A DNA stretch of 64,000 nt from Gammaproteobacteria bacterium (GCA_965215365.1 CBDCDS010000003.1:512001-576000), one strand, 5' to 3'; counted from the stretch's first letter, positions 1-64,000 are shown. The notes: generated by a model not told the origin, from the sequence alone. Numbers and translations are program-made.

Positions 1-320
1 TGTTCGGACAACACAAACAGACAGCTCAACACATACTCGGCCACCGCCCGCGCATTGCAGCCTTTGGCGTCAAACCAGGGGATGTTGCGGGCCTCGAGGT
101 AGTCTGCATCCACATGCTCGACACCACTGGAGGCGCTGGCAACGCAGCCTACACGTGTGTCCTCCAGCAGGTTTTGGTCCACCCGGGTGACTGACCTGAC
201 TACCAAGCAATCGGCGTCGCGCAGGTCGTCAACCGTAAACCTGTCCGTCAACGCCACCTCACCCAAAGTCGAAAAAAGCCGCCCGGCCCAGGGAATGGCC
301 TTATCGATAACGATTTTCAT
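1..320 (-). CDS. pdxB: Erythronate-4-phosphate dehydrogenase (5' part, runs off window)
   Basis: Manual translation from ATG 320: MKIVIDKAIPWAG...DADCLVVRSVTRVDQNLL...GCNARAVAEYVLSCL, typical PdxB N-terminus; not in the ORF track because it is truncated by the window edge. Confidence 0.85.
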   Translation of the reverse strand, partial: MKIVIDKAIPWAGRLFSTLGEVALTDRFTVDDLRDADCLVVRSVTRVDQNLLEDTRVGCVASASSGVEHVDADYLEARNIPWFDAKGCNARAVAEYVLSCLFVLSE

Positions 321-423
321 CGGCCTCTGTTTCCTCAATGGACCGCCTGATTTTTTTCAGGATATTTCGATCTTTAATTCCCTTCAGGTCACGTTCAAAA
401 CTCTTGCGGAATACTACTCTCAC
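301..423 (-). pseudogene. Truncated RelE/StbE-type toxin (40 aa)
   Basis: GTG-started MRVVFRKSFERDLKGIKDRNILKKIRRSIEE resembles a RelE N-terminus; lies directly after an antitoxin-like ORF and ends inside the pdxB start. Confidence 0.6.
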
Positions 424-425
424 TC

Positions 426-629
426 TTAACTCTCAAGAGATTCAAACACGGTTTCTCTTGATACGATTTCGGTTTGTTGGCCCGCGCGGACAGCTTCCGC
501 AAACGCCAGATCTTCCAACACTTCTGCAAGCGCCTCATGCAGTAATGCGCGTTGCTCACGGAACGCTTCGGTCAACGCCTCCTTGAAAAGCCGTTTTAGC
601 GTAGTTTCACTCAATTCAATCTGTGACAT
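426..629 (-). CDS. Small antitoxin-like protein
   Basis: 67 aa acidic helical ORF (...LEDLAFAEAVRAGQQTEIVSRETVF) directly upstream of the RelE-like fragment. Confidence 0.6.
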   Translation of the reverse strand: MSQIELSETTLKRLFKEALTEAFREQRALLHEALAEVLEDLAFAEAVRAGQQTEIVSRETVFESLES

Positions 630-659
630 GACAATTCACCTTGTATCGGCCTGTGCATT

Positions 660-1568
660 CTACTCCTCTTTCTCCACCGGCATCAAGTCCTGTCGGCTGA
701 TGCCCAGCGCCAGAGTCACCGGGCTGGCAACGTAAATGGAGGAATAGGTGCCGATGATAACCCCGAAAATCAGTGCGGTTGAGAACGGGCGGATGAGTTC
801 GCCCCCCAGGAAGAACAGGGCGGTCAACACCAGCAAGGTGGTCAGGGAGGTGATCAGGGTACGGGTCAGGGTCTGGTTTAACGACGTATTGACCACCTCT
901 ACCGGCGTGCCCTTGCGCATCCGCTGAAAATTTTCCCTGATGCGATCAAACACCACAATGGTATCGTTGAGCGAATAACCGATGACCGCCAGCAGCGCCG
1001 CCAGCACGGTGAGGTCGAAGTCCAGTTGCAGGACGGAAAAGAAACCGATGGTGATGATAATATCATGCGCCAGCGCCGCGATAGCACCCACGGAGAACCG
1101 GCGCTGGAAGCGGAATGCGACATAAATGAAGATCATGATCAACGCGTAGATCAGTGCCAGGCCGCCGTCTTCCTGCAAGTCTTCACCGACCTGGGGGCCG
1201 ACAAACTCCACGCGCCGGACTTCAACGGTCTGGCCAGACTGTTTCAGCACGTCTATAAGCTCGCCGCTGAGGTCGGCGCTGTTCTTGCCCTCGACTTCGG
1301 CCACCCGGATCAACACGTCTCTGGCAGAACCGAAATACTGGACTGCCGCATCACTGAACTCGGTGGCAGACAGCAGTTCCCGCACCTGTTCCAGTTCCAC
1401 GGTTTGTTGATAACCGACTTCCACCAGCGTGCCGCCGGTGAAATCGATGCCGAAATTCAGCTGTTGTGTGACCAGGGAGAACAGGGAAATGCCAAGCAGC
1501 AGGCCAGAGAAGACGGCGGCCTGCTTGCGCTTGCCCATAAAATTGAAATTGAAGCGTTGGGTTGCCAT
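660..1568 (-). CDS. secF: Protein translocase subunit SecF
   Basis: GIDFTGG, VEFVGPQVG and GYSLNDTIVVFDRIRE motifs. Confidence 0.97.
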   Translation of the reverse strand: MATQRFNFNFMGKRKQAAVFSGLLLGISLFSLVTQQLNFGIDFTGGTLVEVGYQQTVELEQVRELLSATEFSDAAVQYFGSARDVLIRVAEVEGKNSADLSGELIDVLKQSGQTVEVRRVEFVGPQVGEDLQEDGGLALIYALIMIFIYVAFRFQRRFSVGAIAALAHDIIITIGFFSVLQLDFDLTVLAALLAVIGYSLNDTIVVFDRIRENFQRMRKGTPVEVVNTSLNQTLTRTLITSLTTLLVLTALFFLGGELIRPFSTALIFGVIIGTYSSIYVASPVTLALGISRQDLMPVEKEE

Positions 1569-1571
1569 CGA

Positions 1572-3431
1572 CTAAATCACCAGCTTGCGCAGTTTTCGGC
1601 CACCGTAGATCAGGTTGACGATACTGCGCGTCACCATGATCGCGGTGAACATGGAGCAGACTATCCCCAAGGACAGAGTCACCGCAAATCCCTTGATGGG
1701 CCCGGTGCCGAAACTGAACAACACAATCGCAGCGAACAAGGTGGTGATGTTGGCATCGGCAATGGTGGTAAACGCTTTTTCATAGCCGGCGTGGATGCTG
1801 GCCTGGGGAGAGTTGCCGTTATTTAATTCCTCGCGGATACGCTGAAAAATGAGCACATTGGCGTCCACCGCCATCCCCACGGTGAGCACAATGCCGGCGA
1901 TACCCGGCAGGGTCAAGGTAGCCTGCAGCATGGACAGCAGGGCAATGATCAGCACCAGATTCAAGGCCAGGGCCACATCGGCGGCCAGACCGAAAGCCTT
2001 GTACCAGACCGCCATGAAGATCAGCACTAGGACAAAGCCGATCTGGACCGACAGGAAACCCCTGTCGATATTGTCCTGACCAAGACTCGGCCCCACCGTG
2101 CGCTCCTCGATGATCTCAATGGGCGCGGCCAAGGCGCCGGCCCGCAGCAGCAGGGCCAGATTGCGGGCTTCCTCGGTGGAGTCCAGGCCGGTGATCTGGA
2201 AGCGCTTGCCCAGTTGCTCGCGGATCGTGGCGATATTGATCACTTCCTCTATGGTTTCCCTGCGTTTTTGCAGTTCCCCATCCACTTCGACGGTTTCCGC
2301 CTTGTTTTCAATGAATACCACTGCCATGTTCCGCCCCACTTCCTCCGCGGTGGCATCGCTGAAGCGTTTGGCGCCCTTGCCGTCCAGGGTGATGGAAACG
2401 TTGGGGCTGCCGGAGGTGGCGTCGAAACCGGATGCGGCATCAATGATGTAGTCGCCGGTGAGCATGACCTGCTTCTTCAGCAGCACCGGGTTGCCGCCCC
2501 GGTCGTAATACAGTCGCGCCCCTGCCGGTACCCGGCCGTCCAGGGCATCTTGCGCGGAGTTGTCTTCATCGGTCATGCGAAACTCCAGCGTGGCGGTGGC
2601 GCCAAGGATGGTTTTGGCCCGGGCGGTGTCCTGTACGCCAGGCAACTGCACGACCACCCGTTCCAGTCCCTGTTGCTGGATGATCGGCTCAGCTACCCCC
2701 AGTTCGTTCACCCGCTTGCGCAAGGTGGTGATGTTCTGTTGCAGAGCGAGGCGGCGGGTTTCCTTCACGGCCGCCTCGCTGAGCCGTGCAATGACGGGAA
2801 ATTCGTCACTCTCCGCCGTGGGTTGTTCAAGCTCCAGATCGGGAAAGCCGTCCTCTATCCCGGTGATACCCAACCGCCGCTGTTCGGCATCCCGGAATCT
2901 TATCAACAGACCCTCATCCCGGCGCCGGGTAATGGTTTTGTAACGGATCCGCTCATCCCGCAGCTGCGTCCTGATATCCGAGACATAACGTTCTTCCGCC
3001 TTGGCGACGGCCGCTTCCATATCGACTTCCATCAGGAAATGCACGCCGCCGCGCAAATCCAGGCCCAGGAACATGGGCTCCGCGCGCAGTGCGCGCAACC
3101 ACTCCGGCGTTGCCGGCGCCAGATTCAGGGCCACGGTATAGGAACGTCCCAGCGCTTCCTTCACCACATCCTGGGCCTTGAGCTGGGTTTCTTCATCCTC
3201 GAACCTGACTACCAGATTGCCCTCTGCTACGGTAATATCGCCGTAGCCGATGCCGGCCGTATCCAAGGCGTCTTCCACCGAGTAGCGGGTGATGTCACTG
3301 ACCTCGGCGCCACGCGCCGCGGACACCTGCAAGGCCGGGTCCTTGCCGTAGATATTGGGTAACGCATACAGACCGCCGACCGCCACGATGATCAGGATCA
3401 GCAGGTATTTCCAGAGCGGATAGCGGTTCAT
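1572..3431 (-). CDS. secD: Protein translocase subunit SecD
   Basis: LGLDLRGGVHF, RVNELGVAEP and GMAVDANVLI motifs; 619 aa. Confidence 0.97.
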   Translation of the reverse strand: MNRYPLWKYLLILIIVAVGGLYALPNIYGKDPALQVSAARGAEVSDITRYSVEDALDTAGIGYGDITVAEGNLVVRFEDEETQLKAQDVVKEALGRSYTVALNLAPATPEWLRALRAEPMFLGLDLRGGVHFLMEVDMEAAVAKAEERYVSDIRTQLRDERIRYKTITRRRDEGLLIRFRDAEQRRLGITGIEDGFPDLELEQPTAESDEFPVIARLSEAAVKETRRLALQQNITTLRKRVNELGVAEPIIQQQGLERVVVQLPGVQDTARAKTILGATATLEFRMTDEDNSAQDALDGRVPAGARLYYDRGGNPVLLKKQVMLTGDYIIDAASGFDATSGSPNVSITLDGKGAKRFSDATAEEVGRNMAVVFIENKAETVEVDGELQKRRETIEEVINIATIREQLGKRFQITGLDSTEEARNLALLLRAGALAAPIEIIEERTVGPSLGQDNIDRGFLSVQIGFVLVLIFMAVWYKAFGLAADVALALNLVLIIALLSMLQATLTLPGIAGIVLTVGMAVDANVLIFQRIREELNNGNSPQASIHAGYEKAFTTIADANITTLFAAIVLFSFGTGPIKGFAVTLSLGIVCSMFTAIMVTRSIVNLIYGGRKLRKLVI

Positions 3432-3490
3432 AACTTATTGATAGCAGAAATGTTTCATAAGGCAACAAGCGACTTGGCGAGGTATGCGGG
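3432..3490. repeat. Degenerate end of CCCGCATATCTCACC-family MITE forming the yajC-secD spacer
   Basis: acttattgatagcagaaatgtttcataaggcaacaagcgacttggcgaggtatgcggg aligns with the reverse complement of 61312-61370. Confidence 0.7.
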
Positions 3491-3817
3491 TTAAAGTGTC
3501 TTTAAGGTCCCTTTGGGCAGAACTGCGGACACAGCCTGCTTTTGCACCTTGACCTCCGTCCCCTGGGCAATTTCTAGGACGATAAAATTATCCCCTACCT
3601 GATTGACCTTCCCCAGCACCCCGCCGTTGGTGGCTACCTCGTCCCCCTTGGCCAGATTGCCGACTAGTTGCCGGTGTTCCTTCGCCTGCTTCATCTGCGG
3701 GCGGATCAGGAAGAAATAGAATATGACAAAGAACAGCACCATCATCACCAGAAACGAACCGCCGCCTCCGGCTCCAGCGCCCTGTGCCCACGCGTCATTG
3801 ATAAAGAAATCGCTCAT
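3491..3817 (-). CDS. yajC: Preprotein translocase subunit YajC
   Basis: FYFFLIRPQ and LAKGDEVATNGG motifs; upstream of secD. Confidence 0.96.
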   Translation of the reverse strand: MSDFFINDAWAQGAGAGGGGSFLVMMVLFFVIFYFFLIRPQMKQAKEHRQLVGNLAKGDEVATNGGVLGKVNQVGDNFIVLEIAQGTEVKVQKQAVSAVLPKGTLKTL

Positions 3818-3864
3818 CGTTCCGCTACTTGCCCAAATAGGCGCATTGTATCACAGTCATGAAC

Positions 3865-4272
3865 TTACCCCTCCCGGTGCAGCTGCAACGCCACGGAGTT
3901 GATGCAGTAGCGCAAGCCGGTCGGTCGCGGGCCATCGGCAAATACATGGCCTAAGTGGGCGTCGCAAGCGCTGCACAGCACTTCCGTGCGTGGCCGGCCG
4001 AACAGGCTGTGGTCGGTCTCAGTCCTTACCACAGCGTCGCTTTCCGGTTCGAAAAAGCTGGGCCAACCGCTGCCGGAATCGAACTTGGCTGAGGAGTTGA
4101 ATAAAGGTTGTCCGCAACAGGCGCAACGATACATGCCGGTATCCTTGCAGTGGTTATACTTGCCGGAAAAAGGACGCTCGGTGCCCTTGCGCCGGCACAC
4201 CTCGAACTGCTCCGGCGTCAGTTCCTGCAGCCATTCCTGCTCGGTTTTTGCAATTTTGACTGTCTCGGACAT
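3865..4272 (-). CDS. msrB: Peptide-methionine (R)-S-oxide reductase
   Basis: [23 protein letters not shown] and RYCINS motifs with two CxxC. Confidence 0.95.
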
Positions 4273-4371
4273 AGTTATACCCCTGTGCAAGCAGACAGGA
4301 TAACGGCATCATGTTACCGGATTTCGGCCTGTGTCGCATCCGCCATGGGATAGATTAATGATCAAACCGAA

Positions 4372-4710
4372 TTACAAGCCCATGACCAGCCTCAGCCCCG
4401 CATCCATCGCTGCAATATTCCGGGCGGATAACATGCCGACTCGCTCGGTCAGGAAGGATTTATCAACGGTGAGCACTTGCGACAGATTGAGCACAGAGTC
4501 TCTCGGCAGTCCGGCTTCGCGCTGTTTTAGTCGCACATTGCCTGGCGCTGCTGCCAAACGCAGATTTGAGGTAATAGTGGCAATGACCACTGTGTTGATG
4601 AGGCTTTCATTAAACTGGTTGCTCTGAACTATTGCAACTGGTCGCCGATAGCCTGGCCCGGCGCCTTGCGGAGTGGGGAGTGAGGCCCACCATACCTCGC
4701 CTCGACGCAC
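4372..4710 (-). CDS. MazF/PemK family endoribonuclease toxin
   Basis: RRGEVWWASL..PGYRRPVAIVQSNQFN...SVLNLSQVLTVDKSFL. Confidence 0.9.
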   Translation of the reverse strand: MRRGEVWWASLPTPQGAGPGYRRPVAIVQSNQFNESLINTVVIATITSNLRLAAAPGNVRLKQREAGLPRDSVLNLSQVLTVDKSFLTERVGMLSARNIAAMDAGLRLVMGL

Positions 4711-4946
4711 TACCAATCTTCCTGCGGCAATGATGCCCACTGCATCTCAGCCAAAGTATCATCAACGCGGGAGGTCTCTTTGACATAAACCATATCAAGA
4801 GTATCTCGCACCCTGTCTTGTTTGTGCGCCTCAATGTACTTTTCCAGTGCATGACGAAACAGTTCGCTTCTCGACATATCCAAGCGTTTGGCCAGTGCTT
4901 CGACGCTATCAAATAATGGATCAGGAATGGAAATTGCTGTCTTCAT
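4710..4946 (-). CDS. RHH/CopG antitoxin (MazE-like)
   Basis: MKTAISIPDPLF..LAKRLDMSRSELF; overlaps the toxin start. Confidence 0.85.
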   Translation of the reverse strand: MKTAISIPDPLFDSVEALAKRLDMSRSELFRHALEKYIEAHKQDRVRDTLDMVYVKETSRVDDTLAEMQWASLPQEDW

Positions 4947-4952
4947 GCATCA

Positions 4953-4972
4953 AGTATAACCTTAGTTATACT
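4953..4972. promoter_or_regulatory. Putative autoregulatory operator of the TA pair
   Basis: Perfect inverted repeat AGTATAAC-ctta-GTTATACT immediately upstream of the antitoxin ATG. Confidence 0.55.
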
Positions 4973-4987
4973 AAATTGTAAAGGTGG

Positions 4988-5109
4988 TGTCCAGGTTCAA
5001 TACATATGAGACTCAGAGGCAGGCTGTGTGAGTTAATCGAAATCACTTTACACACTTCACTACCCGATTTTTTGTCTATTCGAGTCTCACTTGTTGCTGA
5101 ACCCGGACA
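4988..5109. mobile_element. 122-bp MITE derived from the IS481-family element
   Basis: TGTCCAGGTTCAATACATATGAGACTC...GAGTCTCACTTGTTGCTGAACCCGGACA; same termini as the IS at 16297-17428, no transposase. Confidence 0.85.
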
Positions 5110-6496
5110 CCGCCATCGTATCTGCAAAGCTCAAGTGTTTGAGCAGGGCGTAATAATTGCGGATATTTTCCACAAACCGCACCGGTTCATCGCCCCTGGC
5201 AAAGCCGAAGCGCGTCTGTGAATACCACTTACGTTGCCTCAACAGCGGCAGGTTCTGTTTCACATCGACCCAGGCATCAGGGTTGCCGCCGTTCTTTTCG
5301 GTAATTGTTCTGGCATCTTCGAGGTGGCCGAAGCCGACATTGTAGGAGGCCAAAGCGAACCAGATGCGTTCCGGTTGCGGTATGCGCGCCGGCATTTTAT
5401 CCATCAGGGTAGCTAAATATCTGGCACCACCGTGGATACTCAGCACCGGGTCGAGACGGTCGCTGATACCAACCTGTTGCGCCGTTTGCAGTGTCAACAT
5501 CATCAGGCCGCGCACGCCGGTGGGTGAACGCGCGTTTTTTTTCCAATGGGACTCCTGATAACTGATGGCAGCCAACAGCCGCCAGTCAAAGCCAAGCTCG
5601 TTCCCCGCGCTCATAAAATAAGGCCTCAGCTCCGGCAATACCTCGTTGTAGCGATCGATGAAACTGCGCGTCTCAACGTAATCCAGCGAGTCCGCAAATT
5701 CATGGTCCTGTTCCAGCAGTACCGCCAGTTGGCCGTTGTCCCTGAGCTGTTGATGAAACTGTCGGATTGCCGTCATAAGCGAGTCGTCACCCGGCGCGCG
5801 TCTGACCGCCCAGCCCAGCGGCTCCGGGGCGCTCAGATTAAAGGCCACCCGCAGTTCCGGCAGGGAGATGCGCGCCCGGGCCACTTCGTGGGAACCCGCT
5901 ACCGCGTAGAGGATTTGACCGTGCTCTACCATTTCCAGCAGGCCGAAGCTGTCCTGCTCCTCATGCACTACCAGTTCTAGGTCCGGGGAATGGGAGCGCA
6001 GGCGTTCCAGATCCCCCGGCAGCAGGGCCTCGCCGGCGAGGTGCAGCTTGTGCGGAGCGACATCATCCAGCCTGGAGGGGCGTATGTAACCGTAACGGTA
6101 CACGACCTGCCAGGTCACCCACTGGAAACCTGGCCCATAAGCCAGCGGATCGCCCGGCGCCAAAGTCCGGTGCAGCCCGGCCGCGGCCAGGTCGGCCTGC
6201 CCGGACAGCAGCAGTTCCGTGACCTGCTTGCTGTCATCGGCCAGATTGAGTTTCAGGTCAACTTCCAGCCAGTCAGCGAACAGACTTGCCAGTTGATATT
6301 CCAGGCCGCGTTGTACGCCGGCGCCATTACGCTCATAAGTCGTCGGACTTACCACAGTGGCAACCTGCAGGGCGCCACGCGCACGGATCAACTCCAGTTG
6401 AGATTTTTCCTCAGCACAGCCCGACAGTAACAGGCAGACGCACAACCCCGGCAGCAACGGGAAGATTTTCGGTAACTGCTGCTTACGAACACGCAA
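5087..6496 (-). CDS. mltF: Membrane-bound lytic murein transglycosylase F
   Basis: Substrate-binding domain plus SLT domain (AISYQESHW, SPTGVRGLMMLT, ASYNVGFGH, ARGDEPV); both ends derive from foreign sequence. Confidence 0.9.
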   Translation of the reverse strand: MRVRKQQLPKIFPLLPGLCVCLLLSGCAEEKSQLELIRARGALQVATVVSPTTYERNGAGVQRGLEYQLASLFADWLEVDLKLNLADDSKQVTELLLSGQADLAAAGLHRTLAPGDPLAYGPGFQWVTWQVVYRYGYIRPSRLDDVAPHKLHLAGEALLPGDLERLRSHSPDLELVVHEEQDSFGLLEMVEHGQILYAVAGSHEVARARISLPELRVAFNLSAPEPLGWAVRRAPGDDSLMTAIRQFHQQLRDNGQLAVLLEQDHEFADSLDYVETRSFIDRYNEVLPELRPYFMSAGNELGFDWRLLAAISYQESHWKKNARSPTGVRGLMMLTLQTAQQVGISDRLDPVLSIHGGARYLATLMDKMPARIPQPERIWFALASYNVGFGHLEDARTITEKNGGNPDAWVDVKQNLPLLRQRKWYSQTRFGFARGDEPVRFVENIRNYYALLKHLSFADTMAVSGFSNK

Positions 6497-6586
6497 TAGA
6501 ATTGCATCCGGAAGAAAAGGAATTCAAGAAAGAGCTGGCCTTGTGGAAGAAAAATCTCGCGGCACAAACCCCTCCTCATTAACGAT
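6471..6586 (+). repeat. Near-identical direct copy of 9347-9462 (3' end of the AlbA/TPR gene plus overlapping nuclease 3' end)
   Basis: ggtaac..gcttacgaacacgcaatagaa..catccggaagaaaaggaattcaaga..ctggccttgtggaagaaaaatc present at both places. Confidence 0.9.
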
Positions 6587-7153
6587 ACTGGCACTGTCGC
6601 CGGTGGCGCGGATGGCAAACAAGCCCTGGCGGATGACATTCCGTTGCACGCTCTCATCGGCCTTGAGATACGCCATGGCGCCATGAATGACCTTGCCCTT
6701 GTAGTCCGGGAAACAGGTGGTAAATTCCGTCAGGTCTTCAAGGAAGTCCTTGACCCCCTCCGGGTGCAGCGTGGTTTTGACTTCCACGACCACCACCTGT
6801 TCACCGTTAATCGCCAAGATGTCGTACTCATAGTTTTTGCCGTCATTGAGACGATTGATACGACCGAGGCGGCGGCTTTTGGTCTTTTGCACAGGGATGC
6901 CCCGGTCTTGCAGCATGGCGACCAAGTCGCCTTCCACCAGGCTTTCCATGAACGCCCCCCACTGGTTATCGAACGTGCCTTGCAACTGCTTCATGCGCCG
7001 GTCGGTATGCTTCATCTCCTGGTAAGTTTCCTTCATCTGCCGGTCAGTCTCCTTCATGCGCCGGTCAGTTTCCTTCTGTGCCTCGGCCAATTCCTGCAAG
7101 CTGGCCCAGACCGTTTCAAACGTAGCGGGTTTACGCGGCAATTGTTTTTCCAT
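6524..7153 (-). CDS. Coiled-coil + PD-(D/E)XK nuclease-like protein (DUF3782-like), copy A
   Basis: KETDRRM heptads, then EYDILAINGEQVVVVEVK. Confidence 0.75.
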   Translation of the reverse strand: MEKQLPRKPATFETVWASLQELAEAQKETDRRMKETDRQMKETYQEMKHTDRRMKQLQGTFDNQWGAFMESLVEGDLVAMLQDRGIPVQKTKSRRLGRINRLNDGKNYEYDILAINGEQVVVVEVKTTLHPEGVKDFLEDLTEFTTCFPDYKGKVIHGAMAYLKADESVQRNVIRQGLFAIRATGDSASIVNEEGFVPRDFSSTRPALS

Positions 7154-7263
7154 GACAGATTCCTCCTTATCGGTTTGGTTGATAGTTAACAGCAGCAGCC
7201 GGCCATGGACAGCCGGCTCGTAACAATACTAATGTACACGGGGTGAAAAAGCAAAGGGAAACT
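7154..7263 (-). repeat. Conserved ~110-bp leader of the coiled-coil nuclease cassette (also 14246-14355, 15180-15272, 16191-16296)
   Basis: gacagattcctccttatc...gtacacggggtg near-identical in 4 copies; contains AAGGAGG SD on the minus strand. Confidence 0.9.
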
Positions 7264-7460
7264 TCATTTTAGTCTCTTACGCCGCATCGATGAAATCCAG
7301 ACTTTTGAATGCCGGGGTCCCATTATCTTAAGACGATACCAGAAGGGTAAAAACCCGTTTCCTGCGTTTGGCGGATATTGTTATAATTCGGTACCATGCA
7401 ACTTCAATTCCGGTGTGGGAAACAAGGTGCGAATAGTCTTGCCTTCCACCTGCGCATGAT

Positions 7461-9458
7461 ATGAGTATTATTCTTCCAATCAATATAGAAGACCTGCTGC
7501 ACTGTCAGGGCGTAGAGTCTTCCCGCATTGAATTCAAGGCAGGCTGGGATGACGAAACAACGGGTGTTCAGGTTTTGAAAACGATATGCGCGTTTGCCAA
7601 TGACCTGCAAAACCTGAATGGCGGGTATATCATCATCGGCGTTGAGGAACGTGAGGGCCGCGCAGTTCTTCCTCCCAAGGGCATAGCACCGGGAAAAATA
7701 GATTACATACAGAAATGGATCAGAGGCAATTCAAATCGTATTGACCCGGAATTTCAGCCGGTGATGTCGCTGGAAGTTGTGTCGGGTAAGCATATCCTGA
7801 TTATCCGGGTGCCAGGGAGTAATGTACGGCCCCACAGAGCGCCGGAAGCTAACAGGGGAGGGGAAAGAAAATACTTTGTGCGCATTGGTTCCGAAACAGT
7901 GGATGCGGATAAAAATGGCGTCCTTGATGAGCTGATGCAGCTTACCGCCAAAGTACCCTTCGACGACCGTAGAGCGCTTCAGGCAACCACAGATGACCTG
8001 CGAGAAAGCAGGGTCAGGGAGTTTCTCAACGATATCCGCAGCGGTCTGTTGGAAGAGGAGAATACGAGAGAAATTTACCGAAAACTCCGCATTACTTCAT
8101 CTGCGAATGGCCATGATGTCCCCAAGAATATAGGCCTGCTGCTGTTCAGTGAAGACCCGGATATCTGGTTCCCGGGCACGCGTATTGAGGTCGTTCAATT
8201 TGCCGGTGATGCGTCGGGAAACATCATAGAGGAAAAAATATTTCGCGGTGGCATACATGAACAATTAAAAAATGCCTTGACTTTCCTGGAAACCATTTCC
8301 AGTCCGCACCTGGAGAAACAGGAACGTTCTTTCAGAGTGAAAGGGTGGGTCAGTTATCCGGTCCAGGCTCTGCGCGAGGCGCTTGTGAATGCCGTTTATC
8401 ATAAAAGCTATGAGCCATCGCTACAGGAGCCGGTCAAAGTCTATTTGTATCCGGGCCGTATGGAAATTACCAGTTACCCGGGACCGGTACACGGCATAGA
8501 ACCTGCACACTTTCATCCGAATTCTTCGGTGCCTTCTGCACCTGCCAGGAACAGGCGCATAGGTGAGTTTCTGAAGGAACTGCGTCTTGCTGAAGGCCGC
8601 GGCACAGGGTTGCCAAGAATTTACCGGGCAATGCAGGAAAACGGATCGCAGGCTCCCTCGTTCGACTTCGACCAGGGGAGAAGCTACTTTCGGGTAACGC
8701 TTCCCGCACACCCGGAATATATCGCCATTTCCGCCCTGAGAGATGCCGCCCACCTCAAGGCTCTGGGCAATGATGCCGATGCCTTCAGGCGCATCGAAAA
8801 TGCGTGGAAATCCCTTCCTGCTTCACCTTCGCTCACTGCGGAATACATCCGCCTGCTTGGCGCAAATGAACAACTTGAGGCCGCGCAAACAGCATTCTCG
8901 GAATTTAAGCAACAGGCGCCGGACAACTTTCACCATTTTGTTTCCAATGTCCTGATAGATATCCTGTTGGATGCCGGGCGCAAAGATGAGGCAAAAAAAT
9001 TGCTGGATCGCCAGCCCGCGTATCTGGCGAGTGCCGATGCCATGGACGCGGCCATCCTCGCTCGGCGGCTCCGCAACGAGGAAAAAGCCCACCGCTACTT
9101 TGAACGCGCCGGCGATGTCGTATTCAACGACATTCGCGCATTACACGAATTTGCTCAAGCAAAAATCAAACTGGCGCAGAAAACACCGAGAAACCGCCAA
9201 GGGCGTCAGCCATACTTGCGCCTGTTACGCGAAGCAAAAGAGTTGCTGGAACGTGCTGTGCAGATGGATGCCGGCCGAGTGCGTCATGCTTGGGCGTGGA
9301 GAGATTTAGGCAGGGTTAAAAAATGGCTGAAACATCCCACACACGAGGTAACCGCCGCTTACGAACACGCAATAGAACTGCATCCGGAAGAAAAGGAATT
9401 CAAGACAGAACTGGCCTTGTGGAAGAAAAATCCCGCGGCACAAACCTCGCATCATTAA
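7461..9458 (+). CDS. Schlafen/AlbA_2 + HATPase_c_4 + TPR-like protein
   Basis: ESSRIEFK, ICAFAN..GGYIIIGV, ALREALVNAVYHKSY, RNRRIGEFLKELRLAEGRGTG; helical-repeat C-terminus. Confidence 0.85.
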   Translation: MSIILPINIEDLLHCQGVESSRIEFKAGWDDETTGVQVLKTICAFANDLQNLNGGYIIIGVEEREGRAVLPPKGIAPGKIDYIQKWIRGNSNRIDPEFQPVMSLEVVSGKHILIIRVPGSNVRPHRAPEANRGGERKYFVRIGSETVDADKNGVLDELMQLTAKVPFDDRRALQATTDDLRESRVREFLNDIRSGLLEEENTREIYRKLRITSSANGHDVPKNIGLLLFSEDPDIWFPGTRIEVVQFAGDASGNIIEEKIFRGGIHEQLKNALTFLETISSPHLEKQERSFRVKGWVSYPVQALREALVNAVYHKSYEPSLQEPVKVYLYPGRMEITSYPGPVHGIEPAHFHPNSSVPSAPARNRRIGEFLKELRLAEGRGTGLPRIYRAMQENGSQAPSFDFDQGRSYFRVTLPAHPEYIAISALRDAAHLKALGNDADAFRRIENAWKSLPASPSLTAEYIRLLGANEQLEAAQTAFSEFKQQAPDNFHHFVSNVLIDILLDAGRKDEAKKLLDRQPAYLASADAMDAAILARRLRNEEKAHRYFERAGDVVFNDIRALHEFAQAKIKLAQKTPRNRQGRQPYLRLLREAKELLERAVQMDAGRVRHAWAWRDLGRVKKWLKHPTHEVTAAYEHAIELHPEEKEFKTELALWKKNPAAQTSHH

Positions 9459-9918
9459 CGATGCCGATAGCGTCGTCTGTGGCGTGGATGACAAACAACC
9501 CTTGCTGTTCCGCATGTGCCTGTATGACCTCGTCCACGTTGAGGTACGCCACTGCCCCGTGGATCTTCTTTCCAACGAAGGGTGTCGCATGGGGCGGGAA
9601 CTTCTCCATGCTCTCAATAAAGAGTGCCAATAGCTCGGCGCACGAATCGAAGAACAGTTGTGTTACCACCACTTCTTTGTCGCCATAGGCTATGGGGTCA
9701 TCGTATCCAAAACTGACCCCGCCGGATGAACCGTGCATGCCACCTATGCCTCTAGGCAGAAACATGCCACGGGTAGCCATCAAAGCCTCGAGGTCTCCTT
9801 CCCTCAGGCTTTCTCTCAACAGATCTATCTCGGCCGGATAATTACATATTCTCCGCTCGTAATAGGTTGGTTTCACCCCCAAATCACTCGTCTTGAAATG
9901 TCTCTCAATTTTTTTCAT
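9400..9918 (-). CDS. Diverged coiled-coil nuclease paralog, copy B (probably inactive)
   Basis: ESLREGDLEALM, HGAVAYL and GLFVIHATDD..VN..FVPRDF align to copy A; the EVK motif is replaced by TQL. Confidence 0.6.
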   Translation of the reverse strand: MKKIERHFKTSDLGVKPTYYERRICNYPAEIDLLRESLREGDLEALMATRGMFLPRGIGGMHGSSGGVSFGYDDPIAYGDKEVVVTQLFFDSCAELLALFIESMEKFPPHATPFVGKKIHGAVAYLNVDEVIQAHAEQQGLFVIHATDDAIGIVNDARFVPRDFSSTRPVLS

Positions 9919-10023
9919 ACACTATTCCTCCCACTGGCGCTTAACAACACCAAAATTAACGCATATGCAATAGAAGGTAAAGAAAAATTTGCATACTTAA
10001 AAATTCCCCGGTAAGTTGTAATC

Positions 10024-11178
10024 ATGGAAGCGCAGCAGCCAAATATCCCTGTTGACGAGCAGGATGTTGAAGGTTTGGACACCCAAGGCGGCTCTTGGGG
10101 GGATTACCCCATTGATGCGCTCTTGATCCGGCATGAAACACGAACTGTCTTCGATGTTATACGGCGGATCGACAAAGGCAGTTACGTCATGGACCCTGAC
10201 TTCCAGCGAGATTTCATCTGGCCTGAGGATAAGCAAAGCAAACTCATCGAATCTGTGCTTATGCGGATTCCTCTGCCGGTCTTCTACTTGGCGGAGGACG
10301 GGGAAGGGCGTATGATAGTCGTAGATGGCCTGCAACGTCTGGCGACATTCAGGAACTTCACATCCGACGGTCTGAGACTACGCCTCCCGGACCGCCCCGA
10401 CCTGAATGGCAAAAAGTTCACCGACCTAGAGCCCAAATTCCAAAATCGCATCGAAGACTGTAACCTGATTTTTTACATCATTGATTCCAAAGCCCCTGAA
10501 CGCGCGCGCTTGGATATCTTTGATAGGGTCAACAGCGGTGTGCCGCTCAAGCCACAACAGATGCGCAACAGTTTGTTCATGGGGCCCGCAACTCTTTTTC
10601 TCAAAAATGAGGCAAAAACCGATATATTCCTGAAGGCGACAGGCGGGAGCCTGAATACAAAAACCATGCGCGACCGGGAATTTGTCAACCGCTTCTGTGC
10701 TTTCCAGCTATTGGGACCGGATAAGTACCGTGGCGATATGGATGTCTTTCTTGCGCGCTGCCTGCGCTACATGAACAGCATAAGTGAAACCGATTTGGCC
10801 CGGTTATCCACAGAATTGCGCAGGAGCCTTGCCAATAACTATTTGTTATTCAGACTACGAGCTTTCAGAAAGCACCCTTCGGAATTGCTTTGGCGAAGAG
10901 GCGTGCTCAACGCGTCGCTCTGGGACGTTATGTCCACCGGCCTGTCCCGTTACCCGGAAGCAAGCGTAAGCACTCATGCGAAACGCTTGAAGGAGGCTGT
11001 TCGTGATCTGTCTAAAGATGAGCGATTCAATGACGCAATCTCCATTGGCACAAACGATACCAGAAGGGTGAAGACCCGGTTCGATATGACGCGTGAAATT
11101 CTCGAGGATATTCTCGGTCCCCAAACAACCGGTTTTGCAACCGACCTGGTCGCTGATTCAGATTCAAATTTTTCTTAA
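10024..11178 (+). CDS. DUF262/ParB-like protein (Menshen NsnA-like)
   Basis: PDFQRDFIW, LIESVLMRIPLP, VVDGLQRL, IFDRVNSG. Confidence 0.85.
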   Translation: MEAQQPNIPVDEQDVEGLDTQGGSWGDYPIDALLIRHETRTVFDVIRRIDKGSYVMDPDFQRDFIWPEDKQSKLIESVLMRIPLPVFYLAEDGEGRMIVVDGLQRLATFRNFTSDGLRLRLPDRPDLNGKKFTDLEPKFQNRIEDCNLIFYIIDSKAPERARLDIFDRVNSGVPLKPQQMRNSLFMGPATLFLKNEAKTDIFLKATGGSLNTKTMRDREFVNRFCAFQLLGPDKYRGDMDVFLARCLRYMNSISETDLARLSTELRRSLANNYLLFRLRAFRKHPSELLWRRGVLNASLWDVMSTGLSRYPEASVSTHAKRLKEAVRDLSKDERFNDAISIGTNDTRRVKTRFDMTREILEDILGPQTTGFATDLVADSDSNFS

Positions 11179-11189
11179 GGAGGTTAAAC

Positions 11190-12347
11190 ATGCTTACAGG
11201 GATAGACCTGAAACATTTCAAATGCTTCAAGTTATTGAAGCTGCCGTTAACCCCCCTGACCTTGCTTACCGGCGCCAACGCCTCTGGCAAGTCATCGATC
11301 ATCCAGGCCTTGGCACTGCTGCATCAGACCATGCGGGGACATGAGTGGTCCAAGCGTCTAATGCTCAATGGCGACACAGTAAGGCTTGGCGCCGTAGTCG
11401 ATGTAATAGACAAGGTTTACGGACGCAACTCCTGCGCTCTTGCCCTGCTGGATCGCGCAGCATATTGCAGGTGGGAATTTGCCGGGGAGCGGCACGCTAT
11501 GTCGATGGCAGTAAAATATGTCGGTGTCAGTGGCGTCGAAGTCATTGAAGAACCGGAGCCAGAAATGCTGCACCACCTGTTGCCTGAGACGGCGCGTCAA
11601 TATACTCACGGGTTAATCGAGAGTCTGCTCGGGCTTACTTATCTCACTGCAGAGAGGTTGGGCCCGCGTGAATATTATCCGCTAGAAGACTTCCAACTTG
11701 CGCCTGTTGTCGGACCAAGAGGTGAGTATGCCGTGAGCGCGCTCTATTCTGGTGGTGATGAACACGTTCTTGATGAGTTAGTGGTCGAGGAGCAACCGCC
11801 GACGCGGTTGCGTCAGACAGTAGCAAGAATGAACCATTTCTTCCCAGGTTGTGATTTAATGATAAACAAGGTTCCAAACGCCAATGCTGTAACGTTAGGA
11901 CTTCGCACCTCCGGTGATGCGGATTTCCATCGGCCTGTTCATACGGGATTCGGGTTGACCCAAGTACTCCCGATTATTGTAGCGGCCCTGTCCGCAGGGA
12001 AGGATAATTTGCTGTTAATCGAGAACCCAGAAGTACACCTCCACCCCGCAGGACAAGCAATGATGGGTGAATTTCTGGCCGAAGTAGCCGCGGCCGGCGC
12101 GCAGGTCATTCTGGAAACCCATAGCGACCATATATTGAATGGGGTCAGAAAAGCAGTGAGGAAGAAAAAATTATCCCCCGACGCCGTTGCCCTGCATTTT
12201 TTCCTGCCGCGCCAGGAGTGTGAAGAAAAAGGCGCTGCACAGGTACAAAGTCCGGTTATGGACACAGATGGAAATATCGATACTTGGCCGGATGGTTTTT
12301 TTGACCAGTTCGACAAGGACATGAACTACTTCGCTGGGTGGGGTTGA
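11190..12347 (+). CDS. AAA_21/DUF3696 ABC-type ATPase (Menshen NsnB-like)
   Basis: Walker A GANASGKS, GFGLTQVLP, LLIENPEVHLHP, ETHSDH, WPDGFFDQ. Confidence 0.85.
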   Translation: MLTGIDLKHFKCFKLLKLPLTPLTLLTGANASGKSSIIQALALLHQTMRGHEWSKRLMLNGDTVRLGAVVDVIDKVYGRNSCALALLDRAAYCRWEFAGERHAMSMAVKYVGVSGVEVIEEPEPEMLHHLLPETARQYTHGLIESLLGLTYLTAERLGPREYYPLEDFQLAPVVGPRGEYAVSALYSGGDEHVLDELVVEEQPPTRLRQTVARMNHFFPGCDLMINKVPNANAVTLGLRTSGDADFHRPVHTGFGLTQVLPIIVAALSAGKDNLLLIENPEVHLHPAGQAMMGEFLAEVAAAGAQVILETHSDHILNGVRKAVRKKKLSPDAVALHFFLPRQECEEKGAAQVQSPVMDTDGNIDTWPDGFFDQFDKDMNYFAGWG

Positions 12348-12348
12348 C

Positions 12349-13311
12349 ATGGAGCTGTTCGCAAATGATCTTTCAATTCACCGACAATTTCGTGACATAT
12401 CATCGTTTCGTAAATCGTTGCAGGGACTTATGGATATGCGTGCCACTGCGAAGCGTTTCAGCCGGGAGGTATATTGCCATCGGGCGTTCTTGAATGCTGA
12501 GCCATTGCCTGGAGTGCCGATGCAACAAGCCTTGGGGCAACTTCGCGAAAGCGAACGGCGAGCCACGATCAATTGGCTGACGCGTGGTGGTCCCTTTTGG
12601 GATGATTATCGTCTCCACAGCGGCGACGACTGGTTGGAATGCCGAGGGGAAGTGGTAACTGACTCAGCCATAGGAGAAGCAGCGTATCGCAAACTTCACA
12701 ATGATGCTGAGAGTGGTTTGGTCAGCGTAACCCCATCCAAATGGAATTCCTCTCCCGTGGAAGTAATTTGGAGGCGGGAGGGCGAGGGGTTCGAAGACCA
12801 AAACACAGCACTCGAAAATTGGTGGGATGTCACTGCACTGGAAAACAATTTGCAGAATGCCCCGCTACCGATCAGGTCGTGGGATGATTTGCAATCGGCC
12901 TCAATCAGCCGCTTTCAAAGGCTGACTTTTGCTGGCGATTGCTTTGAGCCACTTTCCGGAGTTCCGTTCGCGAAGAGTTCGATGGAACGCATACTTGAAC
13001 TTTTCAAGACACTAAATCGCTATGCAAGCGCCTTTGATGCGGCTGGCAAACGCACCCCCGAAGGTCAACAGACTTACCAGAACTTCTTCACAGGGGGCGA
13101 GAACGCGTTGTTTTCCGATTCGACTGATCGAGAGAAAAGGGATTTTCGTAATGAGTTGACCTTCAAGCATCCGGACGACCCTGAAAAATCCTTGTTTTGT
13201 CCGTGGCATGGCAAGGAACGCCACAAAGTTTTGCGGTTACATTTTTCCTGGCCCATCCGGTTCCGTGAACCGGTTTATGTTGTATATGTCGGTCCGAAAA
13301 TTACCAGATAG
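12349..13311 (+). CDS. Hypothetical protein, putative effector (Menshen NsnC-like)
   Basis: Third tightly spaced gene of the DUF262-DUF3696 operon; C-terminal WHGK..RLHFSWP..YVVYVGPK. Confidence 0.55.
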   Translation: MELFANDLSIHRQFRDISSFRKSLQGLMDMRATAKRFSREVYCHRAFLNAEPLPGVPMQQALGQLRESERRATINWLTRGGPFWDDYRLHSGDDWLECRGEVVTDSAIGEAAYRKLHNDAESGLVSVTPSKWNSSPVEVIWRREGEGFEDQNTALENWWDVTALENNLQNAPLPIRSWDDLQSASISRFQRLTFAGDCFEPLSGVPFAKSSMERILELFKTLNRYASAFDAAGKRTPEGQQTYQNFFTGGENALFSDSTDREKRDFRNELTFKHPDDPEKSLFCPWHGKERHKVLRLHFSWPIRFREPVYVVYVGPKITR

Positions 13312-13344
13312 TAAGACAGGCATGCTCCCCTCCATCGAAATAAG

Positions 13345-13575
13345 GAAAAGATTCGCGCGGGTAATTCCAACATTCGCAATCCGATTCTTGTTTCCTATGT
13401 AGCCAAGGGCCTGCTCCCGTATCACGGCCTTGGTTCCGGTATCAAACGCGCCCTAGAAGCATGGCCGCATATCGATTTCACGGATGACCGGGACGCTTGC
13501 CTGTTTACCGTAACCGTTCACCGCAAACAGGCAGCACTCACCCAAACACCCGCGGCACAAACCCCTCCTCATTAA
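13345..13575 (+). pseudogene. 3' fragment of a second AlbA/HATPase_c_4 gene
   Basis: Manual translation EKIRAGNSNIRNPILVSYVAKGLLPYHGLGSGIKRALEAWPHIDFTDDRDACLFTVTVHR; no start codon. Confidence 0.7.
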
Positions 13576-14245
13576 CGATACTGGCGCTGTCGCCGGTGGC
13601 GCGGATGGCAAACAAGCCCTGGCGGATGACATTCCGTTGCACGCTCTCATCGGCCTTGAGATACGCCATGGCACCATGAATGACCTTGCCCTTGTAGTCC
13701 GGGAAACAGGTGGTAAATTCCGTCAGGTCTTCAAGGAAGTCCTTGACCCCCTCCGGGTGCAGCGTGGTTTTGACTTCCACGACCACCACCTGTTCACCGT
13801 TAATCGCCAAGATGTCGTACTCATAGTTTTTGCCGTCATTGAGACGATTGATACGACCGAGGCGGCGGCTTTTGGTCTTTTGCACAGGGATGCCCCGGTC
13901 TTGCAGCATGGCGACCAAGTCGCCTTCCACCAGGCTTTCCATGAACGCCCCCCACTGGTTATCGAACGTGCCTTGCAACTGCTTCATGCGCCGGTCGGTA
14001 TATTTCATCTCCTGGTAAGTTTCCTGCATCAGTTGCTCAGTCTCCTTCATGCGCCGATCGGCTTCCCGGGCATTTTCCTTCATGCGCCGATCGGCTTCCC
14101 GGGCATTCTCTTTTATAAGCCGCTCAGTTTCCCGGGCATTCTCTTTTATAAGCCGCTCAGTCTCCTTCTGCATCTCGGCCAATTCCTGCAAGCTGGCCCA
14201 GACCGTTTCAAACGTAGCGGGTTTACGCGGTAATTGTTTTTCCAT
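13538..14245 (-). CDS. Coiled-coil + PD-(D/E)XK protein, copy C
   Basis: Near-identical to copy A, with 11-aa KENARE(T/A)(E/D)R(LI/RM) repeats. Confidence 0.75.
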   Translation of the reverse strand: MEKQLPRKPATFETVWASLQELAEMQKETERLIKENARETERLIKENAREADRRMKENAREADRRMKETEQLMQETYQEMKYTDRRMKQLQGTFDNQWGAFMESLVEGDLVAMLQDRGIPVQKTKSRRLGRINRLNDGKNYEYDILAINGEQVVVVEVKTTLHPEGVKDFLEDLTEFTTCFPDYKGKVIHGAMAYLKADESVQRNVIRQGLFAIRATGDSASIVNEEGFVPRVFG

Positions 14246-14504
14246 GACAGATTCCTCCTTATCGGTTTGGTTGATAGTTAACAGCAGCAGCCGGCCATGG
14301 ACAGCCGGCTCGTAACAATACTAATGTACACGGGGTGAAAAAGCAAAGGGAAACTCCAGAGTCCGAAAGTCCTGCTGTTCCGCCTCTCAATAAAGTGCGT
14401 TTCGACGTTGTATAAGCATATCAAGCACCAATAAGAAGTCAGGCCGTTGCTTACTTGATTGCGCGCCCTGCTGCGCCGGATCAACGTTAACGGCTGCGTA
14501 ATGC

Positions 14505-15179
14505 TCACCCAAACACCCGCGGCACAAACCCCTCCTCATTAACGATACTGGCACTGTCGCCGGTGGCGCGGATGGCAAACAAGCCCTGGCGGATGACATT
14601 CCGTTGCACGCTCTCATCGGTCTTGAGATACGCCATGGCGCCATGAATGACCTTGCCCTTGTAGTCCGGGAAACAGGTGGTAAATTCCGTCAGGTCTTCA
14701 AGGAAGTCCTTGACCCCCTCCGGGTGCAGCGTGGTTTTGACTTCCACGACCACCACCTGTTCACCGTTAATCGCCAAGATGTCGTACTCATAGTTTTTGC
14801 CGTCATTGAGACGATTGATACGACCGAGGCGGCGGCTTTTGGTCTTTTGCACAGGGATGCCCCGGTCTTGCAGCATGGCGACCAAGTCGCCTTCCACCAG
14901 GCTTTCCATGAACGCCCCCCACTGGTTATCGAACGTGCCTTGCAACTGCTTCATGCGCCGGTCGGTATATTTCATCTCCTGGTAGGTTTCCTTCATCAGT
15001 TGCTCAGTCTCCTTCATGCGCCGGTCAGTTTCCCGGGCATTTTCTTTCATGCGCCGGTCAGTTTCCCGGGCATTCTCTTTTATAAGCCGCTCAGTCTCCT
15101 TCTGCATCTCGGCCAATTCCTGCAAGCTGGCCCAGACCGTTTCAAACGTAGCGGGTTTACGCGGCAATTGTTTTTCCAT
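14505..15179 (-). CDS. Coiled-coil + PD-(D/E)XK protein, copy D
   Basis: As copy C with one fewer 11-aa repeat (224 vs 235 aa). Confidence 0.75.
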   Translation of the reverse strand: MEKQLPRKPATFETVWASLQELAEMQKETERLIKENARETDRRMKENARETDRRMKETEQLMKETYQEMKYTDRRMKQLQGTFDNQWGAFMESLVEGDLVAMLQDRGIPVQKTKSRRLGRINRLNDGKNYEYDILAINGEQVVVVEVKTTLHPEGVKDFLEDLTEFTTCFPDYKGKVIHGAMAYLKTDESVQRNVIRQGLFAIRATGDSASIVNEEGFVPRVFG

Positions 15180-15305
15180 GACAGATTCCTCCTTATCGAA
15201 TTTGGTTGATAGTTAACAGCAGCAGCCGGCCATGGACAGCCGGCTCGTAACAATACTAATGTACACGGGGTGGCGAGGTAAAGAGGAAATTTACAAATAC
15301 AGCGC

Positions 15306-16190
15306 TCACTCAAACACCCGCGGCACAAACCCCTCCTCATTAACGATACTGGCGCTGTCGCCGGTGGCGCGGATGACGAACAGGCCCTGGCGTTCTGCAT
15401 GTGTTTTGGCAGCCTTGCTGGTTTTGAGGTAGGCCATCGCCCCGTAAATCGTCTTGCCCCGATGTTCCGGTTCGTAATACGTGTATTTGAGCAGTTTTTT
15501 CAGAAAGTGCTTGATGTCCGCCGCACACAAGGTGGTCTTCACTTCCACCACCACCACTTCTACCCCGTTAATCGCCACAATGTCAAACTCGAAGTCCTCG
15601 CCGTTGCGCTTGCCATAAGGCCTGGGATGGATGCGATCTACCAGAATATCCCGGCGTTGCAGCAGGGCTACGAGGTCACCCTCGACCAGGCTTTCCATGA
15701 AGTCACCCCAACGGTTGTCAAACCGGCCTTGCATCCTGTTCAGGCTTTTGTCCAGGCGCTGATCAGCCTCTTTCATCTGCCGGTCGGAGTCACGGGTCAT
15801 TTTGTCCAGGCGCCGGTCGGTCTCTTTCATCTGCCGGTCGGAGTCACGGGTCATTTTGTCCAGGCGCCGGTCGGTCTCTTTCATCTGCTGGCTGGTCTCT
15901 TTCATCTGCTGGCTGGTCTCTTTCATCTGCTGGCTGGTCTCTTTCATCTGCTGGCTGGTCTCTTTCATCTGCTGGCTGGTCTCTTTCATCTGCTGGCTGG
16001 TCTCCTTCACCAGCCGGTCGGTTTCCTTCACCAGCCGGTCAGTGTCCTTCATGCGCCGGTCAGTGTCCTTCATCTGCTGGCTGGTCTCCTTCACCACCCG
16101 CTCAGTCTCCTTCTGCATCTCGGCCAATTCCTGCAAGCTGGCCCAGACCGTTTCAAACGTAGCGGGTTTACGCGGCAATTGTTTTTCCAT
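15306..16190 (-). CDS. Coiled-coil + PD-(D/E)XK protein, copy E
   Basis: Same N- and C-termini as C/D, different nuclease core (EFDIVAINGVEVVVVEVK), long heptad array. Confidence 0.75.
   Translation of the reverse strand: MEKQLPRKPATFETVWASLQELAEMQKETERVVKETSQQMKDTDRRMKDTDRLVKETDRLVKETSQQMKETSQQMKETSQQMKETSQQMKETSQQMKETSQQMKETDRRLDKMTRDSDRQMKETDRRLDKMTRDSDRQMKEADQRLDKSLNRMQGRFDNRWGDFMESLVEGDLVALLQRRDILVDRIHPRPYGKRNGEDFEFDIVAINGVEVVVVEVKTTLCAADIKHFLKKLLKYTYYEPEHRGKTIYGAMAYLKTSKAAKTHAERQGLFVIRATGDSASIVNEEGFVPRVFE
15769..16002. repeat. In-frame tandem repeats: 54 nt x2 and 21 nt x6
   Basis: tctttcatctgctggctggtc x6 (15877-16002, KETSQQM); 54-nt unit x2 (15769-15876). Confidence 0.9.
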
Positions 16191-16296
16191 GACAGATTCC
16201 TCCTTATCGGTTTGGTTGATAGTTAACAGCAGCAGCCGGCCATGGACAGCCGGCTCGTAACAATACTAATGTACACGGGGTGAAAAAGCAAAGGGA

Positions 16297-17428
16297 TGTC
16301 CAGGTTCAATACATATGAGACTCAGAGGCAGGCTGTGTGAGTTGTTGATAATACTCCATTGGGGTTAATAAACCAATACCGTTATGCGGGCGGTAGGTAT
16401 TGTAGTATTGCTGATACTCTGCCAGTTTGCGGTTGATGGCGGCCACGGTCAGTGGACCCTCGTAGAACGGATAGAACTCATAGCGGCTGGTGGCGTTGGC
16501 GCGTTCTACACAGCCGTTGTATTCGGGTTTTTTCGGGGGCAGCACGTACAGGGGGATTCCTAAGTCCTGGCAAGCCTGCTCGAACTCATCTCGGAACTCC
16601 GAGCCGCCATCGACCTGGATAGAACGGATGGGAAACGGCGCCTCACCGAGCAGCGCTTTTAAGAAGCGCCGGGCATTGCCACTGGTGGCCCGACTGTAGG
16701 CTCGCAGCGCACTCCATTTGCTCACCGGACAGACGGCCTTGAACTCCTTCACCGTGATGCCGTCCGTGAAGCCGACACTCATGTGGTCTATCTGCATCAA
16801 CTCCCCTGGCGCCTTAGCCTTCATCCCGTAGCGCCAGCGCTTGGCATGATGGGTAAACGCCCGGCGGCGCTTAGGCTTCACCCGGCCATAGTAAAACGCC
16901 ACCGGCTTGACCCGACCCAGCCGCACCAGCTTCGCCACGATGCGCCCGACCGTACTCTCGCTCAAAGTCCAGCCCTGCTCGCGCACCCCCACCCGCCAGA
17001 GCTTACGCTTACCCCATAACGGATAACGTTGGCGAAGGTGCAAGACCTGCTGCTCGTGCTGGCGCGTCCATTGCGGCACACGCCGCCGCCGCGGCGCACG
17101 AGAGCCACACCCCAGACCCTTCAGCCCATGTTCACGATACCGCTTCAACCAACGGTAGTAGGTCGCCCTCGACCAACCTACTGCTGCCAGTGCCGTCGCC
17201 TCACCACACCCATCCTCGCGTAACGTCGCAACCAATTCCAACTGCTTCAAACGACCGCGCGCGTCAGCATCGGTAGTATCATCGACGCGCCAACTGCGAT
17301 ATGATTTCACCCGCAGGCTTTTGATCTGCATCGGGTAGTCCTCCTGTGTCAATTAGTTGAGATTAATTCACACACAGACTACCCGATTTCTTTATCTAAA
17401 GAGTCTCACTTGTTTCTGAACCCGGACA
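16297..17428 (-). mobile_element. IS481-family insertion sequence (1132 bp)
   Basis: TGT...ACA termini with imperfect IRs (TGTCCAGGTTCA / TGAACCCGGACA); single HTH + DDE ORF; no TSD seen. Confidence 0.85.
16306..17331 (-). CDS. IS481-family DDE transposase
   Basis: SRATYYRW HTH; ELMQID, IQVDGGSEF and NGCVER catalytic motifs; YNTYRPH. Confidence 0.9.
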   Translation of the reverse strand: MQIKSLRVKSYRSWRVDDTTDADARGRLKQLELVATLREDGCGEATALAAVGWSRATYYRWLKRYREHGLKGLGCGSRAPRRRRVPQWTRQHEQQVLHLRQRYPLWGKRKLWRVGVREQGWTLSESTVGRIVAKLVRLGRVKPVAFYYGRVKPKRRRAFTHHAKRWRYGMKAKAPGELMQIDHMSVGFTDGITVKEFKAVCPVSKWSALRAYSRATSGNARRFLKALLGEAPFPIRSIQVDGGSEFRDEFEQACQDLGIPLYVLPPKKPEYNGCVERANATSRYEFYPFYEGPLTVAAINRKLAEYQQYYNTYRPHNGIGLLTPMEYYQQLTQPASESHMY

Positions 17429-17435
17429 TCATGAC

Positions 17436-17789
17436 ATGCTGATCATGACCGAAGAAACCTTTGCGCCGATATTGCCGGTGATGGCCTTCGACACCGATGA
17501 GCAGGCTGTGGAACTGGCCAATGATACGATCTTCGGCCTGTCTGCGGCCGTGTTTGCCAACGAGGCCGAGCGCGCCCGGGGTATCGCCGCCAGACTGGAG
17601 GCCGGCGCAGTCAGTATTAACGACGCAGCTTTGACCAGCGTTATGCACGAAGGTGAGAAGCAGGCATTCAAGGCCTCCGGCATGGGCGGCTCACGCATGG
17701 GGCCGGCTTCCATCAACCGTTTTCTGCGGGCCAAGGCGCTGCTTGAGAATACTCAAGGGGCTTGGGACCCGTGGTGGTTCCCCACTTAG
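17436..17789 (+). pseudogene. Aldehyde dehydrogenase C-terminal fragment
   Basis: EETFAPILPV, LANDTIFGLSAAVF and GAVSIND motifs; 5' part absent at the IS edge. Confidence 0.85.
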
Positions 17790-17802
17790 CGTTGTGCAAG
17801 CC

Positions 17803-18105
17803 TCACCACTGCCTACCGCCCACCCAGCTACCGACTACGCCTTTGAACTCCTGTATGCGGACTTCCTGCCAGAGACCGGCCTGGTAGTAGGGGTCGGCCT
17901 GGAGCATGGCGGTCGCCTCGGCAACACTGTCCACCTCGAAGATCAGCAAGCTGGCCACCGGCTCTGCACCAGCGGCTCCCATGACCGGCCCGGCCACCTT
18001 GATCCGGTCCTCAATGGTTTCAATATGCCGCAGATGCTCTTGCAACCCGCGCCGGCGGATGTCAGCGCCTCCTTGTACATCTTTGCAATAAACAGATACC
18101 AGCAT
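17803..18105 (-). CDS. YciI family protein
   Basis: R..L.EHLRH, VAGP, ADPYYQAGLW. Confidence 0.85.
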   Translation of the reverse strand: MLVSVYCKDVQGGADIRRRGLQEHLRHIETIEDRIKVAGPVMGAAGAEPVASLLIFEVDSVAEATAMLQADPYYQAGLWQEVRIQEFKGVVGSWVGGRQW

Positions 18106-18121
18106 GATGCCCCCTGTCGAT

Positions 18122-18345
18122 TTATCTGTATTGGAAAAACAAGGCCGGACTGAGGTTAAATCGCTTGCTCAAGGCTTCAATGTGATCGCGTGTAAGACGA
18201 CGCTCACCGCGTAATATCCTGGATACCAGCGATTTGCTGCCAATTTCAGGCAGATCCGCCATGCCGAGTCGGTGTTGTTCCATAATGACTTTCAGCGTCG
18301 CTATGCCACTATCAAGCTTTTTAACTTGCTCATTAAACAACTTGA
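18122..18345 (-). pseudogene. HigA-type HTH antitoxin, C-terminal fragment
   Basis: LKVIMEQHRLGMADLPEIGSKSLVSRILRGERRLTRDHIEALSKRFNLSPALF. Confidence 0.75.
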
Positions 18346-18350
18346 ACTGA

Positions 18351-18548
18351 ATGCCGCCGAACCTGCGCCGGGCACACCAGACCCTCGACCGCGCCATAGA
18401 CCGCCTCTACCGTCACTCAGGCTTCGCCTCCGAACGCGAACGCGTCGAACACCTGTTCATGCTTTATGAGAAAATGCGGGTGCCGCCGGAAGTTAGTGTG
18501 AACGATAATTCGAAGCGGCATCGAGCAAGACATCCTTTAACAGAATAA
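18351..18548 (+). pseudogene. C-terminal remnant of an MmeI-like type IIL restriction-modification enzyme
   Basis: MPPNLRRAHQTLDRAIDRLYR..F.SERERVEHLFMLYEKM resembles the MmeI-family terminal helix motif. Confidence 0.7.
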
Positions 18549-18582
18549 GGCTACGATAAGGTAACCCCTAAAAAGGGGCATT

Positions 18583-18999
18583 TCATGCAACTCTCAATAT
18601 GCTTGACGAACCCGGGTCAATGGCGGCAAGCAGTTCATCGAATTTCTCTATCGTGGGAATACTTTTTCCGGTTTCATAACGGCCATAAGCATTGGGAGAT
18701 GACTGCCCCAGCCGGTCGGCGACCTGCCTGATGCTGAGGCCATTATCAACCCTCTTTTGCCGTAGGACCATAGCGAGTATCGGCCCTATCTTATTAGGAA
18801 TAACAAAAAAACTGTTATTTTGCCCCGGTTCGATAGTGACCTTGAACCCCTCAAGCTCGACAACGAGTTCAATGGCCTCTTGTGCCATTTCATAGGCTTC
18901 TTTTTTAGTTCTCCCCTGAGTAAATATGCCAATTTCGGGAATATCAACCCCCCATATCTTTTCACCTGCTTTTTTTTCCAGTTTTCCTTCAATCTTCAT
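18583..18999 (-). CDS. HicB family antitoxin with XRE HTH
   Basis: IPEIGIFTQGRTKKEAYEMAQEAI plus LSIRQVADRLG..AYGRYETG. Confidence 0.85.
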   Translation of the reverse strand: MKIEGKLEKKAGEKIWGVDIPEIGIFTQGRTKKEAYEMAQEAIELVVELEGFKVTIEPGQNNSFFVIPNKIGPILAMVLRQKRVDNGLSIRQVADRLGQSSPNAYGRYETGKSIPTIEKFDELLAAIDPGSSSILRVA

Positions 19000-19186
19000 C
19001 AGCGCTACTCCCGATAATTTTTCTGACCTGATTAATGATAGCCCTTGCCGTGCCTTCCCTGATTTCCCGGTGTCTTGGGACGGGGAATTTATAACTTCCC
19101 TTGCCCCATATTTCATGCCTCCGGCCCTCTCTTTCAAGTTTGCACCCGAGCTTCCCAAGAACTTTTTCCAACTCTTTTTTCTTCAC
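18989..19186 (-). CDS. HicA family toxin
   Basis: KELEKVL..G..REGRRHEIW...VPRHREI.EGTARAI. Confidence 0.85.
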   Translation of the reverse strand: MKKKELEKVLGKLGCKLEREGRRHEIWGKGSYKFPVPRHREIREGTARAIINQVRKIIGSSADED

Positions 19187-19332
19187 CGGGTGTTGTACAC
19201 AATATTGTGGATAAAGTCAATCGTTCGTTCGGGCCGCCCTTGATATCAGGCACCGCAACAGTCAGTCAGTTCAGGTTGTCACCAGTTCTGATGACATCGC
19301 GATGTCTGCATGGAGTTATTGCCTGAACATCT

Positions 19333-19698
19333 TCACGCGACCAATTTCATGTGTGCATCAATCACATCCCAAGGCACCTGTAATTCTCCTTTGGTGCCTC
19401 TTTCCAACAAGCCAACTTGTTCAAGCGCGCGGACATCGGCGTGAACGTTTTTATAGTCACGCTTGAGTTTTTTGGACAAGGCGCGGATGCTGCACAGGCT
19501 TTGCTGGCGTAACGTTTGCAGGACTTCCAGTCGCTTGGGTGACAATATGGACAAGAACATGGGCAAGTCCTCAAAATTCAGATGTATCTCTGGCTCTGTT
19601 ATCTGACCTTGCCGCGCGCGTTCCCATACCTCCACAAACCGTTCAAACCCGCGCCTGGGATCTTCTATGCCAACATGAATATGCTGTTTACGTATCAT
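19333..19698 (-). CDS. wHTH antitoxin-like regulator
   Basis: LSPKRLEVL..SIRALSKKLKRDYKNVHADV..LEQVGLL..VPWD. Confidence 0.8.
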   Translation of the reverse strand: MIRKQHIHVGIEDPRRGFERFVEVWERARQGQITEPEIHLNFEDLPMFLSILSPKRLEVLQTLRQQSLCSIRALSKKLKRDYKNVHADVRALEQVGLLERGTKGELQVPWDVIDAHMKLVA

Positions 19699-19981
19699 TT
19701 TCACCCCGTAGCTTTTCAATGTCAGCCATGAAGTCAACCACCAACTGCGTTATTGACACCCATTCATACATTTCTTCCCGCTCGTGATAATGGCGATGGT
19801 CTCCTTTTCCGCGCTCATTGTCATATCGAACCAGACACCTGCTAGGGTAGCCATAGAACAACCGATATTTCAATCCGTGCGGACGCTGGGAATCAGCTTC
19901 CACCAATTGCCATATCACCATCTCACGGATCGCGCCATCCTGATAGATATATTTATCCCGATAGAGTAATACCGCATCCAT
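19688..19981 (-). CDS. DUF6516 family toxin-like protein
   Basis: EMVIWQL..RPHGLKYRLFYG..VRYDNERGKGDHRH. Confidence 0.75.
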   Translation of the reverse strand: MDAVLLYRDKYIYQDGAIREMVIWQLVEADSQRPHGLKYRLFYGYPSRCLVRYDNERGKGDHRHYHEREEMYEWVSITQLVVDFMADIEKLRGENDT

Positions 19982-20013
19982 GTGGCTTAATATACCATAT
20001 AGCCGCAGACTAG

Positions 20014-20073
20014 GACAACTTGCCACTGACTGATGAACAAAGGACTGAGCTTGATCTACGTTTAAGCAGATAA
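20014..20073 (+). pseudogene. Fragment of an addiction-module antitoxin
   Basis: DNLPLTDEQRTELDLRL* resembles the LT.EQR.ELDRR motif of TIGR02574-type proteins. Confidence 0.35.
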
Positions 20074-20160
20074 AATCCAAGGCCGTGAAGCAGGTGATGT
20101 CGTAGCGGAAATAAAGCAAATAAAACAGACAAACGCTACTGAATAGAGTAGCATTTACCC

Positions 20161-20355
20161 ATGGGACGGGAAAAAAGGGACGGATACATTATTGAATGGT
20201 GGATTGGCGACCATTCTCCAAAACATGTGCATGTTTACAAGGACAGGCGGCAAGTAGCAAAAATAGTTGTCCCTGACATGAGGGTGTTAGGTGGAAAAGT
20301 AAACCGTAAATTGAGGAAAGTTATAGAGGAACTCATTGCGGAAGGCAAAATATGA
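20161..20355 (+). CDS. DUF4160-like small toxin
   Basis: GDHSPKHVHVY motif. Confidence 0.7.
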   Translation: MGREKRDGYIIEWWIGDHSPKHVHVYKDRRQVAKIVVPDMRVLGGKVNRKLRKVIEELIAEGKI

Positions 20356-20801
20356 AATTCAAATCAGCTACCTTCTCCAACAGGAAAAAAGAAATTCACA
20401 TCGTTTATGCCTCGGGCAAAAAAGTGGTGGTCCATTATGGGTCCCTCGGCATTGCCGACCCGATAGCACAAATCCAGGTGGACGAGGAGACTTCAGGTAG
20501 AACCCTGAAAATTGAATTTGCCAATGGAAAAACGGATTACGTGCCTTACGATCAGCCTCTGTTTCTTGTGAAGGATCCTGAATACATGCTGCGCGACCAT
20601 ATTGAGAACATTGTTGCGCGAATTAACGAGGAAATGGACCGAAAAAAAATTTCCAGGAAATATCTGGCGCAACAGTTGAAGACCTCAGATAACCATATCC
20701 AAAGGCTGTTCAACCCCCGGCTCAGGAATAAAAATCTGCCCCAGTTGTATAAACTGGCGGCGCTGCTTGGTCTTGAATTTGAGATTTTCGTGAAGGTTTA
20801 G
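20352..20801 (+). CDS. XRE-HTH antitoxin-like protein
   Basis: ATGA overlap with the upstream ORF; C-terminal HTH ISRKYLAQQLKTSDNHIQRLFNP. Confidence 0.65.
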   Translation: MKFKSATFSNRKKEIHIVYASGKKVVVHYGSLGIADPIAQIQVDEETSGRTLKIEFANGKTDYVPYDQPLFLVKDPEYMLRDHIENIVARINEEMDRKKISRKYLAQQLKTSDNHIQRLFNPRLRNKNLPQLYKLAALLGLEFEIFVKV

Positions 20802-21215
20802 ATCAAGCACTAAACCGGCGAAGTCGGGATAAAAACCAATCGGCCACTGTACGGGGCCTTCTCGTTGGTGAATTTCCGGGATTTACTCGCTTGTCTGCGT
20901 GTTTGAGGGGTTAATCACCGTCAACGGATCGCCGATCAGGTTCTGCCCCGGGTTGCGTCTTTCCTTGCCGTTGCGCCCGCCTGCCCGGCCATGAGTGCCA
21001 GCACGATCGCCGCAATCAGATATTTCATGATTCTCTCCATTCGTTCACGTCGCCAAAGCCGCCTGATGAAAGTCCGTGCCATCAGGATCGCGCCATGATC
21101 CGTCGAAATGAACCTCGTAATCGGTGAATAATGAGTGTTTCATATCGCTTTTCCGTGTCCAACAAATGTGCATCAATAATCGAATTAATTCAGTGATTTG
21201 CGCCAGTGCCTGGCA

Positions 21216-21809
21216 CTAGCATGTGGGCTTCCATTGGGTATATCCCATGTCGAGGTATCGTTGGGGGAGCGTATCGTCATCCGTAACCTCGATTATTAAG
21301 TCAAGTTGGTCAGTGAGATTCAGGTCGCCGGGACCAATGTTGGTAATCCGCGTTGAAATAGTCATCCGTTGCACCGTGGCCCCCACATTGCGGCAGTTAT
21401 TGTCCTTGCTGGAGATATTGAATTCGATCTCACAGCCACTGCTCTCCAGACATTTGCCGGTCATCTCATCACCATCACCGAAACCGTCTCTTTCCGAATA
21501 CCCACCTCGAAAATCCACGGTGTCAATGCGATGCCCGCTCGGTTTGATGATGCTGATGGACGGCCGTGCGCCAGTGGAAAGACTAGTGCATTTGTACGTC
21601 AGCGGGAAACTAACGAAGTGGCCCTCCTCGGGGCTCAGCTTGTTTCCCTGAAAACTGTAGGTTCCCTCCCCCGACCAGACGTTACCGACAGTGATGCTGC
21701 ACTCCGTCTGCGTCTGCGCTAAGGCCGGCGCGGTCAGCGTCAGGGCCACCAGCGCGGCGGCGAGTGTCGTCAGAATGGATATTGTGAAAATTGAAAGCGT
21801 ATGTTTCAT
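21216..21809 (-). CDS. Secreted hypothetical protein
   Basis: Signal peptide (..TAPALA-Q), several Cys, GAGGAG SD upstream. Confidence 0.6.
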   Translation of the reverse strand: MKHTLSIFTISILTTLAAALVALTLTAPALAQTQTECSITVGNVWSGEGTYSFQGNKLSPEEGHFVSFPLTYKCTSLSTGARPSISIIKPSGHRIDTVDFRGGYSERDGFGDGDEMTGKCLESSGCEIEFNISSKDNNCRNVGATVQRMTISTRITNIGPGDLNLTDQLDLIIEVTDDDTLPQRYLDMGYTQWKPTC

Positions 21810-21850
21810 GATTTGCTCCTCTGGTTAATGGTCATAAGTATAAGCGCAAT

Positions 21851-22020
21851 TCATTCGAATGTCAAATCGATCCGGTTTTCATCGAGCACTTGGGTCTGCA
21901 GGACGTGCGGCAGGGCTTTGAGCCAGGCGCCGACGATGTAGTGCAGGCCGGCGCCCTCTAAGGCGCTGAGGTTATCCTCGCTCAGGATACCCCGGTCGGC
22001 GACGAGCACCGCGTCCTCGA
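21851..22020 (-). pseudogene. IS1634-like transposase fragment
   Basis: VLVADRGILSEDNLSALEGAGLHYIVGA motif. Confidence 0.6.
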
Positions 22021-22087
22021 CCGGCTGATACACAACGCACACCGATTGACATTAACGGGCGAATCCATGCGCAAAAAGCAAAAGCTT

Positions 22088-22199
22088 TGTCCGGGTTCAG
22101 AAACAAGTGAGACTCTTTAGATAAAGAAATCGGGTAGTTAAGTGTGTGAATTAATCTCAACTAATTGACACAGGAGGACTACCCGATGCAGATCAAAAG
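22088..22199 (+). mobile_element. Left-end fragment of the IS481 element
   Basis: Reverse complement of about 17318-17428, including SD and the MQIK start, then truncated. Confidence 0.85.
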
Positions 22200-22213
22200 G
22201 TAAGCGGGTGAAA

Positions 22214-22402
22214 TCATATCGCAGTTGGCGGACTTTTTAACAGGTAAACGGTTTCCATCAACCCGTTGAAATGATCGAGTGACATGACCACGGCATCCTC
22301 AGCATCCCTGCGCGTAATGATGGTACAATCGGAGTCTTCAGCGACTTGATCGAGGACTTTTTTGAACTGATTCCTTGCTTCGGAAAAATTGATGACGCGC
22401 AT
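22214..22402 (-). pseudogene. Phd/YefM antitoxin, C-terminally truncated, toxin absent
   Basis: MRVINFSEARNQFKKVLDQV..ITRRDAEDAVVMSL..LMETVYLLKSP. Confidence 0.8.
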
Positions 22403-22517
22403 TAAATATCACCATACTTGTACTTTATATAGGTCAAGTATAGCCCTTGATATTGCATGCTGCAACAGTCAGTCAGTTTAAGAAGGCCGCCTGAGCGGTT
22501 GACAACAACCAGTCTTG

Positions 22518-22556
22518 GACTTAATATTTTGCATTTTGAATGCAAAATATTAAGTC
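22518..22556. promoter_or_regulatory. 18-bp perfect inverted repeat upstream of the AAA ATPase
   Basis: GACTTAATATTTTGCATT-ttg-AATGCAAAATATTAAGTC. Confidence 0.6.
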
Positions 22557-23790
22557 AATGAAGAGTAACCATACCTCTTATATCGAGCGCTCGCTGGAGC
22601 CGGTGTTACGTCAGGCCGCCGCCGAGTTTCCCGCTGTAGTCCTGACCGGGCCGCGCCAGTCCGGCAAAACCACGCTGTTGCGACACCTGTTCGGGGAGGA
22701 TTACCGGTATGTCTCTCTGGAACCACCGGATATTCGGCTGGCCGCTACTGATGACCCGCGCGCCTTCCTGGAAATGTACCGTCCGCCGGTCATCTTCGAT
22801 GAAGTGCAGTACGTGCCAAACCTGCTGCCGTATATCAAGGAGAAGATAGACGGCGACCGGCACAAGAGCGGTCAATACCTGCTCACCGGCTCACAGAACC
22901 TGCTGCTGGCGGAAAAGGTGACCGAGTCGCTGGCCGGGCGCGCGGCCATGTTGCGCCTGTGGCCCTTGTCGCGCCGGGAAAGGGAGGGTAATCCGCAGCT
23001 TGGCTTGCCCTGGGAATCCGGATGGAATCGGTCCCCTAAAGTGTCAGACGCGTTCGGCAGTCTGTGGCGGGCATTGCTGAGAGGCGGTTACCCAGAACCG
23101 GTGACACAGCCGCGCCGGAACCTCCGGTTATGGCATGCCAGTTATATCCAGACCTACCTGGAACGCGATGTGCGGACACTCAGGCAGGTGGGCGACCTGA
23201 CGCAATACCAGAATTTTCTGCGGGTACTGGCGGCGCGCAGCGCGCAACTCCTGAACCTGAGTGATGTCGCCCGCGACCTGGGCGTTGCAGTGAATACCAT
23301 CAAGGCCTGGCTCTCCGTGCTCGAAGCGACCTACCAGATTATCGTCCTGCGTCCCTACTTCGCCAACGTTGGCAAACGGCTTGTCAAAACCGCTAAAGTA
23401 TATTTCACGGACACCGGAATTCTCTGCCACTTAGCGGGCCTCAAAGACCCCGACCATGCGGCTGCCGGACCCATGGGCGGCGCCATCCTGGAAACGGCAG
23501 TGCTGATGGAACTTATCAAGACGCTGACCCACCGGGGCGCCGACCCGCAACTCTACTTCTGGCGAACCAGCGCCGGGACGGAGGTGGACTTTGTGGTGGC
23601 AGAGGGCGAAAAACTGGTGCCTGTTGAAGTCAAGCTGTCAGCCTCACCCCGCCCGGCAATGGGCTCTGCCATCGGGATTTTTCATGACGATTTCAGGAAC
23701 ACCGCACTCCCGGGATACGTAGTACACCCGGGAGACGCGTGTTTCCCCCTGCGCTCAGGTGTGACCGCGCTGCCGTTTGCTTATTTGTGA
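22540..23790 (+). CDS. AAA_14 + DUF4143 ATPase
   Basis: GPRQSGKT, IFDEVQ, LLTGS, ESLAGR, EVDFV..VEVK; start may be ATG 22558. Confidence 0.9.
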   Translation: MQNIKSMKSNHTSYIERSLEPVLRQAAAEFPAVVLTGPRQSGKTTLLRHLFGEDYRYVSLEPPDIRLAATDDPRAFLEMYRPPVIFDEVQYVPNLLPYIKEKIDGDRHKSGQYLLTGSQNLLLAEKVTESLAGRAAMLRLWPLSRREREGNPQLGLPWESGWNRSPKVSDAFGSLWRALLRGGYPEPVTQPRRNLRLWHASYIQTYLERDVRTLRQVGDLTQYQNFLRVLAARSAQLLNLSDVARDLGVAVNTIKAWLSVLEATYQIIVLRPYFANVGKRLVKTAKVYFTDTGILCHLAGLKDPDHAAAGPMGGAILETAVLMELIKTLTHRGADPQLYFWRTSAGTEVDFVVAEGEKLVPVEVKLSASPRPAMGSAIGIFHDDFRNTALPGYVVHPGDACFPLRSGVTALPFAYL

Positions 23791-24954
23791 TTCAGGGTGA
23801 CACTCAGTCATGAGCATCAGGTCATAATTTTTTGTAATAATCCCGGATTTTAACAGACATCATTTTTCTACGCGCTTGCAGAAATTCATCGAAACCATCG
23901 ATACGTAAATCAGTGTCTTGCTGAGGGATGCAATGCTGTGCAAGGTTATCCCGCAGGTTATCAGCATTTTTTATGCTGCCGTAGCAGGTTTTCCCAGTCT
24001 TGCATTGCTCCCACAATCGCTCGAAGTAAACCGCTGGTTCCGTGTCCCCGATGGCAATGTTGATCTCACCCTGCATCACAACATAATTGGCAATCTGGTT
24101 GTAGCGACCACGCTGTAAACCTTCTTTCTTCAGATAGTTCTTTGGAAAAATATGATGGATATGTGCTTGACCTTCCAAGAGATCGCGCACGCAGATGTCA
24201 CTCGAGAGAAAACCTCTATCATTGGCCTTCACCTGACTGGCCAGAAAAACATTGTAATACGGGCTGCTCGCCACCGATGTATCCATTTGCTGTGGCAATC
24301 CCACATCCCAGAAGGCATCCGAAAGCTCCGCTTGCTCCAACATATCAAGGTAAGAGGGTGCGCCCTGCTCATCAATATAGCGAATATCCTCACCGAATGC
24401 GGTTTCCGGAGAGCCGGTATATCTGGCAGTCAATACCGACATCACAAACCAGCGACGAACTAAAGTCTCAGGTTCTACACCCTGAGCACGCAACGTCAGA
24501 TAGAGAATATAAGCAAAATTAACCGTGTTCTGTGACCTTATCATTGGAGCATTTACAAACCCCGCAGAGCGAAGGATCATAATAAAGCGTTTGAAGTGGG
24601 TTTCGTTCATGTAACGTTTGACCGCTTCTCCCAGCTTAAAGAAACTGTTTTCTGCGATGACTTCTTCAAATGTGCGTGTCTCAAAGTTACGGCCTGATAA
24701 TAATGCGACCAGATCCTCTAGGCGCCCGCGCTTAAATTCCGAAGTAAACGCCACGCGGAGCATGTCTGTATAAGAGGGGTCATACAAATCTTCTTTCTCA
24801 TCCTTCAGCCACTTCATTGCCTGAAAATAATCCGTTCTGACGAAATCCTGATCCTTTGATAGTTGGTAACTACTCGCCCCCTCCCTCTAATTCTACTGAA
24901 TTTTTTGTCAAGGCGTCCTTGACAACATAGCGTCATGGCGTTATGTTGGTCGTC

Positions 24955-25635
24955 ATGGGGAATGCGTACCGAGGGTCGAAAGCCACGACGGGTCTGTGCC
25001 AGCCGCTCATTGCGATGATGCCGCCGCACAGTGTGTACATTGAGACACACTTAGGCGGCGGGGCGATTATGCAGCGCAAGCCGGCGGCGTTGCGCAACAT
25101 TGGGATTGATCTTGATGTGCGGGCGTTGGCGGGGTTTACGTGTAGGTATCCGGTGGAGTTGGTGCAGGGGTGTTGTCACCGCTGGTTGGCGACTTTTCCG
25201 TTTGACGGCACGGAGTTGGTGTACAGCGACCCGCCCTACCTGCACAGCACGCGCAAGTCACGGCACCGTTACCGGTATGACTACGAGGACTCAGACCATG
25301 AGGCGCTGCTGGCGTTACTGCAGGGGCTGCCCTGTGCGGTGATGGTGTCGGGGTATCCTTCGGCCTTGTATGATGAGGTGCTGGCGGGCTGGCGCAGTGT
25401 GTCCTTGCAGGTGATGAATCAGGGCGGGGTGGTGACCGAGCGGGTCTGGTTCAATTTTGTGCCGGACCGGGTGCACTGGGTGCGCTATGCGGGGCGCAAC
25501 TTCACGCACCGCCAGCAGGTCAAGCGCAAGGCTGAGAACTGGGGGCGGCGTTATCGTGACTTGCCCCCGGCCGAGCGGCTGGCGGTGCTGGCGGCGATGA
25601 TGGCGGTGGAGGCACAGTGCACATGGCCACGGTGA
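24955..25635 (+). CDS. DNA adenine methyltransferase (Dam/D12-like)
   Basis: Y.GSK, YIETHLGGGA (motif I), YSDPPY (motif IV), VMVSGY. Confidence 0.85.
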   Translation: MGNAYRGSKATTGLCQPLIAMMPPHSVYIETHLGGGAIMQRKPAALRNIGIDLDVRALAGFTCRYPVELVQGCCHRWLATFPFDGTELVYSDPPYLHSTRKSRHRYRYDYEDSDHEALLALLQGLPCAVMVSGYPSALYDEVLAGWRSVSLQVMNQGGVVTERVWFNFVPDRVHWVRYAGRNFTHRQQVKRKAENWGRRYRDLPPAERLAVLAAMMAVEAQCTWPR

Positions 25636-27140
25636 ACAAGGCCTCATTGCGTGCGGAGTTCGAGGCCATCCGAATGCGTTTTAAGGCGTTGTGCGCCGAC
25701 GGCGCGCTGAGTCCCGAAGGGCGTGCGCTGTTCGAGTCGATGTTGCTGCTATTCGAGTTGCTGCTGGCGGTGTTCTTAGAGAAGACCACACCGAAGGGGG
25801 CGCACAACTCCAGCCTGCCCAGTTCCCGCACCGACCCCGATGACAGTGCGCGCACACGGCCCGGCAAGCAGGGCAAGGGGCCGCAGACCGGGACGGTGCC
25901 CAGCGCGTCCCGGCGCGTGGTGGCTCAGACCCGCACGGTGCCCGTGACCGGCTGCCGGGCCTGCGGGCATGATCTCAAAGGCACCGCCCCCACCGGCCAT
26001 GTGCGACGAGTCAAGGTCGATATAGTCTTCGAGACGACCGAGTTGACCATTGACGCCGAGATAAAAACCTGTCCGCGCTGTGGCACTGAGACCCACGGGG
26101 CGTTTCCCGATGACATGCCGGGGCCTTTACAATACGGCCCTGGCATCGTGGCTTTCGCCACGCACCTGTTAACGGCCCAAATGCTCTCGCTCAAACGTAC
26201 GGCGCAGACACTTCATGCACTGACCGGGCGCGCCGTCGCCGAGGCGACCTTACTGGCCTGGCTCACGCGGGTGCATGAGGCCCTGGCCGGGTGGGAGCGG
26301 GCGGCTATCGCCCGCCTGCTCACAGAGCCCGTGCTGCACGCCGATGAGACCTCCTTGCGCATCGACCGCACACAACACTGGCTGCACAGCACCAGTGCCG
26401 GGAACCTGGTACTGAAACACTGCCACCGCAAGCGGGGCGGGGACGCCCTCAAGGACATCGGCATCGTCCCCCGCTACGGCGGTGTTCTCGTGCACGACCG
26501 CTGGGCCAGCTACTTCGCCTATGACAACTGCGAGCATGCCCTGTGCGGCAGTCACCTGTTGCGTAACTTGGCCTTTATCGAGGACGCCCACGGCCATGCC
26601 TGGGCCCAACGTATGAGCCGCCTCCTGCTCAAGACCTGCCGACAGGTGCGCACACATAAAAACAAGGCACTCAGCGAGACCGACTACCAGTCCCTGCGCA
26701 CCCGCTACCGGACTATCCTGACACAAGCCAAACGGGAACTCCCCACACCCCCGAAACGGCTCACCGGCCAACGCGGACGGATTGCCCAATGTGAGGCACA
26801 AAACCTCCATGATGCCCTCGTCAAGTACGAAACCGAAGTCCTCCGCTTCGCCCGCGACCCCAACGTGCCGTTCACCAACAACCGCGCCGAACGCGATATC
26901 CGTATGGCTAAAGTCAAACAAAAAGTCTCCGGCTGCTTCCGAACCACCGCCTACGCCGACACCTACTGCCGCATCTCCAGCTACTTGCAGTCTATGACCC
27001 TGAAGGGCTACAATCCCCTCGCCGCCATCGAGATAGCACTCAAGGGAGACGCCGCCACCATGGTGGAAAAACCGCTCAAAAATAAAACGGTTAAGAAAAA
27101 CCAGATCAGAACAAGAGATCAGGGTAAGGGGGGCGAGTAG
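25623..27140 (+). CDS. IS66 transposase TnpC
   Basis: NSSLPSS, zinc ribbon CxxC..CPRC, LHADET, VHDRW, HALCGSHLLRNL, FTNNRAERDIR. Confidence 0.92.
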   Translation: MATVNKASLRAEFEAIRMRFKALCADGALSPEGRALFESMLLLFELLLAVFLEKTTPKGAHNSSLPSSRTDPDDSARTRPGKQGKGPQTGTVPSASRRVVAQTRTVPVTGCRACGHDLKGTAPTGHVRRVKVDIVFETTELTIDAEIKTCPRCGTETHGAFPDDMPGPLQYGPGIVAFATHLLTAQMLSLKRTAQTLHALTGRAVAEATLLAWLTRVHEALAGWERAAIARLLTEPVLHADETSLRIDRTQHWLHSTSAGNLVLKHCHRKRGGDALKDIGIVPRYGGVLVHDRWASYFAYDNCEHALCGSHLLRNLAFIEDAHGHAWAQRMSRLLLKTCRQVRTHKNKALSETDYQSLRTRYRTILTQAKRELPTPPKRLTGQRGRIAQCEAQNLHDALVKYETEVLRFARDPNVPFTNNRAERDIRMAKVKQKVSGCFRTTAYADTYCRISSYLQSMTLKGYNPLAAIEIALKGDAATMVEKPLKNKTVKKNQIRTRDQGKGGE

Positions 27141-27911
27141 TTACGATAGTTGGTTGTATGCCTCTGGCGCAATAGCCAAGTGGCAAAAATAGTCAATACA
27201 TTTGCGCAGTTGATGACCATTGTATTTTTCACTTGATGCCATTTTCGACATAGCAAAGTCCGCTGCATTCAGCGTGACCCCCTTTGAATTAATACGAATA
27301 AAAATTTCAGCGACAGTTTCCACGTCCAGGTCATGGTTCAGGTCAATCAGGCCAATGGTATTAAAAACAATTGCCTGAAGTTTATTCATACGTTCGAAGA
27401 TTTCGTCCTTGTTCATATCGGGATTTTTCTCGCAGTATTCGTCAACTAAACGATTAATTTTAGTCTCTGGCGCGAATATCCTGGAAATATCTGCGATCCA
27501 TTCCCGGTCTCGACTTATTGCTGGATTGCGTACCTCAAATCGCTCGTTTTTAGGATGGAATGCGATGGCAATCGATACCTGTCTGTAGTCTTTGTTTATG
27601 ATCTGCTTCCCTTGTAATGCTGCCAGGAGCGCGGTCACGCGTTGCTGCCCATCGATCAGGACCCGCTTGCCTGAAGATGTAGTACCATCCTTTAAGCGAA
27701 TATCGGGACTCTGCCAGGCAATGATGTACCCAACAGGATAGCCCCAATAAAGAGAATCTATCAGGTCGCGCACCTTTGCAGAGTTCCACACAAAAGGGCG
27801 CTGGATTTCAGGAATTGCAATCTGGTCGGCATTCAGCCAAGCCAGTAAAACCTCTATAGAGTGGGAATTTACTGAATAACGTTGAATGGTCATGAAATTG
27901 CGAGCTAAAAC

Positions 27912-28892
27912 TCAGTCATGGGAATGGTGATGGTGCTTGTGGGTATGCCAGTGGCTTTGTTTGTGGCCGTCGGTGGTCGGTTCGTTGTTCGGGTAGTCCG
28001 GGCCGCGTACGGCTTGGGTTTGCTCGAAGTCTTCCGGGCCGTGCGGGTGGTTGTGGGAATAGCTGACCATCCACTTGTACAGTAGCGGGTCGCGCTGGTA
28101 AACCCGGGCGGCGGCGCGGCGTTGGTTCTGCTTCGGTGTGGACCAGGGGTTGTAGTGGAAGTGGTTGAACAGTTTCGAGTCGACCCGGCCGAGGGCGATG
28201 CAGCCGAATTCCGAGGCGAATGCGCCGTGGTTGATGTAGGCCGGGCGCCAGAAGTAGCCGCCGGTGGGAATCTCGCCGAACTGCATCATCCAGGAGGTGC
28301 CCCACAGGTGGTAGGATTCCTCGGCGCAGTCATGGTAGGAGATATTGTCCTGGTAACAGGCCGGCGACATGCAGTACAGGAATGTCATCGCGTGTGAAAT
28401 CGGGTTGTAGTTAAGCAGCTTAATCAGGATGCCGGTGGCCGTCGCCGGCTTGACGATGTTGCCGGGCGCCCAGGTGATGTCCAGGTAAGAATCGACATCG
28501 TGGTAGAGGTCGGTCTGGGCCAGGGGGTGGTGTTCGGTGGTCTCGACCAGACTGGGTTCGCCGGTGTTGTACATCATCAATACCAGGGCGCCCTGTGCGG
28601 ATTGAATGGCCGGCATGGCATAACCCGCCGGGACGTAGAAGTAATGCCCCTTGCGCACTGTGCGGCCGTCCAGTTGCAGCTCTCCCTCGATGACGATCAG
28701 CTCCCATTCCGACCAGGAAAACCCCGGTGTCTGGCTGTAGCCGCCGTCCAGTTGCACGGTCATGGTGCAGGCGCCGGTGTCGGTGTCCATGCTCAACATC
28801 TTGTAATGCAGGCCCCGGCCAAAGCCCGGCAGGCGCATGTTTTTAAAGGTTACGTCGCGATCGACAAAGGGTTCTATGTGTGGGCGCGCCAT
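27912..28892 (-). CDS. DUF4437/cupin-domain protein with His-rich tail
   Basis: Two cupin repeats (ELIVIEGEL, HDCAEESY, GYFWRPAYINHG). Confidence 0.65.
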   Translation of the reverse strand: MARPHIEPFVDRDVTFKNMRLPGFGRGLHYKMLSMDTDTGACTMTVQLDGGYSQTPGFSWSEWELIVIEGELQLDGRTVRKGHYFYVPAGYAMPAIQSAQGALVLMMYNTGEPSLVETTEHHPLAQTDLYHDVDSYLDITWAPGNIVKPATATGILIKLLNYNPISHAMTFLYCMSPACYQDNISYHDCAEESYHLWGTSWMMQFGEIPTGGYFWRPAYINHGAFASEFGCIALGRVDSKLFNHFHYNPWSTPKQNQRRAAARVYQRDPLLYKWMVSYSHNHPHGPEDFEQTQAVRGPDYPNNEPTTDGHKQSHWHTHKHHHHSHD

Positions 28893-29080
28893 ATTGTTTC
28901 TCCATTGATCATTGCGGGGGCGAAACTGCATTGTACCCCCGGATTTCGGGGGATACCCGGCGTCTCCAAAAATCGGAGGCTTGTTTACGCCGGAGTGTCC
29001 CGGGTTAAATTCGAGGAACCTCTAATTCCTGGCCGATATGACGATGACGAACAACTTACGTATTATCGGGGTATGCCAGT

Positions 29081-29380
29081 TTAACCGTTGTCGTCACTGT
29101 CAACGCCGTACTTCCAGATCACCTGGTCTTCCCGGTCTTGCGGTTTGGCCGGCAGGTTCTCGCGTGCTATCTTTACCTTCTGGTCGCCGTCGGCATTAAA
29201 GCCGCGCAGTGAAATCCGGTCGAAAAATTCCTCGTACCACTTGGCCCGCGTGGGTGCCAGCTCGTGCATCTGCCGGTCGATCTTTGCAAAGCGCTGTTCC
29301 TGCTCGGCCAGTTCCTCGCGCACCCATTGTTCTTCCTCACTGGTGCGTTCGTGGTCGATAAAAAAATTTTTGAAAGTCAT
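29081..29380 (-). CDS. Hypothetical protein
   Basis: 99 aa ORF co-oriented with the operon, host-like codon usage. Confidence 0.6.
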   Translation of the reverse strand: MTFKNFFIDHERTSEEEQWVREELAEQEQRFAKIDRQMHELAPTRAKWYEEFFDRISLRGFNADGDQKVKIARENLPAKPQDREDQVIWKYGVDSDDNG

Positions 29381-29420
29381 GGTTTGCTTCTCTCAAAGTG
29401 TCAATGTCAAAAGGCCACTT

Positions 29421-31046
29421 CTAACCCGCCATACTGCGCCGGCCAACCGCCGCTAACGGATGTTCGGTTGTCCGGCATAGTTCCACCGTGCAGTTGAGTT
29501 TACCCGAATTTGTTGTCAATGGGTAGTTTACTATCTCTCGCCGCAGTTCATCCAGACCCGGGGCGGCCTGCCAGAACTCAGTGAGGCGGGCGTTGAGGTA
29601 GTGCGCCTCCAGGCGCGGCTCTCCGGGCAGGGCATGGGTGGCGTCGCGAGCATACCAGGGCCAGTACAACTGCCGGTCGCGTAACCAGTGCCAGGTTTGC
29701 AGCAGGTGCGCGCTGGCGCTGTCCGGCATAAAATCGGGGCGCAGCCGCGGCCAATCCCACTCTGCGGCCAGCGCCACATAATCCAGTGGCTCGACCAGCT
29801 TGAGCGCCGTGACCGCCGCGCCCAGCCGCCGCGCCAGCTCCACGGCAAGGGCCGCGCTGTCCTGCTCGGCCTGAATCTGCAAGCTGCTCCAGCCCAGAGT
29901 CTCGACCAGTTCTGCCAGATTATCGACGACCCCGCTGATGCCGCCCCGTCCGGCTGGCACCGGCTGTGATAGCCCGTGCCCCGGCAGGTCCGGGGCGATG
30001 ACGTGGCAGGACCCGGAGCGAGCAAGGGTTGCGGCAGACAGGGCGCGCTGGGAGCTGCCGACATCATGCAAGGCCAATACGGGAGGCTGTTGGGCAGCGC
30101 CTGCGGCCTGATAATGGCAGCGCCCGGAATCCAGCTCGATAAAGCCTCTGCCGGCGCGCCGGCGCGGGTCGGTGCGGTCAATGCGGCAATCCCGGCTGTG
30201 CGCCTGGGCCCTCTGTTCGGTAAAAATACGCCGGAAGCCCTGGGTCCGCTGTGCCCGGGTCGGGCCGCAATGCAGCATGGTGAAATGGTCCGGCCACTGC
30301 ACCGAGTCGAAGCGGTCGGTGTAGGGTTTCAAAATGCTGCCCTGCCAGCGCATGATGATGGTGGGTACGGTAATGGGTTGTACCCGCTCCATTGTTTCGT
30401 TGGCAAACGCGGCCCGGTAGGCCCGGTCGTAATCCTTGCCGGCGCGCAGGAAGTCCATAGCCAGCTGCTGCACCACCTCGGTATTGACGCCGCCACCGGG
30501 CAAGCGGGTTGCCGGGCCGGTCTGGTGCCAGGGGAAAAAGACGCACTGATCCCGGGCCATCGACCAGAGGCGGGTCAGGTGGCTGCCGGTTGGGTCCGGC
30601 GTCAGGTCCGGGAAGTAGCCACAGACGATACGGTCCCGTTCTGCGTCGGTGAAGTGCGCGGCGTTGTCCAGGATCAGGTAATCGACCCGCGCGCTATGGA
30701 TTTTGCTGAATTCAATCGCGATTTGTGCGCCCGTGGCCGTGCCGTACAGCCCGAAGCTGTGCAGGCCCAGGCCTTGGGTAAATTCATGCAGGGCAGCGAC
30801 ATAACCGGTCAAATCACTGCCGGGTTGCGGCAGCGGCTCAGACCAGCCGTAACCGGGCGTATCGGGGGCCAGCACGGTACAAAACTCCGCCGCCACCTCG
30901 AGGAACGGCAGCACGGCCGCAGACGACATGGGCGAGGCATGCAGCATGACCAGCGGCGGTCCTGCTCCGGCGCGGCGGAAATGGACCTGTTGCGGCTGTT
31001 CCGCACTGCCGATGTTGACGTAGTCCTGAGTGATATTCACGTTCAA
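29421..31046 (-). CDS. Tandem alpha/beta hydrolase-fold protein
   Basis: Two repeats of LH..../APD.PG.G.S; nucleophile elbows degenerate (GTATG, AEQDS). Confidence 0.8.
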   Translation of the reverse strand: MNVNITQDYVNIGSAEQPQQVHFRRAGAGPPLVMLHASPMSSAAVLPFLEVAAEFCTVLAPDTPGYGWSEPLPQPGSDLTGYVAALHEFTQGLGLHSFGLYGTATGAQIAIEFSKIHSARVDYLILDNAAHFTDAERDRIVCGYFPDLTPDPTGSHLTRLWSMARDQCVFFPWHQTGPATRLPGGGVNTEVVQQLAMDFLRAGKDYDRAYRAAFANETMERVQPITVPTIIMRWQGSILKPYTDRFDSVQWPDHFTMLHCGPTRAQRTQGFRRIFTEQRAQAHSRDCRIDRTDPRRRAGRGFIELDSGRCHYQAAGAAQQPPVLALHDVGSSQRALSAATLARSGSCHVIAPDLPGHGLSQPVPAGRGGISGVVDNLAELVETLGWSSLQIQAEQDSAALAVELARRLGAAVTALKLVEPLDYVALAAEWDWPRLRPDFMPDSASAHLLQTWHWLRDRQLYWPWYARDATHALPGEPRLEAHYLNARLTEFWQAAPGLDELRREIVNYPLTTNSGKLNCTVELCRTTEHPLAAVGRRSMAG

Positions 31047-31076
31047 CTCTCAGTAACCTCAGTCGCCATAATGTCC

Positions 31077-31102
31077 GTCATTCCTGCGCAAGCAGGAATG
31101 AC
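31077..31102. repeat. REP-like palindrome
   Basis: GTCATTCCTGC-gcaa-GCAGGAATGAC. Confidence 0.6.
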
Positions 31103-31155
31103 GGATGAGATGCAATGGGTGACCATACTTCAGCGCCATGCAGACCCATTGCGCC

Positions 31156-32730
31156 TCACAACCCCAAGCTGCCGGGGTTGATGCGGTTGTCGGGGTCCAC
31201 GGCCTGTTTCAGTTGCCGCAGCAATTCCCAGTTTGCCGGTTTCAGCCCTTGTTTATAAGGGTAAGCCTTGCCGACCTGCAGGTGTACGGTGCCGGCGTCA
31301 CAGAAAAAGTCCAGCAATTTCTGTCTGATTTGCGCCACGGCCTGACGCGCGGCCGGGTTTTCCGCAAAGCCGGGCAGTTTTTTCAGCACGCCCGGTTGCA
31401 CGGTGTCCCGGTGAATTTCCGTCATGGCATCGGGCCAGAAGAACACCGGTTCCACCACGAAGCAGTGGGTCGAGACGGTGGCTAACAGGTAGCCGACGCC
31501 AATGCCCTCACGTTCCATGAGCTCCCGGTGACCGGACAATATCTTTTCCACGCCATCGATTATAGCCACGGCCCGGGAGTGGGGCGCCAGCGCGTGCAGC
31601 GGCGCCCAGCGCTCGCCACTGGGCCCGACGATGTTGTTGAGAGGAGTAAACGGGTTCGCCCTGAGAATTTTCGGGATGCTGTTTTCAAGCTCGCGCCCGC
31701 CGTGCTCCGAACAAAGCTGCCGGGTGCGCGCCAGCCCTTCGTCGGCTGCGGCGGCGCCGCTCTCCTCCACCATGACGTGCAAGGAGTAAGCCACCGCGTC
31801 CATAAACCCCCTGCCGGCGACTGCCGTTTGCAAACCATCCTTCACCGCGGCCAGCACGCTGCCGCTTGCTTTCACTACGCCGGCCAGGGCTTTCACGTCC
31901 TTGAGCAGGCTCTCGCGTTGCAGGCGTTGTTTCTGCAAAAAGGGATCAAAGCCGAAACACTCCATGGCCAGACCGGCGCGCGCGATGGCGCTCATGGCGC
32001 CGGCCAGGGCGCGGTAACTGTCAAAGTCGAAAGAGGCAAAGCGGCGCGCGCGCAATTCCGGCACCAGTGGCAGGGTGGCCCGGGTTTTTATGCCCAGCGC
32101 GCCGGTATCACAGCAGAACAGGCCGGTCAGGTCGGGGCCATAGTGGCGGAAAAACGGGGCGCCGTGGCGCTGCGCGTTTGACCCGGTATCCAGGATCGTC
32201 CCGTCCGCCAGCACCACCTCTAGGCTCAGTACGGAATCCGCGGCGCTGCCGTAACGCCCGGAGCCCCAGAAGATGCTGTTCTGCGACAGGCCGCCGCCCA
32301 CCGTGGCCCTGATGCCGGACAGCGGGCCCCAGTACGGGGTACGGCAACCGCTGCCGCGTAAGGCCTGGTGCAAGTCGTTCCAGGTGCAGCCGCTTTCCAC
32401 GGTCACGTACATGTCTTCGGTGTTGCACTCCACCACCCGGTTAAGACGGCTCAGGTCAAGCAGGATGGTATCGGCCTCCGACGGCACGTAACCACTGCTG
32501 TAGGACATGCCGCCGCCGCGGGCCACCACCGCATGACCCCGCTGCGTCGCCGCGGCCACCACCTCGGCGACCTGCGCGGTGGCGCCGGGGCGCACTACGG
32601 CCAGGGCCGGCAGGGCCTTGGTATAAATATCCTGGGCATGGAAGGCGCAACTGTGGGCATCGGTGAGCACCGCGTCGGCGCCGACCTGCGCGGTGATCGT
32701 CTCAAGCAGCGTTGCTGTATTTGACGCCAT
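31156..32730 (-). CDS. FAD-binding oxidoreductase (GlcD/D-lactate dehydrogenase-like)
   Basis: ARGGGMSY, ATVGGG, DLTGLF..G.LGI.T, K.AVDP..INPG. Confidence 0.88.
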   Translation of the reverse strand: MASNTATLLETITAQVGADAVLTDAHSCAFHAQDIYTKALPALAVVRPGATAQVAEVVAAATQRGHAVVARGGGMSYSSGYVPSEADTILLDLSRLNRVVECNTEDMYVTVESGCTWNDLHQALRGSGCRTPYWGPLSGIRATVGGGLSQNSIFWGSGRYGSAADSVLSLEVVLADGTILDTGSNAQRHGAPFFRHYGPDLTGLFCCDTGALGIKTRATLPLVPELRARRFASFDFDSYRALAGAMSAIARAGLAMECFGFDPFLQKQRLQRESLLKDVKALAGVVKASGSVLAAVKDGLQTAVAGRGFMDAVAYSLHVMVEESGAAAADEGLARTRQLCSEHGGRELENSIPKILRANPFTPLNNIVGPSGERWAPLHALAPHSRAVAIIDGVEKILSGHRELMEREGIGVGYLLATVSTHCFVVEPVFFWPDAMTEIHRDTVQPGVLKKLPGFAENPAARQAVAQIRQKLLDFFCDAGTVHLQVGKAYPYKQGLKPANWELLRQLKQAVDPDNRINPGSLGL

Positions 32731-32778
32731 GGGCTGTGAAAAAGAAATGCGATGCGATTGGAGTTGTATTTAAGTTAT

Positions 32779-32805
32779 GGTAACCTCTAACTGATAGAGG
32801 TGACC
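32779..32805. repeat. Minimal GGNNNCCTCT-family hairpin element
   Basis: GGTAACCTCTA-actga-TAGAGGTGACC. Confidence 0.7.
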
Positions 32806-32855
32806 TCATAGCATTATATCATTGCCAGGTAAACTTCTGCGTTAGCCCGCACATC

Positions 32856-33866
32856 GTGAACAATACACGGGTCATATTAAAACAACGAGCCGCCGGCATC
32901 CCCCGGGAACAGGATTTTGAATTGCTGCACGCGCCCGCAGCGCGCCCGGGCGCAGGGGAACTGCTGTGTGAGACCCGGTATCTGTCGCTGGACCCGTACC
33001 TGCGCGGCCAGATCAGCGGGCGGCACATTTCCGGCGCCGTTAATGTCGGCGAGCTCATGGGCGGGGAAGCGCTCAGCAGGGTCATCGAGTCGAAGTCGGA
33101 CGGGTTTGAACGAGGCGACATCATCGCCGCGCACAGCGGTTGGCAGAGCCACCCCGTGGTGCCGGCCGCGACCGCAAGAAAGCTGAACCCGGCGCTGGGG
33201 CCGCTGTCCACCCTGCTGGGTATTCTTGGTATGCCGGGGCTTACTGCCTATGCCGGCATGACCCGTCTGGCCGATTTGCAGGCCGGCGACACGGTGGTCG
33301 TCTCGGCGGCGTCCGGGCCGGTGGGGTCCATGGTCGGGCAGATTGCCAAACGGCATGGTTGCCGTAGCGTCGGTATTGCCGGGTCCGAGGAGAAATGCCG
33401 CTGGACGGTGGAGCAGGCCGGCTTTGAACACTGCATCAACTACAAAACAGAAACGCTTAGAGACGGCCTCAAGCGCGCCTGCCCTGATGGCATAAACGTT
33501 TACTTCGATAACGTCGGCGGCGACACCTTGCAGGCCTGCATGGAACAACTGGCGGCGGGCGCCACGGTCATCCTGTGCGGACTGATGGCGCAGTACAATA
33601 CGGACGACATACCCCCCGGACCCAATCCGGGTCTCATCATCAGAGCCAGGGCCACCGTGCGCGGTCTGGTCGTCTATGACCATGAAGACCTGCGGCCGGA
33701 ATTTGAGCAACAGGTCAGCCAGTGGTTGCAGCAGGGACAGCTCAGCTACAAGGAAGATCTGGCAGAGGGTTTGCAGGCCGCGCCCGGGCTGTTCTGCCGG
33801 CTGATGCGCGGCGAGAATTTCGGTAAGGCAATAGTGCGGGTTGCCGAAGAGAGTACACTGATATGA
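32856..33866 (+). CDS. NADP-dependent oxidoreductase (CurA/prostaglandin reductase family)
   Basis: SLDPYLRG, LGMPGLTAY.G, VSAASGPVGS, YFDNVGG, GENFGK. Confidence 0.92.
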   Translation: MNNTRVILKQRAAGIPREQDFELLHAPAARPGAGELLCETRYLSLDPYLRGQISGRHISGAVNVGELMGGEALSRVIESKSDGFERGDIIAAHSGWQSHPVVPAATARKLNPALGPLSTLLGILGMPGLTAYAGMTRLADLQAGDTVVVSAASGPVGSMVGQIAKRHGCRSVGIAGSEEKCRWTVEQAGFEHCINYKTETLRDGLKRACPDGINVYFDNVGGDTLQACMEQLAAGATVILCGLMAQYNTDDIPPGPNPGLIIRARATVRGLVVYDHEDLRPEFEQQVSQWLQQGQLSYKEDLAEGLQAAPGLFCRLMRGENFGKAIVRVAEESTLI

Positions 33867-34405
33867 GCAAGGCGCCCACCGATTTTCGGCGTGTTACCAT
33901 GCTGGTAAACGACATTGAAACGCCATTGAAAATCTATCGGGATATTCTTGGAGTGATCCCCAAAAATGCCCGGTCTGGCATTTGCAGAGTTGTCCTGACG
34001 CTCATGCTGGCACCGCTGCTGTTGCTCGCGCCGGTGGGCGCGCTGCCGTCCGAGCTCGACAATGCCACCTGGTACAAAGGCTGGATGGCCGTGAAAAAGC
34101 ATAAGGTGGACCCTGATGCAGACCTGTCCGAGTGGATCTTCGCCAGAATTGAGCGCATGCACAACCAGGGGCAGAAAATACCGCTGACGGATGAGGCCGG
34201 CAACAACACCGGCTACACCCTGTCGCTGGAAAGCCTGACCTACGAGGAAACCCAGGTGCCGGTGCTGAAAATCGGCGTGATCGAAGACCGCACCGGTTAC
34301 ACTCTGGCGTATTCCTGGGCCGACCCGGGGTCACATCGGGTGGGGCTGAACGTGCGCTGGTTCCAGGCCGGCATGACGCGTATCGACGAGGAACATCATG
34401 AATAG
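33863..34405 (+). CDS. Chimeric ORF: VOC N-terminus fused to the C-terminal part of a secreted, possibly CpcT-like protein
   Basis: RRVTMLVNDIE..LKIYRDILG (VOC start), then a signal-like stretch and ..LAYSWADPG..RVGLNVRWFQAG. Confidence 0.45.
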   Translation: MSKAPTDFRRVTMLVNDIETPLKIYRDILGVIPKNARSGICRVVLTLMLAPLLLLAPVGALPSELDNATWYKGWMAVKKHKVDPDADLSEWIFARIERMHNQGQKIPLTDEAGNNTGYTLSLESLTYEETQVPVLKIGVIEDRTGYTLAYSWADPGSHRVGLNVRWFQAGMTRIDEEHHE

Positions 34406-34688
34406 CTCTGCTACCGGCGCCGGCAACCACAGCGGATACCCCGCCGCCGGCTACGCTTAGTACATGGTGATCCTGCTCACCCTGGCGTATATCTGCTCCT
34501 TCATCGACCGCTTCATGCTGGGGCCGACCACCATCGGCATTCTCAACGACCAGATGTTCGGCGAGGCCGGCCTGAAATACTCCATGGCACTGCTGCCGTT
34601 CGTCTATGGCGTACCGGTGCTGCTGCTGGTTCCCGTGACGCTACGGCTGTACGCCCACACCTGCGCGGAAATGCGCGCCGAGGGCTGA
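34398..34688 (+). pseudogene. Spinster-type MFS transporter remnant (nonsense codon plus large internal deletion)
   Basis: YP...YA*YMVILLTLAYICSFIDR joined directly to C-terminal LGPTTIGILND..LKYSMA. Confidence 0.75.
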
Positions 34689-34729
34689 TGTCCGGCATTC
34701 AGCGGGAATCACCATGGCTTCAGTTTGTG

Positions 34730-34987
34730 TTACGTCACACCCTGCCTGCCGATCCATTCGCGTAGTGCCTTGTCGATCCGCGTCTGCCAACCGCGCCCAT
34801 CAGCCTTGAAGTAATCCAGCACTTCTTTCGACAAACGGATAGTGGTCGATACCCTCGGACTGGCAACGGGGGGGCGTCCTCGACGAACTGGTACCTGGGC
34901 AAATTTCTCCGGCCAGCCATCTTTGGAAAGATCGGGGGCAGTGTCTGGATCAAAGTCTTGGCTTGTAGTGTTTTCTCTCACGTTCAT
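34730..34987 (-). CDS. BrnA antitoxin
   Basis: RRGRP..RVSTTIRLSKEVLDYFKADGRGWQTRIDKALRE. Confidence 0.9.
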   Translation of the reverse strand: MNVRENTTSQDFDPDTAPDLSKDGWPEKFAQVPVRRGRPPVASPRVSTTIRLSKEVLDYFKADGRGWQTRIDKALREWIGRQGVT

Positions 34988-35189
34988 TGGCTTTTCTCAT
35001 GCTTATGATCCTGTAGCTATCATTGCGCGGCGTCCAGACAATAACTACCATCGTGCCATCAAGAAACCCAACGGTTATAAACCGTGTCTCGCCATAGTTA
35101 CGCCTGTCGTCTTCCACAGTCAATGTAGGGCCATCAAACACCTCTCCGACCCGGGCCATGTCTAATCCCCTGAATTCAAGAGTAGCAGC
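34950..35189 (-). pseudogene. BrnT toxin, N-terminus apparently lost
   Basis: AATLEFRGLDMA..DDRRNYGETRFITVG..RIISMRKANERE; the usual FD..K start region is missing. Confidence 0.75.
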
Positions 35190-35228
35190 AGGGCAACCGC
35201 ATACTTTTATATGTCAATGGCAAGACAT

Positions 35229-35272
35229 GGTAACCTCTCAAAATGCCACGGAGGGCATTTTGAGAGGTTACC
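35229..35272. repeat. GGNNNCCTCT-family hairpin element
   Basis: GGTAACCTCTCAAAATGCC-acggag-GGCATTTTGAGAGGTTACC, perfect 19-bp IR. Confidence 0.8.
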
Positions 35273-35347
35273 TCACGGAATAGGTCGTCGTCTGTTTCAT
35301 TTTCGTGCTGGTATTAATCCGCGTACTTTGGCATTATTTCATCCATT

Positions 35348-36532
35348 ATGAAAACGACAAGCATTATATTGCTGCTCAGCATGTTGCTGTGCATGGGGCC
35401 AGCCCCGGCGGCGGATCGCGCTCATCCGGAAAATCCGTTTACATCCACCTCCCGCAGCCCGGCGCCGGCCATGGCAAGCGAGCTTCCCGGCACGGGGATC
35501 AGTGGTGTCTATGAGGTGATGGTTGGCGCCGACGATGCCGGGCCGTTGCTTGAGTACTTCGGCGAGTTCGGCTTCAGTATCAAAAACGAAGCGGTGCTGG
35601 ACGCGGCGGTGGCGCAAGAACTCTATGGCGTCAATTCTGCCCTGCGTTCCATCCGCCTGCAGAACGGCGCCGTCGACAGCCATGGGCTGCTGCGTATCCT
35701 GGAATGGGAACAACCGTTAGGGCCGGGCGTCGGCTATGCGCCGCCGGAAACCGTGGGGCAGCGCATGTCGGTCATGCGCACCCGCGATATTGTCCGCCTG
35801 TACGACACGTTTTCCGACCTGCGTCATAAGGCCAGGGAACCCTGGCTTCCCGTGGAACCGATCTTTGATGATTTGTATGACCTGGGCACGGATAATGTTT
35901 CCATAACGCAACGGCGCGTCGGTGTGCGCGAGAACGCGGTGTACGGGCGCTTTTTCAACCATGTTTTCTTCCAGCGTTACGGCTACACCATCCCCGGCTA
36001 CGGCACCGTCAACCCGGCGGCGCCGTTGCAGACCAGTGAGTTTACTCACCATGACTTTATTATCGCCGGCGACCTGACGGTGGTGACGGCGTATTATGAG
36101 TCCGTGTTGGGGTTGCGCGCCGAGACTGAGCCGGTCGTTAGCGGCGACTGGCAGCCCGGCCCGGGGCGAGTGTTCCTGATGGAGCCGGGAGAGAGCCACT
36201 GGTACCGCGGCTTTGTGTCACCAAACAACATCTGCGGTAAACTCAAGTTTTTCGCTGCGCGCGACCCGGCGCATGAACGCGATCGCCGCCACCACCAGCG
36301 CCTCGGCGAGTTGGGCATCACCCTGCACAGCCTGTACACACCCGTGCCGGAGTATGTGCATGGGCTTGCCGTCGAACACGGTTTGCAGCCCTCAGCCATC
36401 ATGCACAACGAATTCTCCGAACGCTCATTCCTGTTCACCGGCCCGGACGGGGTCACCTGGCAAATCCTAGAGCAGCCGCTTGTTATGACCCCACCGACAA
36501 CCGAATTTGAACTGGTGAGGGTGAATAATTGA
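35348..36532 (+). CDS. Secreted VOC/glyoxalase-fold protein
   Basis: Signal peptide; YYESVLGL; NEFSERSFLFTGPDGVTWQI. Confidence 0.65.
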   Translation: MKTTSIILLLSMLLCMGPAPAADRAHPENPFTSTSRSPAPAMASELPGTGISGVYEVMVGADDAGPLLEYFGEFGFSIKNEAVLDAAVAQELYGVNSALRSIRLQNGAVDSHGLLRILEWEQPLGPGVGYAPPETVGQRMSVMRTRDIVRLYDTFSDLRHKAREPWLPVEPIFDDLYDLGTDNVSITQRRVGVRENAVYGRFFNHVFFQRYGYTIPGYGTVNPAAPLQTSEFTHHDFIIAGDLTVVTAYYESVLGLRAETEPVVSGDWQPGPGRVFLMEPGESHWYRGFVSPNNICGKLKFFAARDPAHERDRRHHQRLGELGITLHSLYTPVPEYVHGLAVEHGLQPSAIMHNEFSERSFLFTGPDGVTWQILEQPLVMTPPTTEFELVRVNN

Positions 36533-37938
36533 GCCTGCAAGCCCTCACTCGCCGTCACTTCCTGCAGGCCGGCAGCGCCGCCATGCTGGCCGCCCTGTAC
36601 CGCCCGGTGTTCGCCGCCCGCAAGCATTATGACGTCATTATCATCGGCGCCGGTCTGGCCGGATTACAGGCGGGACGCATGTTACAACACCAAGGGGTGG
36701 ATTTTTTGTTGCTGGAAGGCTCCGAACGTGTCGGCGGGCGGGTTTACACGCTGGATCACTTGCCCGGCCGGCCGGAAGCCGGGGGTGCCCGGCTGGGCAC
36801 GAATTACCAGGCGCTGAACCAGGCACTGGCGGAATTGAATATCGCCGCGACCAACCCCACAACGGGCGCGCCGGGGATGACGCTGCTGGTCAACGGCAGC
36901 CTCAGCGCTGCCGAAAACTGGCCCGCCAGCCCTGGCAATCGGCTGCCGGAAACGGCGAAAGAGGTGCCGCCATACCGGTTATTGTCAACGCTGCTGCGCA
37001 ACGGTAACTTCCTGTCGGCGCCGTTGGACTGGTGGCAACCGGAATTTAGCGAGCTGGATATCCCGTTGCAGGCGTACCTGCAACAGCTGGGCGCTGACGC
37101 TGAGGCCATCCGCCTGATAGATGCCAACCTCAATGGTGAAAGCATTGAGACGCTGTCGGCCTTGGACCTGCTGCGCAAGCTGGCAGTGTTGCAAAACGCC
37201 GGCGCGCCGCAGGAAGTCCGCGTCGGTATGCAACGCTTGCCCGAGGCCATGTATGACGCGCTCAAGGCGGCTGTGATGATGGGTAAACAGGTCACGAGTA
37301 TTGACTCTGCGAATGCAGGGGTGCGGCTGCGCACTGCCGACTCGGACAGTTTTACCTGCCGGCGGTGTCTGGTGGCGCTGCCGTTCAGTGTGTTGCGGCG
37401 GTTGCAGGTGCAGATGCCGTTATCCGAACCCAAGCAACAGGCCATTTCGCGCATGGGCTATACCCCTGTCACCCAAGTCTATCTGCGGCCGCGCAGCCCG
37501 TTCTGGCTGGCCGATGAACTGAGCCCGAATATGTGGACCGACACCGACCTGGGCCGGGTATTCACCCATACCGACGAACAGGGCGAAGTGCTGCGTCTGC
37601 GCGCCTGGATCCAGGGCGCCACGGCGCAACGACTGCACGGCATGTCAGACGCAGAGCTTGGCAGGCATATCGTGGCGCAGCTGGAACAGGCACGGCCGGC
37701 GGCAAAATCGCAACTGGAGGTGGAATGGATCATCTCCTGGGGCAAATATCCTTTCAGCCAAGGCGCGTTCTCCCATTACCTGGCCGGCGGTGTCGGGCAG
37801 TTCAGCCGCGCGGTGAGCAGCCCGGAAGGGCCGTTACACTTCATCGGCGCCCACACCGAACCGTCCGCCTCGGGCATGGAGGCAGCCGTCAAGTCCGGCA
37901 ACCGGGGCGCACAGGAAATCATCGAGCGCTTATCCTGA
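36529..37938 (+). CDS. Tat-exported flavin-dependent amine oxidase
   Basis: TRRHFL Tat motif, IIGAGLAGL, LEG..RVGGRV.T, GMEAAV.SG. Confidence 0.88.
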   Translation: MSLQALTRRHFLQAGSAAMLAALYRPVFAARKHYDVIIIGAGLAGLQAGRMLQHQGVDFLLLEGSERVGGRVYTLDHLPGRPEAGGARLGTNYQALNQALAELNIAATNPTTGAPGMTLLVNGSLSAAENWPASPGNRLPETAKEVPPYRLLSTLLRNGNFLSAPLDWWQPEFSELDIPLQAYLQQLGADAEAIRLIDANLNGESIETLSALDLLRKLAVLQNAGAPQEVRVGMQRLPEAMYDALKAAVMMGKQVTSIDSANAGVRLRTADSDSFTCRRCLVALPFSVLRRLQVQMPLSEPKQQAISRMGYTPVTQVYLRPRSPFWLADELSPNMWTDTDLGRVFTHTDEQGEVLRLRAWIQGATAQRLHGMSDAELGRHIVAQLEQARPAAKSQLEVEWIISWGKYPFSQGAFSHYLAGGVGQFSRAVSSPEGPLHFIGAHTEPSASGMEAAVKSGNRGAQEIIERLS

Positions 37939-37961
37939 CAGCCCTTGTCCAGATTACTTCA

Positions 37962-38137
37962 GGTAACCTCTAAACCCTCATGATCAGGGTGCTGCGCACC
38001 CTGATCATGAGGGTTTAGACACGGAAATGAAAAAGTGTAATTTTTCATTTCCTTAATTTTCAAGCACTGACGTGCTTGCAGTGACTGGCAGCACATCCCT
38101 GTGCTGCACGGGCACCTCGTGTTTGTGAGAGGTGCCC
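37962..38137 (+). mobile_element. 176-bp MITE (GGNNNCCTCT family)
   Basis: GGTAACCTCT...AGAGGTGCCC termini, TTCA direct repeat on both sides, internal hairpins. Confidence 0.8.
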
Positions 38138-38200
38138 TTCAACACCGGGTACAGGCTCGGTGGCGGGGATTTTTTACCGCAGGCAGGCTATACTCGCGCC

Positions 38201-39418
38201 ATGAGTGTGAGCGCAAACAAGACGATAGACTGGGATAAACTGGTCAGGTTGTTCGTCCCCGGCTCGGGTGTGACGCCGCCCTTGCTGGCCGGCAGGGAAG
38301 GACCTCTGCAAAAACTCGCCGATCTGGTTGGCTACCTGCAGGAAGGCGGCAGCGCTGCGCCCGGAGATGTCGTGCTGTTGGGGCCGCGCGGCAATGGTAA
38401 AACGGTATTGTTGAACGCGTTCAGACAGCAGTCAGACGGCAAGGATATCGATATTCTGTCGTTGAAAGCAAAACAGGTTAGTGACGAGGTCAGGCTTGCG
38501 ATATATCTGCTCCGTCAACGCGAAGTCTCGATGAAAGATGCTGAGGCGCTCAAACTTGACAAGGGAAAAGTGGGCTTGAATTTCGTGTCAGGAGAATTGA
38601 GCAGGATGAACCGGGAGGACCGGGAAGCCCACATGACCACCCACCTGTTTGACCTCCTGGCGGCCCGCTGCCGCAACAGGCCATTGATGGTGACCATTGA
38701 CGAGGCGCATACACTGGATGTCGAGACCGGGCGTCTGCTGCTGAACACCAGCCAGGCAGTACGAGAAACCGGCGCCCCATTCCTGCTTGCGCTGGCCGGG
38801 ACGCCCAACCTGCGCGATCACCTGGACCTTATGAGCGCCACCTTCTGGGATCGCGCAGAAATCATCAGCGTAGGCAGACTGGATAGTGCAGCCACCCGCG
38901 CCGCGTTATTGGAGCCTCTTAAGGCGTCCGGAGTCAGCGTTGAGCATGAGGCGCTGGAGGTGGTCAGCACCGAGAGCCAACAATACCCGTACTTCATCCA
39001 GGCCTGGGGCAAAGCCCTGTGTCTGGCGTTACGGGACCGGAAGGCCACACATATTGATACGTTGCTGGTTGACGCGGCCCGTCCGATCTTTGCGGAGAGA
39101 AGGATCGATTACTACGAAAAACGTTATGAGGAGCTAATCCGGCAGGACTTGCTTGAAGCCGCCAAGGCCGTGTCTGCGGGATTTGAGGACGCACAGGTCG
39201 TTGACAGTGATGTGTTAAAAGAGAATCTGGTTGCCGCCCTGTCTCTGGATTCACAGGGCGCGCTCGACCTGCTCAGAAAACTCTCTCATCTCGGGTTTAT
39301 CTGGAAACCACCGGCCAGCATTTACTACGAACCCGGCATTCCCAGCCTCATGGGCTATGTGTTGGCAGGGCGGGGGGAACTCTCTGGCGATGGAAAAAGC
39401 GCCAATCCCGTAGCATGA
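38201..39418 (+). CDS. AAA+ ATPase (AAA_16-like) with wHTH C-terminus
   Basis: PPLLAGRE, GPRGNGKT, VTIDEAH, YPYFIQAWG, GIPSLM.Y. Confidence 0.85.
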   Translation: MSVSANKTIDWDKLVRLFVPGSGVTPPLLAGREGPLQKLADLVGYLQEGGSAAPGDVVLLGPRGNGKTVLLNAFRQQSDGKDIDILSLKAKQVSDEVRLAIYLLRQREVSMKDAEALKLDKGKVGLNFVSGELSRMNREDREAHMTTHLFDLLAARCRNRPLMVTIDEAHTLDVETGRLLLNTSQAVRETGAPFLLALAGTPNLRDHLDLMSATFWDRAEIISVGRLDSAATRAALLEPLKASGVSVEHEALEVVSTESQQYPYFIQAWGKALCLALRDRKATHIDTLLVDAARPIFAERRIDYYEKRYEELIRQDLLEAAKAVSAGFEDAQVVDSDVLKENLVAALSLDSQGALDLLRKLSHLGFIWKPPASIYYEPGIPSLMGYVLAGRGELSGDGKSANPVA

Positions 39419-39524
39419 GCGTCCGCCCTTCAGGCTGATTTTATACCGGAAAATTCTGCGTTTGGTTACAAGCATCCTGTTTTGCTATACTTGGTGCAAT
39501 GAGCCGCTCGGAGAAACAAAGAAC

Positions 39525-39707
39525 TTGAAATATCGGTCGAACAAAGAACAAATTAAGGCTCTGCTGAGAAACTTTGGTTTGGCTGTTACTCTGGGCGGTC
39601 TGTTTTACGGCACTTTGGACGGCGGCAGCTTAACCATAACAGTAGTCTTGTTTGGAGCGGGCGCCATAATCGCATACATCGGCACTTTGGAGAAAAAGCA
39701 TGATTGA
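39525..39707 (+). CDS. Small two-TM membrane protein
   Basis: RNFGLAVTLGGLF...VVLFGAGAIIAYIG; followed by overlapping tiny hydrophobic ORFs; start uncertain. Confidence 0.4.
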   Translation: MKYRSNKEQIKALLRNFGLAVTLGGLFYGTLDGGSLTITVVLFGAGAIIAYIGTLEKKHD

Positions 39708-39912
39708 AGTACTGACCCATCCTCTGATAGTGGGCACGTTCATATCCTCTACGATATTGCTGGGTGCCTGGTATCATGCCATGCAACAGGATGACGAGCC
39801 GGAGGAGGAAGATCGATGAATATCAGCCTGGTGGTGGTCACCGGCCTGGTCATGTCGTGGGCAGCCCGGCGTCAGAACTCCGAATAGTTCCTGGCACGGA
39901 CAGATGTCTTAA

Positions 39913-40067
39913 GGGTGCCTCTCACAAACACGAGGCGCCCGTGCAGCACAGGGATGTGCTGCCAGTCACTGCAAGCACGTAAGTGCTTGAAAATGAAGGA
40001 AATGAAAAATCACACTTTTTCATTTCCGTCTCACAAATCCGCCCGGAGCGGATTTTTAGAGGTTACC
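39913..40067 (-). mobile_element. 155-bp MITE, inverted relative to 37962-38137
   Basis: GGGTGCCTCT...AGAGGTTACC, TTAA/TTAG flanks; shares the cagcacatccctgtgctg core. Confidence 0.8.
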
Positions 40068-40094
40068 TTAGAAAACAACGTCAGAAAAATTGTG

Positions 40095-40159
40095 TTGACA
40101 TGTTGCAAACTGTAGTCTTAAATGTCATAAGGTTATGACATTCCTATCTGTTGCAAACT
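40095..40159 (+). promoter_or_regulatory. Putative promoter/operator of the TonB receptor
   Basis: TTGACA, direct repeat TGTTGCAAACT (40101, 40149) flanking perfect IR AATGTCATAA-gg-TTATGACATT. Confidence 0.55.
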
Positions 40160-40203
40160 TGGGCGAGCCTGCCCATGTACCTTGAGCGAGAGGGGCGACC
40201 ATT

Positions 40204-42588
40204 ATGTTAACGAATAAGTTACACCACACCAATATTCGTGCGGGGGGGCTGGTAGCGGCCTTTGCGTTCGCATTGACATCCTTTGTTCCGCAGTATTCCT
40301 ACGGTCAGGGTGCGCTGGAAGAGATCATCGTCACCGCAAGAAAGCGGGAGGAAAACCTGCAGGAGATTCCGTTGACGGTGAATGCGTTTACCGAAGCGGC
40401 ACTGGAGGCGCGCGGCATCACCTCGTTGCAGGATATTGCCGATTCCACGCCAGGCTTCGACTTTGCTCAGGCCTTCGGCAGGAATGATTTTCGTCCGGTC
40501 ATGAGGGGCCAGTCCAATATTGAGGGGCGCGCCAATGCCGGCCTGTTTTTGGAGGGGATTATCATTGAACAGGGCAACGCTACGATCCCGCTTAGCGCAT
40601 TGGAACGGGTCGAAGTAGTGAAAGGGCCACAGAGCACTCTGTACGGGCGCTCGACCCTAGCCGGCGCCGTCAACTATGTGTTGAAAAAGCCCGGCGATGA
40701 ATTTACAGGTGAAGTGACCGCCGAGTATGGCGAGCGTGACCATGTTCAGGTTGATTTACACGCCAGTGGCCCTATAGGTGAGGCTGCCGGGCTCGCCATC
40801 ACTCTGAGTCACTACGAACGGGGTGGTGAGTATGATAATTACTATCCGGGTAACGTACTGGGAACGCCCGAATACGAAAACGAAGTAGGCGGCGAAGAGA
40901 CCGACAGTTTGACAGCAGTCCTGACTTTCGATCCCACTGATCGTATCAGCCTGCAAGGTCACTTCATGTACGAGGAAACTGACGATGACCACTACGCCTT
41001 TGCCGTGCAACCCGCCAGCGCCAATAATTGCTATCGGGTGCCTCCGGGTACGCAGCCGATGCCGCCTGCAGGAACCCCTGTAGCGAGTGTGCCACGCATA
41101 GGCTCGCCTCATTATGGCGGTAGTGGTTATTATTGTGGGCGTATTGATGTGGACGATGTGCTGGCATACAACGAGGGCAATACCAAATTGGAGACCAGTT
41201 ACTTCAATGACCCGGGCACTGAGTATAAAACTACGCGCTTGGGCTTGAGGGCTGATATGGACGTGACCGATGCGGTTACTCTTACATCAGTGACCGGTTA
41301 CAATAATGTCGAGACACAGTCCAGGTGGGATTTATCCTGGGGCACTGAGGATCTGATCTTTTTTGGTCCCCGTGGCTTTGTCAGAGTAGGGTTTCTCGAC
41401 TCGGATGATGGTGATTTCGATGACTTTTCACAGGAACTGCGTCTGAGCTTTGACGGCGGGAACGCCTTCCGTTCTGTGTTTGGATTCTACTATTACGAAT
41501 CCGATTTCAAAAATCTGGATGGAGGAACTTCCGCATTTTCTGGGGCAATAAAGGAGACCTCTGCTCCATCAACTCTTACTGAGCAAGAGTACATTCAGAG
41601 TTGGTCGGTGTTCGGTTCAGTGGAGTTTGATTTCATGGAAAAAATGACGGTTGGTGCTGAGTTCCGCTATAATGAAGATGATATAGAGAAAGGTGGGGGT
41701 GGCGATACCATAAAACGCTCTTTTGATGCTTTCTTGCCCAAGTTCACTGCGAGCTATAAGGCAAACGACGACTTTATGCTCTACGCTAACATCTCCAAAG
41801 GCAACAAGCCGGGCGACGTGAATATCCAAGAAAATCTCCCTGACTCTGAAAGACCGGTAGATGAAGAAGACGCTTGGAACTTTGAGTTTGGTATAAAATC
41901 CGCTTGGATGGACAACCGTGTCATCGCCAATGCTGCGGTGTACCATATCGACTGGAGCGACCAACAGCTTACCACCACGCGTTTTATCAATAATGAACAG
42001 TTCTCTATCTTGGAAAACATAGGTAAATCCACCGTCACCGGCATCGAGCTTGATCTTGCTGTGCAGTTGACAGACTTCTGGGACGCTCGCATTGGTTATG
42101 CTTGGACCGATACCGAAATTGACGAATTGCTTTATGCGGTGGATGAGGGTGCACAAAGTGTGCCGGGCACTTTCAAAGAGGCAGCCTTGATTTTCGGCTA
42201 TACACCTGATGGCAACGTGTTAATCAGTGGGACGGAACTGCCTCAAACCTCCAAGCACCAGCTGAGCCTGTCCAGTACGTTGCATGGTAACGTCGCGGAT
42301 AGTTGGTCATGGTTCCTGCGCGGCGATTTCAACTATAACTCAAGGCGTTATGACCAAGTATATAATCTGGCTCACACCGGCAGCAGGGAAAGGGTCAATC
42401 TACGCGGTGGCATCAAAAGTGGTAACTTTGATGTTGAGGTCTGGGTAGACAATCTTTTCGACAATGAAACTCCGCCAGCACTGATCCGCTACGCCGAGTT
42501 TGGAGCGTTTTTCTCGACCACCAGGGTCATCGGCGTGACCCTGCCGGAAAAACGGCGCATCGGCGTCACCGCCCGCTACCGGTTCTGA
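40204..42588 (+). CDS. TonB-dependent receptor
   Basis: LEEIIVTARKREE, ERVEVVKGPQSTLYG, C-terminal ARYRF. Confidence 0.95.
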   Translation: MLTNKLHHTNIRAGGLVAAFAFALTSFVPQYSYGQGALEEIIVTARKREENLQEIPLTVNAFTEAALEARGITSLQDIADSTPGFDFAQAFGRNDFRPVMRGQSNIEGRANAGLFLEGIIIEQGNATIPLSALERVEVVKGPQSTLYGRSTLAGAVNYVLKKPGDEFTGEVTAEYGERDHVQVDLHASGPIGEAAGLAITLSHYERGGEYDNYYPGNVLGTPEYENEVGGEETDSLTAVLTFDPTDRISLQGHFMYEETDDDHYAFAVQPASANNCYRVPPGTQPMPPAGTPVASVPRIGSPHYGGSGYYCGRIDVDDVLAYNEGNTKLETSYFNDPGTEYKTTRLGLRADMDVTDAVTLTSVTGYNNVETQSRWDLSWGTEDLIFFGPRGFVRVGFLDSDDGDFDDFSQELRLSFDGGNAFRSVFGFYYYESDFKNLDGGTSAFSGAIKETSAPSTLTEQEYIQSWSVFGSVEFDFMEKMTVGAEFRYNEDDIEKGGGGDTIKRSFDAFLPKFTASYKANDDFMLYANISKGNKPGDVNIQENLPDSERPVDEEDAWNFEFGIKSAWMDNRVIANAAVYHIDWSDQQLTTTRFINNEQFSILENIGKSTVTGIELDLAVQLTDFWDARIGYAWTDTEIDELLYAVDEGAQSVPGTFKEAALIFGYTPDGNVLISGTELPQTSKHQLSLSSTLHGNVADSWSWFLRGDFNYNSRRYDQVYNLAHTGSRERVNLRGGIKSGNFDVEVWVDNLFDNETPPALIRYAEFGAFFSTTRVIGVTLPEKRRIGVTARYRF

Positions 42589-42630
42589 GCAGGATACAGC
42601 AGTTTCCTCCGATACTTGTCGGGGCTTTAC

Positions 42631-42671
42631 CTGCGGGTGGTTTCGCTGAAACCGCCCGCAGTGTTTTTTTT
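42631..42671 (+). terminator. Rho-independent terminator
   Basis: CTGCGGGTGGTTTC-gct-GAAACCGCCCGCAG followed by a T-run. Confidence 0.8.
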
Positions 42672-42774
42672 CGATGACTTTGAATTTACTGACAGCTCTT
42701 GCCGCTCTAGTGGGCGGTGCTGTATTGGCCAGTTGGACCCGGGCACATACTTGATTTCAAGAATAACAGAGAGT

Positions 42775-43512
42775 ATGAGCATTGACGCGATACGCGCCGA
42801 TCTGGAGCGTTTCCCGGAACCGTTGCATTTACCGTTGCGTTACAACAGCCTGGGCAGCCCGTATGTGACGATCGAAACCGATGGCGCCACCGTCACCCGC
42901 CTAGCTGAAGACTCTCTCATTAACACGTTCCGTCGGGTGCTGCTCGATCCCCTGCGCGGGCTGGTGATGTTGATGTCACCGAGCTCTCGGCACGAGGACC
43001 TTGCCATTGCCACCGATGGTCTGGTCGAAGCGATAACCCGAGTCATGCGTATCGGTTGTACACCGTTGAGAGCGACGCGTTGGGGCGATGACAATCAGGG
43101 CATGGTGGAAGCCGACGAAAGCTATTATATCGGCGCCAAGGCGGATGCTTATCTTGCCGCGAAGAGGGTCGGGCTTCAGGCCGGAGAGCGGTTTACCCGC
43201 GAGCATGTGCCGGATCTGGTCGTCGAAGCCACCGTCACGCACTATGATGCCTACAAGCTGGAAGCATATAAACGCCTAGGTGTGACCGAGTACTGGCAGA
43301 TAAAAGCGGATAAACGGGAAGACCTGCTGAAAGAAGCCGATGTGCTGCTCATGGAGGTGCAATCCGATACGGCTATCGCCGTCTCCGGCCTGTTGCCCGA
43401 GGTCACCCCGGCTCTGCTTGTTGAATGCCTGAACAAGCTGAATGTCACGTCCAGGCATGAGTGGCATGAGGTAGTTAATCAGGTATTGCGCGCGCGGCAT
43501 CATATCTATTGA
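42775..43512 (+). CDS. Uma2 family PD-(D/E)XK endonuclease
   Basis: MSPS..HE, EADESYY, PDLVVEA, KLEAYKRLGVTEYW. Confidence 0.85.
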   Translation: MSIDAIRADLERFPEPLHLPLRYNSLGSPYVTIETDGATVTRLAEDSLINTFRRVLLDPLRGLVMLMSPSSRHEDLAIATDGLVEAITRVMRIGCTPLRATRWGDDNQGMVEADESYYIGAKADAYLAAKRVGLQAGERFTREHVPDLVVEATVTHYDAYKLEAYKRLGVTEYWQIKADKREDLLKEADVLLMEVQSDTAIAVSGLLPEVTPALLVECLNKLNVTSRHEWHEVVNQVLRARHHIY

Positions 43513-43575
43513 CAACGACTGACCTGTGCAAAAACAGATACACCACTTTATTCACACCACCACCGACGAGTACTT

Positions 43576-44448
43576 ATGAAAATTACCTTCACCCTCGCAT
43601 GGGCTGGCGCTGCCCTGCTCGCCAGCGCCAGCCTGTTTGCTCAGATAGATTTTGCCACCGGCACAGGTTACATCCAGGCGCAGCGTAAAATTCATTGCTC
43701 CTTAAAAGACAACGACCCGGTGACCTATATGTGGCAGGGCAGGGGCTATGCGCGGGTGCCGGGGGAACGGGACAAGCTGCTGTTCAAGGTGCTGGGCATG
43801 AACGTGCGCCAGTGCGTCACCGTCAACGATGCGGAGAAGGGCGAAGGATACCGTATGGTGTCACGGGAAATCATGTTGTACCTGGACCCGCAAACCGGAG
43901 AGATATTGCGCGAGTGGGACAACCCCTGGACCGGGGAGACCGTGGCAGTACTGCATGTCGCCAATGACCCGGTGAACCAACCGCCGCATTTCGCGGTGGG
44001 CAGGGACGGCAAGCAACGCCGGTTTGAGCCTATGATGATAGGCGACACCGCGTTTTTGGCGTATGAAATTCCACTGTTTTATACCAACCCGCTGGGCGGA
44101 GACTACCAAAAGTATGTGGGCAACCGCTACCACGCCACAGAGATCTTCGATTTTACCGCCGACATCAACGATATTGCCGACCTGTCTGAAGATACCGCCC
44201 AGGTCAATGTCGCCTGGGTACGTATGGCCCCCTGGCTGCCGTGGATGAAAATGGGCAGCCGCGCCGGGTTGACGTATTTCAACGCAGTTGGTGCCAAGCT
44301 GAACAGCTGGGACGAGCTGCCGGCCTTGATGAAGGATGAAATCAAGGCCAACTACCCGGACTATACCAGCCCGCCCCCGGGTGACGACGCCAGACCGAAC
44401 GAAACCAGTTGGACTTACTTCAAGAAAATCAAGGATGCCGCCGAGTAG
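43576..44448 (+). CDS. DUF1838 family secreted protein
   Basis: LFKVLGMNVRQC, SREIMLYLDP.TGE, WDNPWTGE, ANDPVN, PWLPWMKMG. Confidence 0.85.
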   Translation: MKITFTLAWAGAALLASASLFAQIDFATGTGYIQAQRKIHCSLKDNDPVTYMWQGRGYARVPGERDKLLFKVLGMNVRQCVTVNDAEKGEGYRMVSREIMLYLDPQTGEILREWDNPWTGETVAVLHVANDPVNQPPHFAVGRDGKQRRFEPMMIGDTAFLAYEIPLFYTNPLGGDYQKYVGNRYHATEIFDFTADINDIADLSEDTAQVNVAWVRMAPWLPWMKMGSRAGLTYFNAVGAKLNSWDELPALMKDEIKANYPDYTSPPPGDDARPNETSWTYFKKIKDAAE

Positions 44449-44504
44449 CCGGTAGAGGTTCCCTTGGGTCAATCCAGGGGCTTGTCCGGTTGCTCACCCG
44501 AATG

Positions 44505-44639
44505 CTAGGGTCGCGGCGCCAGTAAACCTTCAATACGGCTGACCCGGTCGGCAAGATCATCCAACCGGCTCCCTTGACGCAAGATGAGCCCCGCCAGTGC
44601 GATAGCCGAGCCGATGATCGCAATAAGTTCAGGTGACAT
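44505..44639 (-). CDS. Small TM + coiled-coil peptide
   Basis: MSPELIAIIGSAIALAGLIL...DRVSRIEGLL; AGGAG SD. Confidence 0.5.
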   Translation of the reverse strand: MSPELIAIIGSAIALAGLILRQGSRLDDLADRVSRIEGLLAPRP

Positions 44640-44802
44640 AATTTTCTCCTTATTCAACGGTTCAATCATGGTTGTCGTCCCTCCCAAAGTGTGCTGGCAA
44701 TTATAGCAAAAATTTTAAGATGGAGGGCATTTTTGCTATGTAAATTTTGCAAATTTACATACAGTCGGGGCGTGCAACACCCTGATCATGAGGGTTTAGA
44801 GG

Positions 44803-46044
44803 CTACCTCAATACAGCATTCCGATTCCGGCGTATCAATACGACGATGAGCAGCGCCGACACGGCACACAGGGTTATCAGCAAATCGAAAGCCGGCAGGT
44901 ACGACCCCTGGGCGTCGCGCACAGTGCCCAGGTATTTTATGCCGGCGGCACCGGCAAGGGAGTCCACGGCGGTCATCAGCGCCAGGATCTTGCCGTAGGA
45001 GGCACCGGCGAAATATTCTGCCAGAACCTGCTGGATCATGCTGAACGTCCCGCCGAAACCCATACCGAACACCACCGAGTATGCATACAGCATGAAGAGC
45101 TTGTCGGCGGCGACGAGGCGCAGCAATGCCAGCCCCAGTATCAGGCTCAGGACCGTGCAGAACATGACCCAGAGCTTGGGAAGTTTGTCGCTGAGCCAGC
45201 CGAGCAGCAGTTTACCGATGATGGCGCACCAGAAGAACAGGCTGAATATCAACGGCAACCGGGCTGCGTCCACGCCCAGGTCTTTACCGATGAAGATGGA
45301 CTGGTGCTGGATCATGCTCATCGTGGCGAACCAGAGCGCGCCGGTGACAAACGCCAGCATATAAAACACCGGCATTTTCACAGCTTGTCCCAGAGTCGGC
45401 CCTGCACTTGCCGTCACCGCGACGCCCGCGGTTGCGGCCGGCAAGGCATCGCCGTCCACATTGAGCCCCAGTTCCTCGGGGCGGTTGCGCACCAGCAGCA
45501 AGACTGCGCCTACCATCATCACGCTGCCCAAAATCGCAATCATCAGTGCCGCCTGACGCCAGCCCTGGGTGATCAGCGTCTCCCTGGCGACTAACGGAAA
45601 TATGGCGCCGCCGACGGTGGACCCGGTCAGCAACAGCCCCAGGGCCAGCCCTCGATGACGTTTGAACCAGCGCGTCAGTATCAGCATGTTGGGCACCAGG
45701 CCACAAGCGGCCAGACCCAGGGCAAAGACAATGTAAATCGCAGTCAGCTGGTGCAGGGAGGTGATGGCCGGATAAAAACACAGCGCCGCGATCAGGGCAA
45801 CAATTCCGAGCAGCATGATCATGCGCGTGGAATAGCGGTCAAACAAGGCCCCGATGAACGGCGTGAGCAAGGCTGCCACCACATAAAACAGCGCGGCCGG
45901 GCGCGTCACCTCGGCACTGCTCCAGCCAAACTCGGCGATGAGTTCGGGATAAAATAACGGCAAGGTGTACATCAGTATGCCGTTGTTGGCCGCGTAAATC
46001 AGAAACAGGCCCAACAGCACCCACCACCCGTAGAAAATTTTCAT
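44803..46044 (-). CDS. MFS transporter
   Basis: FYGWWV, G.LFDRYS.R, RWFKRHRGLALG, GWLSDK. Confidence 0.9.
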   Translation of the reverse strand: MKIFYGWWVLLGLFLIYAANNGILMYTLPLFYPELIAEFGWSSAEVTRPAALFYVVAALLTPFIGALFDRYSTRMIMLLGIVALIAALCFYPAITSLHQLTAIYIVFALGLAACGLVPNMLILTRWFKRHRGLALGLLLTGSTVGGAIFPLVARETLITQGWRQAALMIAILGSVMMVGAVLLLVRNRPEELGLNVDGDALPAATAGVAVTASAGPTLGQAVKMPVFYMLAFVTGALWFATMSMIQHQSIFIGKDLGVDAARLPLIFSLFFWCAIIGKLLLGWLSDKLPKLWVMFCTVLSLILGLALLRLVAADKLFMLYAYSVVFGMGFGGTFSMIQQVLAEYFAGASYGKILALMTAVDSLAGAAGIKYLGTVRDAQGSYLPAFDLLITLCAVSALLIVVLIRRNRNAVLR

Positions 46045-46229
46045 ATCAATAAACCTCTTGAAGGAGGGCACATAAGCAGAGGTTACTTGCTATCGAACGC
46101 ACGCTTTGTCGCCAGTATAGCAGCAATAGCAAACAGGAATCCGGTGGCTGACAAAAACAGCGCGCGCCGTTGCGGTTATTTTCATATAATGGGTGCTTCT
46201 AACCACCTTTTTTGCAAGAGAACAGGACC

Positions 46230-47471
46230 ATGAGCGTCAATTACATAGACGAACACTTGGATGAGGTACGCGCCGAATTCAAACTGCTGGAGCACTGGGT
46301 GTACCTGAACGCAGCCGACCAGATGGTGCCGGGCAATTACTGGCTGCACGCAGTGCGGGAATTTTATAACTATGTCGAGTACGGCCGCATGGAGGACATT
46401 CCGGTTGCCGACATCGCCACCCATCCGTTCCTGTTGCCCAAGTGGGATGAGAGCGTGCGCCTGAGCGCCAAATTCATCAACGCCGACCCGGACGAGGTCA
46501 CCAACGCCTACCGTCCGGCCATCACCACGAACCTGATCCTGTACAACATGATGGAGTGGGAAGCCGGTGACAATGTGGTGATTACCGACCTGTCCTACCC
46601 GTCTATCCCCTACATCCTGCAGGACCTGCGGCGCCGTTACGGCCTCGAGCTCCGGGTGGCGCGTAACGTCAACGGCGAGATTCTCATGGAAGACCTGGAA
46701 CAGCTGGTGGATGGCAACACCCGCATGGTGATCGTGGATCGCACTACGGCGTTCTGCGGCTTCACCTTCGATATGCAGGAAGTCTGCCGCATCGCCCATG
46801 CACAGGGCGCGCTGGTGCTGGACGATGCCATACAAAGCCTGGGCGCGGTGAATATAGACGTGAAAGCCGACGATGTGGACTTCCTGGTATCGGGCGCCTA
46901 CAAGTGGCAGTGCGGCCCGGAGGGCGCCGGCATTTTCTATATCAAGCGCGCCGTGATGGACCGCATCGACGCCCGCTACCGCAACTATATCTGGGCCGAT
47001 GTCCCCGGTTCCATGCCGTTTTCGCACCGCGACCACGACAACATCGAAAGCTGGACCTGTCCCCCGGTCAACAACGCCAACCGCTTCTCGCAGGACACCA
47101 CCATCGGCTCCTCCCTGTTCGGCTGGGTGGCCACGCTCAAGTTTTACGAGAAGATCGGCATCAAAAACGTGGAGGAACGGGTGCGACGCCTCGGTACCTA
47201 TACCATCGAGCGGTTACAGGACATCGGCTGCCGGGTCACCTGCCCCACCGCCCCGAATAAACGCCACGGCCTGATCACCTACACCAGCGGCGATTACGAC
47301 AAGGATCAGGCCTTTTTCGAGCGCTGCGCCGCCCCCGGCCGCTGCCGGAGGCCCATTAAAATCTCCATGCGCACCTTAGGCGGTATCGGCAACCTGCGCG
47401 TCAGCACGCATTTCTTCAACACCGAGGAAGAGATTGACTACCTGATCGATTTGCAGAAGCAGATGCTGTGA
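46230..47471 (+). CDS. Aminotransferase class V (PLP-dependent)
   Basis: VYLNAA, LDDAIQSLG, SGAYKWQCGPEG, LRVSTHFFNTEEEID. Confidence 0.9.
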   Translation: MSVNYIDEHLDEVRAEFKLLEHWVYLNAADQMVPGNYWLHAVREFYNYVEYGRMEDIPVADIATHPFLLPKWDESVRLSAKFINADPDEVTNAYRPAITTNLILYNMMEWEAGDNVVITDLSYPSIPYILQDLRRRYGLELRVARNVNGEILMEDLEQLVDGNTRMVIVDRTTAFCGFTFDMQEVCRIAHAQGALVLDDAIQSLGAVNIDVKADDVDFLVSGAYKWQCGPEGAGIFYIKRAVMDRIDARYRNYIWADVPGSMPFSHRDHDNIESWTCPPVNNANRFSQDTTIGSSLFGWVATLKFYEKIGIKNVEERVRRLGTYTIERLQDIGCRVTCPTAPNKRHGLITYTSGDYDKDQAFFERCAAPGRCRRPIKISMRTLGGIGNLRVSTHFFNTEEEIDYLIDLQKQML

Positions 47472-47492
47472 GCAGCGTCTCTGAAGACAGCC

Positions 47493-48614
47493 TCAGCCAA
47501 GCCTGTCAAGCCATTTTCCCAGCGGCAAGGTGTTAATTCCGTCTTGCTCTTCGGCGCGGTCCAATTGTAGTACAAGTTGTATAGACCGTTCAGGTTGCAA
47601 CTTGTCGGAGTAATACCTGAGGCTGTTACTGATGGTGGTATCCGATTTTTTCACCTCAATCAGGGTATGCACCCGCCGGTTGCGCGTGACCACAAAATCC
47701 ACTTCCCGTTTTTCCTTATCGCGTAGGTAAAACAGGCCCCAGTTCTCCCCGGTGGAATCTTTTCTGAACTGGATATGCTTCAACAGACAACAAGCGACCA
47801 GGTTTTCCAGTTGTGCGCCCTGCGTCTCATCATACGCCGCCGCGCAATCGTAAAAAAACACCCGCTTTTCCTTACGGATGCTGCGGGCGACGCGGCTTGA
47901 ATAGGGCGGCAGCAGAAACACGAGGTAAAGTTTCTCCAACAGTTCCACCCAGCTTCTGACTGTTGGCGGGGATACCCCCAGGTTGCGTGCAAGACCGTCA
48001 TACTTGACCGGTTTGCCCACGCCATCGCGCAGCAATTCCACCAGGTCGGCAGCGCCGCGCCAGGCATTGAGACGAGACAGGTCGCGACTGTCTTCCCTGA
48101 CAACCAGATCCAGCCGATCATTAAGCAGTCGCTGCGCTTCATCCGGATTCAGCAAGGCTTCCGGGAACCCCCCTGTTTGCAGCAATCGCAGCACGCGTTC
48201 GGCGAGGGGAACATCAGGCAGGAAGTATTTCGCTTCGGCGATGTCAACAGGATGCAGCCGGTAGAAATAATGCCTGCCGGTCAAGGCATCCCCGGTTCTG
48301 CGCAACGCATCAAGACGGGCACTGCCGGTGACAAGCACGGGAGGTGTATTGCCGAATTCATCAACCACCCCTTTCAGCAGATTTTTCCACTTGGGCGCCT
48401 TGTGCAATTCATCCAGCACCACCAGCGACGCATCCTTGGGCCAGGCTACCTCCCGAATAATCCTGCGGTCCCTGACGATGTCCCAGTTCAGATATTGACC
48501 CTCCTGGTCCAGCAACGATTTGGCCAGAGTCGTTTTACCACACTGACGCGGCCCGGCCAGGATGACCATTTTTTTATCCAGGTCCGCGCGCAGCTTGGGC
48601 AACAGGTAGCGCAT
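47493..48614 (-). CDS. AAA_14 + DUF4143 ATPase
   Basis: GPRQCGKT, LDELHK, VTGSAR, REVDFV..IEVK. Confidence 0.9.
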   Translation of the reverse strand: MRYLLPKLRADLDKKMVILAGPRQCGKTTLAKSLLDQEGQYLNWDIVRDRRIIREVAWPKDASLVVLDELHKAPKWKNLLKGVVDEFGNTPPVLVTGSARLDALRRTGDALTGRHYFYRLHPVDIAEAKYFLPDVPLAERVLRLLQTGGFPEALLNPDEAQRLLNDRLDLVVREDSRDLSRLNAWRGAADLVELLRDGVGKPVKYDGLARNLGVSPPTVRSWVELLEKLYLVFLLPPYSSRVARSIRKEKRVFFYDCAAAYDETQGAQLENLVACCLLKHIQFRKDSTGENWGLFYLRDKEKREVDFVVTRNRRVHTLIEVKKSDTTISNSLRYYSDKLQPERSIQLVLQLDRAEEQDGINTLPLGKWLDRLG

Positions 48615-48676
48615 CCGACCATTATAAATAACAACTTATTTTGGTCAAGACTATTCTGAAGCAGTATTTATTTTAG

Positions 48677-48730
48677 CCCGCATATCTCACCAGGTGATGC
48701 GAAGATCGCGCCGGATTTTTTGATGCGCCC
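48677..48730 (+). repeat. CCCGCATATCTCACC-family MITE fragment
   Basis: ttag|cccgcatatctcaccaggtgatgcgaagatcgcgccggatt. Confidence 0.75.
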
Positions 48731-48903
48731 CTTCCCCATCCCGGTGGATTTCCTCAAGACATTTCAGTTGCCGGCTAACGGGGAGCGTGACTGATCGGCA
48801 CCTTGCCGCTGCCGGCCTTCACCCGACACAAGCATCAGCTGGAGAGGTCAGCGCACCCCCAACGTCGCCTTGCTTCCTGGCTGCCCGTAGTCTGGCCGGA
48901 GGG

Positions 48904-49025
48904 TGTCCAGGTTCTGTCCAAGTTCAATGCATATGAGACTCAGGGGTGTGCTGTGTGAGTTGTTGATAATACTCCATCGGGGTCAATAAACCCATACCGT
49001 CATGCGGGCGGGTAGGTATTGTAGT
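48904..49025 (-). mobile_element. Diverged right-end fragment of the IS481 element
   Basis: tgtccaggttc-tgtccaagttcaatgcatatgagactcag...tgttgataatactccat matches 16297-16405. Confidence 0.8.
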
Positions 49026-49251
49026 GTTCTAATGAGGGGTTATGCGGCTGTACGAGGCCGTCGCGTACCCCGCAGCACTTCCTTGTGCCGCGGGCGTCCC
49101 TGTTAGTCCGCTACCAGATATGCGGGGTGTGTGCGGTTACTGCTAGATAGTACCGTCGGTCTGGCCCGACAGGTTGACCGTCGCGCAGCCCTTGCCGCCC
49201 ATGAACAGGAGGTAGGCGCTGCCGGCGGTCGTCCATTGGTTATTTTCCTCA

Positions 49252-49648
49252 TCAAGACATCCGGTTAATAGCGCGATGATGCCTAGGCCCTGTTTCGTAG
49301 TTCTCTTGGCTTTTATTTTTGTCCGGGGATATTTTGATGAGCGTTTTGCTTTTGCTTTTTGCAAGTTTTGATATCATTTTGGGGACTAGTGGTTCGAGAT
49401 ATTCAGCTTTAACTTCTCGGGCTGATAGAACAACGATTGTAATGGGTAATGTGTTCAGGTTTTGTTGATGTTCCATACTTTTATCAACAGTGATAAGAGC
49501 GTCGAAACCTGCTGTTGCTGCTTTTCTTAGAAGTTCACCGTTTTCTGTTCCTCTCCAGTCCTGCGCGTTGTGTGGTTATCGCCGTGATATGTTCTGGTAA
49601 ATATTTGATTATTTTTCGATCTACAGACTCATCAAGCAACAATTTCAT
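49252..49648 (-). pseudogene. DUF5615 PIN-like toxin, frameshifted
   Basis: MKLLLDESV..., then one extra base, then W.G..NGELL..A...FDALITVDK..HQQNL. Confidence 0.75.
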
Positions 49649-49678
49649 TTTCTTTCATCTTCTTTACCTTTTGATTAA

Positions 49679-49817
49679 GGCCACCTCTAATTTTTAGAGG
49701 TGGCCTTATGATAACACTGCTGCTCTTTCCACCTAACACACTGCGCTTGATGCGCCCTCGCTGGTCTTGGTGAGATATGCGGGCTAAATACCACGGAGAG
49801 CATTTTTAGAAGTTCCC
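49679..49817. mobile_element. 139-bp composite MITE insertion with TTAA duplication
   Basis: TTAA|GGCCACCTCT...AGAAGTTCCC|TTAA; contains a nested CCCGCATATC-family fragment. Confidence 0.75.
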
Positions 49818-50017
49818 TTAAGCAACTTAATAAAATTAAGAGCTTGTTCACGTGTTACGGTTGGGAAGCTGTCTGTGAAGCCATCCAAGCTGCCACCGTC
49901 TTCAATATATTGAAGCAAATGAGTAATGGGGACTCGGGTTCCGGCAAAGACCGGTGTTCCTCCGAGAATATTCGGGTTGCTGGTGGCAATATCTGTTATT
50001 TGGGTGTAAGTGTTCAT
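49784..50017 (-). CDS. DUF433 antitoxin (C-terminus replaced by the MITE)
   Basis: NPNILGGTPVFAGTRVPI..G.SLDGF.DSFPTVTREQA. Confidence 0.88.
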   Translation of the reverse strand: MNTYTQITDIATSNPNILGGTPVFAGTRVPITHLLQYIEDGGSLDGFTDSFPTVTREQALNFIKLLKGTSKNALRGI

Positions 50018-50362
50018 CGTTTTCTCTATAGCGTTGAATAACCGACGAAAGCTTCTTTATAGTCCATGTCAGCGATTGGGCGGGTCAACGCGAGTTTTCG
50101 GCCGGGGGCAGTGGCTGTCGAGACCAAGTTACCAAACCAGTGTAAGGAGAATTAGATGAACTTGTCAAGAAAATTGTCCAGGTTCAATACATAATTAAAG
50201 CTGTCCCGCGTCACATTGGGGTTAGTGGACGAGAGGATCAGCTTCATGCGGCCGGGCGTGGCGTGGTCGCCGCAGCCGCAGCCGTCCACGACTGGAGAGA
50301 CCGATGCAAGCGTGACGGTGCAGATGCTCGGGTTGCATCCTGCCCGAAATGTTATAGCATTA

Positions 50363-50388
50363 GGGTGCCTCTATTAATAGAGGCTCCC
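50363..50388. repeat. 26-bp minimal hairpin element with ATTA duplication
   Basis: ATTA|GGGTGCCTCTATTAATAGAGGCTCCC|ATTA. Confidence 0.7.
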
Positions 50389-50436
50389 ATTATATCAACT
50401 GTTTCAGGTCCCAACTCACGTAGAGGTTATACATCC

Positions 50437-51120
50437 ATGGGCATTAACGAACTTGACGTATTACGCTGGCTGCACATCCTGGCTATGGTCTATTGGCTCG
50501 GCGGTGAATGGGGGGTTTTTCAGACCTCTTACAATGTCATCAATCGTGACTTGCCCATGGCTGAACGGCGCCGGCACATGGAGACCGCCTACCGCATCGA
50601 CATTCTTGCCCGCACCGGCATCATCCTGTTGTTGCCGCTGGGCCTGCACATGGGGTCTTTATTGTATATGCACGACTATGGCGGCAGCTGGCTGGTGGTT
50701 ATGTGGCTGGCGTTCGCCGCCTGGCTGTCCCTGACCTTGATGGCCTTCGTTAAACGTGAAACCGATGCCGGCATCCGCTTGACAAAGATCGACGAAGCCA
50801 TTCGCTTTGTCGTTATCCCCTTACTGCTGATTGCCAGCATCAGTTCACTGCTGGGTTACGGGCCGTTCCTCGCCGGAGCCGGCAATGCCTGGTTTGCAAC
50901 CAAGCTGCTGCTCTATGCCTTATTACTGGTGATCGGCCTGAAACTGCGTTTTGTCATGCGTGAGTGGACGGTAATGTTCAGACGCCTCGCTACGGAGGGC
51001 GATTCGCCACAGATAGAAGCTGTGCTGGACCAATCCATCCGCCAGGCGCGCATGTTGGCTTATATTTACTGGGTTGGCATTGCCTCAGTGGCCTTCCTGG
51101 GCGCCACCAAGGCGCTATAG
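50437..51120 (+). CDS. Hypothetical integral membrane protein
   Basis: WLHILAMVYWLGGEWGVF and several further TM segments. Confidence 0.75.
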   Translation: MGINELDVLRWLHILAMVYWLGGEWGVFQTSYNVINRDLPMAERRRHMETAYRIDILARTGIILLLPLGLHMGSLLYMHDYGGSWLVVMWLAFAAWLSLTLMAFVKRETDAGIRLTKIDEAIRFVVIPLLLIASISSLLGYGPFLAGAGNAWFATKLLLYALLLVIGLKLRFVMREWTVMFRRLATEGDSPQIEAVLDQSIRQARMLAYIYWVGIASVAFLGATKAL

Positions 51121-51140
51121 GTAACCTCTAAACCCCATGC

Positions 51141-51325
51141 TCAGGACGCTGCACACCCCGCTGGCATGTAAGGTCGTTTGCCTATTCTTGCAACAGCAAG
51201 CGTGCGTATTTGGCTGATTTTCACCCATGACTGCCGGGGTAAGCCGTCAATTTCAAGTTTGTAGGTTAGTGGAAAACTGGCGCGTTGTGGTTGGCTCGTG
51301 AGCGCCATAGCAATGATCGTGTTTC
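51141..51325 (-). pseudogene. PemK/MazF toxin C-terminal fragment
   Basis: TIIAMALTSQPQRASFPLT..SWVKISQIRTL..RIGK. Confidence 0.7.
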
Positions 51326-51391
51326 TCCTGTGGTTATGGTATCCATCGGGGTTTCCCAAACACAAGTCCCGGACGGTTTACTCTGACACCT

Positions 51392-51841
51392 TCACAATAC
51401 GCTGCTCATCCATTTCGCAATCCTGTCGTATAGAACCACATTCACGGCTGCGGCCAGATTAAGACTACCGCTTGATGGGATAATAACTGACTGAGGGCAC
51501 CTATCCACAATACGCTTGCCAAGCGTATGGTCCTCAGCGCCAAAGATATAGAATGCCCGTTGCGGATGTTTGAAATCAGGTAACGGGACAGCCCCGTCAA
51601 GAATATCCACCGCTACGGGCACACAGCTGTATGGCAGCGCTTCAAAGACATCGTTCGCAATGACCGTAGGAATGGTTCGATAGGCTTTCATGGTATCGGT
51701 TGGATGATTCATGTACTTCGCGATTCGATTTCCGCTGATTACTACCAACGATGCCCCGAATATGCCTGCTGCCCGCAATGCTCCGCCGACGTTCTCCGGA
51801 TCTTTTATATTGTCCAGCGCGACTGCAGCAAAACCTTTCAT
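51392..51841 (-). CDS. SpoU/TrmH family RNA methyltransferase
   Basis: KDPENVGGALRAA, YIFGAED, SLNLAAAVNVVLYDR. Confidence 0.9.
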   Translation of the reverse strand: MKGFAAVALDNIKDPENVGGALRAAGIFGASLVVISGNRIAKYMNHPTDTMKAYRTIPTVIANDVFEALPYSCVPVAVDILDGAVPLPDFKHPQRAFYIFGAEDHTLGKRIVDRCPQSVIIPSSGSLNLAAAVNVVLYDRIAKWMSSVL

Positions 51842-51871
51842 TCAGCGTCGGCCCGTCAGTTGTGTTGCCGC

Positions 51872-52780
51872 CTATGCCGCCTTGGCGGCGGGAAACACCC
51901 CGGCGCGAGTGAGCATGGCGGGCATGGGGGCGTTCAGAGGCCCTTCCAGCCACTTCGCAGTGTCGATGATTTTATTGATGTCGATACCGGTCTCAAAACC
52001 CATGCGCCGGATCATGTATAGCAGGTCTTCGGTCGCCACGTTGCCGGTTGCGGCCGGGGCGAACGGACAGCCGCCGACGCCGCCGCAGCTGGCATCGAAG
52101 GAGCGGACGCCTTCCTGTATGGCCGCGTAGGTGTTTGCCACCGCAGTATTGCGGGTGTTATGGAAATGGCAGCCCAGGACCAGGTCGGGCTCAAGGCTGC
52201 TGATGCGGCTTATCATGGCGGCAACATCCGACGGGCCGGCGGCGCCGATGGTGTCTGCCAGGGAAATTTCGTGATACCCCATTGCCGCCAGACGCTGCAC
52301 CAGATTGACTACCCTCTCCATCGGCATTTCACCCTCGAAAGGGCAACCGAAGGCGGCGCTGATAGTCACTGCCTTGCCGATGCCGGCGGCTTCAACTTCC
52401 CGGGTTAGCTGCCCGACCAGTGCCATGGTCTGTTCCGTGGTGGCGCCCTGGTTACGGGTACTGAAGGTGTCCGAGGCCACCACCGCACATTTTACCTCAT
52501 CGACCTTGCAGGCCAGGGCGCGTTCGAAGCCGCGCAGGTTCAGCGCCAGCCCGATGTATGATACGTCCGCGCGTTGCGGCAGGCCGCGCACCACCTCTTC
52601 TGCATCCGCCATCTGCGGAACCCGCTTGGGATTGACGAAACTGGCCACCTCCATGCGTCGGATACCGGCGTCTATGAGCCGGCGGATCAATTCCAGTTTG
52701 TGCTCGACGCTCAATAGCACCGGCTGGCTTTGCAGGCCGTCGCGGGGACTGACATCGACGATTTCAACGCATTTCGACAT
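51872..52780 (-). CDS. Hydroxymethylglutaryl-CoA lyase
   Basis: VSPRDGLQ, SFVNPKRVPQMAD, LADTIG, HFHNTR, GGCPFAPAATGNVATEDL. Confidence 0.92.
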   Translation of the reverse strand: MSKCVEIVDVSPRDGLQSQPVLLSVEHKLELIRRLIDAGIRRMEVASFVNPKRVPQMADAEEVVRGLPQRADVSYIGLALNLRGFERALACKVDEVKCAVVASDTFSTRNQGATTEQTMALVGQLTREVEAAGIGKAVTISAAFGCPFEGEMPMERVVNLVQRLAAMGYHEISLADTIGAAGPSDVAAMISRISSLEPDLVLGCHFHNTRNTAVANTYAAIQEGVRSFDASCGGVGGCPFAPAATGNVATEDLLYMIRRMGFETGIDINKIIDTAKWLEGPLNAPMPAMLTRAGVFPAAKAA

Positions 52781-52806
52781 GACTGGTCTCTTCTGAGGTT
52801 CCTTAA

Positions 52807-52857
52807 CCCGCATATCGCATCACTTGGTGAGATATACGGGCTAGTGAGATATGCGGG
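52807..52857. mobile_element. Short CCCGCATATC-family MITE with TTAA duplication
   Basis: TTAA|CCCGCATATC...GATATGCGGG|TTAA, with one end duplicated internally. Confidence 0.75.
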
Positions 52858-52991
52858 TTAAATGCTTTCAGGGCGGCTATAATACACCATCGACCATGAG
52901 GCCGTCATTCACTTCCTGCTCAAGATGGTAACTGACAACTATGACCCCGATGGGGTATTCCCCGATTTCACCGGACGCTGACCGGCACAGG

Positions 52992-54026
52992 ATGAAGATC
53001 TGCGTGATTATGCTCGCCAAAAAATTTGGCGGGGCGGAACGTTTTTTTGTCGATTTGACCAATGACCTGGCGCGCCGCGGCCATGAGGTTCTTGCCATTG
53101 CCAATGTCCGCTCAAACGCAGCAAAGCGCATCGAAGCGCGGCACAACCTCAAGTGTGCAACGCTGCGGACGCTGGGTCCCTGGGACCTGCTGGCGGCGCG
53201 GAAAATCCTCAGATGGGTCAGGGAGTTTGCCCCGGACATCATCCAGACCTCGCTGGGACGCGCCGCGCACCTGGCCGGCACGGCGGCGCGGCAACTCAAC
53301 ATCCCGCTGGTGGCGCACACGCATGATTTTGTGGACCTGAAATATTTCCGGCATACCCGCATGTTCACGCCCACCACCCGGGCGCAACGGGACTACCTTG
53401 TCGGGCAGGGCATTGCCGCCGAAAGGATACGATTGATCCCCAATTTCTCCGATTTCCCTCCGGTCACCGAGGTTCGCTGCCGCCCGACAGTGACAAAAAT
53501 TGTCGCCCACGGCAGGTTTGTGCAGAAAAAAGGTTTCGACCTGTTGTTGCGCAGCTTCAGCCGGTTGGTGGCGGCCGATGTACGCTTGTATATCGCCGGA
53601 GACGGTGTGGAACGGCGCCGGCTGACGCAGTTAGCAAAGCGCCTGAAGCTGGGCAACAGGGTTTGTTTTGTTGGCTGGCAGGACGATATACGCGATTTCC
53701 TGCTGCAGGGCGATCTGTTCGTGCTGCCCTCCAGGTATGAGCCGTTCGGTATCGCCGTGCTGGAAGCGATGGCCTGCGGCCTCCCCATCATCGCCACCCG
53801 CTGCCACGGCCCGGTGGAAATTCTGGCTGAGGCCAGTGCCTGGCTTTGTGAGGCGCAGGAGGAGTCGTTGACTGCGGCGTTGCAGGCGGCTATTGACCAC
53901 CCTGAGGCGCGCGCGCAGCGCGCACGGGCGGCATGGGCAGTGTTCCAGGAGCGTTATGCCGCCGAGCAGGTGGTGCCGAGGTTTGAGCGGTTATATGAGA
54001 GTTTGCAGCCAATACGCAGGCCGTGA
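52992..54026 (+). CDS. Glycosyltransferase family 4
   Basis: GGAERF, GRF..KKGFDLL, PSRYEPFGIAVLEAMA. Confidence 0.92.
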   Translation: MKICVIMLAKKFGGAERFFVDLTNDLARRGHEVLAIANVRSNAAKRIEARHNLKCATLRTLGPWDLLAARKILRWVREFAPDIIQTSLGRAAHLAGTAARQLNIPLVAHTHDFVDLKYFRHTRMFTPTTRAQRDYLVGQGIAAERIRLIPNFSDFPPVTEVRCRPTVTKIVAHGRFVQKKGFDLLLRSFSRLVAADVRLYIAGDGVERRRLTQLAKRLKLGNRVCFVGWQDDIRDFLLQGDLFVLPSRYEPFGIAVLEAMACGLPIIATRCHGPVEILAEASAWLCEAQEESLTAALQAAIDHPEARAQRARAAWAVFQERYAAEQVVPRFERLYESLQPIRRP

Positions 54027-55232
54027 GCAGCCATAAAAAACCACTCCAATAGGAACCGTAAAACGCCAGGTGCGCATTCAGCGGGAAGGTTGCGGCCAGT
54101 AAAGCCGCAGCCCAGGCGCCGCTGCCGGTGGCGTGCCTGGAGCGCCACCAATAGCGCAGTATGGTAAGGTAAAACAGGATAAACCCGAGCAGCCCTGGCA
54201 CCCCGGTTTCGACTGCGATTTCCAGAAAAACCAGGTGCGGATGGGTCTGGCCATCCTGCCCCTGGCGCATGAAGTGGTTGTCTGCGTCCGCATACCTGCC
54301 GTAGGCATAGCGGAACCCCCTGGGGCCGACCCCATTCAGCCAGTTGTCCTGAAACATGTTCAGCGCCGTGTCCCAGATCGGCGTGCGCATGGAGGTTGCC
54401 CGTTCGGCCTGGTATTCACTGCTGACAATGCCGGTCAGTAACACCATGCGGCGGTTGAGGTCCGGGCTCTTGAAATATAGGCTGCCCACCAGTGCCACGG
54501 CGCCGCACAAGGCACCGGCGATGATATACCGGGCGCGGGCCGACAGTGTTACAAACACCAGCGGCAGGTAGGCGGACAAGCCAATCAGCAACATCAGCCA
54601 GGCGCTGCGCCGGCCGCCCAGCACCACCACCACGGCAAACGGAATCAGCAGTAACCAGGGGTAGGGACTGTCACGGTTCAGGTTCCTGACAGCTTCCAAG
54701 GCCACGGGGACCAGCACCGCGAGAATGATTCCCAAGCGCAGTTTCGGATAAAACATCCCGCTCAACATCCCATCCTGGTGGGGGTAGCCGAGCAGGTTGG
54801 TCCCGGTGGCGTACTGGATCAGTCCGTCCACGCACCAGAAAATCACGATGAGCAGCAGTGCCAGAGACAGGCGGGCGAGGTGGCCGGGCCGCCGCAGTTC
54901 CTGCAGGATGAAGACCCCGCAAAACAGGTACAGCGGGTAGAGCAAGGCGAGCTTGCCCGAACGCTCCAGGTTCACAGCGCCGACCAGGGACGCAAGTTGC
55001 GGCACCCACAGGCACAGGAACAGCCACAGCAATACCTGCAGCGCCCGCTCCCGGTAGAGTCGGTGCGGCGCCCGACCGAGCCGGTACATGCCCAGTGCCG
55101 CCATGATGCCCAGCGGGATGAGGAACAGAGTTTCGGCTGACAGCAGCAGCAACGCAGCGGCGACCAGTATCCAGGCCTGGTTATCTTTAATGCACCGGAT
55201 AACAACACGGTAATTGAATGCGGATATTGTCA

Positions 55233-55233
<1 letters not shown>
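53890..55233 (-). CDS. O-antigen ligase family protein
   Basis: Multi-TM; R.PIW..AL.M..DNWLNGVGPRGFR; HPH...LE...ETG; TGATG overlap with tgt. Confidence 0.85.
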
Positions 55234-56339
<1,106 letters not shown>

Positions 56340-57371
56340 TCACAGGTCGCGCCGGGAGATAAACATGGCGTCACCATAACTGAAAAACCGGTAGCTTGTC
56401 GCCACCGCGTGCCGGTAGGCGCGCAAAATATTCTCCGGTCCCGCAAACGCGCACACCAGCAGCAACAACGTGGAGCCGGGCAGGTGGAAGTTGGTAATCA
56501 TGGCATCCACGGTGCCGAACTCATAGCCGGGGTAGATAAAGATGTCGGTCTCTCCCTGAAACGGTTGCAGCCGACCCGCCACCGTGGCCGCTTCCAAACA
56601 GCGCACCGAGGTGGTGCCTACGGCGATGACCCGACGGCCGGCCTGCCGCGCCGCGCGCACCTGCTCACACACCTGTTTACTGACCTCAAACCACTCGCTG
56701 TGCATGCGGTGGTTTTCAATAACATCTGCCCGGATGGGCTGAAAAGTCCCGGCCCCGATGTGCAGGGTAACATAAGCGCATTGTACTCCCTTGCCCTGCA
56801 GTTCCCCGAGCAGCGCGCGGGTAAAGTGCAGGCCCGCAGTCGGCGCCGCCACCGCGCCGGGCCGGCGCGCGTACACGGTCTGGTAGCGCTGTGCATCAAG
56901 CGCTTCAGCGCGGCGCCGGATGTAAGGCGGCAAGGGTATGTGTCCCTGTTGTTCCAGCACCTCAGCCAGACCGCCGCCGTCCGCCCGTTCCAGTTCAAAC
57001 AGGCCATCCCGGCGGCCGCAGACTCGCAGTTCAATGCCACCGTCCAGACTCAGCAGGTCATCCTGTTTGGGCGCCTTGCTGGCCTGCACCTGGGCCAGGC
57101 ATTTGTACCCATCGAGCAGGCGCTCTAACATGATCTCAACCCGCCCGCCGGTGGCCTTGCGTGCAAATAGCCGGGCCGGGAGCACCCGGGTGTCGTTGAA
57201 TACCAACAGGTCGCCTGCGTCCACCAGCGAGAGAACCTCACGGAACTGCCGATCGGCATACTCGCCGGTTACACCGTCCAGCGCCAGCAACCGGGAAGCA
57301 TCCCGTACCGACGCCGGATACTGAGCAATCAATTCCTCCGGCAGGTCAAAGTGGAAATCCTGGCGCAACAT
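56340..57371 (-). CDS. queA: SAM:tRNA ribosyltransferase-isomerase
   Basis: LPEELIAQ, FNDTRV, PLPPYI, AAPTAGLHF, VGTTSVR, TNFHLP, YRFFSYGDAM. Confidence 0.97.
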   Translation of the reverse strand: MLRQDFHFDLPEELIAQYPASVRDASRLLALDGVTGEYADRQFREVLSLVDAGDLLVFNDTRVLPARLFARKATGGRVEIMLERLLDGYKCLAQVQASKAPKQDDLLSLDGGIELRVCGRRDGLFELERADGGGLAEVLEQQGHIPLPPYIRRRAEALDAQRYQTVYARRPGAVAAPTAGLHFTRALLGELQGKGVQCAYVTLHIGAGTFQPIRADVIENHRMHSEWFEVSKQVCEQVRAARQAGRRVIAVGTTSVRCLEAATVAGRLQPFQGETDIFIYPGYEFGTVDAMITNFHLPGSTLLLLVCAFAGPENILRAYRHAVATSYRFFSYGDAMFISRRDL

Positions 57372-57443
57372 GGCCGCAGAGTTTAACAAGAAACCAGTGC
57401 GCAAGTGTGCTTTCTGCTATACTTCCCCGGCTTTTCATCACCC

Positions 57444-57530
57444 GCCGGGGTGGCGGAACTGGTAGACGCGCCGGACTCAAAATCCGGTTCTGGCAACAGA
57501 GTGAGAGTTCGAGTCTCTCTCCCGGCACCA
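57444..57530 (+). tRNA. tRNA-Leu(CAA)
   Basis: GCCGGGG acceptor, anticodon arm CCGGA-CT-CAA-AA-TCCGG, long variable arm, GTTCGAG T-loop, CCA end. Confidence 0.95.
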
Positions 57531-57594
57531 TTTTTCTACCGTTCAATGCGGGCCTAGTACTCTTTCCATTTAATTCTGACCGGTTCAGAGCTAA

Positions 57595-57757
57595 CCAGCG
57601 CTGCCAGGACAAGGCGCAGCCCGCAGGGAATGGCGCGCCCTTATCAAGGGCTGTAACGCCGTATTGGCGGCGCTGGTCAGCTCCCTGCGGGCGGGCCGGG
57701 AAGCGGTCGCGCGCGGCGTTACACCGCTTGGCAAGGACACGCCATTCCCTGCGCGGC
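57595..57757. repeat. Structured REP/MITE-like element
   Basis: Long-range IR GCAGGGAATGGCG..CCTT / AAGG..CGCCATTCCCTGC. Confidence 0.5.
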
Positions 57758-58174
57758 GCTCGAGTTGGCCGGTGACCCGGATGAGCACCTCCGGGCCGAG
57801 GTCTGCGGCCCAGCGTTTGAGGCGCTGGGGCGACCACTGTTTCTGGGCCCGGTGGCGCTCGGGCATGTGAGCCGGACAGGTGGTAAAGCCGTAGCCGTCC
57901 CGGCGGGGATGGGTAGCGATGCAGCGTTGGCGGATGTAGGGTTTAATCAAGGTGCTGGTAGCGTGCAGTTCGAGCCGCTCGCCGACTAAGTGGTGCGGCA
58001 CGGAGTAGTAATGCTGGCGGTACTGAACAGGGTTGCCGCCCGGTTGAGCAGCTTCTGCACCCCGCCGACACTGAGCTTGGTACTGCGGCTGATGGCGCGG
58101 ATGGACAGGCCGGCTTGCAGCCGGAGCCGTAAGGTCTCTCGTAGTTTACGCATGGTCACTCGCTGGGTTGGCAT
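57758..58174 (-). pseudogene. IS21-family IstA remnant with large internal deletion
   Basis: MRKLRETLRL..GLSIRAISRS HTH joined out of frame to HYYSVPH.LVG...HMPERHR..WSP.R. Confidence 0.8.
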
Positions 58175-58220
58175 GACATGATGGCCAGATGTTTGGTGGT
58201 AAATAAATGAAACTTTCTTA

Positions 58221-58372
58221 GGGCAACCTCTAAAAATACCCTCCGTGGTATTTTTAGAAGCGGAAATGAAAAAGTGTGATTTTTCATTTCCTTCATTTTC
58301 AAGCACTTACGTGACTAAAAATGGCAGCACATCCCTGTGCTGCACGGGCACCTCTAATTAATAGAGGTGCCC
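58221..58372 (+). mobile_element. GGNNNCCTCT-family MITE
   Basis: GGGCAACCTCT...AGAGGTGCCC; same ggaaatgaaaaagtgtga / cagcacatccctgtgctg core as 37962 and 39913. Confidence 0.8.
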
Positions 58373-58576
58373 ATCATGGCTATGATGTTATCCAGTGGCC
58401 CAAAAAAGGTTGACCCTACAGGCCATTGGCATTATCTTCATGTCAGCATTGAGGATGGATGCGTGCACGAGTTGCGCCCTTCGAACGAGTTGGAAACGCC
58501 CGTATAGGGTGTTTGTCTGTAGCGTCCTATGGATGCAGAACAAGGAATATATTCATCAATATGAGGATATCCAACT

Positions 58577-59131
58577 ATGTACAGCGAACGTAGAACTGCT
58601 CAAATGGCAGCTTTCATGTTGCTTCGGTGTGGTGGACAAATGTCCCACTTGAAGCTGATGAAACTGTTGTATCTTGCAGATCGCGAAGCAGTTAAGCGTT
58701 ATGGCCGATCCATATCAGAAGACTATGCTGTAGCAATGCCCCATGGCCCGGTACTGTCGATGACTTTAGACCTGATGAGCGGCAACTGCGATCCGGAGCC
58801 TGACGGTTGGGGCACTTGGATATCAGCGAAAGCCGACCACAAGGTTTCTCTCCTGAACGAACCCGAAATTGATGACTTAGATGAGCTGAGCGTCTCTGAC
58901 CTGGAAGTGCTCGAGGCAGTCTGGCAAAAATTCGGCCACATGGACCGTTGGCAAATTCGAGATTGGGCCCATGAAAACTGCCCTGAATGGAAAGATCCTG
59001 GAGGATCGTCAAATCCAATCACTAACGAGGACTTGTACAAAGCAGTGGGTTACACGCCCGAAGCCATATCGGAATTGTTGGATGAGTTTAAGACTCATCG
59101 AAGAGTAGATGCTATCTTCAGTAATTTGTGA
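58577..59131 (+). CDS. Panacea (DUF4065) domain antitoxin
   Basis: LKLMKLLYLADR, AMPHGPV, VWQKFG, H..CPEW.DP. Confidence 0.88.
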   Translation: MYSERRTAQMAAFMLLRCGGQMSHLKLMKLLYLADREAVKRYGRSISEDYAVAMPHGPVLSMTLDLMSGNCDPEPDGWGTWISAKADHKVSLLNEPEIDDLDELSVSDLEVLEAVWQKFGHMDRWQIRDWAHENCPEWKDPGGSSNPITNEDLYKAVGYTPEAISELLDEFKTHRRVDAIFSNL

Positions 59132-59538
59132 GTCTGTTCATACCCTATTCTCGGGCCACAATCCTTATACCGTCCGGCCCCATTTCTGATCCCGATCGCT
59201 ATCACCTTTTCATTGTCATTAACGACCCTGTTCCGCATAGCGGAGAGGGAGAAGTTTTACTGGTGTCTGTAAGCACTGTGAAGGCGCAATCCTATTATGA
59301 CCAAACCTGCTTACTGAGTGCTGGTTGCCATGAATTTATCAAACGCGACAGCTTTGTAGATTATGGAAAGGCGCGGATCGAGTCTGTTCAGAAACTCATG
59401 TATGGCGTGTCACAGGGCAATCTTATCCCCAAACAGCCAATGGATGATGAACCATTTCAAAGAGTCCGCGCCGGACTGTTTTCCTCGCCGCACACCAAGA
59501 AGAAAATCAAGCAATTTCTGGGCAAACTCACGGGTTAA
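59128..59538 (+). CDS. Putative toxin partner (PemK/MazF-like fold)
   Basis: GTGA overlap with DUF4065; HLFIVI..VLLVSVST..D.TC.L..G.H.FIK.DSFVDY.KAR. Confidence 0.6.
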   Translation: MSLFIPYSRATILIPSGPISDPDRYHLFIVINDPVPHSGEGEVLLVSVSTVKAQSYYDQTCLLSAGCHEFIKRDSFVDYGKARIESVQKLMYGVSQGNLIPKQPMDDEPFQRVRAGLFSSPHTKKKIKQFLGKLTG

Positions 59539-59780
59539 CCCGCATATCTCACCAAGTGATGCGAAGATCGCGCCGGATTTTGTGCGCTTGCGGGTGCCGG
59601 CGAACGAAAGCATAGTGGTTCTCTGGTTGAGTGACAAATCGGCAGGACTGCCGATTTGCACGGCGTCAGCCGCCCGTAGGGTTGCGTCCATGGATGGACG
59701 CAATGAACAGGTGCCCGCAGGCGCACAAAAGACCAGCGAGGGCGTATCAAGCGCAGTGTGTTATGCGGAAAGAGCATCAG
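59539..59780 (+). mobile_element. CCCGCATATC-family MITE with nested hairpin module
   Basis: Homologous to 61312-61550; carries an extra caaatcggcag-ga-ctgccgatttg module. Confidence 0.75.
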
Positions 59781-59853
59781 TCGTTCGTTACCAGCAAGGC
59801 TCAATAACGACCGCGCAAAACTGTTGCTGACGAAGCCGGTTGTCGGCACTGGC

Positions 59854-60564
59854 CTATTTAATCGCCAGGAAACCCTCGAAGCTGACGTATTTCATCACCG
59901 TCATCACATCGGTGAAACCGGCCCGGTGCAGCAGGCCTGAGTTGCCGGCGCTGGAGAAGGGTTTGAGCACACCTTTTAAGCTTAACTCCTTGTTCAGTAT
60001 TTCCTCGGCGCTGAAGCCGTTGCGCTGTTTGAACTCCCGGTACAGGCAGGACATCATGTCCTGAAAACGGGAGTCCGGCGCGCCGACTTTCTCAAACAGG
60101 ACGAACGCGCCACCCCAGTTCAAGGCCTGGTGGATTTTGTCGAACAGCGCCTGGCGCTGTCGTTCCTCGATGAACTGTATGGTGTAATAGGCGATGATCA
60201 TGTCGGCCTGCCCGAGCTCGCCGGTGCCGATGTCCTCACAACGTAACTCCACATTGTCCAGCCCGGCGCAGGTGTTGGTGGCCTGTTCAATCATGGCCTG
60301 TTCCCGGTCCAGCCCGACCCAGCGCACGCCGGGTTTGTGTGCATGGCGCCTTGCCAGTTGTTGCAGCAGGAGGCCGGTGGCACAGCCCAGATCATATACG
60401 GTACTGTCTGGCGCCACGAAGAAGTCACTCAGGTAACAGATGAGCTCGTGCCCGTCTGCGTAATAGGGAATGGAACGCCTGGCATGGTCGGGAAACGCGG
60501 CCGCCACCGCACCGTCGAACGACCAGGCGGAGCGTTGGGCGCGGATGCCGGCGTCGACTTTCAT
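59854..60564 (-). CDS. SAM-dependent methyltransferase, CmoA-like
   Basis: WSFD..VA..F..H..RSIPYY, YDLGCATG, YTIQF, GGAFVLFEK. Confidence 0.8.
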   Translation of the reverse strand: MKVDAGIRAQRSAWSFDGAVAAAFPDHARRSIPYYADGHELICYLSDFFVAPDSTVYDLGCATGLLLQQLARRHAHKPGVRWVGLDREQAMIEQATNTCAGLDNVELRCEDIGTGELGQADMIIAYYTIQFIEERQRQALFDKIHQALNWGGAFVLFEKVGAPDSRFQDMMSCLYREFKQRNGFSAEEILNKELSLKGVLKPFSSAGNSGLLHRAGFTDVMTVMKYVSFEGFLAIK

Positions 60565-60568
60565 ATCC

Positions 60569-61318
60569 TCATAGCGCAGGGCGGTTGTGCCGCGCCTCGC
60601 CGCCCAAGCGTAAAATTGCCGCCACCAGCGCCGCCGTCGCCGCCTTCAGGCGCGCCGCATCGGTGCCGCGCAGCACCAGGTTCACCCCCAGTTTGCCTTT
60701 TCTGAAGTAGGGATAACTGCCCATACTGATGTCGGGATATTGTTCCTGCAATGCACCCAGGTCGGCGGCGAGCTCGCTTTCCGGCAGGTTGGTGGTGACG
60801 TTGTCCGTGATGATGGGGTCGCCGCCCACGAGCCGGTCGGTCAGTCCGTCGAACATGGCTTCCATAATGGCCGGCACGCCGGGCAGCACAAACACGTTCT
60901 CCAGCTGAAACCCCGGCGCGCCGCTGACGGGGTTGTCAATCAGGCGGGCACCGGCCGGGATGTCCGCCATTTTCAGCCGGGCCTCGGTCAGGCGTTTGGG
61001 TTCGTAGTAGCGATCCAGTGCTTGGCGCGCGTCTTCATTACGCAACAGTTCCACGTTGAAGGCGCTGGCCACGGCCGCGGCGGTGATATCGTCATGGGTG
61101 GGCCCGATGCCGCCGGTGGTGAACACGTAGGTAAACCGCGCGCGGCAGGTATTGACCGCCTCGACAATAGCCGTTTCGGTGTCTGCAATAACCCGCGCCT
61201 CGGTCAGCCGGATACCTAGGGCATCGCATTTCCCGCCGATGAGGGCCAGGTTGGCATCCTGGGTGCGGCCGGACAGGATTTCATTGCCGATGATGATCAG
61301 GCCGGCGCTAACCCGCAT
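60569..61318 (-). CDS. CinA-like molybdopterin-binding domain protein
   Basis: IIIGNEILSGRTQDAN, TTGGIGPTHDDIT, NPVSGAPGF, LPGVP, GSYP. Confidence 0.9.
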   Translation of the reverse strand: MRVSAGLIIIGNEILSGRTQDANLALIGGKCDALGIRLTEARVIADTETAIVEAVNTCRARFTYVFTTGGIGPTHDDITAAAVASAFNVELLRNEDARQALDRYYEPKRLTEARLKMADIPAGARLIDNPVSGAPGFQLENVFVLPGVPAIMEAMFDGLTDRLVGGDPIITDNVTTNLPESELAADLGALQEQYPDISMGSYPYFRKGKLGVNLVLRGTDAARLKAATAALVAAILRLGGEARHNRPAL

Positions 61319-61550
61319 ATCTCACCCAGTCGCTTGTTGCATTGTGGAACATTTTTGCTCTCAATAAGTGATGATCATACTGCTGCTCTTTCCGCATAAC
61401 CCACTGCGCTTGATGCGCCCTCGCGGGTCTTGGTTCTGCCTGCGGGCACGTGCTTGTTCAACCATAGCTACCGCTATGGTTTCGGGCGCAGGCACCCGCA
61501 GGCAGAACCAATCCGGCGCGATCTTCGCATCACTTGGTGAGATCTGCGGG
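61312..61550. mobile_element. 239-bp CCCGCATATC-family MITE with CTAA duplication
   Basis: CTAA|CCCGCATATCTCACC...GGTGAGATCTGCGGG|CTAA. Confidence 0.85.
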
Positions 61551-61562
61551 CTAATCGGGTCA

Positions 61563-61612
61563 GGTTGTGACACGGTGGTTGGTCAAGGGTTGTGACACGG
61601 TGGTTGGTCAGG
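61563..61612. repeat. 25-bp tandem duplication
   Basis: ggttgtgacacggtggttggtca(a/g)g x2. Confidence 0.8.
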
Positions 61613-61650
61613 GGTTGGGAAACAGGCCGCCACCTTATCACATTTTTCGG

Positions 61651-62739
61651 CTAAAACGCGTACTGCCAGCCGGCGCTAATGGTCCAGTCGGTTTCCATTT
61701 GCGGGCCGTTGAGGTCGCGGTGCAGCGGCAGGCTCAGTTCCACAGCCAGGCGCTGGCCGGCCAGGGCGCCGCGCTGGCCCATCAGGTTCATGCCGAGATT
61801 CAGGTTCAGCTCATCCCCGCCGTAGTAGTCGGGGTTGGCGGTCTGCACCGGGCCGGCGATGCGTGCGTCGATACCGTCGATCCGACCCAGTGTGTGGTAT
61901 TGCAGGCGTAGCGAGGTACTGATGAAGGGGCGCCACTGGTAGTTCAGCCAACCGCTCAAGCTGTGCTTGTCGCCCAGGGCATAGCCCTGGTCCCGGTGCA
62001 GTCGCAACGTTCCCAGGTACTGGCCGCCCCAGTACCAGCGCTGCCTGTTGCCGTTGTAAGTGATACCCGGCAGCAGGTCATAGGTGCCCGAACCCAGCTG
62101 CATGGCGTAGGGCACGCGCAGCGTCGGGCGCGCCCCCCCGGGGGTCAGGATCTCGTGCGTCCTGGTGGTGGAAGCGGTGGGCAAACTGACCCCGGCGTTC
62201 AGGTGCAGGCGTTGCCCGGTGCCGTCGTACAACCGCAGCAGGCCGGACAGGCGGGTATCGCCAATGCCGGCGGTGTTGACCCTGAAGCTGCCGCGCACAT
62301 TCGTGCCCATGCCGCCCATGTAGGTGGTGTGTTCCATGTCCTTTTCGATATACATGCCCATGGCCATCAACGTCAGCCAGTCCGTGGGCGCGTACATGGC
62401 ACCGACCATGTGCATGTCCATGCTCATTTGCGTGGGCACGATACGCAAGGTCGGCGGCTGCATGGGCCGACCGAAAAACCGGTTGGGAATGGCAGTTGCG
62501 ATGGTGTCTGCATCAATGCTGTCGGTAGCGTCGCGGTTGCCCTGCATGTCCATGTGCATGAAGCGGTAGCTGAGCATGAATTCGCCCTGCTGGTGCAGGT
62601 GGTCGCCCATGACGCCAATGGGAGCATGGTCGGCGGCATTGTTTAAGGAGGTGCCGGGCGCAGCTGCGTGCGCGTGCATGAGAAAAAGACTTGCCGCCAG
62701 CACTACCACTGCACCGGTTGACCGTAAACGATGACTCAT
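61651..62739 (-). CDS. Outer-membrane beta-barrel protein, Met/His-rich (possible metal uptake)
   Basis: Signal peptide, HAPIGVMGDH, M.M.MHM.G.MYAP, MQLGSGT, terminal WQYAF. Confidence 0.75.
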   Translation of the reverse strand: MSHRLRSTGAVVVLAASLFLMHAHAAAPGTSLNNAADHAPIGVMGDHLHQQGEFMLSYRFMHMDMQGNRDATDSIDADTIATAIPNRFFGRPMQPPTLRIVPTQMSMDMHMVGAMYAPTDWLTLMAMGMYIEKDMEHTTYMGGMGTNVRGSFRVNTAGIGDTRLSGLLRLYDGTGQRLHLNAGVSLPTASTTRTHEILTPGGARPTLRVPYAMQLGSGTYDLLPGITYNGNRQRWYWGGQYLGTLRLHRDQGYALGDKHSLSGWLNYQWRPFISTSLRLQYHTLGRIDGIDARIAGPVQTANPDYYGGDELNLNLGMNLMGQRGALAGQRLAVELSLPLHRDLNGPQMETDWTISAGWQYAF

Positions 62740-62866
62740 AAATGCTCTCAGGTTCGTAACAAGCGGGTCATTCTAATGACTATGCGGCAGGGCGGGAATG
62801 CGACAAATTGTCGCAGGTTCGATTGGGTCCCGGTTGGGTTGGATTAGGGTAATATGCAATATCACC

Positions 62867-64000
62867 ATGCTCAACAACCTGAAATACCTGTTGCTGGTCC
62901 GCTTTATTGCCATGGGCGGGCAGGTGCTGGCCTTGCTGTTCCTGCAACGGGTCTTTGCCATTGACCTGCCGGCCGCGCCGGCGCTGTGGGTCATCCTCGC
63001 CCTGGCCCTGTTTACTCTGGCATCCTGGCTGCGCTTGCGGGCGCGCGCCGAACTGTCCGATTGGGTGTTCCTGGGACAGTTGCTGGTGGATGTGGTGGCA
63101 TTGACCCTGCTGGTTTATTTCACCGGCGGTTCCGCCAACCCGTTTATCTTCCTGTTCATCCTGCCGGTTATCTTTGCCGCCGCCAGCATTCGCCCGGCGT
63201 TGGCTGCCCTGATCGCCCTGGCCGCGGCCTGCGGATATACCCTGCTGATGTTCTTTCACGTGCCGGTGGCCGAGCAGGCTACGGGTCAGCACGGGGCGCA
63301 GTTACATGTGTGGGGCATGTGGTACGGGTTTATCCTGAGCGCCGGGCTGGTGACATTTTTTGTTTCCCGTATCGCCGCGGCGCTGCGGCAACGGGATCGC
63401 GCCCTGGCCGCGGCGCGGGAAGAGGCGTTGCGTGCCGAGCAGGTTGTGACCCTGGGCGCCCTGGCTGCGGGCACCGCGCATGAATTGGGCACGCCGCTAT
63501 CGACTATGGCGGTGCTGGCGCAGGCGCTGCAGGAACAATATGCCGACCAACCGCGCCTGCACAAAGATCTGGAACTTATGCGGGAACAGTTGGGCCGGTG
63601 CAAGACTATCCTGGCGGAAATGGCCTCCGATGCCGGGCAGTTGCAGGCCGACTCCGGCTATATCGTCTCTGTCGAGGAATTTCTGCTGGACCTGTTTGCA
63701 CAATGGCAACAGGCTCGCGGCGATATTCCTGTTGACATCGACTGCCAGGGTCAGCAACCGGCGCCGTTGATCATTGCGGACAAGTCCCTGAGACAGGCCA
63801 TCACCAATATCCTCAACAATGCGGCCGACGCGTCCCGGGCGCACATTCAGTTGACCGGGAACTGGACTGCCGAGCGCCTGACGATTGGCGTCATCGACGA
63901 CGGGCAAGGCATCCCGGAGGCGTATCAGGCTGAACTCGGCAACAGGATACTGGAGAGCACATCATCCGGTCAGGGCATCGGCCTGTTCCTGGCCCAGACT
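62867..64000 (+). CDS. RegB/PrrB-like sensor histidine kinase (runs off window)
   Basis: TGGSANPF, ALAAGTAHELGTPL H-box, NILNNAADA, DDGQGI, GQGIGLF. Confidence 0.88.
   Translation, partial: MLNNLKYLLLVRFIAMGGQVLALLFLQRVFAIDLPAAPALWVILALALFTLASWLRLRARAELSDWVFLGQLLVDVVALTLLVYFTGGSANPFIFLFILPVIFAAASIRPALAALIALAAACGYTLLMFFHVPVAEQATGQHGAQLHVWGMWYGFILSAGLVTFFVSRIAAALRQRDRALAAAREEALRAEQVVTLGALAAGTAHELGTPLSTMAVLAQALQEQYADQPRLHKDLELMREQLGRCKTILAEMASDAGQLQADSGYIVSVEEFLLDLFAQWQQARGDIPVDIDCQGQQPAPLIIADKSLRQAITNILNNAADASRAHIQLTGNWTAERLTIGVIDDGQGIPEAYQAELGNRILESTSSGQGIGLFLAQT

Follow-up and report, generated by a model that had tools for sequence, protein, structure and literature searches.

Results and Discussion

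Layout of the array

The window, meaning the whole stretch of 64,000 nucleotides that was analyzed, contains five paralogous open reading frames (A to E), all on the minus strand and all within 6524-16190. This confirms the five paralogs reported in a preliminary description of the same DNA. Between them lie a gene of the Schlafen type, the whole Menshen operon and short spacers. The features of the region are as follows.

4988..5109, plus strand: IS481-family remnant beside mltF, two ends without the interior (positions 1-47 and 1048-1132 of the full element by blastn)
5087..6496, minus: mltF-like lytic transglycosylase (SLT and SBP_bac_3), left border of the variable spot
6471..6582, plus: Schlafen-TPR gene remnant (3' end), downstream of copy A and overlapping its 3' end
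6524..7153, minus: copy A, 209 aa, D..E-V-K intact
7154..7264, minus: leader of A, carrying a ribosome-binding site (AAGGAGG), a GC hairpin of 8 bp and a presumed promoter
7461..9458, plus: cargo 1, Schlafen-type gene of 665 aa (Pfam: SLFN_AlbA_2, HATPase_c_4 and TPR)
9400..9918, minus: copy B, 172 aa, degenerate
10024..13311, plus: cargo 2, complete Menshen operon nsnA/nsnB/nsnC (PADLOC)
10024-11178, plus: nsnA (NsnA, PADLOC E 3.4e-110)
11190-12347, plus: nsnB (NsnB, PADLOC E 1.5e-101)
12349-13311, plus: nsnC (NsnC, PADLOC E 3.9e-114)
13321..13527, plus: remnant of a second Schlafen AlbA_2/HATPase_c_4 gene, aa 316-384 (tblastn, 87% over 69 aa)
13538..14245, minus: copy C, 235 aa, equal to D plus one 11-residue unit
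14246..14355, minus: leader of C (blastn 100%, 110 nt)
14356..14504, no strand: spacer of 149 nt from the D stop to the C leader, found at the second locus as well
14505..15179, minus: copy D, 224 aa
15180..15292, minus: leader of D, 92% identical to the other leaders
15306..16190, minus: copy E, 294 aa, mosaic
16191..16296, minus: leader of E, cut at 106 nt by an IS insertion
16297..17428, minus: full IS481-family element, transposase 16306-17352 (NCBIfam transpos_IS481, E 4.6e-53)
17428..17980, plus: duplicate of an aldehyde dehydrogenase 3' end, 98% identical (Aldedh profile positions 362-460)

The preliminary description assigned a common leader and common first codons to four of the paralogs. 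These are A, C, D and E, in which the leader and first 24 codons are 95-100% identical; the remaining paralog, B, has neither leader nor stalk, and its catalytic E-x-K is replaced by T-Q-L. The leader is 106-113 nt long, with 100% identity among A, C and E (over 111, 110 and 106 nt) and 92% identity in D (over 113 nt). A blastn search of the genome with a 111-nt leader query, a check that had been proposed, matched six places: A, C, E, D and two positions at a second locus (C3 307649 and C3 308583). The 5' edge is sharp in these six copies, and in E the IS481 element is located precisely at this edge, which a passive model would not have predicted. The leader consists of the ribosome-binding site and 5' untranslated region that belong to the gene itself, and it is copied together with the gene. 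It presumably holds the promoter as well; a sigma-70 consensus scan of the leader of A called no site.

Mosaic copies include A, E, c2620 and a stalk-less E'. Copy A is a chimera of a C/D-type body and a B-type C-terminal tail (..PRDFSSTRPALS). In E, the leader and first 24 codons are 100% A/C-like and the nuclease part is only ~70% identical to D. Copies C and D share 98.4% nucleotide identity (dS 0.058), and the copy at C3 307759-308433 encodes the same protein as D. The spacer between D and E measures 13-33 nt, according to where the leader start is set.

The cargo lies on the strand opposite to the paralogs and carries its own signals. Its breakpoints fall within genes, which results in truncated Schlafen and NsnC genes, and remnants of 66 to 207 nt are carried downstream of the copies. 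The 3' end of cargo 1 overlaps that of B by 59 nt. At A, 6471-6628 is 87% identical to 9347-9504, and residues 630-665 of the Schlafen-TPR protein are matched at the remnant 6471-6582 (tblastn, 89%). PADLOC found only partial matches on cargo 1, to pAgo-associated N-terminal modules. What had been noted as a gene fragment, at 13321-13527, corresponds more precisely to ~69 codons at the end of another gene of the Schlafen type, which is complete (399 aa, L035:12739-13938) at the equivalent position in the nearest related genome, G006. A motif previously proposed as a 3' boundary is instead the conserved C-terminal coding end of the paralogs (..GFVPRVFE/G stop), read on the other strand.

The encoded nuclease-fold family

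The A-E proteins belong to a widespread uncharacterized family with a DUF3782 coiled-coil stalk on a DUF8196/Hjc-like PD-(D/E)XK domain; the DUF3782-type assignment made earlier was therefore right, as indicated by the homologue search, AlphaFold, Foldseek and cluster names. The search returned 2718 homologues at E<=0.001. Close homologues carry PF26618 (DUF8196) and Hjc, and the nearest atlas clusters bear the names DUF8196 and DUF3782. The window proteins themselves score below the Pfam cut-offs; for Hjc they fall just under the cut-off that the homologues exceed. The AlphaFold model of copy A (pLDDT 83) places a helix at residues 12-83 (72 residues) before an alpha/beta PD-(D/E)XK core, and residues E109, D111, E124 and K126 are invariant among 42 sequences. 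Only one longer form of the protein was found.

DUF3782/DUF8196 proteins (PF12644, PF26618) have been described as "a family of prokaryotic endonucleases" with N-terminal coiled coils, with stalks of heptads and no nonads in the bacterial members (Hartmann et al. 2016, eLife 5:e11861, PMC4786415). The array proteins share this architecture, a long N-terminal helix followed by an Hjc-like D..E-x-K domain, and their stalks likewise contain heptads without nonads. In the full-text literature on DUF3782, DUF8196 and PF26618 we found no account of function, copy number, arrays or genomic setting. The top Foldseek matches of the model were NucS, Can2, Cdn1, AF1548 and Hjc, the last being the archaeal Holliday junction resolvase. 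The array proteins match Hjc (PF01870), the C-terminal domain of NucS/EndoMS, the nuclease domains of Can2/Card1/Cdn1 and AF1548 in fold and catalytic motif, but carry a coiled-coil stalk of 60-140 residues in place of the sensor or dimerization domains of these enzymes. They have no CARF domain and no CRISPR link.

The dN/dS values of D (0.28) and E (0.20) relative to their G006 orthologs indicate purifying selection on both. The D ortholog is 93.6% identical in nucleotide sequence and the E ortholog encodes a 195-aa product. Copy B is also kept in G006, at 83% nucleotide identity (blastn, 547 nt) or 76% over aligned codons, with dN/dS 0.67. The split between the paralogs D and E is old. The nuclease domains of A, C and D are near-identical (dS 0.06-0.08), and these copies look like recent duplicates.

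Stalk length

The coiled-coil lengths had been said to vary by exact repeat units. In the parts that code for the stalk, Tandem Repeats Finder gave periods of 21, 33 and 54 nt, and the differences between copies are indeed such units; the stalk of E consists of ten 21-nt units and 2.6 units of 54 nt. Stalk spacing was measurable in 104 of 121 homologues, and in all 104 the distance between two conserved tryptophans equals 28+7a+11b residues; modulo 7, the spacing is 0 or 4 in 84 homologues. These data support, as a pattern, a quantized stalk length that changes in register-keeping steps of 7, 11 and 18 residues. The repeat slippage proposed earlier as the process behind this pattern was not observed, the available data being contigs only.

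Differing stalk lengths could also mean that the paralogs form one system, for example through mixed oligomers in which stalk length sets reach or specificity, so that the array is kept for a joint function and the cargo is incidental. Neighboring copies do differ in stalk length with register strictly kept, D and E are old paralogs that are both under purifying selection, two G006 copies are spaced like an operon (the D-like copy has no leader and starts 17 nt after the stop of the upstream copy), and same-strand arrays occur in several phyla, where 23 of 74 loci have 2-9 copies in the 8 kb to each side. However, the other 51 loci are single-copy, as is the equivalent spot in one related genome, B is degenerate, and the nuclease domains of A, C and D have the look of recent duplicates. 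We therefore regard a cooperative repertoire as improbable.

A conserved variable spot

The locus is a conserved variable spot, composed of an RTX gene, the array and mltF, in the chromosome of an uncultured bacterium. The layout of RTX, 1-4 copies with or without different inserts, a 413-aa gene and mltF recurs in related loci: all four elements are found in three (L049/G006, L052 and L121) and all but RTX in two (L050 and L061). Five related genomes hold 1-4 copies with differing inserts between RTX and mltF. The flanks are 89-94% identical to those of G006 (94% for mltF, which adjoins the array in five related loci) and the interior differs; G006 has B-, D- and E-type copies in equivalent order, and window positions 4347-5107 have no counterpart at its syntenic site. 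The cargo turns over, with Menshen and Schlafen-TPR here, Schlafen and an AAA_15 ATPase in G006 and AAA_14-DUF4143 in another genome. Toxin-antitoxin (TA) modules and IS elements are found beside the hotspot defence genes. Of the three genus genomes that possess Menshen, two have it or a remnant between family copies; in G003 the junctions and orientation are different. This exceeds what placement by chance would yield and hints at targeting or co-transfer.

Variable hotspots and defence islands with conserved genes at their borders are a general concept. The locus resembles them in its conserved borders and in defence-gene turnover between close relatives, and differs in that tandem copies of one resident family form the core of the hotspot, with breakpoints adjoining or falling within those copies.

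Our results bear differently on the parts of the earlier interpretation, which was partly supported overall. The view of a recombination scaffold that gains and loses cargo receives partial support from the RTX-mltF comparison, the mosaics and the Menshen placement. The same description envisaged a self-propagating, integron-like cassette; on such a platform, leader and gene would be inserted and excised site-specifically, with cargo carried along. In its favor are the near-identical leader in four copies and two places elsewhere, the different cargo between copies and the variation of copy number and cargo among related genomes. Integron cassette arrays likewise form a row of units in one orientation with content that varies between related genomes. 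This proposal has already been largely refuted, for several reasons. First, a Pfam search of 36 window ORFs (1-34 kb) found no tyrosine or serine recombinase, only IS481 and IS66 DDE transposases; "no integrase in view" was itself inaccurate, since the IS481 transposase abutting the leader of E at 16297-17428 has an integrase-core (rve) domain. Secondly, IntI, attC and a common promoter are all missing, and no inverted repeats, attC-like or other, were found at the unit ends. Third, each repeated unit is an entire gene that has a leader of its own, its ends are imprecise with varying 3' extents, and cargo on the opposite strand has its own signals and breaks within genes, leaving the truncated Schlafen and NsnC genes. 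Lastly, leaders differ between genomes, and one ortholog has none. Comparison across related genomes, another check that had been proposed, thus confirmed differing copy number and inserts without conserved cassette ends, and an integron-like platform is very unlikely.

Second locus and assembly

Part of the array is duplicated elsewhere in the genome. Positions 14239-15272 are 99.1% identical to C3 308699-307667, and this segment together with 15302-15700, 16297-17428 and 17428-17980 matches the second locus at 98-99%. The full aldehyde dehydrogenase copy adjoins the second locus, and the IS481 element is present in 26 full copies in the genome.

An assembly artefact would mean that reads from one or two genes had been collapsed or mis-joined into several copies. 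Short-read contigs break at the long identical stretches that the copies have in common, and the C-D-E order comes from one assembly. Contigs from three runs in two studies show no mismatch to 5066-6571 or 7241-13566, so the unique parts are not an artefact of this assembly; these contigs extend into A and C at the 3' ends and span all of B. The copies also differ diagnostically in their tails, stalk units and the divergent nuclease part of E, and the nearest relative has the same copy types in equivalent order. An artefact is thus extremely unlikely.

Spread of the family

The family has clearly proliferated, and may have done so by a mobile or self-promoted mechanism. This genome has 19 family ORFs, and matches occur in 19 of 22 congeners (1-33 each). 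Stand-alone nuclease-fold genes with many copies per genome, often in tandem, are also known in Uma2/DUF820 and Rpn/YhgA (PDDEXK_2), and to our knowledge no mechanism of their spread has been described. The array family is different, with its stalk at the N-terminus, and is likened to them by genome habit.

One such mechanism would be driven by the nuclease itself, which would cut near its own locus or at related sites so that break repair copies the gene. Homing-like or Rpn-like copying of this kind would build tandem arrays and trap foreign DNA, and the family would then actively seed variable islands. PD-(D/E)XK enzymes that promote transposition or recombination exist, such as TnsA and Rpn. 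Subfamily 2 shows a burst of eight copies at six loci here, none in the 22 congeners and four in a genome of another family. The dispersed units are gene-sized, with flanks of only ~40-160 nt upstream and ~50 nt downstream, two copies compared with G006 sit at synteny breaks or variable spots, and the sharp leader edge and the Menshen genes inside family arrays also fit. However, unit ends differ from copy to copy, neither terminal repeats nor target duplications were seen in a 1.2-kb duplicate pair, no family members were found on phages, plasmids or viral contigs, and rearrangement could instead stem from the 26 IS481 copies. A host gene would equally well show purifying selection and have old orthologs at a fixed spot. 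A nuclease-driven origin is therefore unlikely, though less so than the other alternatives.

Origin and function of the array

We favor, at a probability of about 0.7, a lineage-specific tandem expansion of a stand-alone gene family, encoding stalked nuclease-fold proteins, by duplication and recombination. Ordinary duplication and recombination explain the array better than an integron-like machine, and the mosaic copies point to duplication, gene conversion and IS481-linked rearrangement. Copies would arise by duplication, and gene conversion and unequal crossing-over would keep them partly similar. A large share of the recombination would occur within the repetitive stalk-coding DNA, reshuffling 5' modules (leader and N-terminus) with 3' modules (nuclease domain) and shifting stalk length by 7, 11 or 18 residues at a time, so that the register is kept. 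The repeated copies would provide homology that makes the spot unstable, and defence genes (Schlafen-type, Menshen) would enter and be replaced through imprecise ordinary recombination in the hotspot. IS481 activity would then have split the array and partly duplicated it to the second locus.

The commonest neighbor cluster of family genes occurs at only 9 of 74 loci, which argues against an obligate partner. Shedu (SduA) is a stand-alone PD-(D/E)XK defence nuclease encoded by a single gene; its N-terminal part is variable, and it occurs in defence islands. Its nuclease family differs from that of the array. An SduA structure was among the weaker Foldseek matches (rank 10), PADLOC reported no Shedu match in the window, and the likeness is in logic only. 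From their sequences and the model, we infer that A, C, D and E are self-associating DNA nucleases whose catalytic domains sit on a rigid stalk. They would most likely act, in the manner of Shedu, as a single-gene defence or selfish nuclease.

Organization of the array

The array in the window is a tandem expansion of a known, uncharacterised family of stalked nucleases in a conserved variable spot. The preliminary description reported five same-strand paralogs (A to E), a near-identical leader in front of four of them, repeat units in the stalk and differing DNA between the copies, all of which were confirmed by the ORFs, blastn and Tandem Repeats Finder.

Copies of the stalked nuclease family in the window
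6524-7153, minus strand, copy A, 209 aa
9400-9918, minus strand, copy B, 172 aa
13538-14245, minus strand, copy C, 235 aa
14505-15179, minus strand, copy D, 224 aa
15306-16190, minus strand, copy E, 294 aa

All five are family ORFs, but they do not form one uniform set, since copy B lacks the leader, the stalk and the E-x-K motif. Other details were revised. The array had been taken to start at 6471, and positions 6471-6582 are a remnant of the tail of a Schlafen-TPR gene. The motif proposed as the 3' boundary of the unit is the conserved C-terminal coding end of the family genes.

A repeat finder run on the window detected a 91-nt upstream block common to four copies, plus common 3' parts. 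When a 111-nt leader query was used in blastn, the leaders of A, C and E were 100% identical over 111, 110 and 106 nt, respectively, and that of D was 92% identical over 113 nt. The genome-wide search that had been proposed for the leader found six places, two of them outside the window array. These two form a pair at positions 307649 and 308583 of contig C3 of the source genome (G000), here termed the second locus. One spacer between copies is 149 nt long and another is 13-33 nt.

Long ORFs of 181-275 aa lie on the plus strand opposite the paralogs (6644-7189, 13637-14233, 14604-15209 and 15399-16226); these are a by-product of repeat composition. The island runs on at 17400-28000, with an HTH protein, a TumE/HVO_A0114 pair, an AAA_14-DUF4143 gene, an IS66 transposase and a GmrSD_N-domain gene.

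The possibility that the array is an assembly artefact was checked with contigs from sequencing runs. Contigs of runs X1, X3 and X5, which represent three samples from two studies, matched the unique parts of the region with no mismatch over 5066-6571 and 7241-13566, and the short-read contigs stop at the repeated copies, as expected. A single contig of low depth (6.4) in run X6, 95% alike, skips copy A by linking 6444 with 7446. This run also gave no cover of 9587-12088 or 12506-13339 (the bin at 12089-12505 had a depth of 1.19) and almost none over the Menshen defence genes. The X6 pattern is a weak hint of a variant strain.

Protein family and predicted fold

The window proteins gave only sub-threshold Pfam matches (DUF3782, Hjc and AHJR-like). 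Copy A scored 19.9 bits against DUF3782 (PF12644), for which the gathering cut-off is 24.4, and B, C, D and E had no DUF3782 match at E<=0.01. The stalk repeats of the window copies are of another heptad type than those of the DUF3782 model. With PADLOC, the family copies matched only the nuclease part of CARF-nuclease models, and a sequence search of solved structures matched the stalk to designed coiled coils only. A database search returned 2718 homologues at E<=0.001, many of which carry PF26618 and Hjc. In precomputed annotation PF26618 is assigned to proteins that share 45-68% identity with A (E 1e-55 to 1e-71); the atlas consulted names it DUF8196, and the nearest atlas clusters carry DUF8196/DUF3782. 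By way of these close homologues and clusters, the nuclease domain can be assigned, indirectly, to a predicted DUF8196 (PF26618) type.

Aligning 42 members showed no variation at residues E109, D111, E124 and K126, and the predicted catalytic D ... E-x-K is kept in A, C, D and E and gone in B. AlphaFold modelling, which had been proposed for the core, gave a single helix at residues 12-83 followed by an alpha/beta core (mean pLDDT 83.4), and the best Foldseek matches to this model were the NucS repair endonuclease, Can2, Cdn1, AF1548 and Hjc. The model and alignment point to a restriction-endonuclease-like fold with a putative D ... E-x-K active site. The family differs from Hjc (PF01870) itself in two respects. 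First, A, C and D scored 18.4-18.5 bits and did not reach the Hjc gathering score of 21.1, although some homologues do pass. Secondly, Hjc is a single domain of about 120-140 aa, whereas all putatively active window copies add a stalk of 60-140 residues.

Apart from a single 375-aa protein, no fused or longer forms were seen and the family stands alone. Searches of phages, plasmids and viral contigs found no family member. In Hartmann et al. 2016 (PMC4786415), the sole publication found to mention the family, prokaryotic PD-(D/E)XK endonucleases with N-terminal coiled coils are pooled under DUF3782. A full-text literature search found no publication on the function of the DUF3782/DUF8196 family and no mention of DUF8196 or PF26618. 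Most likely, the protein is a predicted DNA nuclease that associates with itself and serves either as a defence encoded by one gene or as a selfish element.

Stalk length

The stalk-coding DNA has periods of 21, 33 and 54 nt (Tandem Repeats Finder), which correspond to protein units of 7, 11 and 18 residues. In coiled coils, 7 residues make a heptad, 11 a hendecad and 18 one of each. The spacing between the two conserved tryptophans was measured in the 104 of 121 homologues in which both could be located, and it equalled 28+7a+11b residues in 104 of 104, which is a strong pattern and not a formal test, since chance alone would let roughly every second excess over 28 fit (the share of integers between 0 and 60 that have the form 7a+11b) and the homologues are mutually related. 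Modulo 7, the spacing was 0 (n=42), 4 (n=42), 1 (n=14), 5 (n=3) or another value (n=3). Stalk length steps in coiled-coil quanta of 7 and 11 residues.

The leader and the comparison with integrons

The preliminary description interpreted the leader and gene as a self-propagating, integron-like cassette. This interpretation was abandoned, as the array departs from it in each defining feature: recombinase, attC, common promoter and conserved boundaries. First, no Pfam match to IntI or the phage-integrase family was found among 13 + 23 window ORFs across 1-34 kb, where the scans found only IS481 and IS66 DDE transposases. The earlier remark that no integrase was in view was corrected, in that an IS481-family transposase abuts the leader of E. 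Secondly, no inverted repeats were found at the unit ends; there are 16 inverted pairs in 6300-16400, and the recurring ones lie inside the nuclease-coding part. Third, integron cassettes are promoterless, share one orientation and depend on a common promoter, whereas here the cargo genes are on the plus strand, the paralogs are on the minus strand, and A, C, D and E each have their own leader and ribosome-binding site. We infer that the leader consists of a promoter and 5' UTR, although a promoter scan called no sigma-70-like site in any leader. Lastly, integrons have conserved cassette boundaries, whereas here the leaders differ by genome, the 3' extents vary and the Menshen junctions differ between the source genome and G003, another genome of the genus. 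An alignment covering 140 nt ahead of 14 copies (six genomes) showed leaders that resemble one another inside each genome but not across genomes, with the region of the ribosome-binding site as the sole part in common. In the nearest relative (G006), a D-like copy has no leader and starts 17 nt past the stop of an E-like copy.

The leader was also considered as a structured RNA and rejected. It folds no better than shuffles (z-score -0.40), with one 8-bp hairpin that stands out, and an Rfam search of 4500-17600 (E<=1) returned three sub-threshold, chance-level rows and none at gathering score. The sequence GGGTGTCCYGRATTW at leader edges was likewise rejected as a cassette boundary, as it is a general intergenic REP-like repeat of relatives. 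Of its 124 matches in the loci, just 10 precede a family gene by 300 nt or less, and the source genome has almost none. This REP-like repeat of 15-17 nt is dense in many intergenic regions of five related loci (L050, L052, L061, L113 and L121), with only four approximate matches in the source genome. For annotation, the array is a warning that a leader and gene repeated as a unit, with differing DNA in between, do not necessarily mean a cassette system.

The spot between the RTX gene and mltF in related genomes

Parts of a frame that reads RTX gene, family copies, a 413-aa gene, in some cases a methyltransferase gene, mltF, msrB and cysG are common to five related loci. The comparison of cargo between relatives that had been proposed showed that inserts and copy number (1-4) differ at this spot.

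Related loci at the RTX-mltF spot
L121: RTX gene present; 1 family copy; no inserts
L052: RTX gene present; 4 family copies in tandem; insert, AAA_14-DUF4143 gene
L049 (G006): RTX gene present; 2 family copies and a B-like copy; insert, Schlafen (399 aa) and AAA_15 pair
L061: RTX gene not in locus; 2 family copies; inserts, ankyrin and AAA_21/DUF4276 genes
L050: RTX gene not in locus; 1 family copy; AAA_15 ATPase gene and ankyrin gene beside the copy

In G006, the nearest relative, the flanks are 89-94% identical to the window. Its gene order matches the window (E-like copy, D-like copy, Schlafen-399 and ATPase pair, B-like copy), and A, C and Menshen are lacking. The earlier suggestion of a recombination scaffold that gains and loses cargo holds in part, in that the repeated copies act as a scaffold and copy number and inserts differ across the five loci. 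The window also contains, at 4347-5107, a MazE/MazF-like pair (4372-4946) and an IS481 end remnant. This segment has no counterpart at the syntenic site of G006, which indicates an insertion in the G000 lineage.

Cargo genes

The cargo between A and B is a gene with SLFN_AlbA_2, HATPase_c_4 and TPR domains (Pfam). Between B and C lies a complete, contiguous Menshen system on the plus strand (PADLOC E-values: NsnA, 3.4e-110; NsnB, 1.5e-101; NsnC, 3.9e-114). Menshen was present in 3 of 41 genomes searched. In G003 (L051, 6224-7818) it is degraded and lies between two family copies, whose strand it shares; full NsnA runs straight into residues 169-320 of NsnC and NsnB is missing. In G001, a third genome, Menshen is complete and no family copy lies within about 8 kb.

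The gene fragment noted earlier between the copies is present at 13321-13527, beside C, and was identified as the tail of a second Schlafen-type gene, of which the final 69 codons remain. This is the Schlafen-399 gene that is intact in G006, where about 85 nt of a paralog 3' end lie at its tail. In addition, the Schlafen-TPR tail piece adjoins a B-type 3' end in both the window and G006. These remnants indicate that replacement of the contents cut through genes and used no fixed site. The Schlafen gene was rejected as a partner of the nuclease, as the sole match among 829 neighbour ORFs of 74 loci was the gene of G006 itself.

Among 35 ORFs between copies in 12 other arrays, 13 had a Pfam match. 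About six of these were defence- or TA-like (AAA_22, HicB-like, DUF4276, AAA_21, GmrSD_N and PIN), and the other seven were non-defence: an outer-membrane protein, TraF_2, Kelch, ankyrin, ferredoxin, and FtsX and ABC_tran of an ABC transporter. Thus, defence cargo is common but not the rule.

Recombination between copies and the role of IS481

Several copies are mosaics. For example, the leader and first 24 codons of E are 100% A/C-type and its nuclease part is only about 70% identical to D. In A, a body of the C/D type is followed by a tail of the B type. At C3 2620978, the copy has an E-type nuclease module behind a 5' module shared (89%) with the copy at 153636. Beside the copy at 153636, a dispersed, unclassified repeat of about 245 nt was observed (L040 4937-5183; C3 ~154.4 kb), with many 76-98% matches in G006. 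A natural stalk-less variant at the second locus, termed E' (C3 308693-309085, 130 aa), has the leader and start codon fused directly to the nuclease domain; the entire stalk is deleted and the fusion point is a 7-nt microhomology (ATGGAAA). With dS values of 0.06-0.08, copies A, C and D are recent and postdate the divergence from G006, for which the D ortholog gives a dS of 0.16. From dN/dS values of 0.28 for D, 0.20 for E and 0.67 for B, D and E are under purifying selection and B is relaxed.

The second locus has as its neighbour the RTX gene, which in G006 flanks the array. It has pieces 98-99% identical to the window, namely D with a spacer and leader, the E nuclease part, an IS481 copy and an aldehyde-dehydrogenase tail. 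These common pieces indicate that the array was split and partly duplicated by recombination involving the paralogs and IS481. The IS481-family element (16297-17428, 1132 bp) has 26 full copies in the 2.7-Mb genome. Contigs of two runs join window position 5696, inside mltF, to an IS481 end on the opposite strand, which may be an insertion polymorphism.

Two more direct roles for IS481 were considered. The first was that of a carrier of family copies; an IS481 piece lies within 500 bp of 4 of 10 family clusters versus 0.8 expected. A single segmental duplication connects three of these four clusters, which means that the proximity is not independent evidence, and the carrier role was rejected. 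A composite transposon flanked by IS481 was also rejected, as the left element is a 122-nt remnant and G006 has mltF and the array at the same place with no IS481-like match. The tandem array was probably shaped by duplication, gene conversion, unequal crossing-over in the repetitive stalk DNA, IS481 activity and imprecise replacement of defence genes.

Copy number and spread of the family

The 2.73-Mb source genome has 19 family ORFs. Of these, 11 belong to subfamily 1, including the five window copies. The other eight, all outside the window, make up subfamily 2 (177-226 aa, 24-28% identical to A, with TDAQLAK heptads) and lie at six loci of C3 (765095, 911208, 912315, 913506, 1698556, 1925477, 1928124 and 2293382), and their stalk lengths differ by whole heptads. 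A search of 22 congeners at E<=1e-20 found no member of subfamily 2, and a genome of another family has four copies with 58-61% identity; thus the subfamily looks recently acquired, followed by a burst. On the downstream side its units match over about 50 nt, but on the upstream side the match ranges from 38 to more than 160 nt, which indicates that unit ends vary.

Of the 22 further genomes of the genus, 19 gave family matches, with 1-33 per genome. In a species-representative collection, at least 531 stretches among 543 candidates encode relatives, and the matches listed include Gammaproteobacteria, Thermoanaerobaculia, Ca. Multivorans, Spirochaetia, Bacteroidales, Bdellovibrionales and Methanospirillum. 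Among the 74 loci kept (8 kb either side), 51 have one copy and 23 have two to nine. No conserved partner gene was found in these loci; even the most frequent neighbours, a cluster of TPR proteins, were present at just 9 of the 74. No terminal repeats or target duplications were seen at a 1.2-kb duplicate pair (969918/980020). Two dispersed copies lie at synteny breaks relative to G006, where their flanks map to separate places.

The Menshen genes between family copies, the subfamily-2 burst and the synteny breaks are signs against a purely passive history. A speculative and rather improbable reading is that the stalked nuclease gene is itself the agent, cutting at or near its own locus or related sites, with repair copying the gene and capturing or swapping foreign DNA. 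Break repair would then yield both tandem arrays and dispersed bursts, such as the eight new subfamily-2 copies.

Significance

The family is large and almost unstudied, with thousands of homologues in bacteria and archaea and up to 33 matches per genome. This locus shows the family at a conserved, fast-changing spot with turnover of defence genes, copies that recombine with each other and a stalk held to coiled-coil quanta. If the nuclease were the agent, the family would found and remodel defence islands with neither an integrase nor a transposase. It would then represent an undescribed kind of self-propagating, recombination-promoting gene, in which the quantised stalk would set the geometry of cutting.
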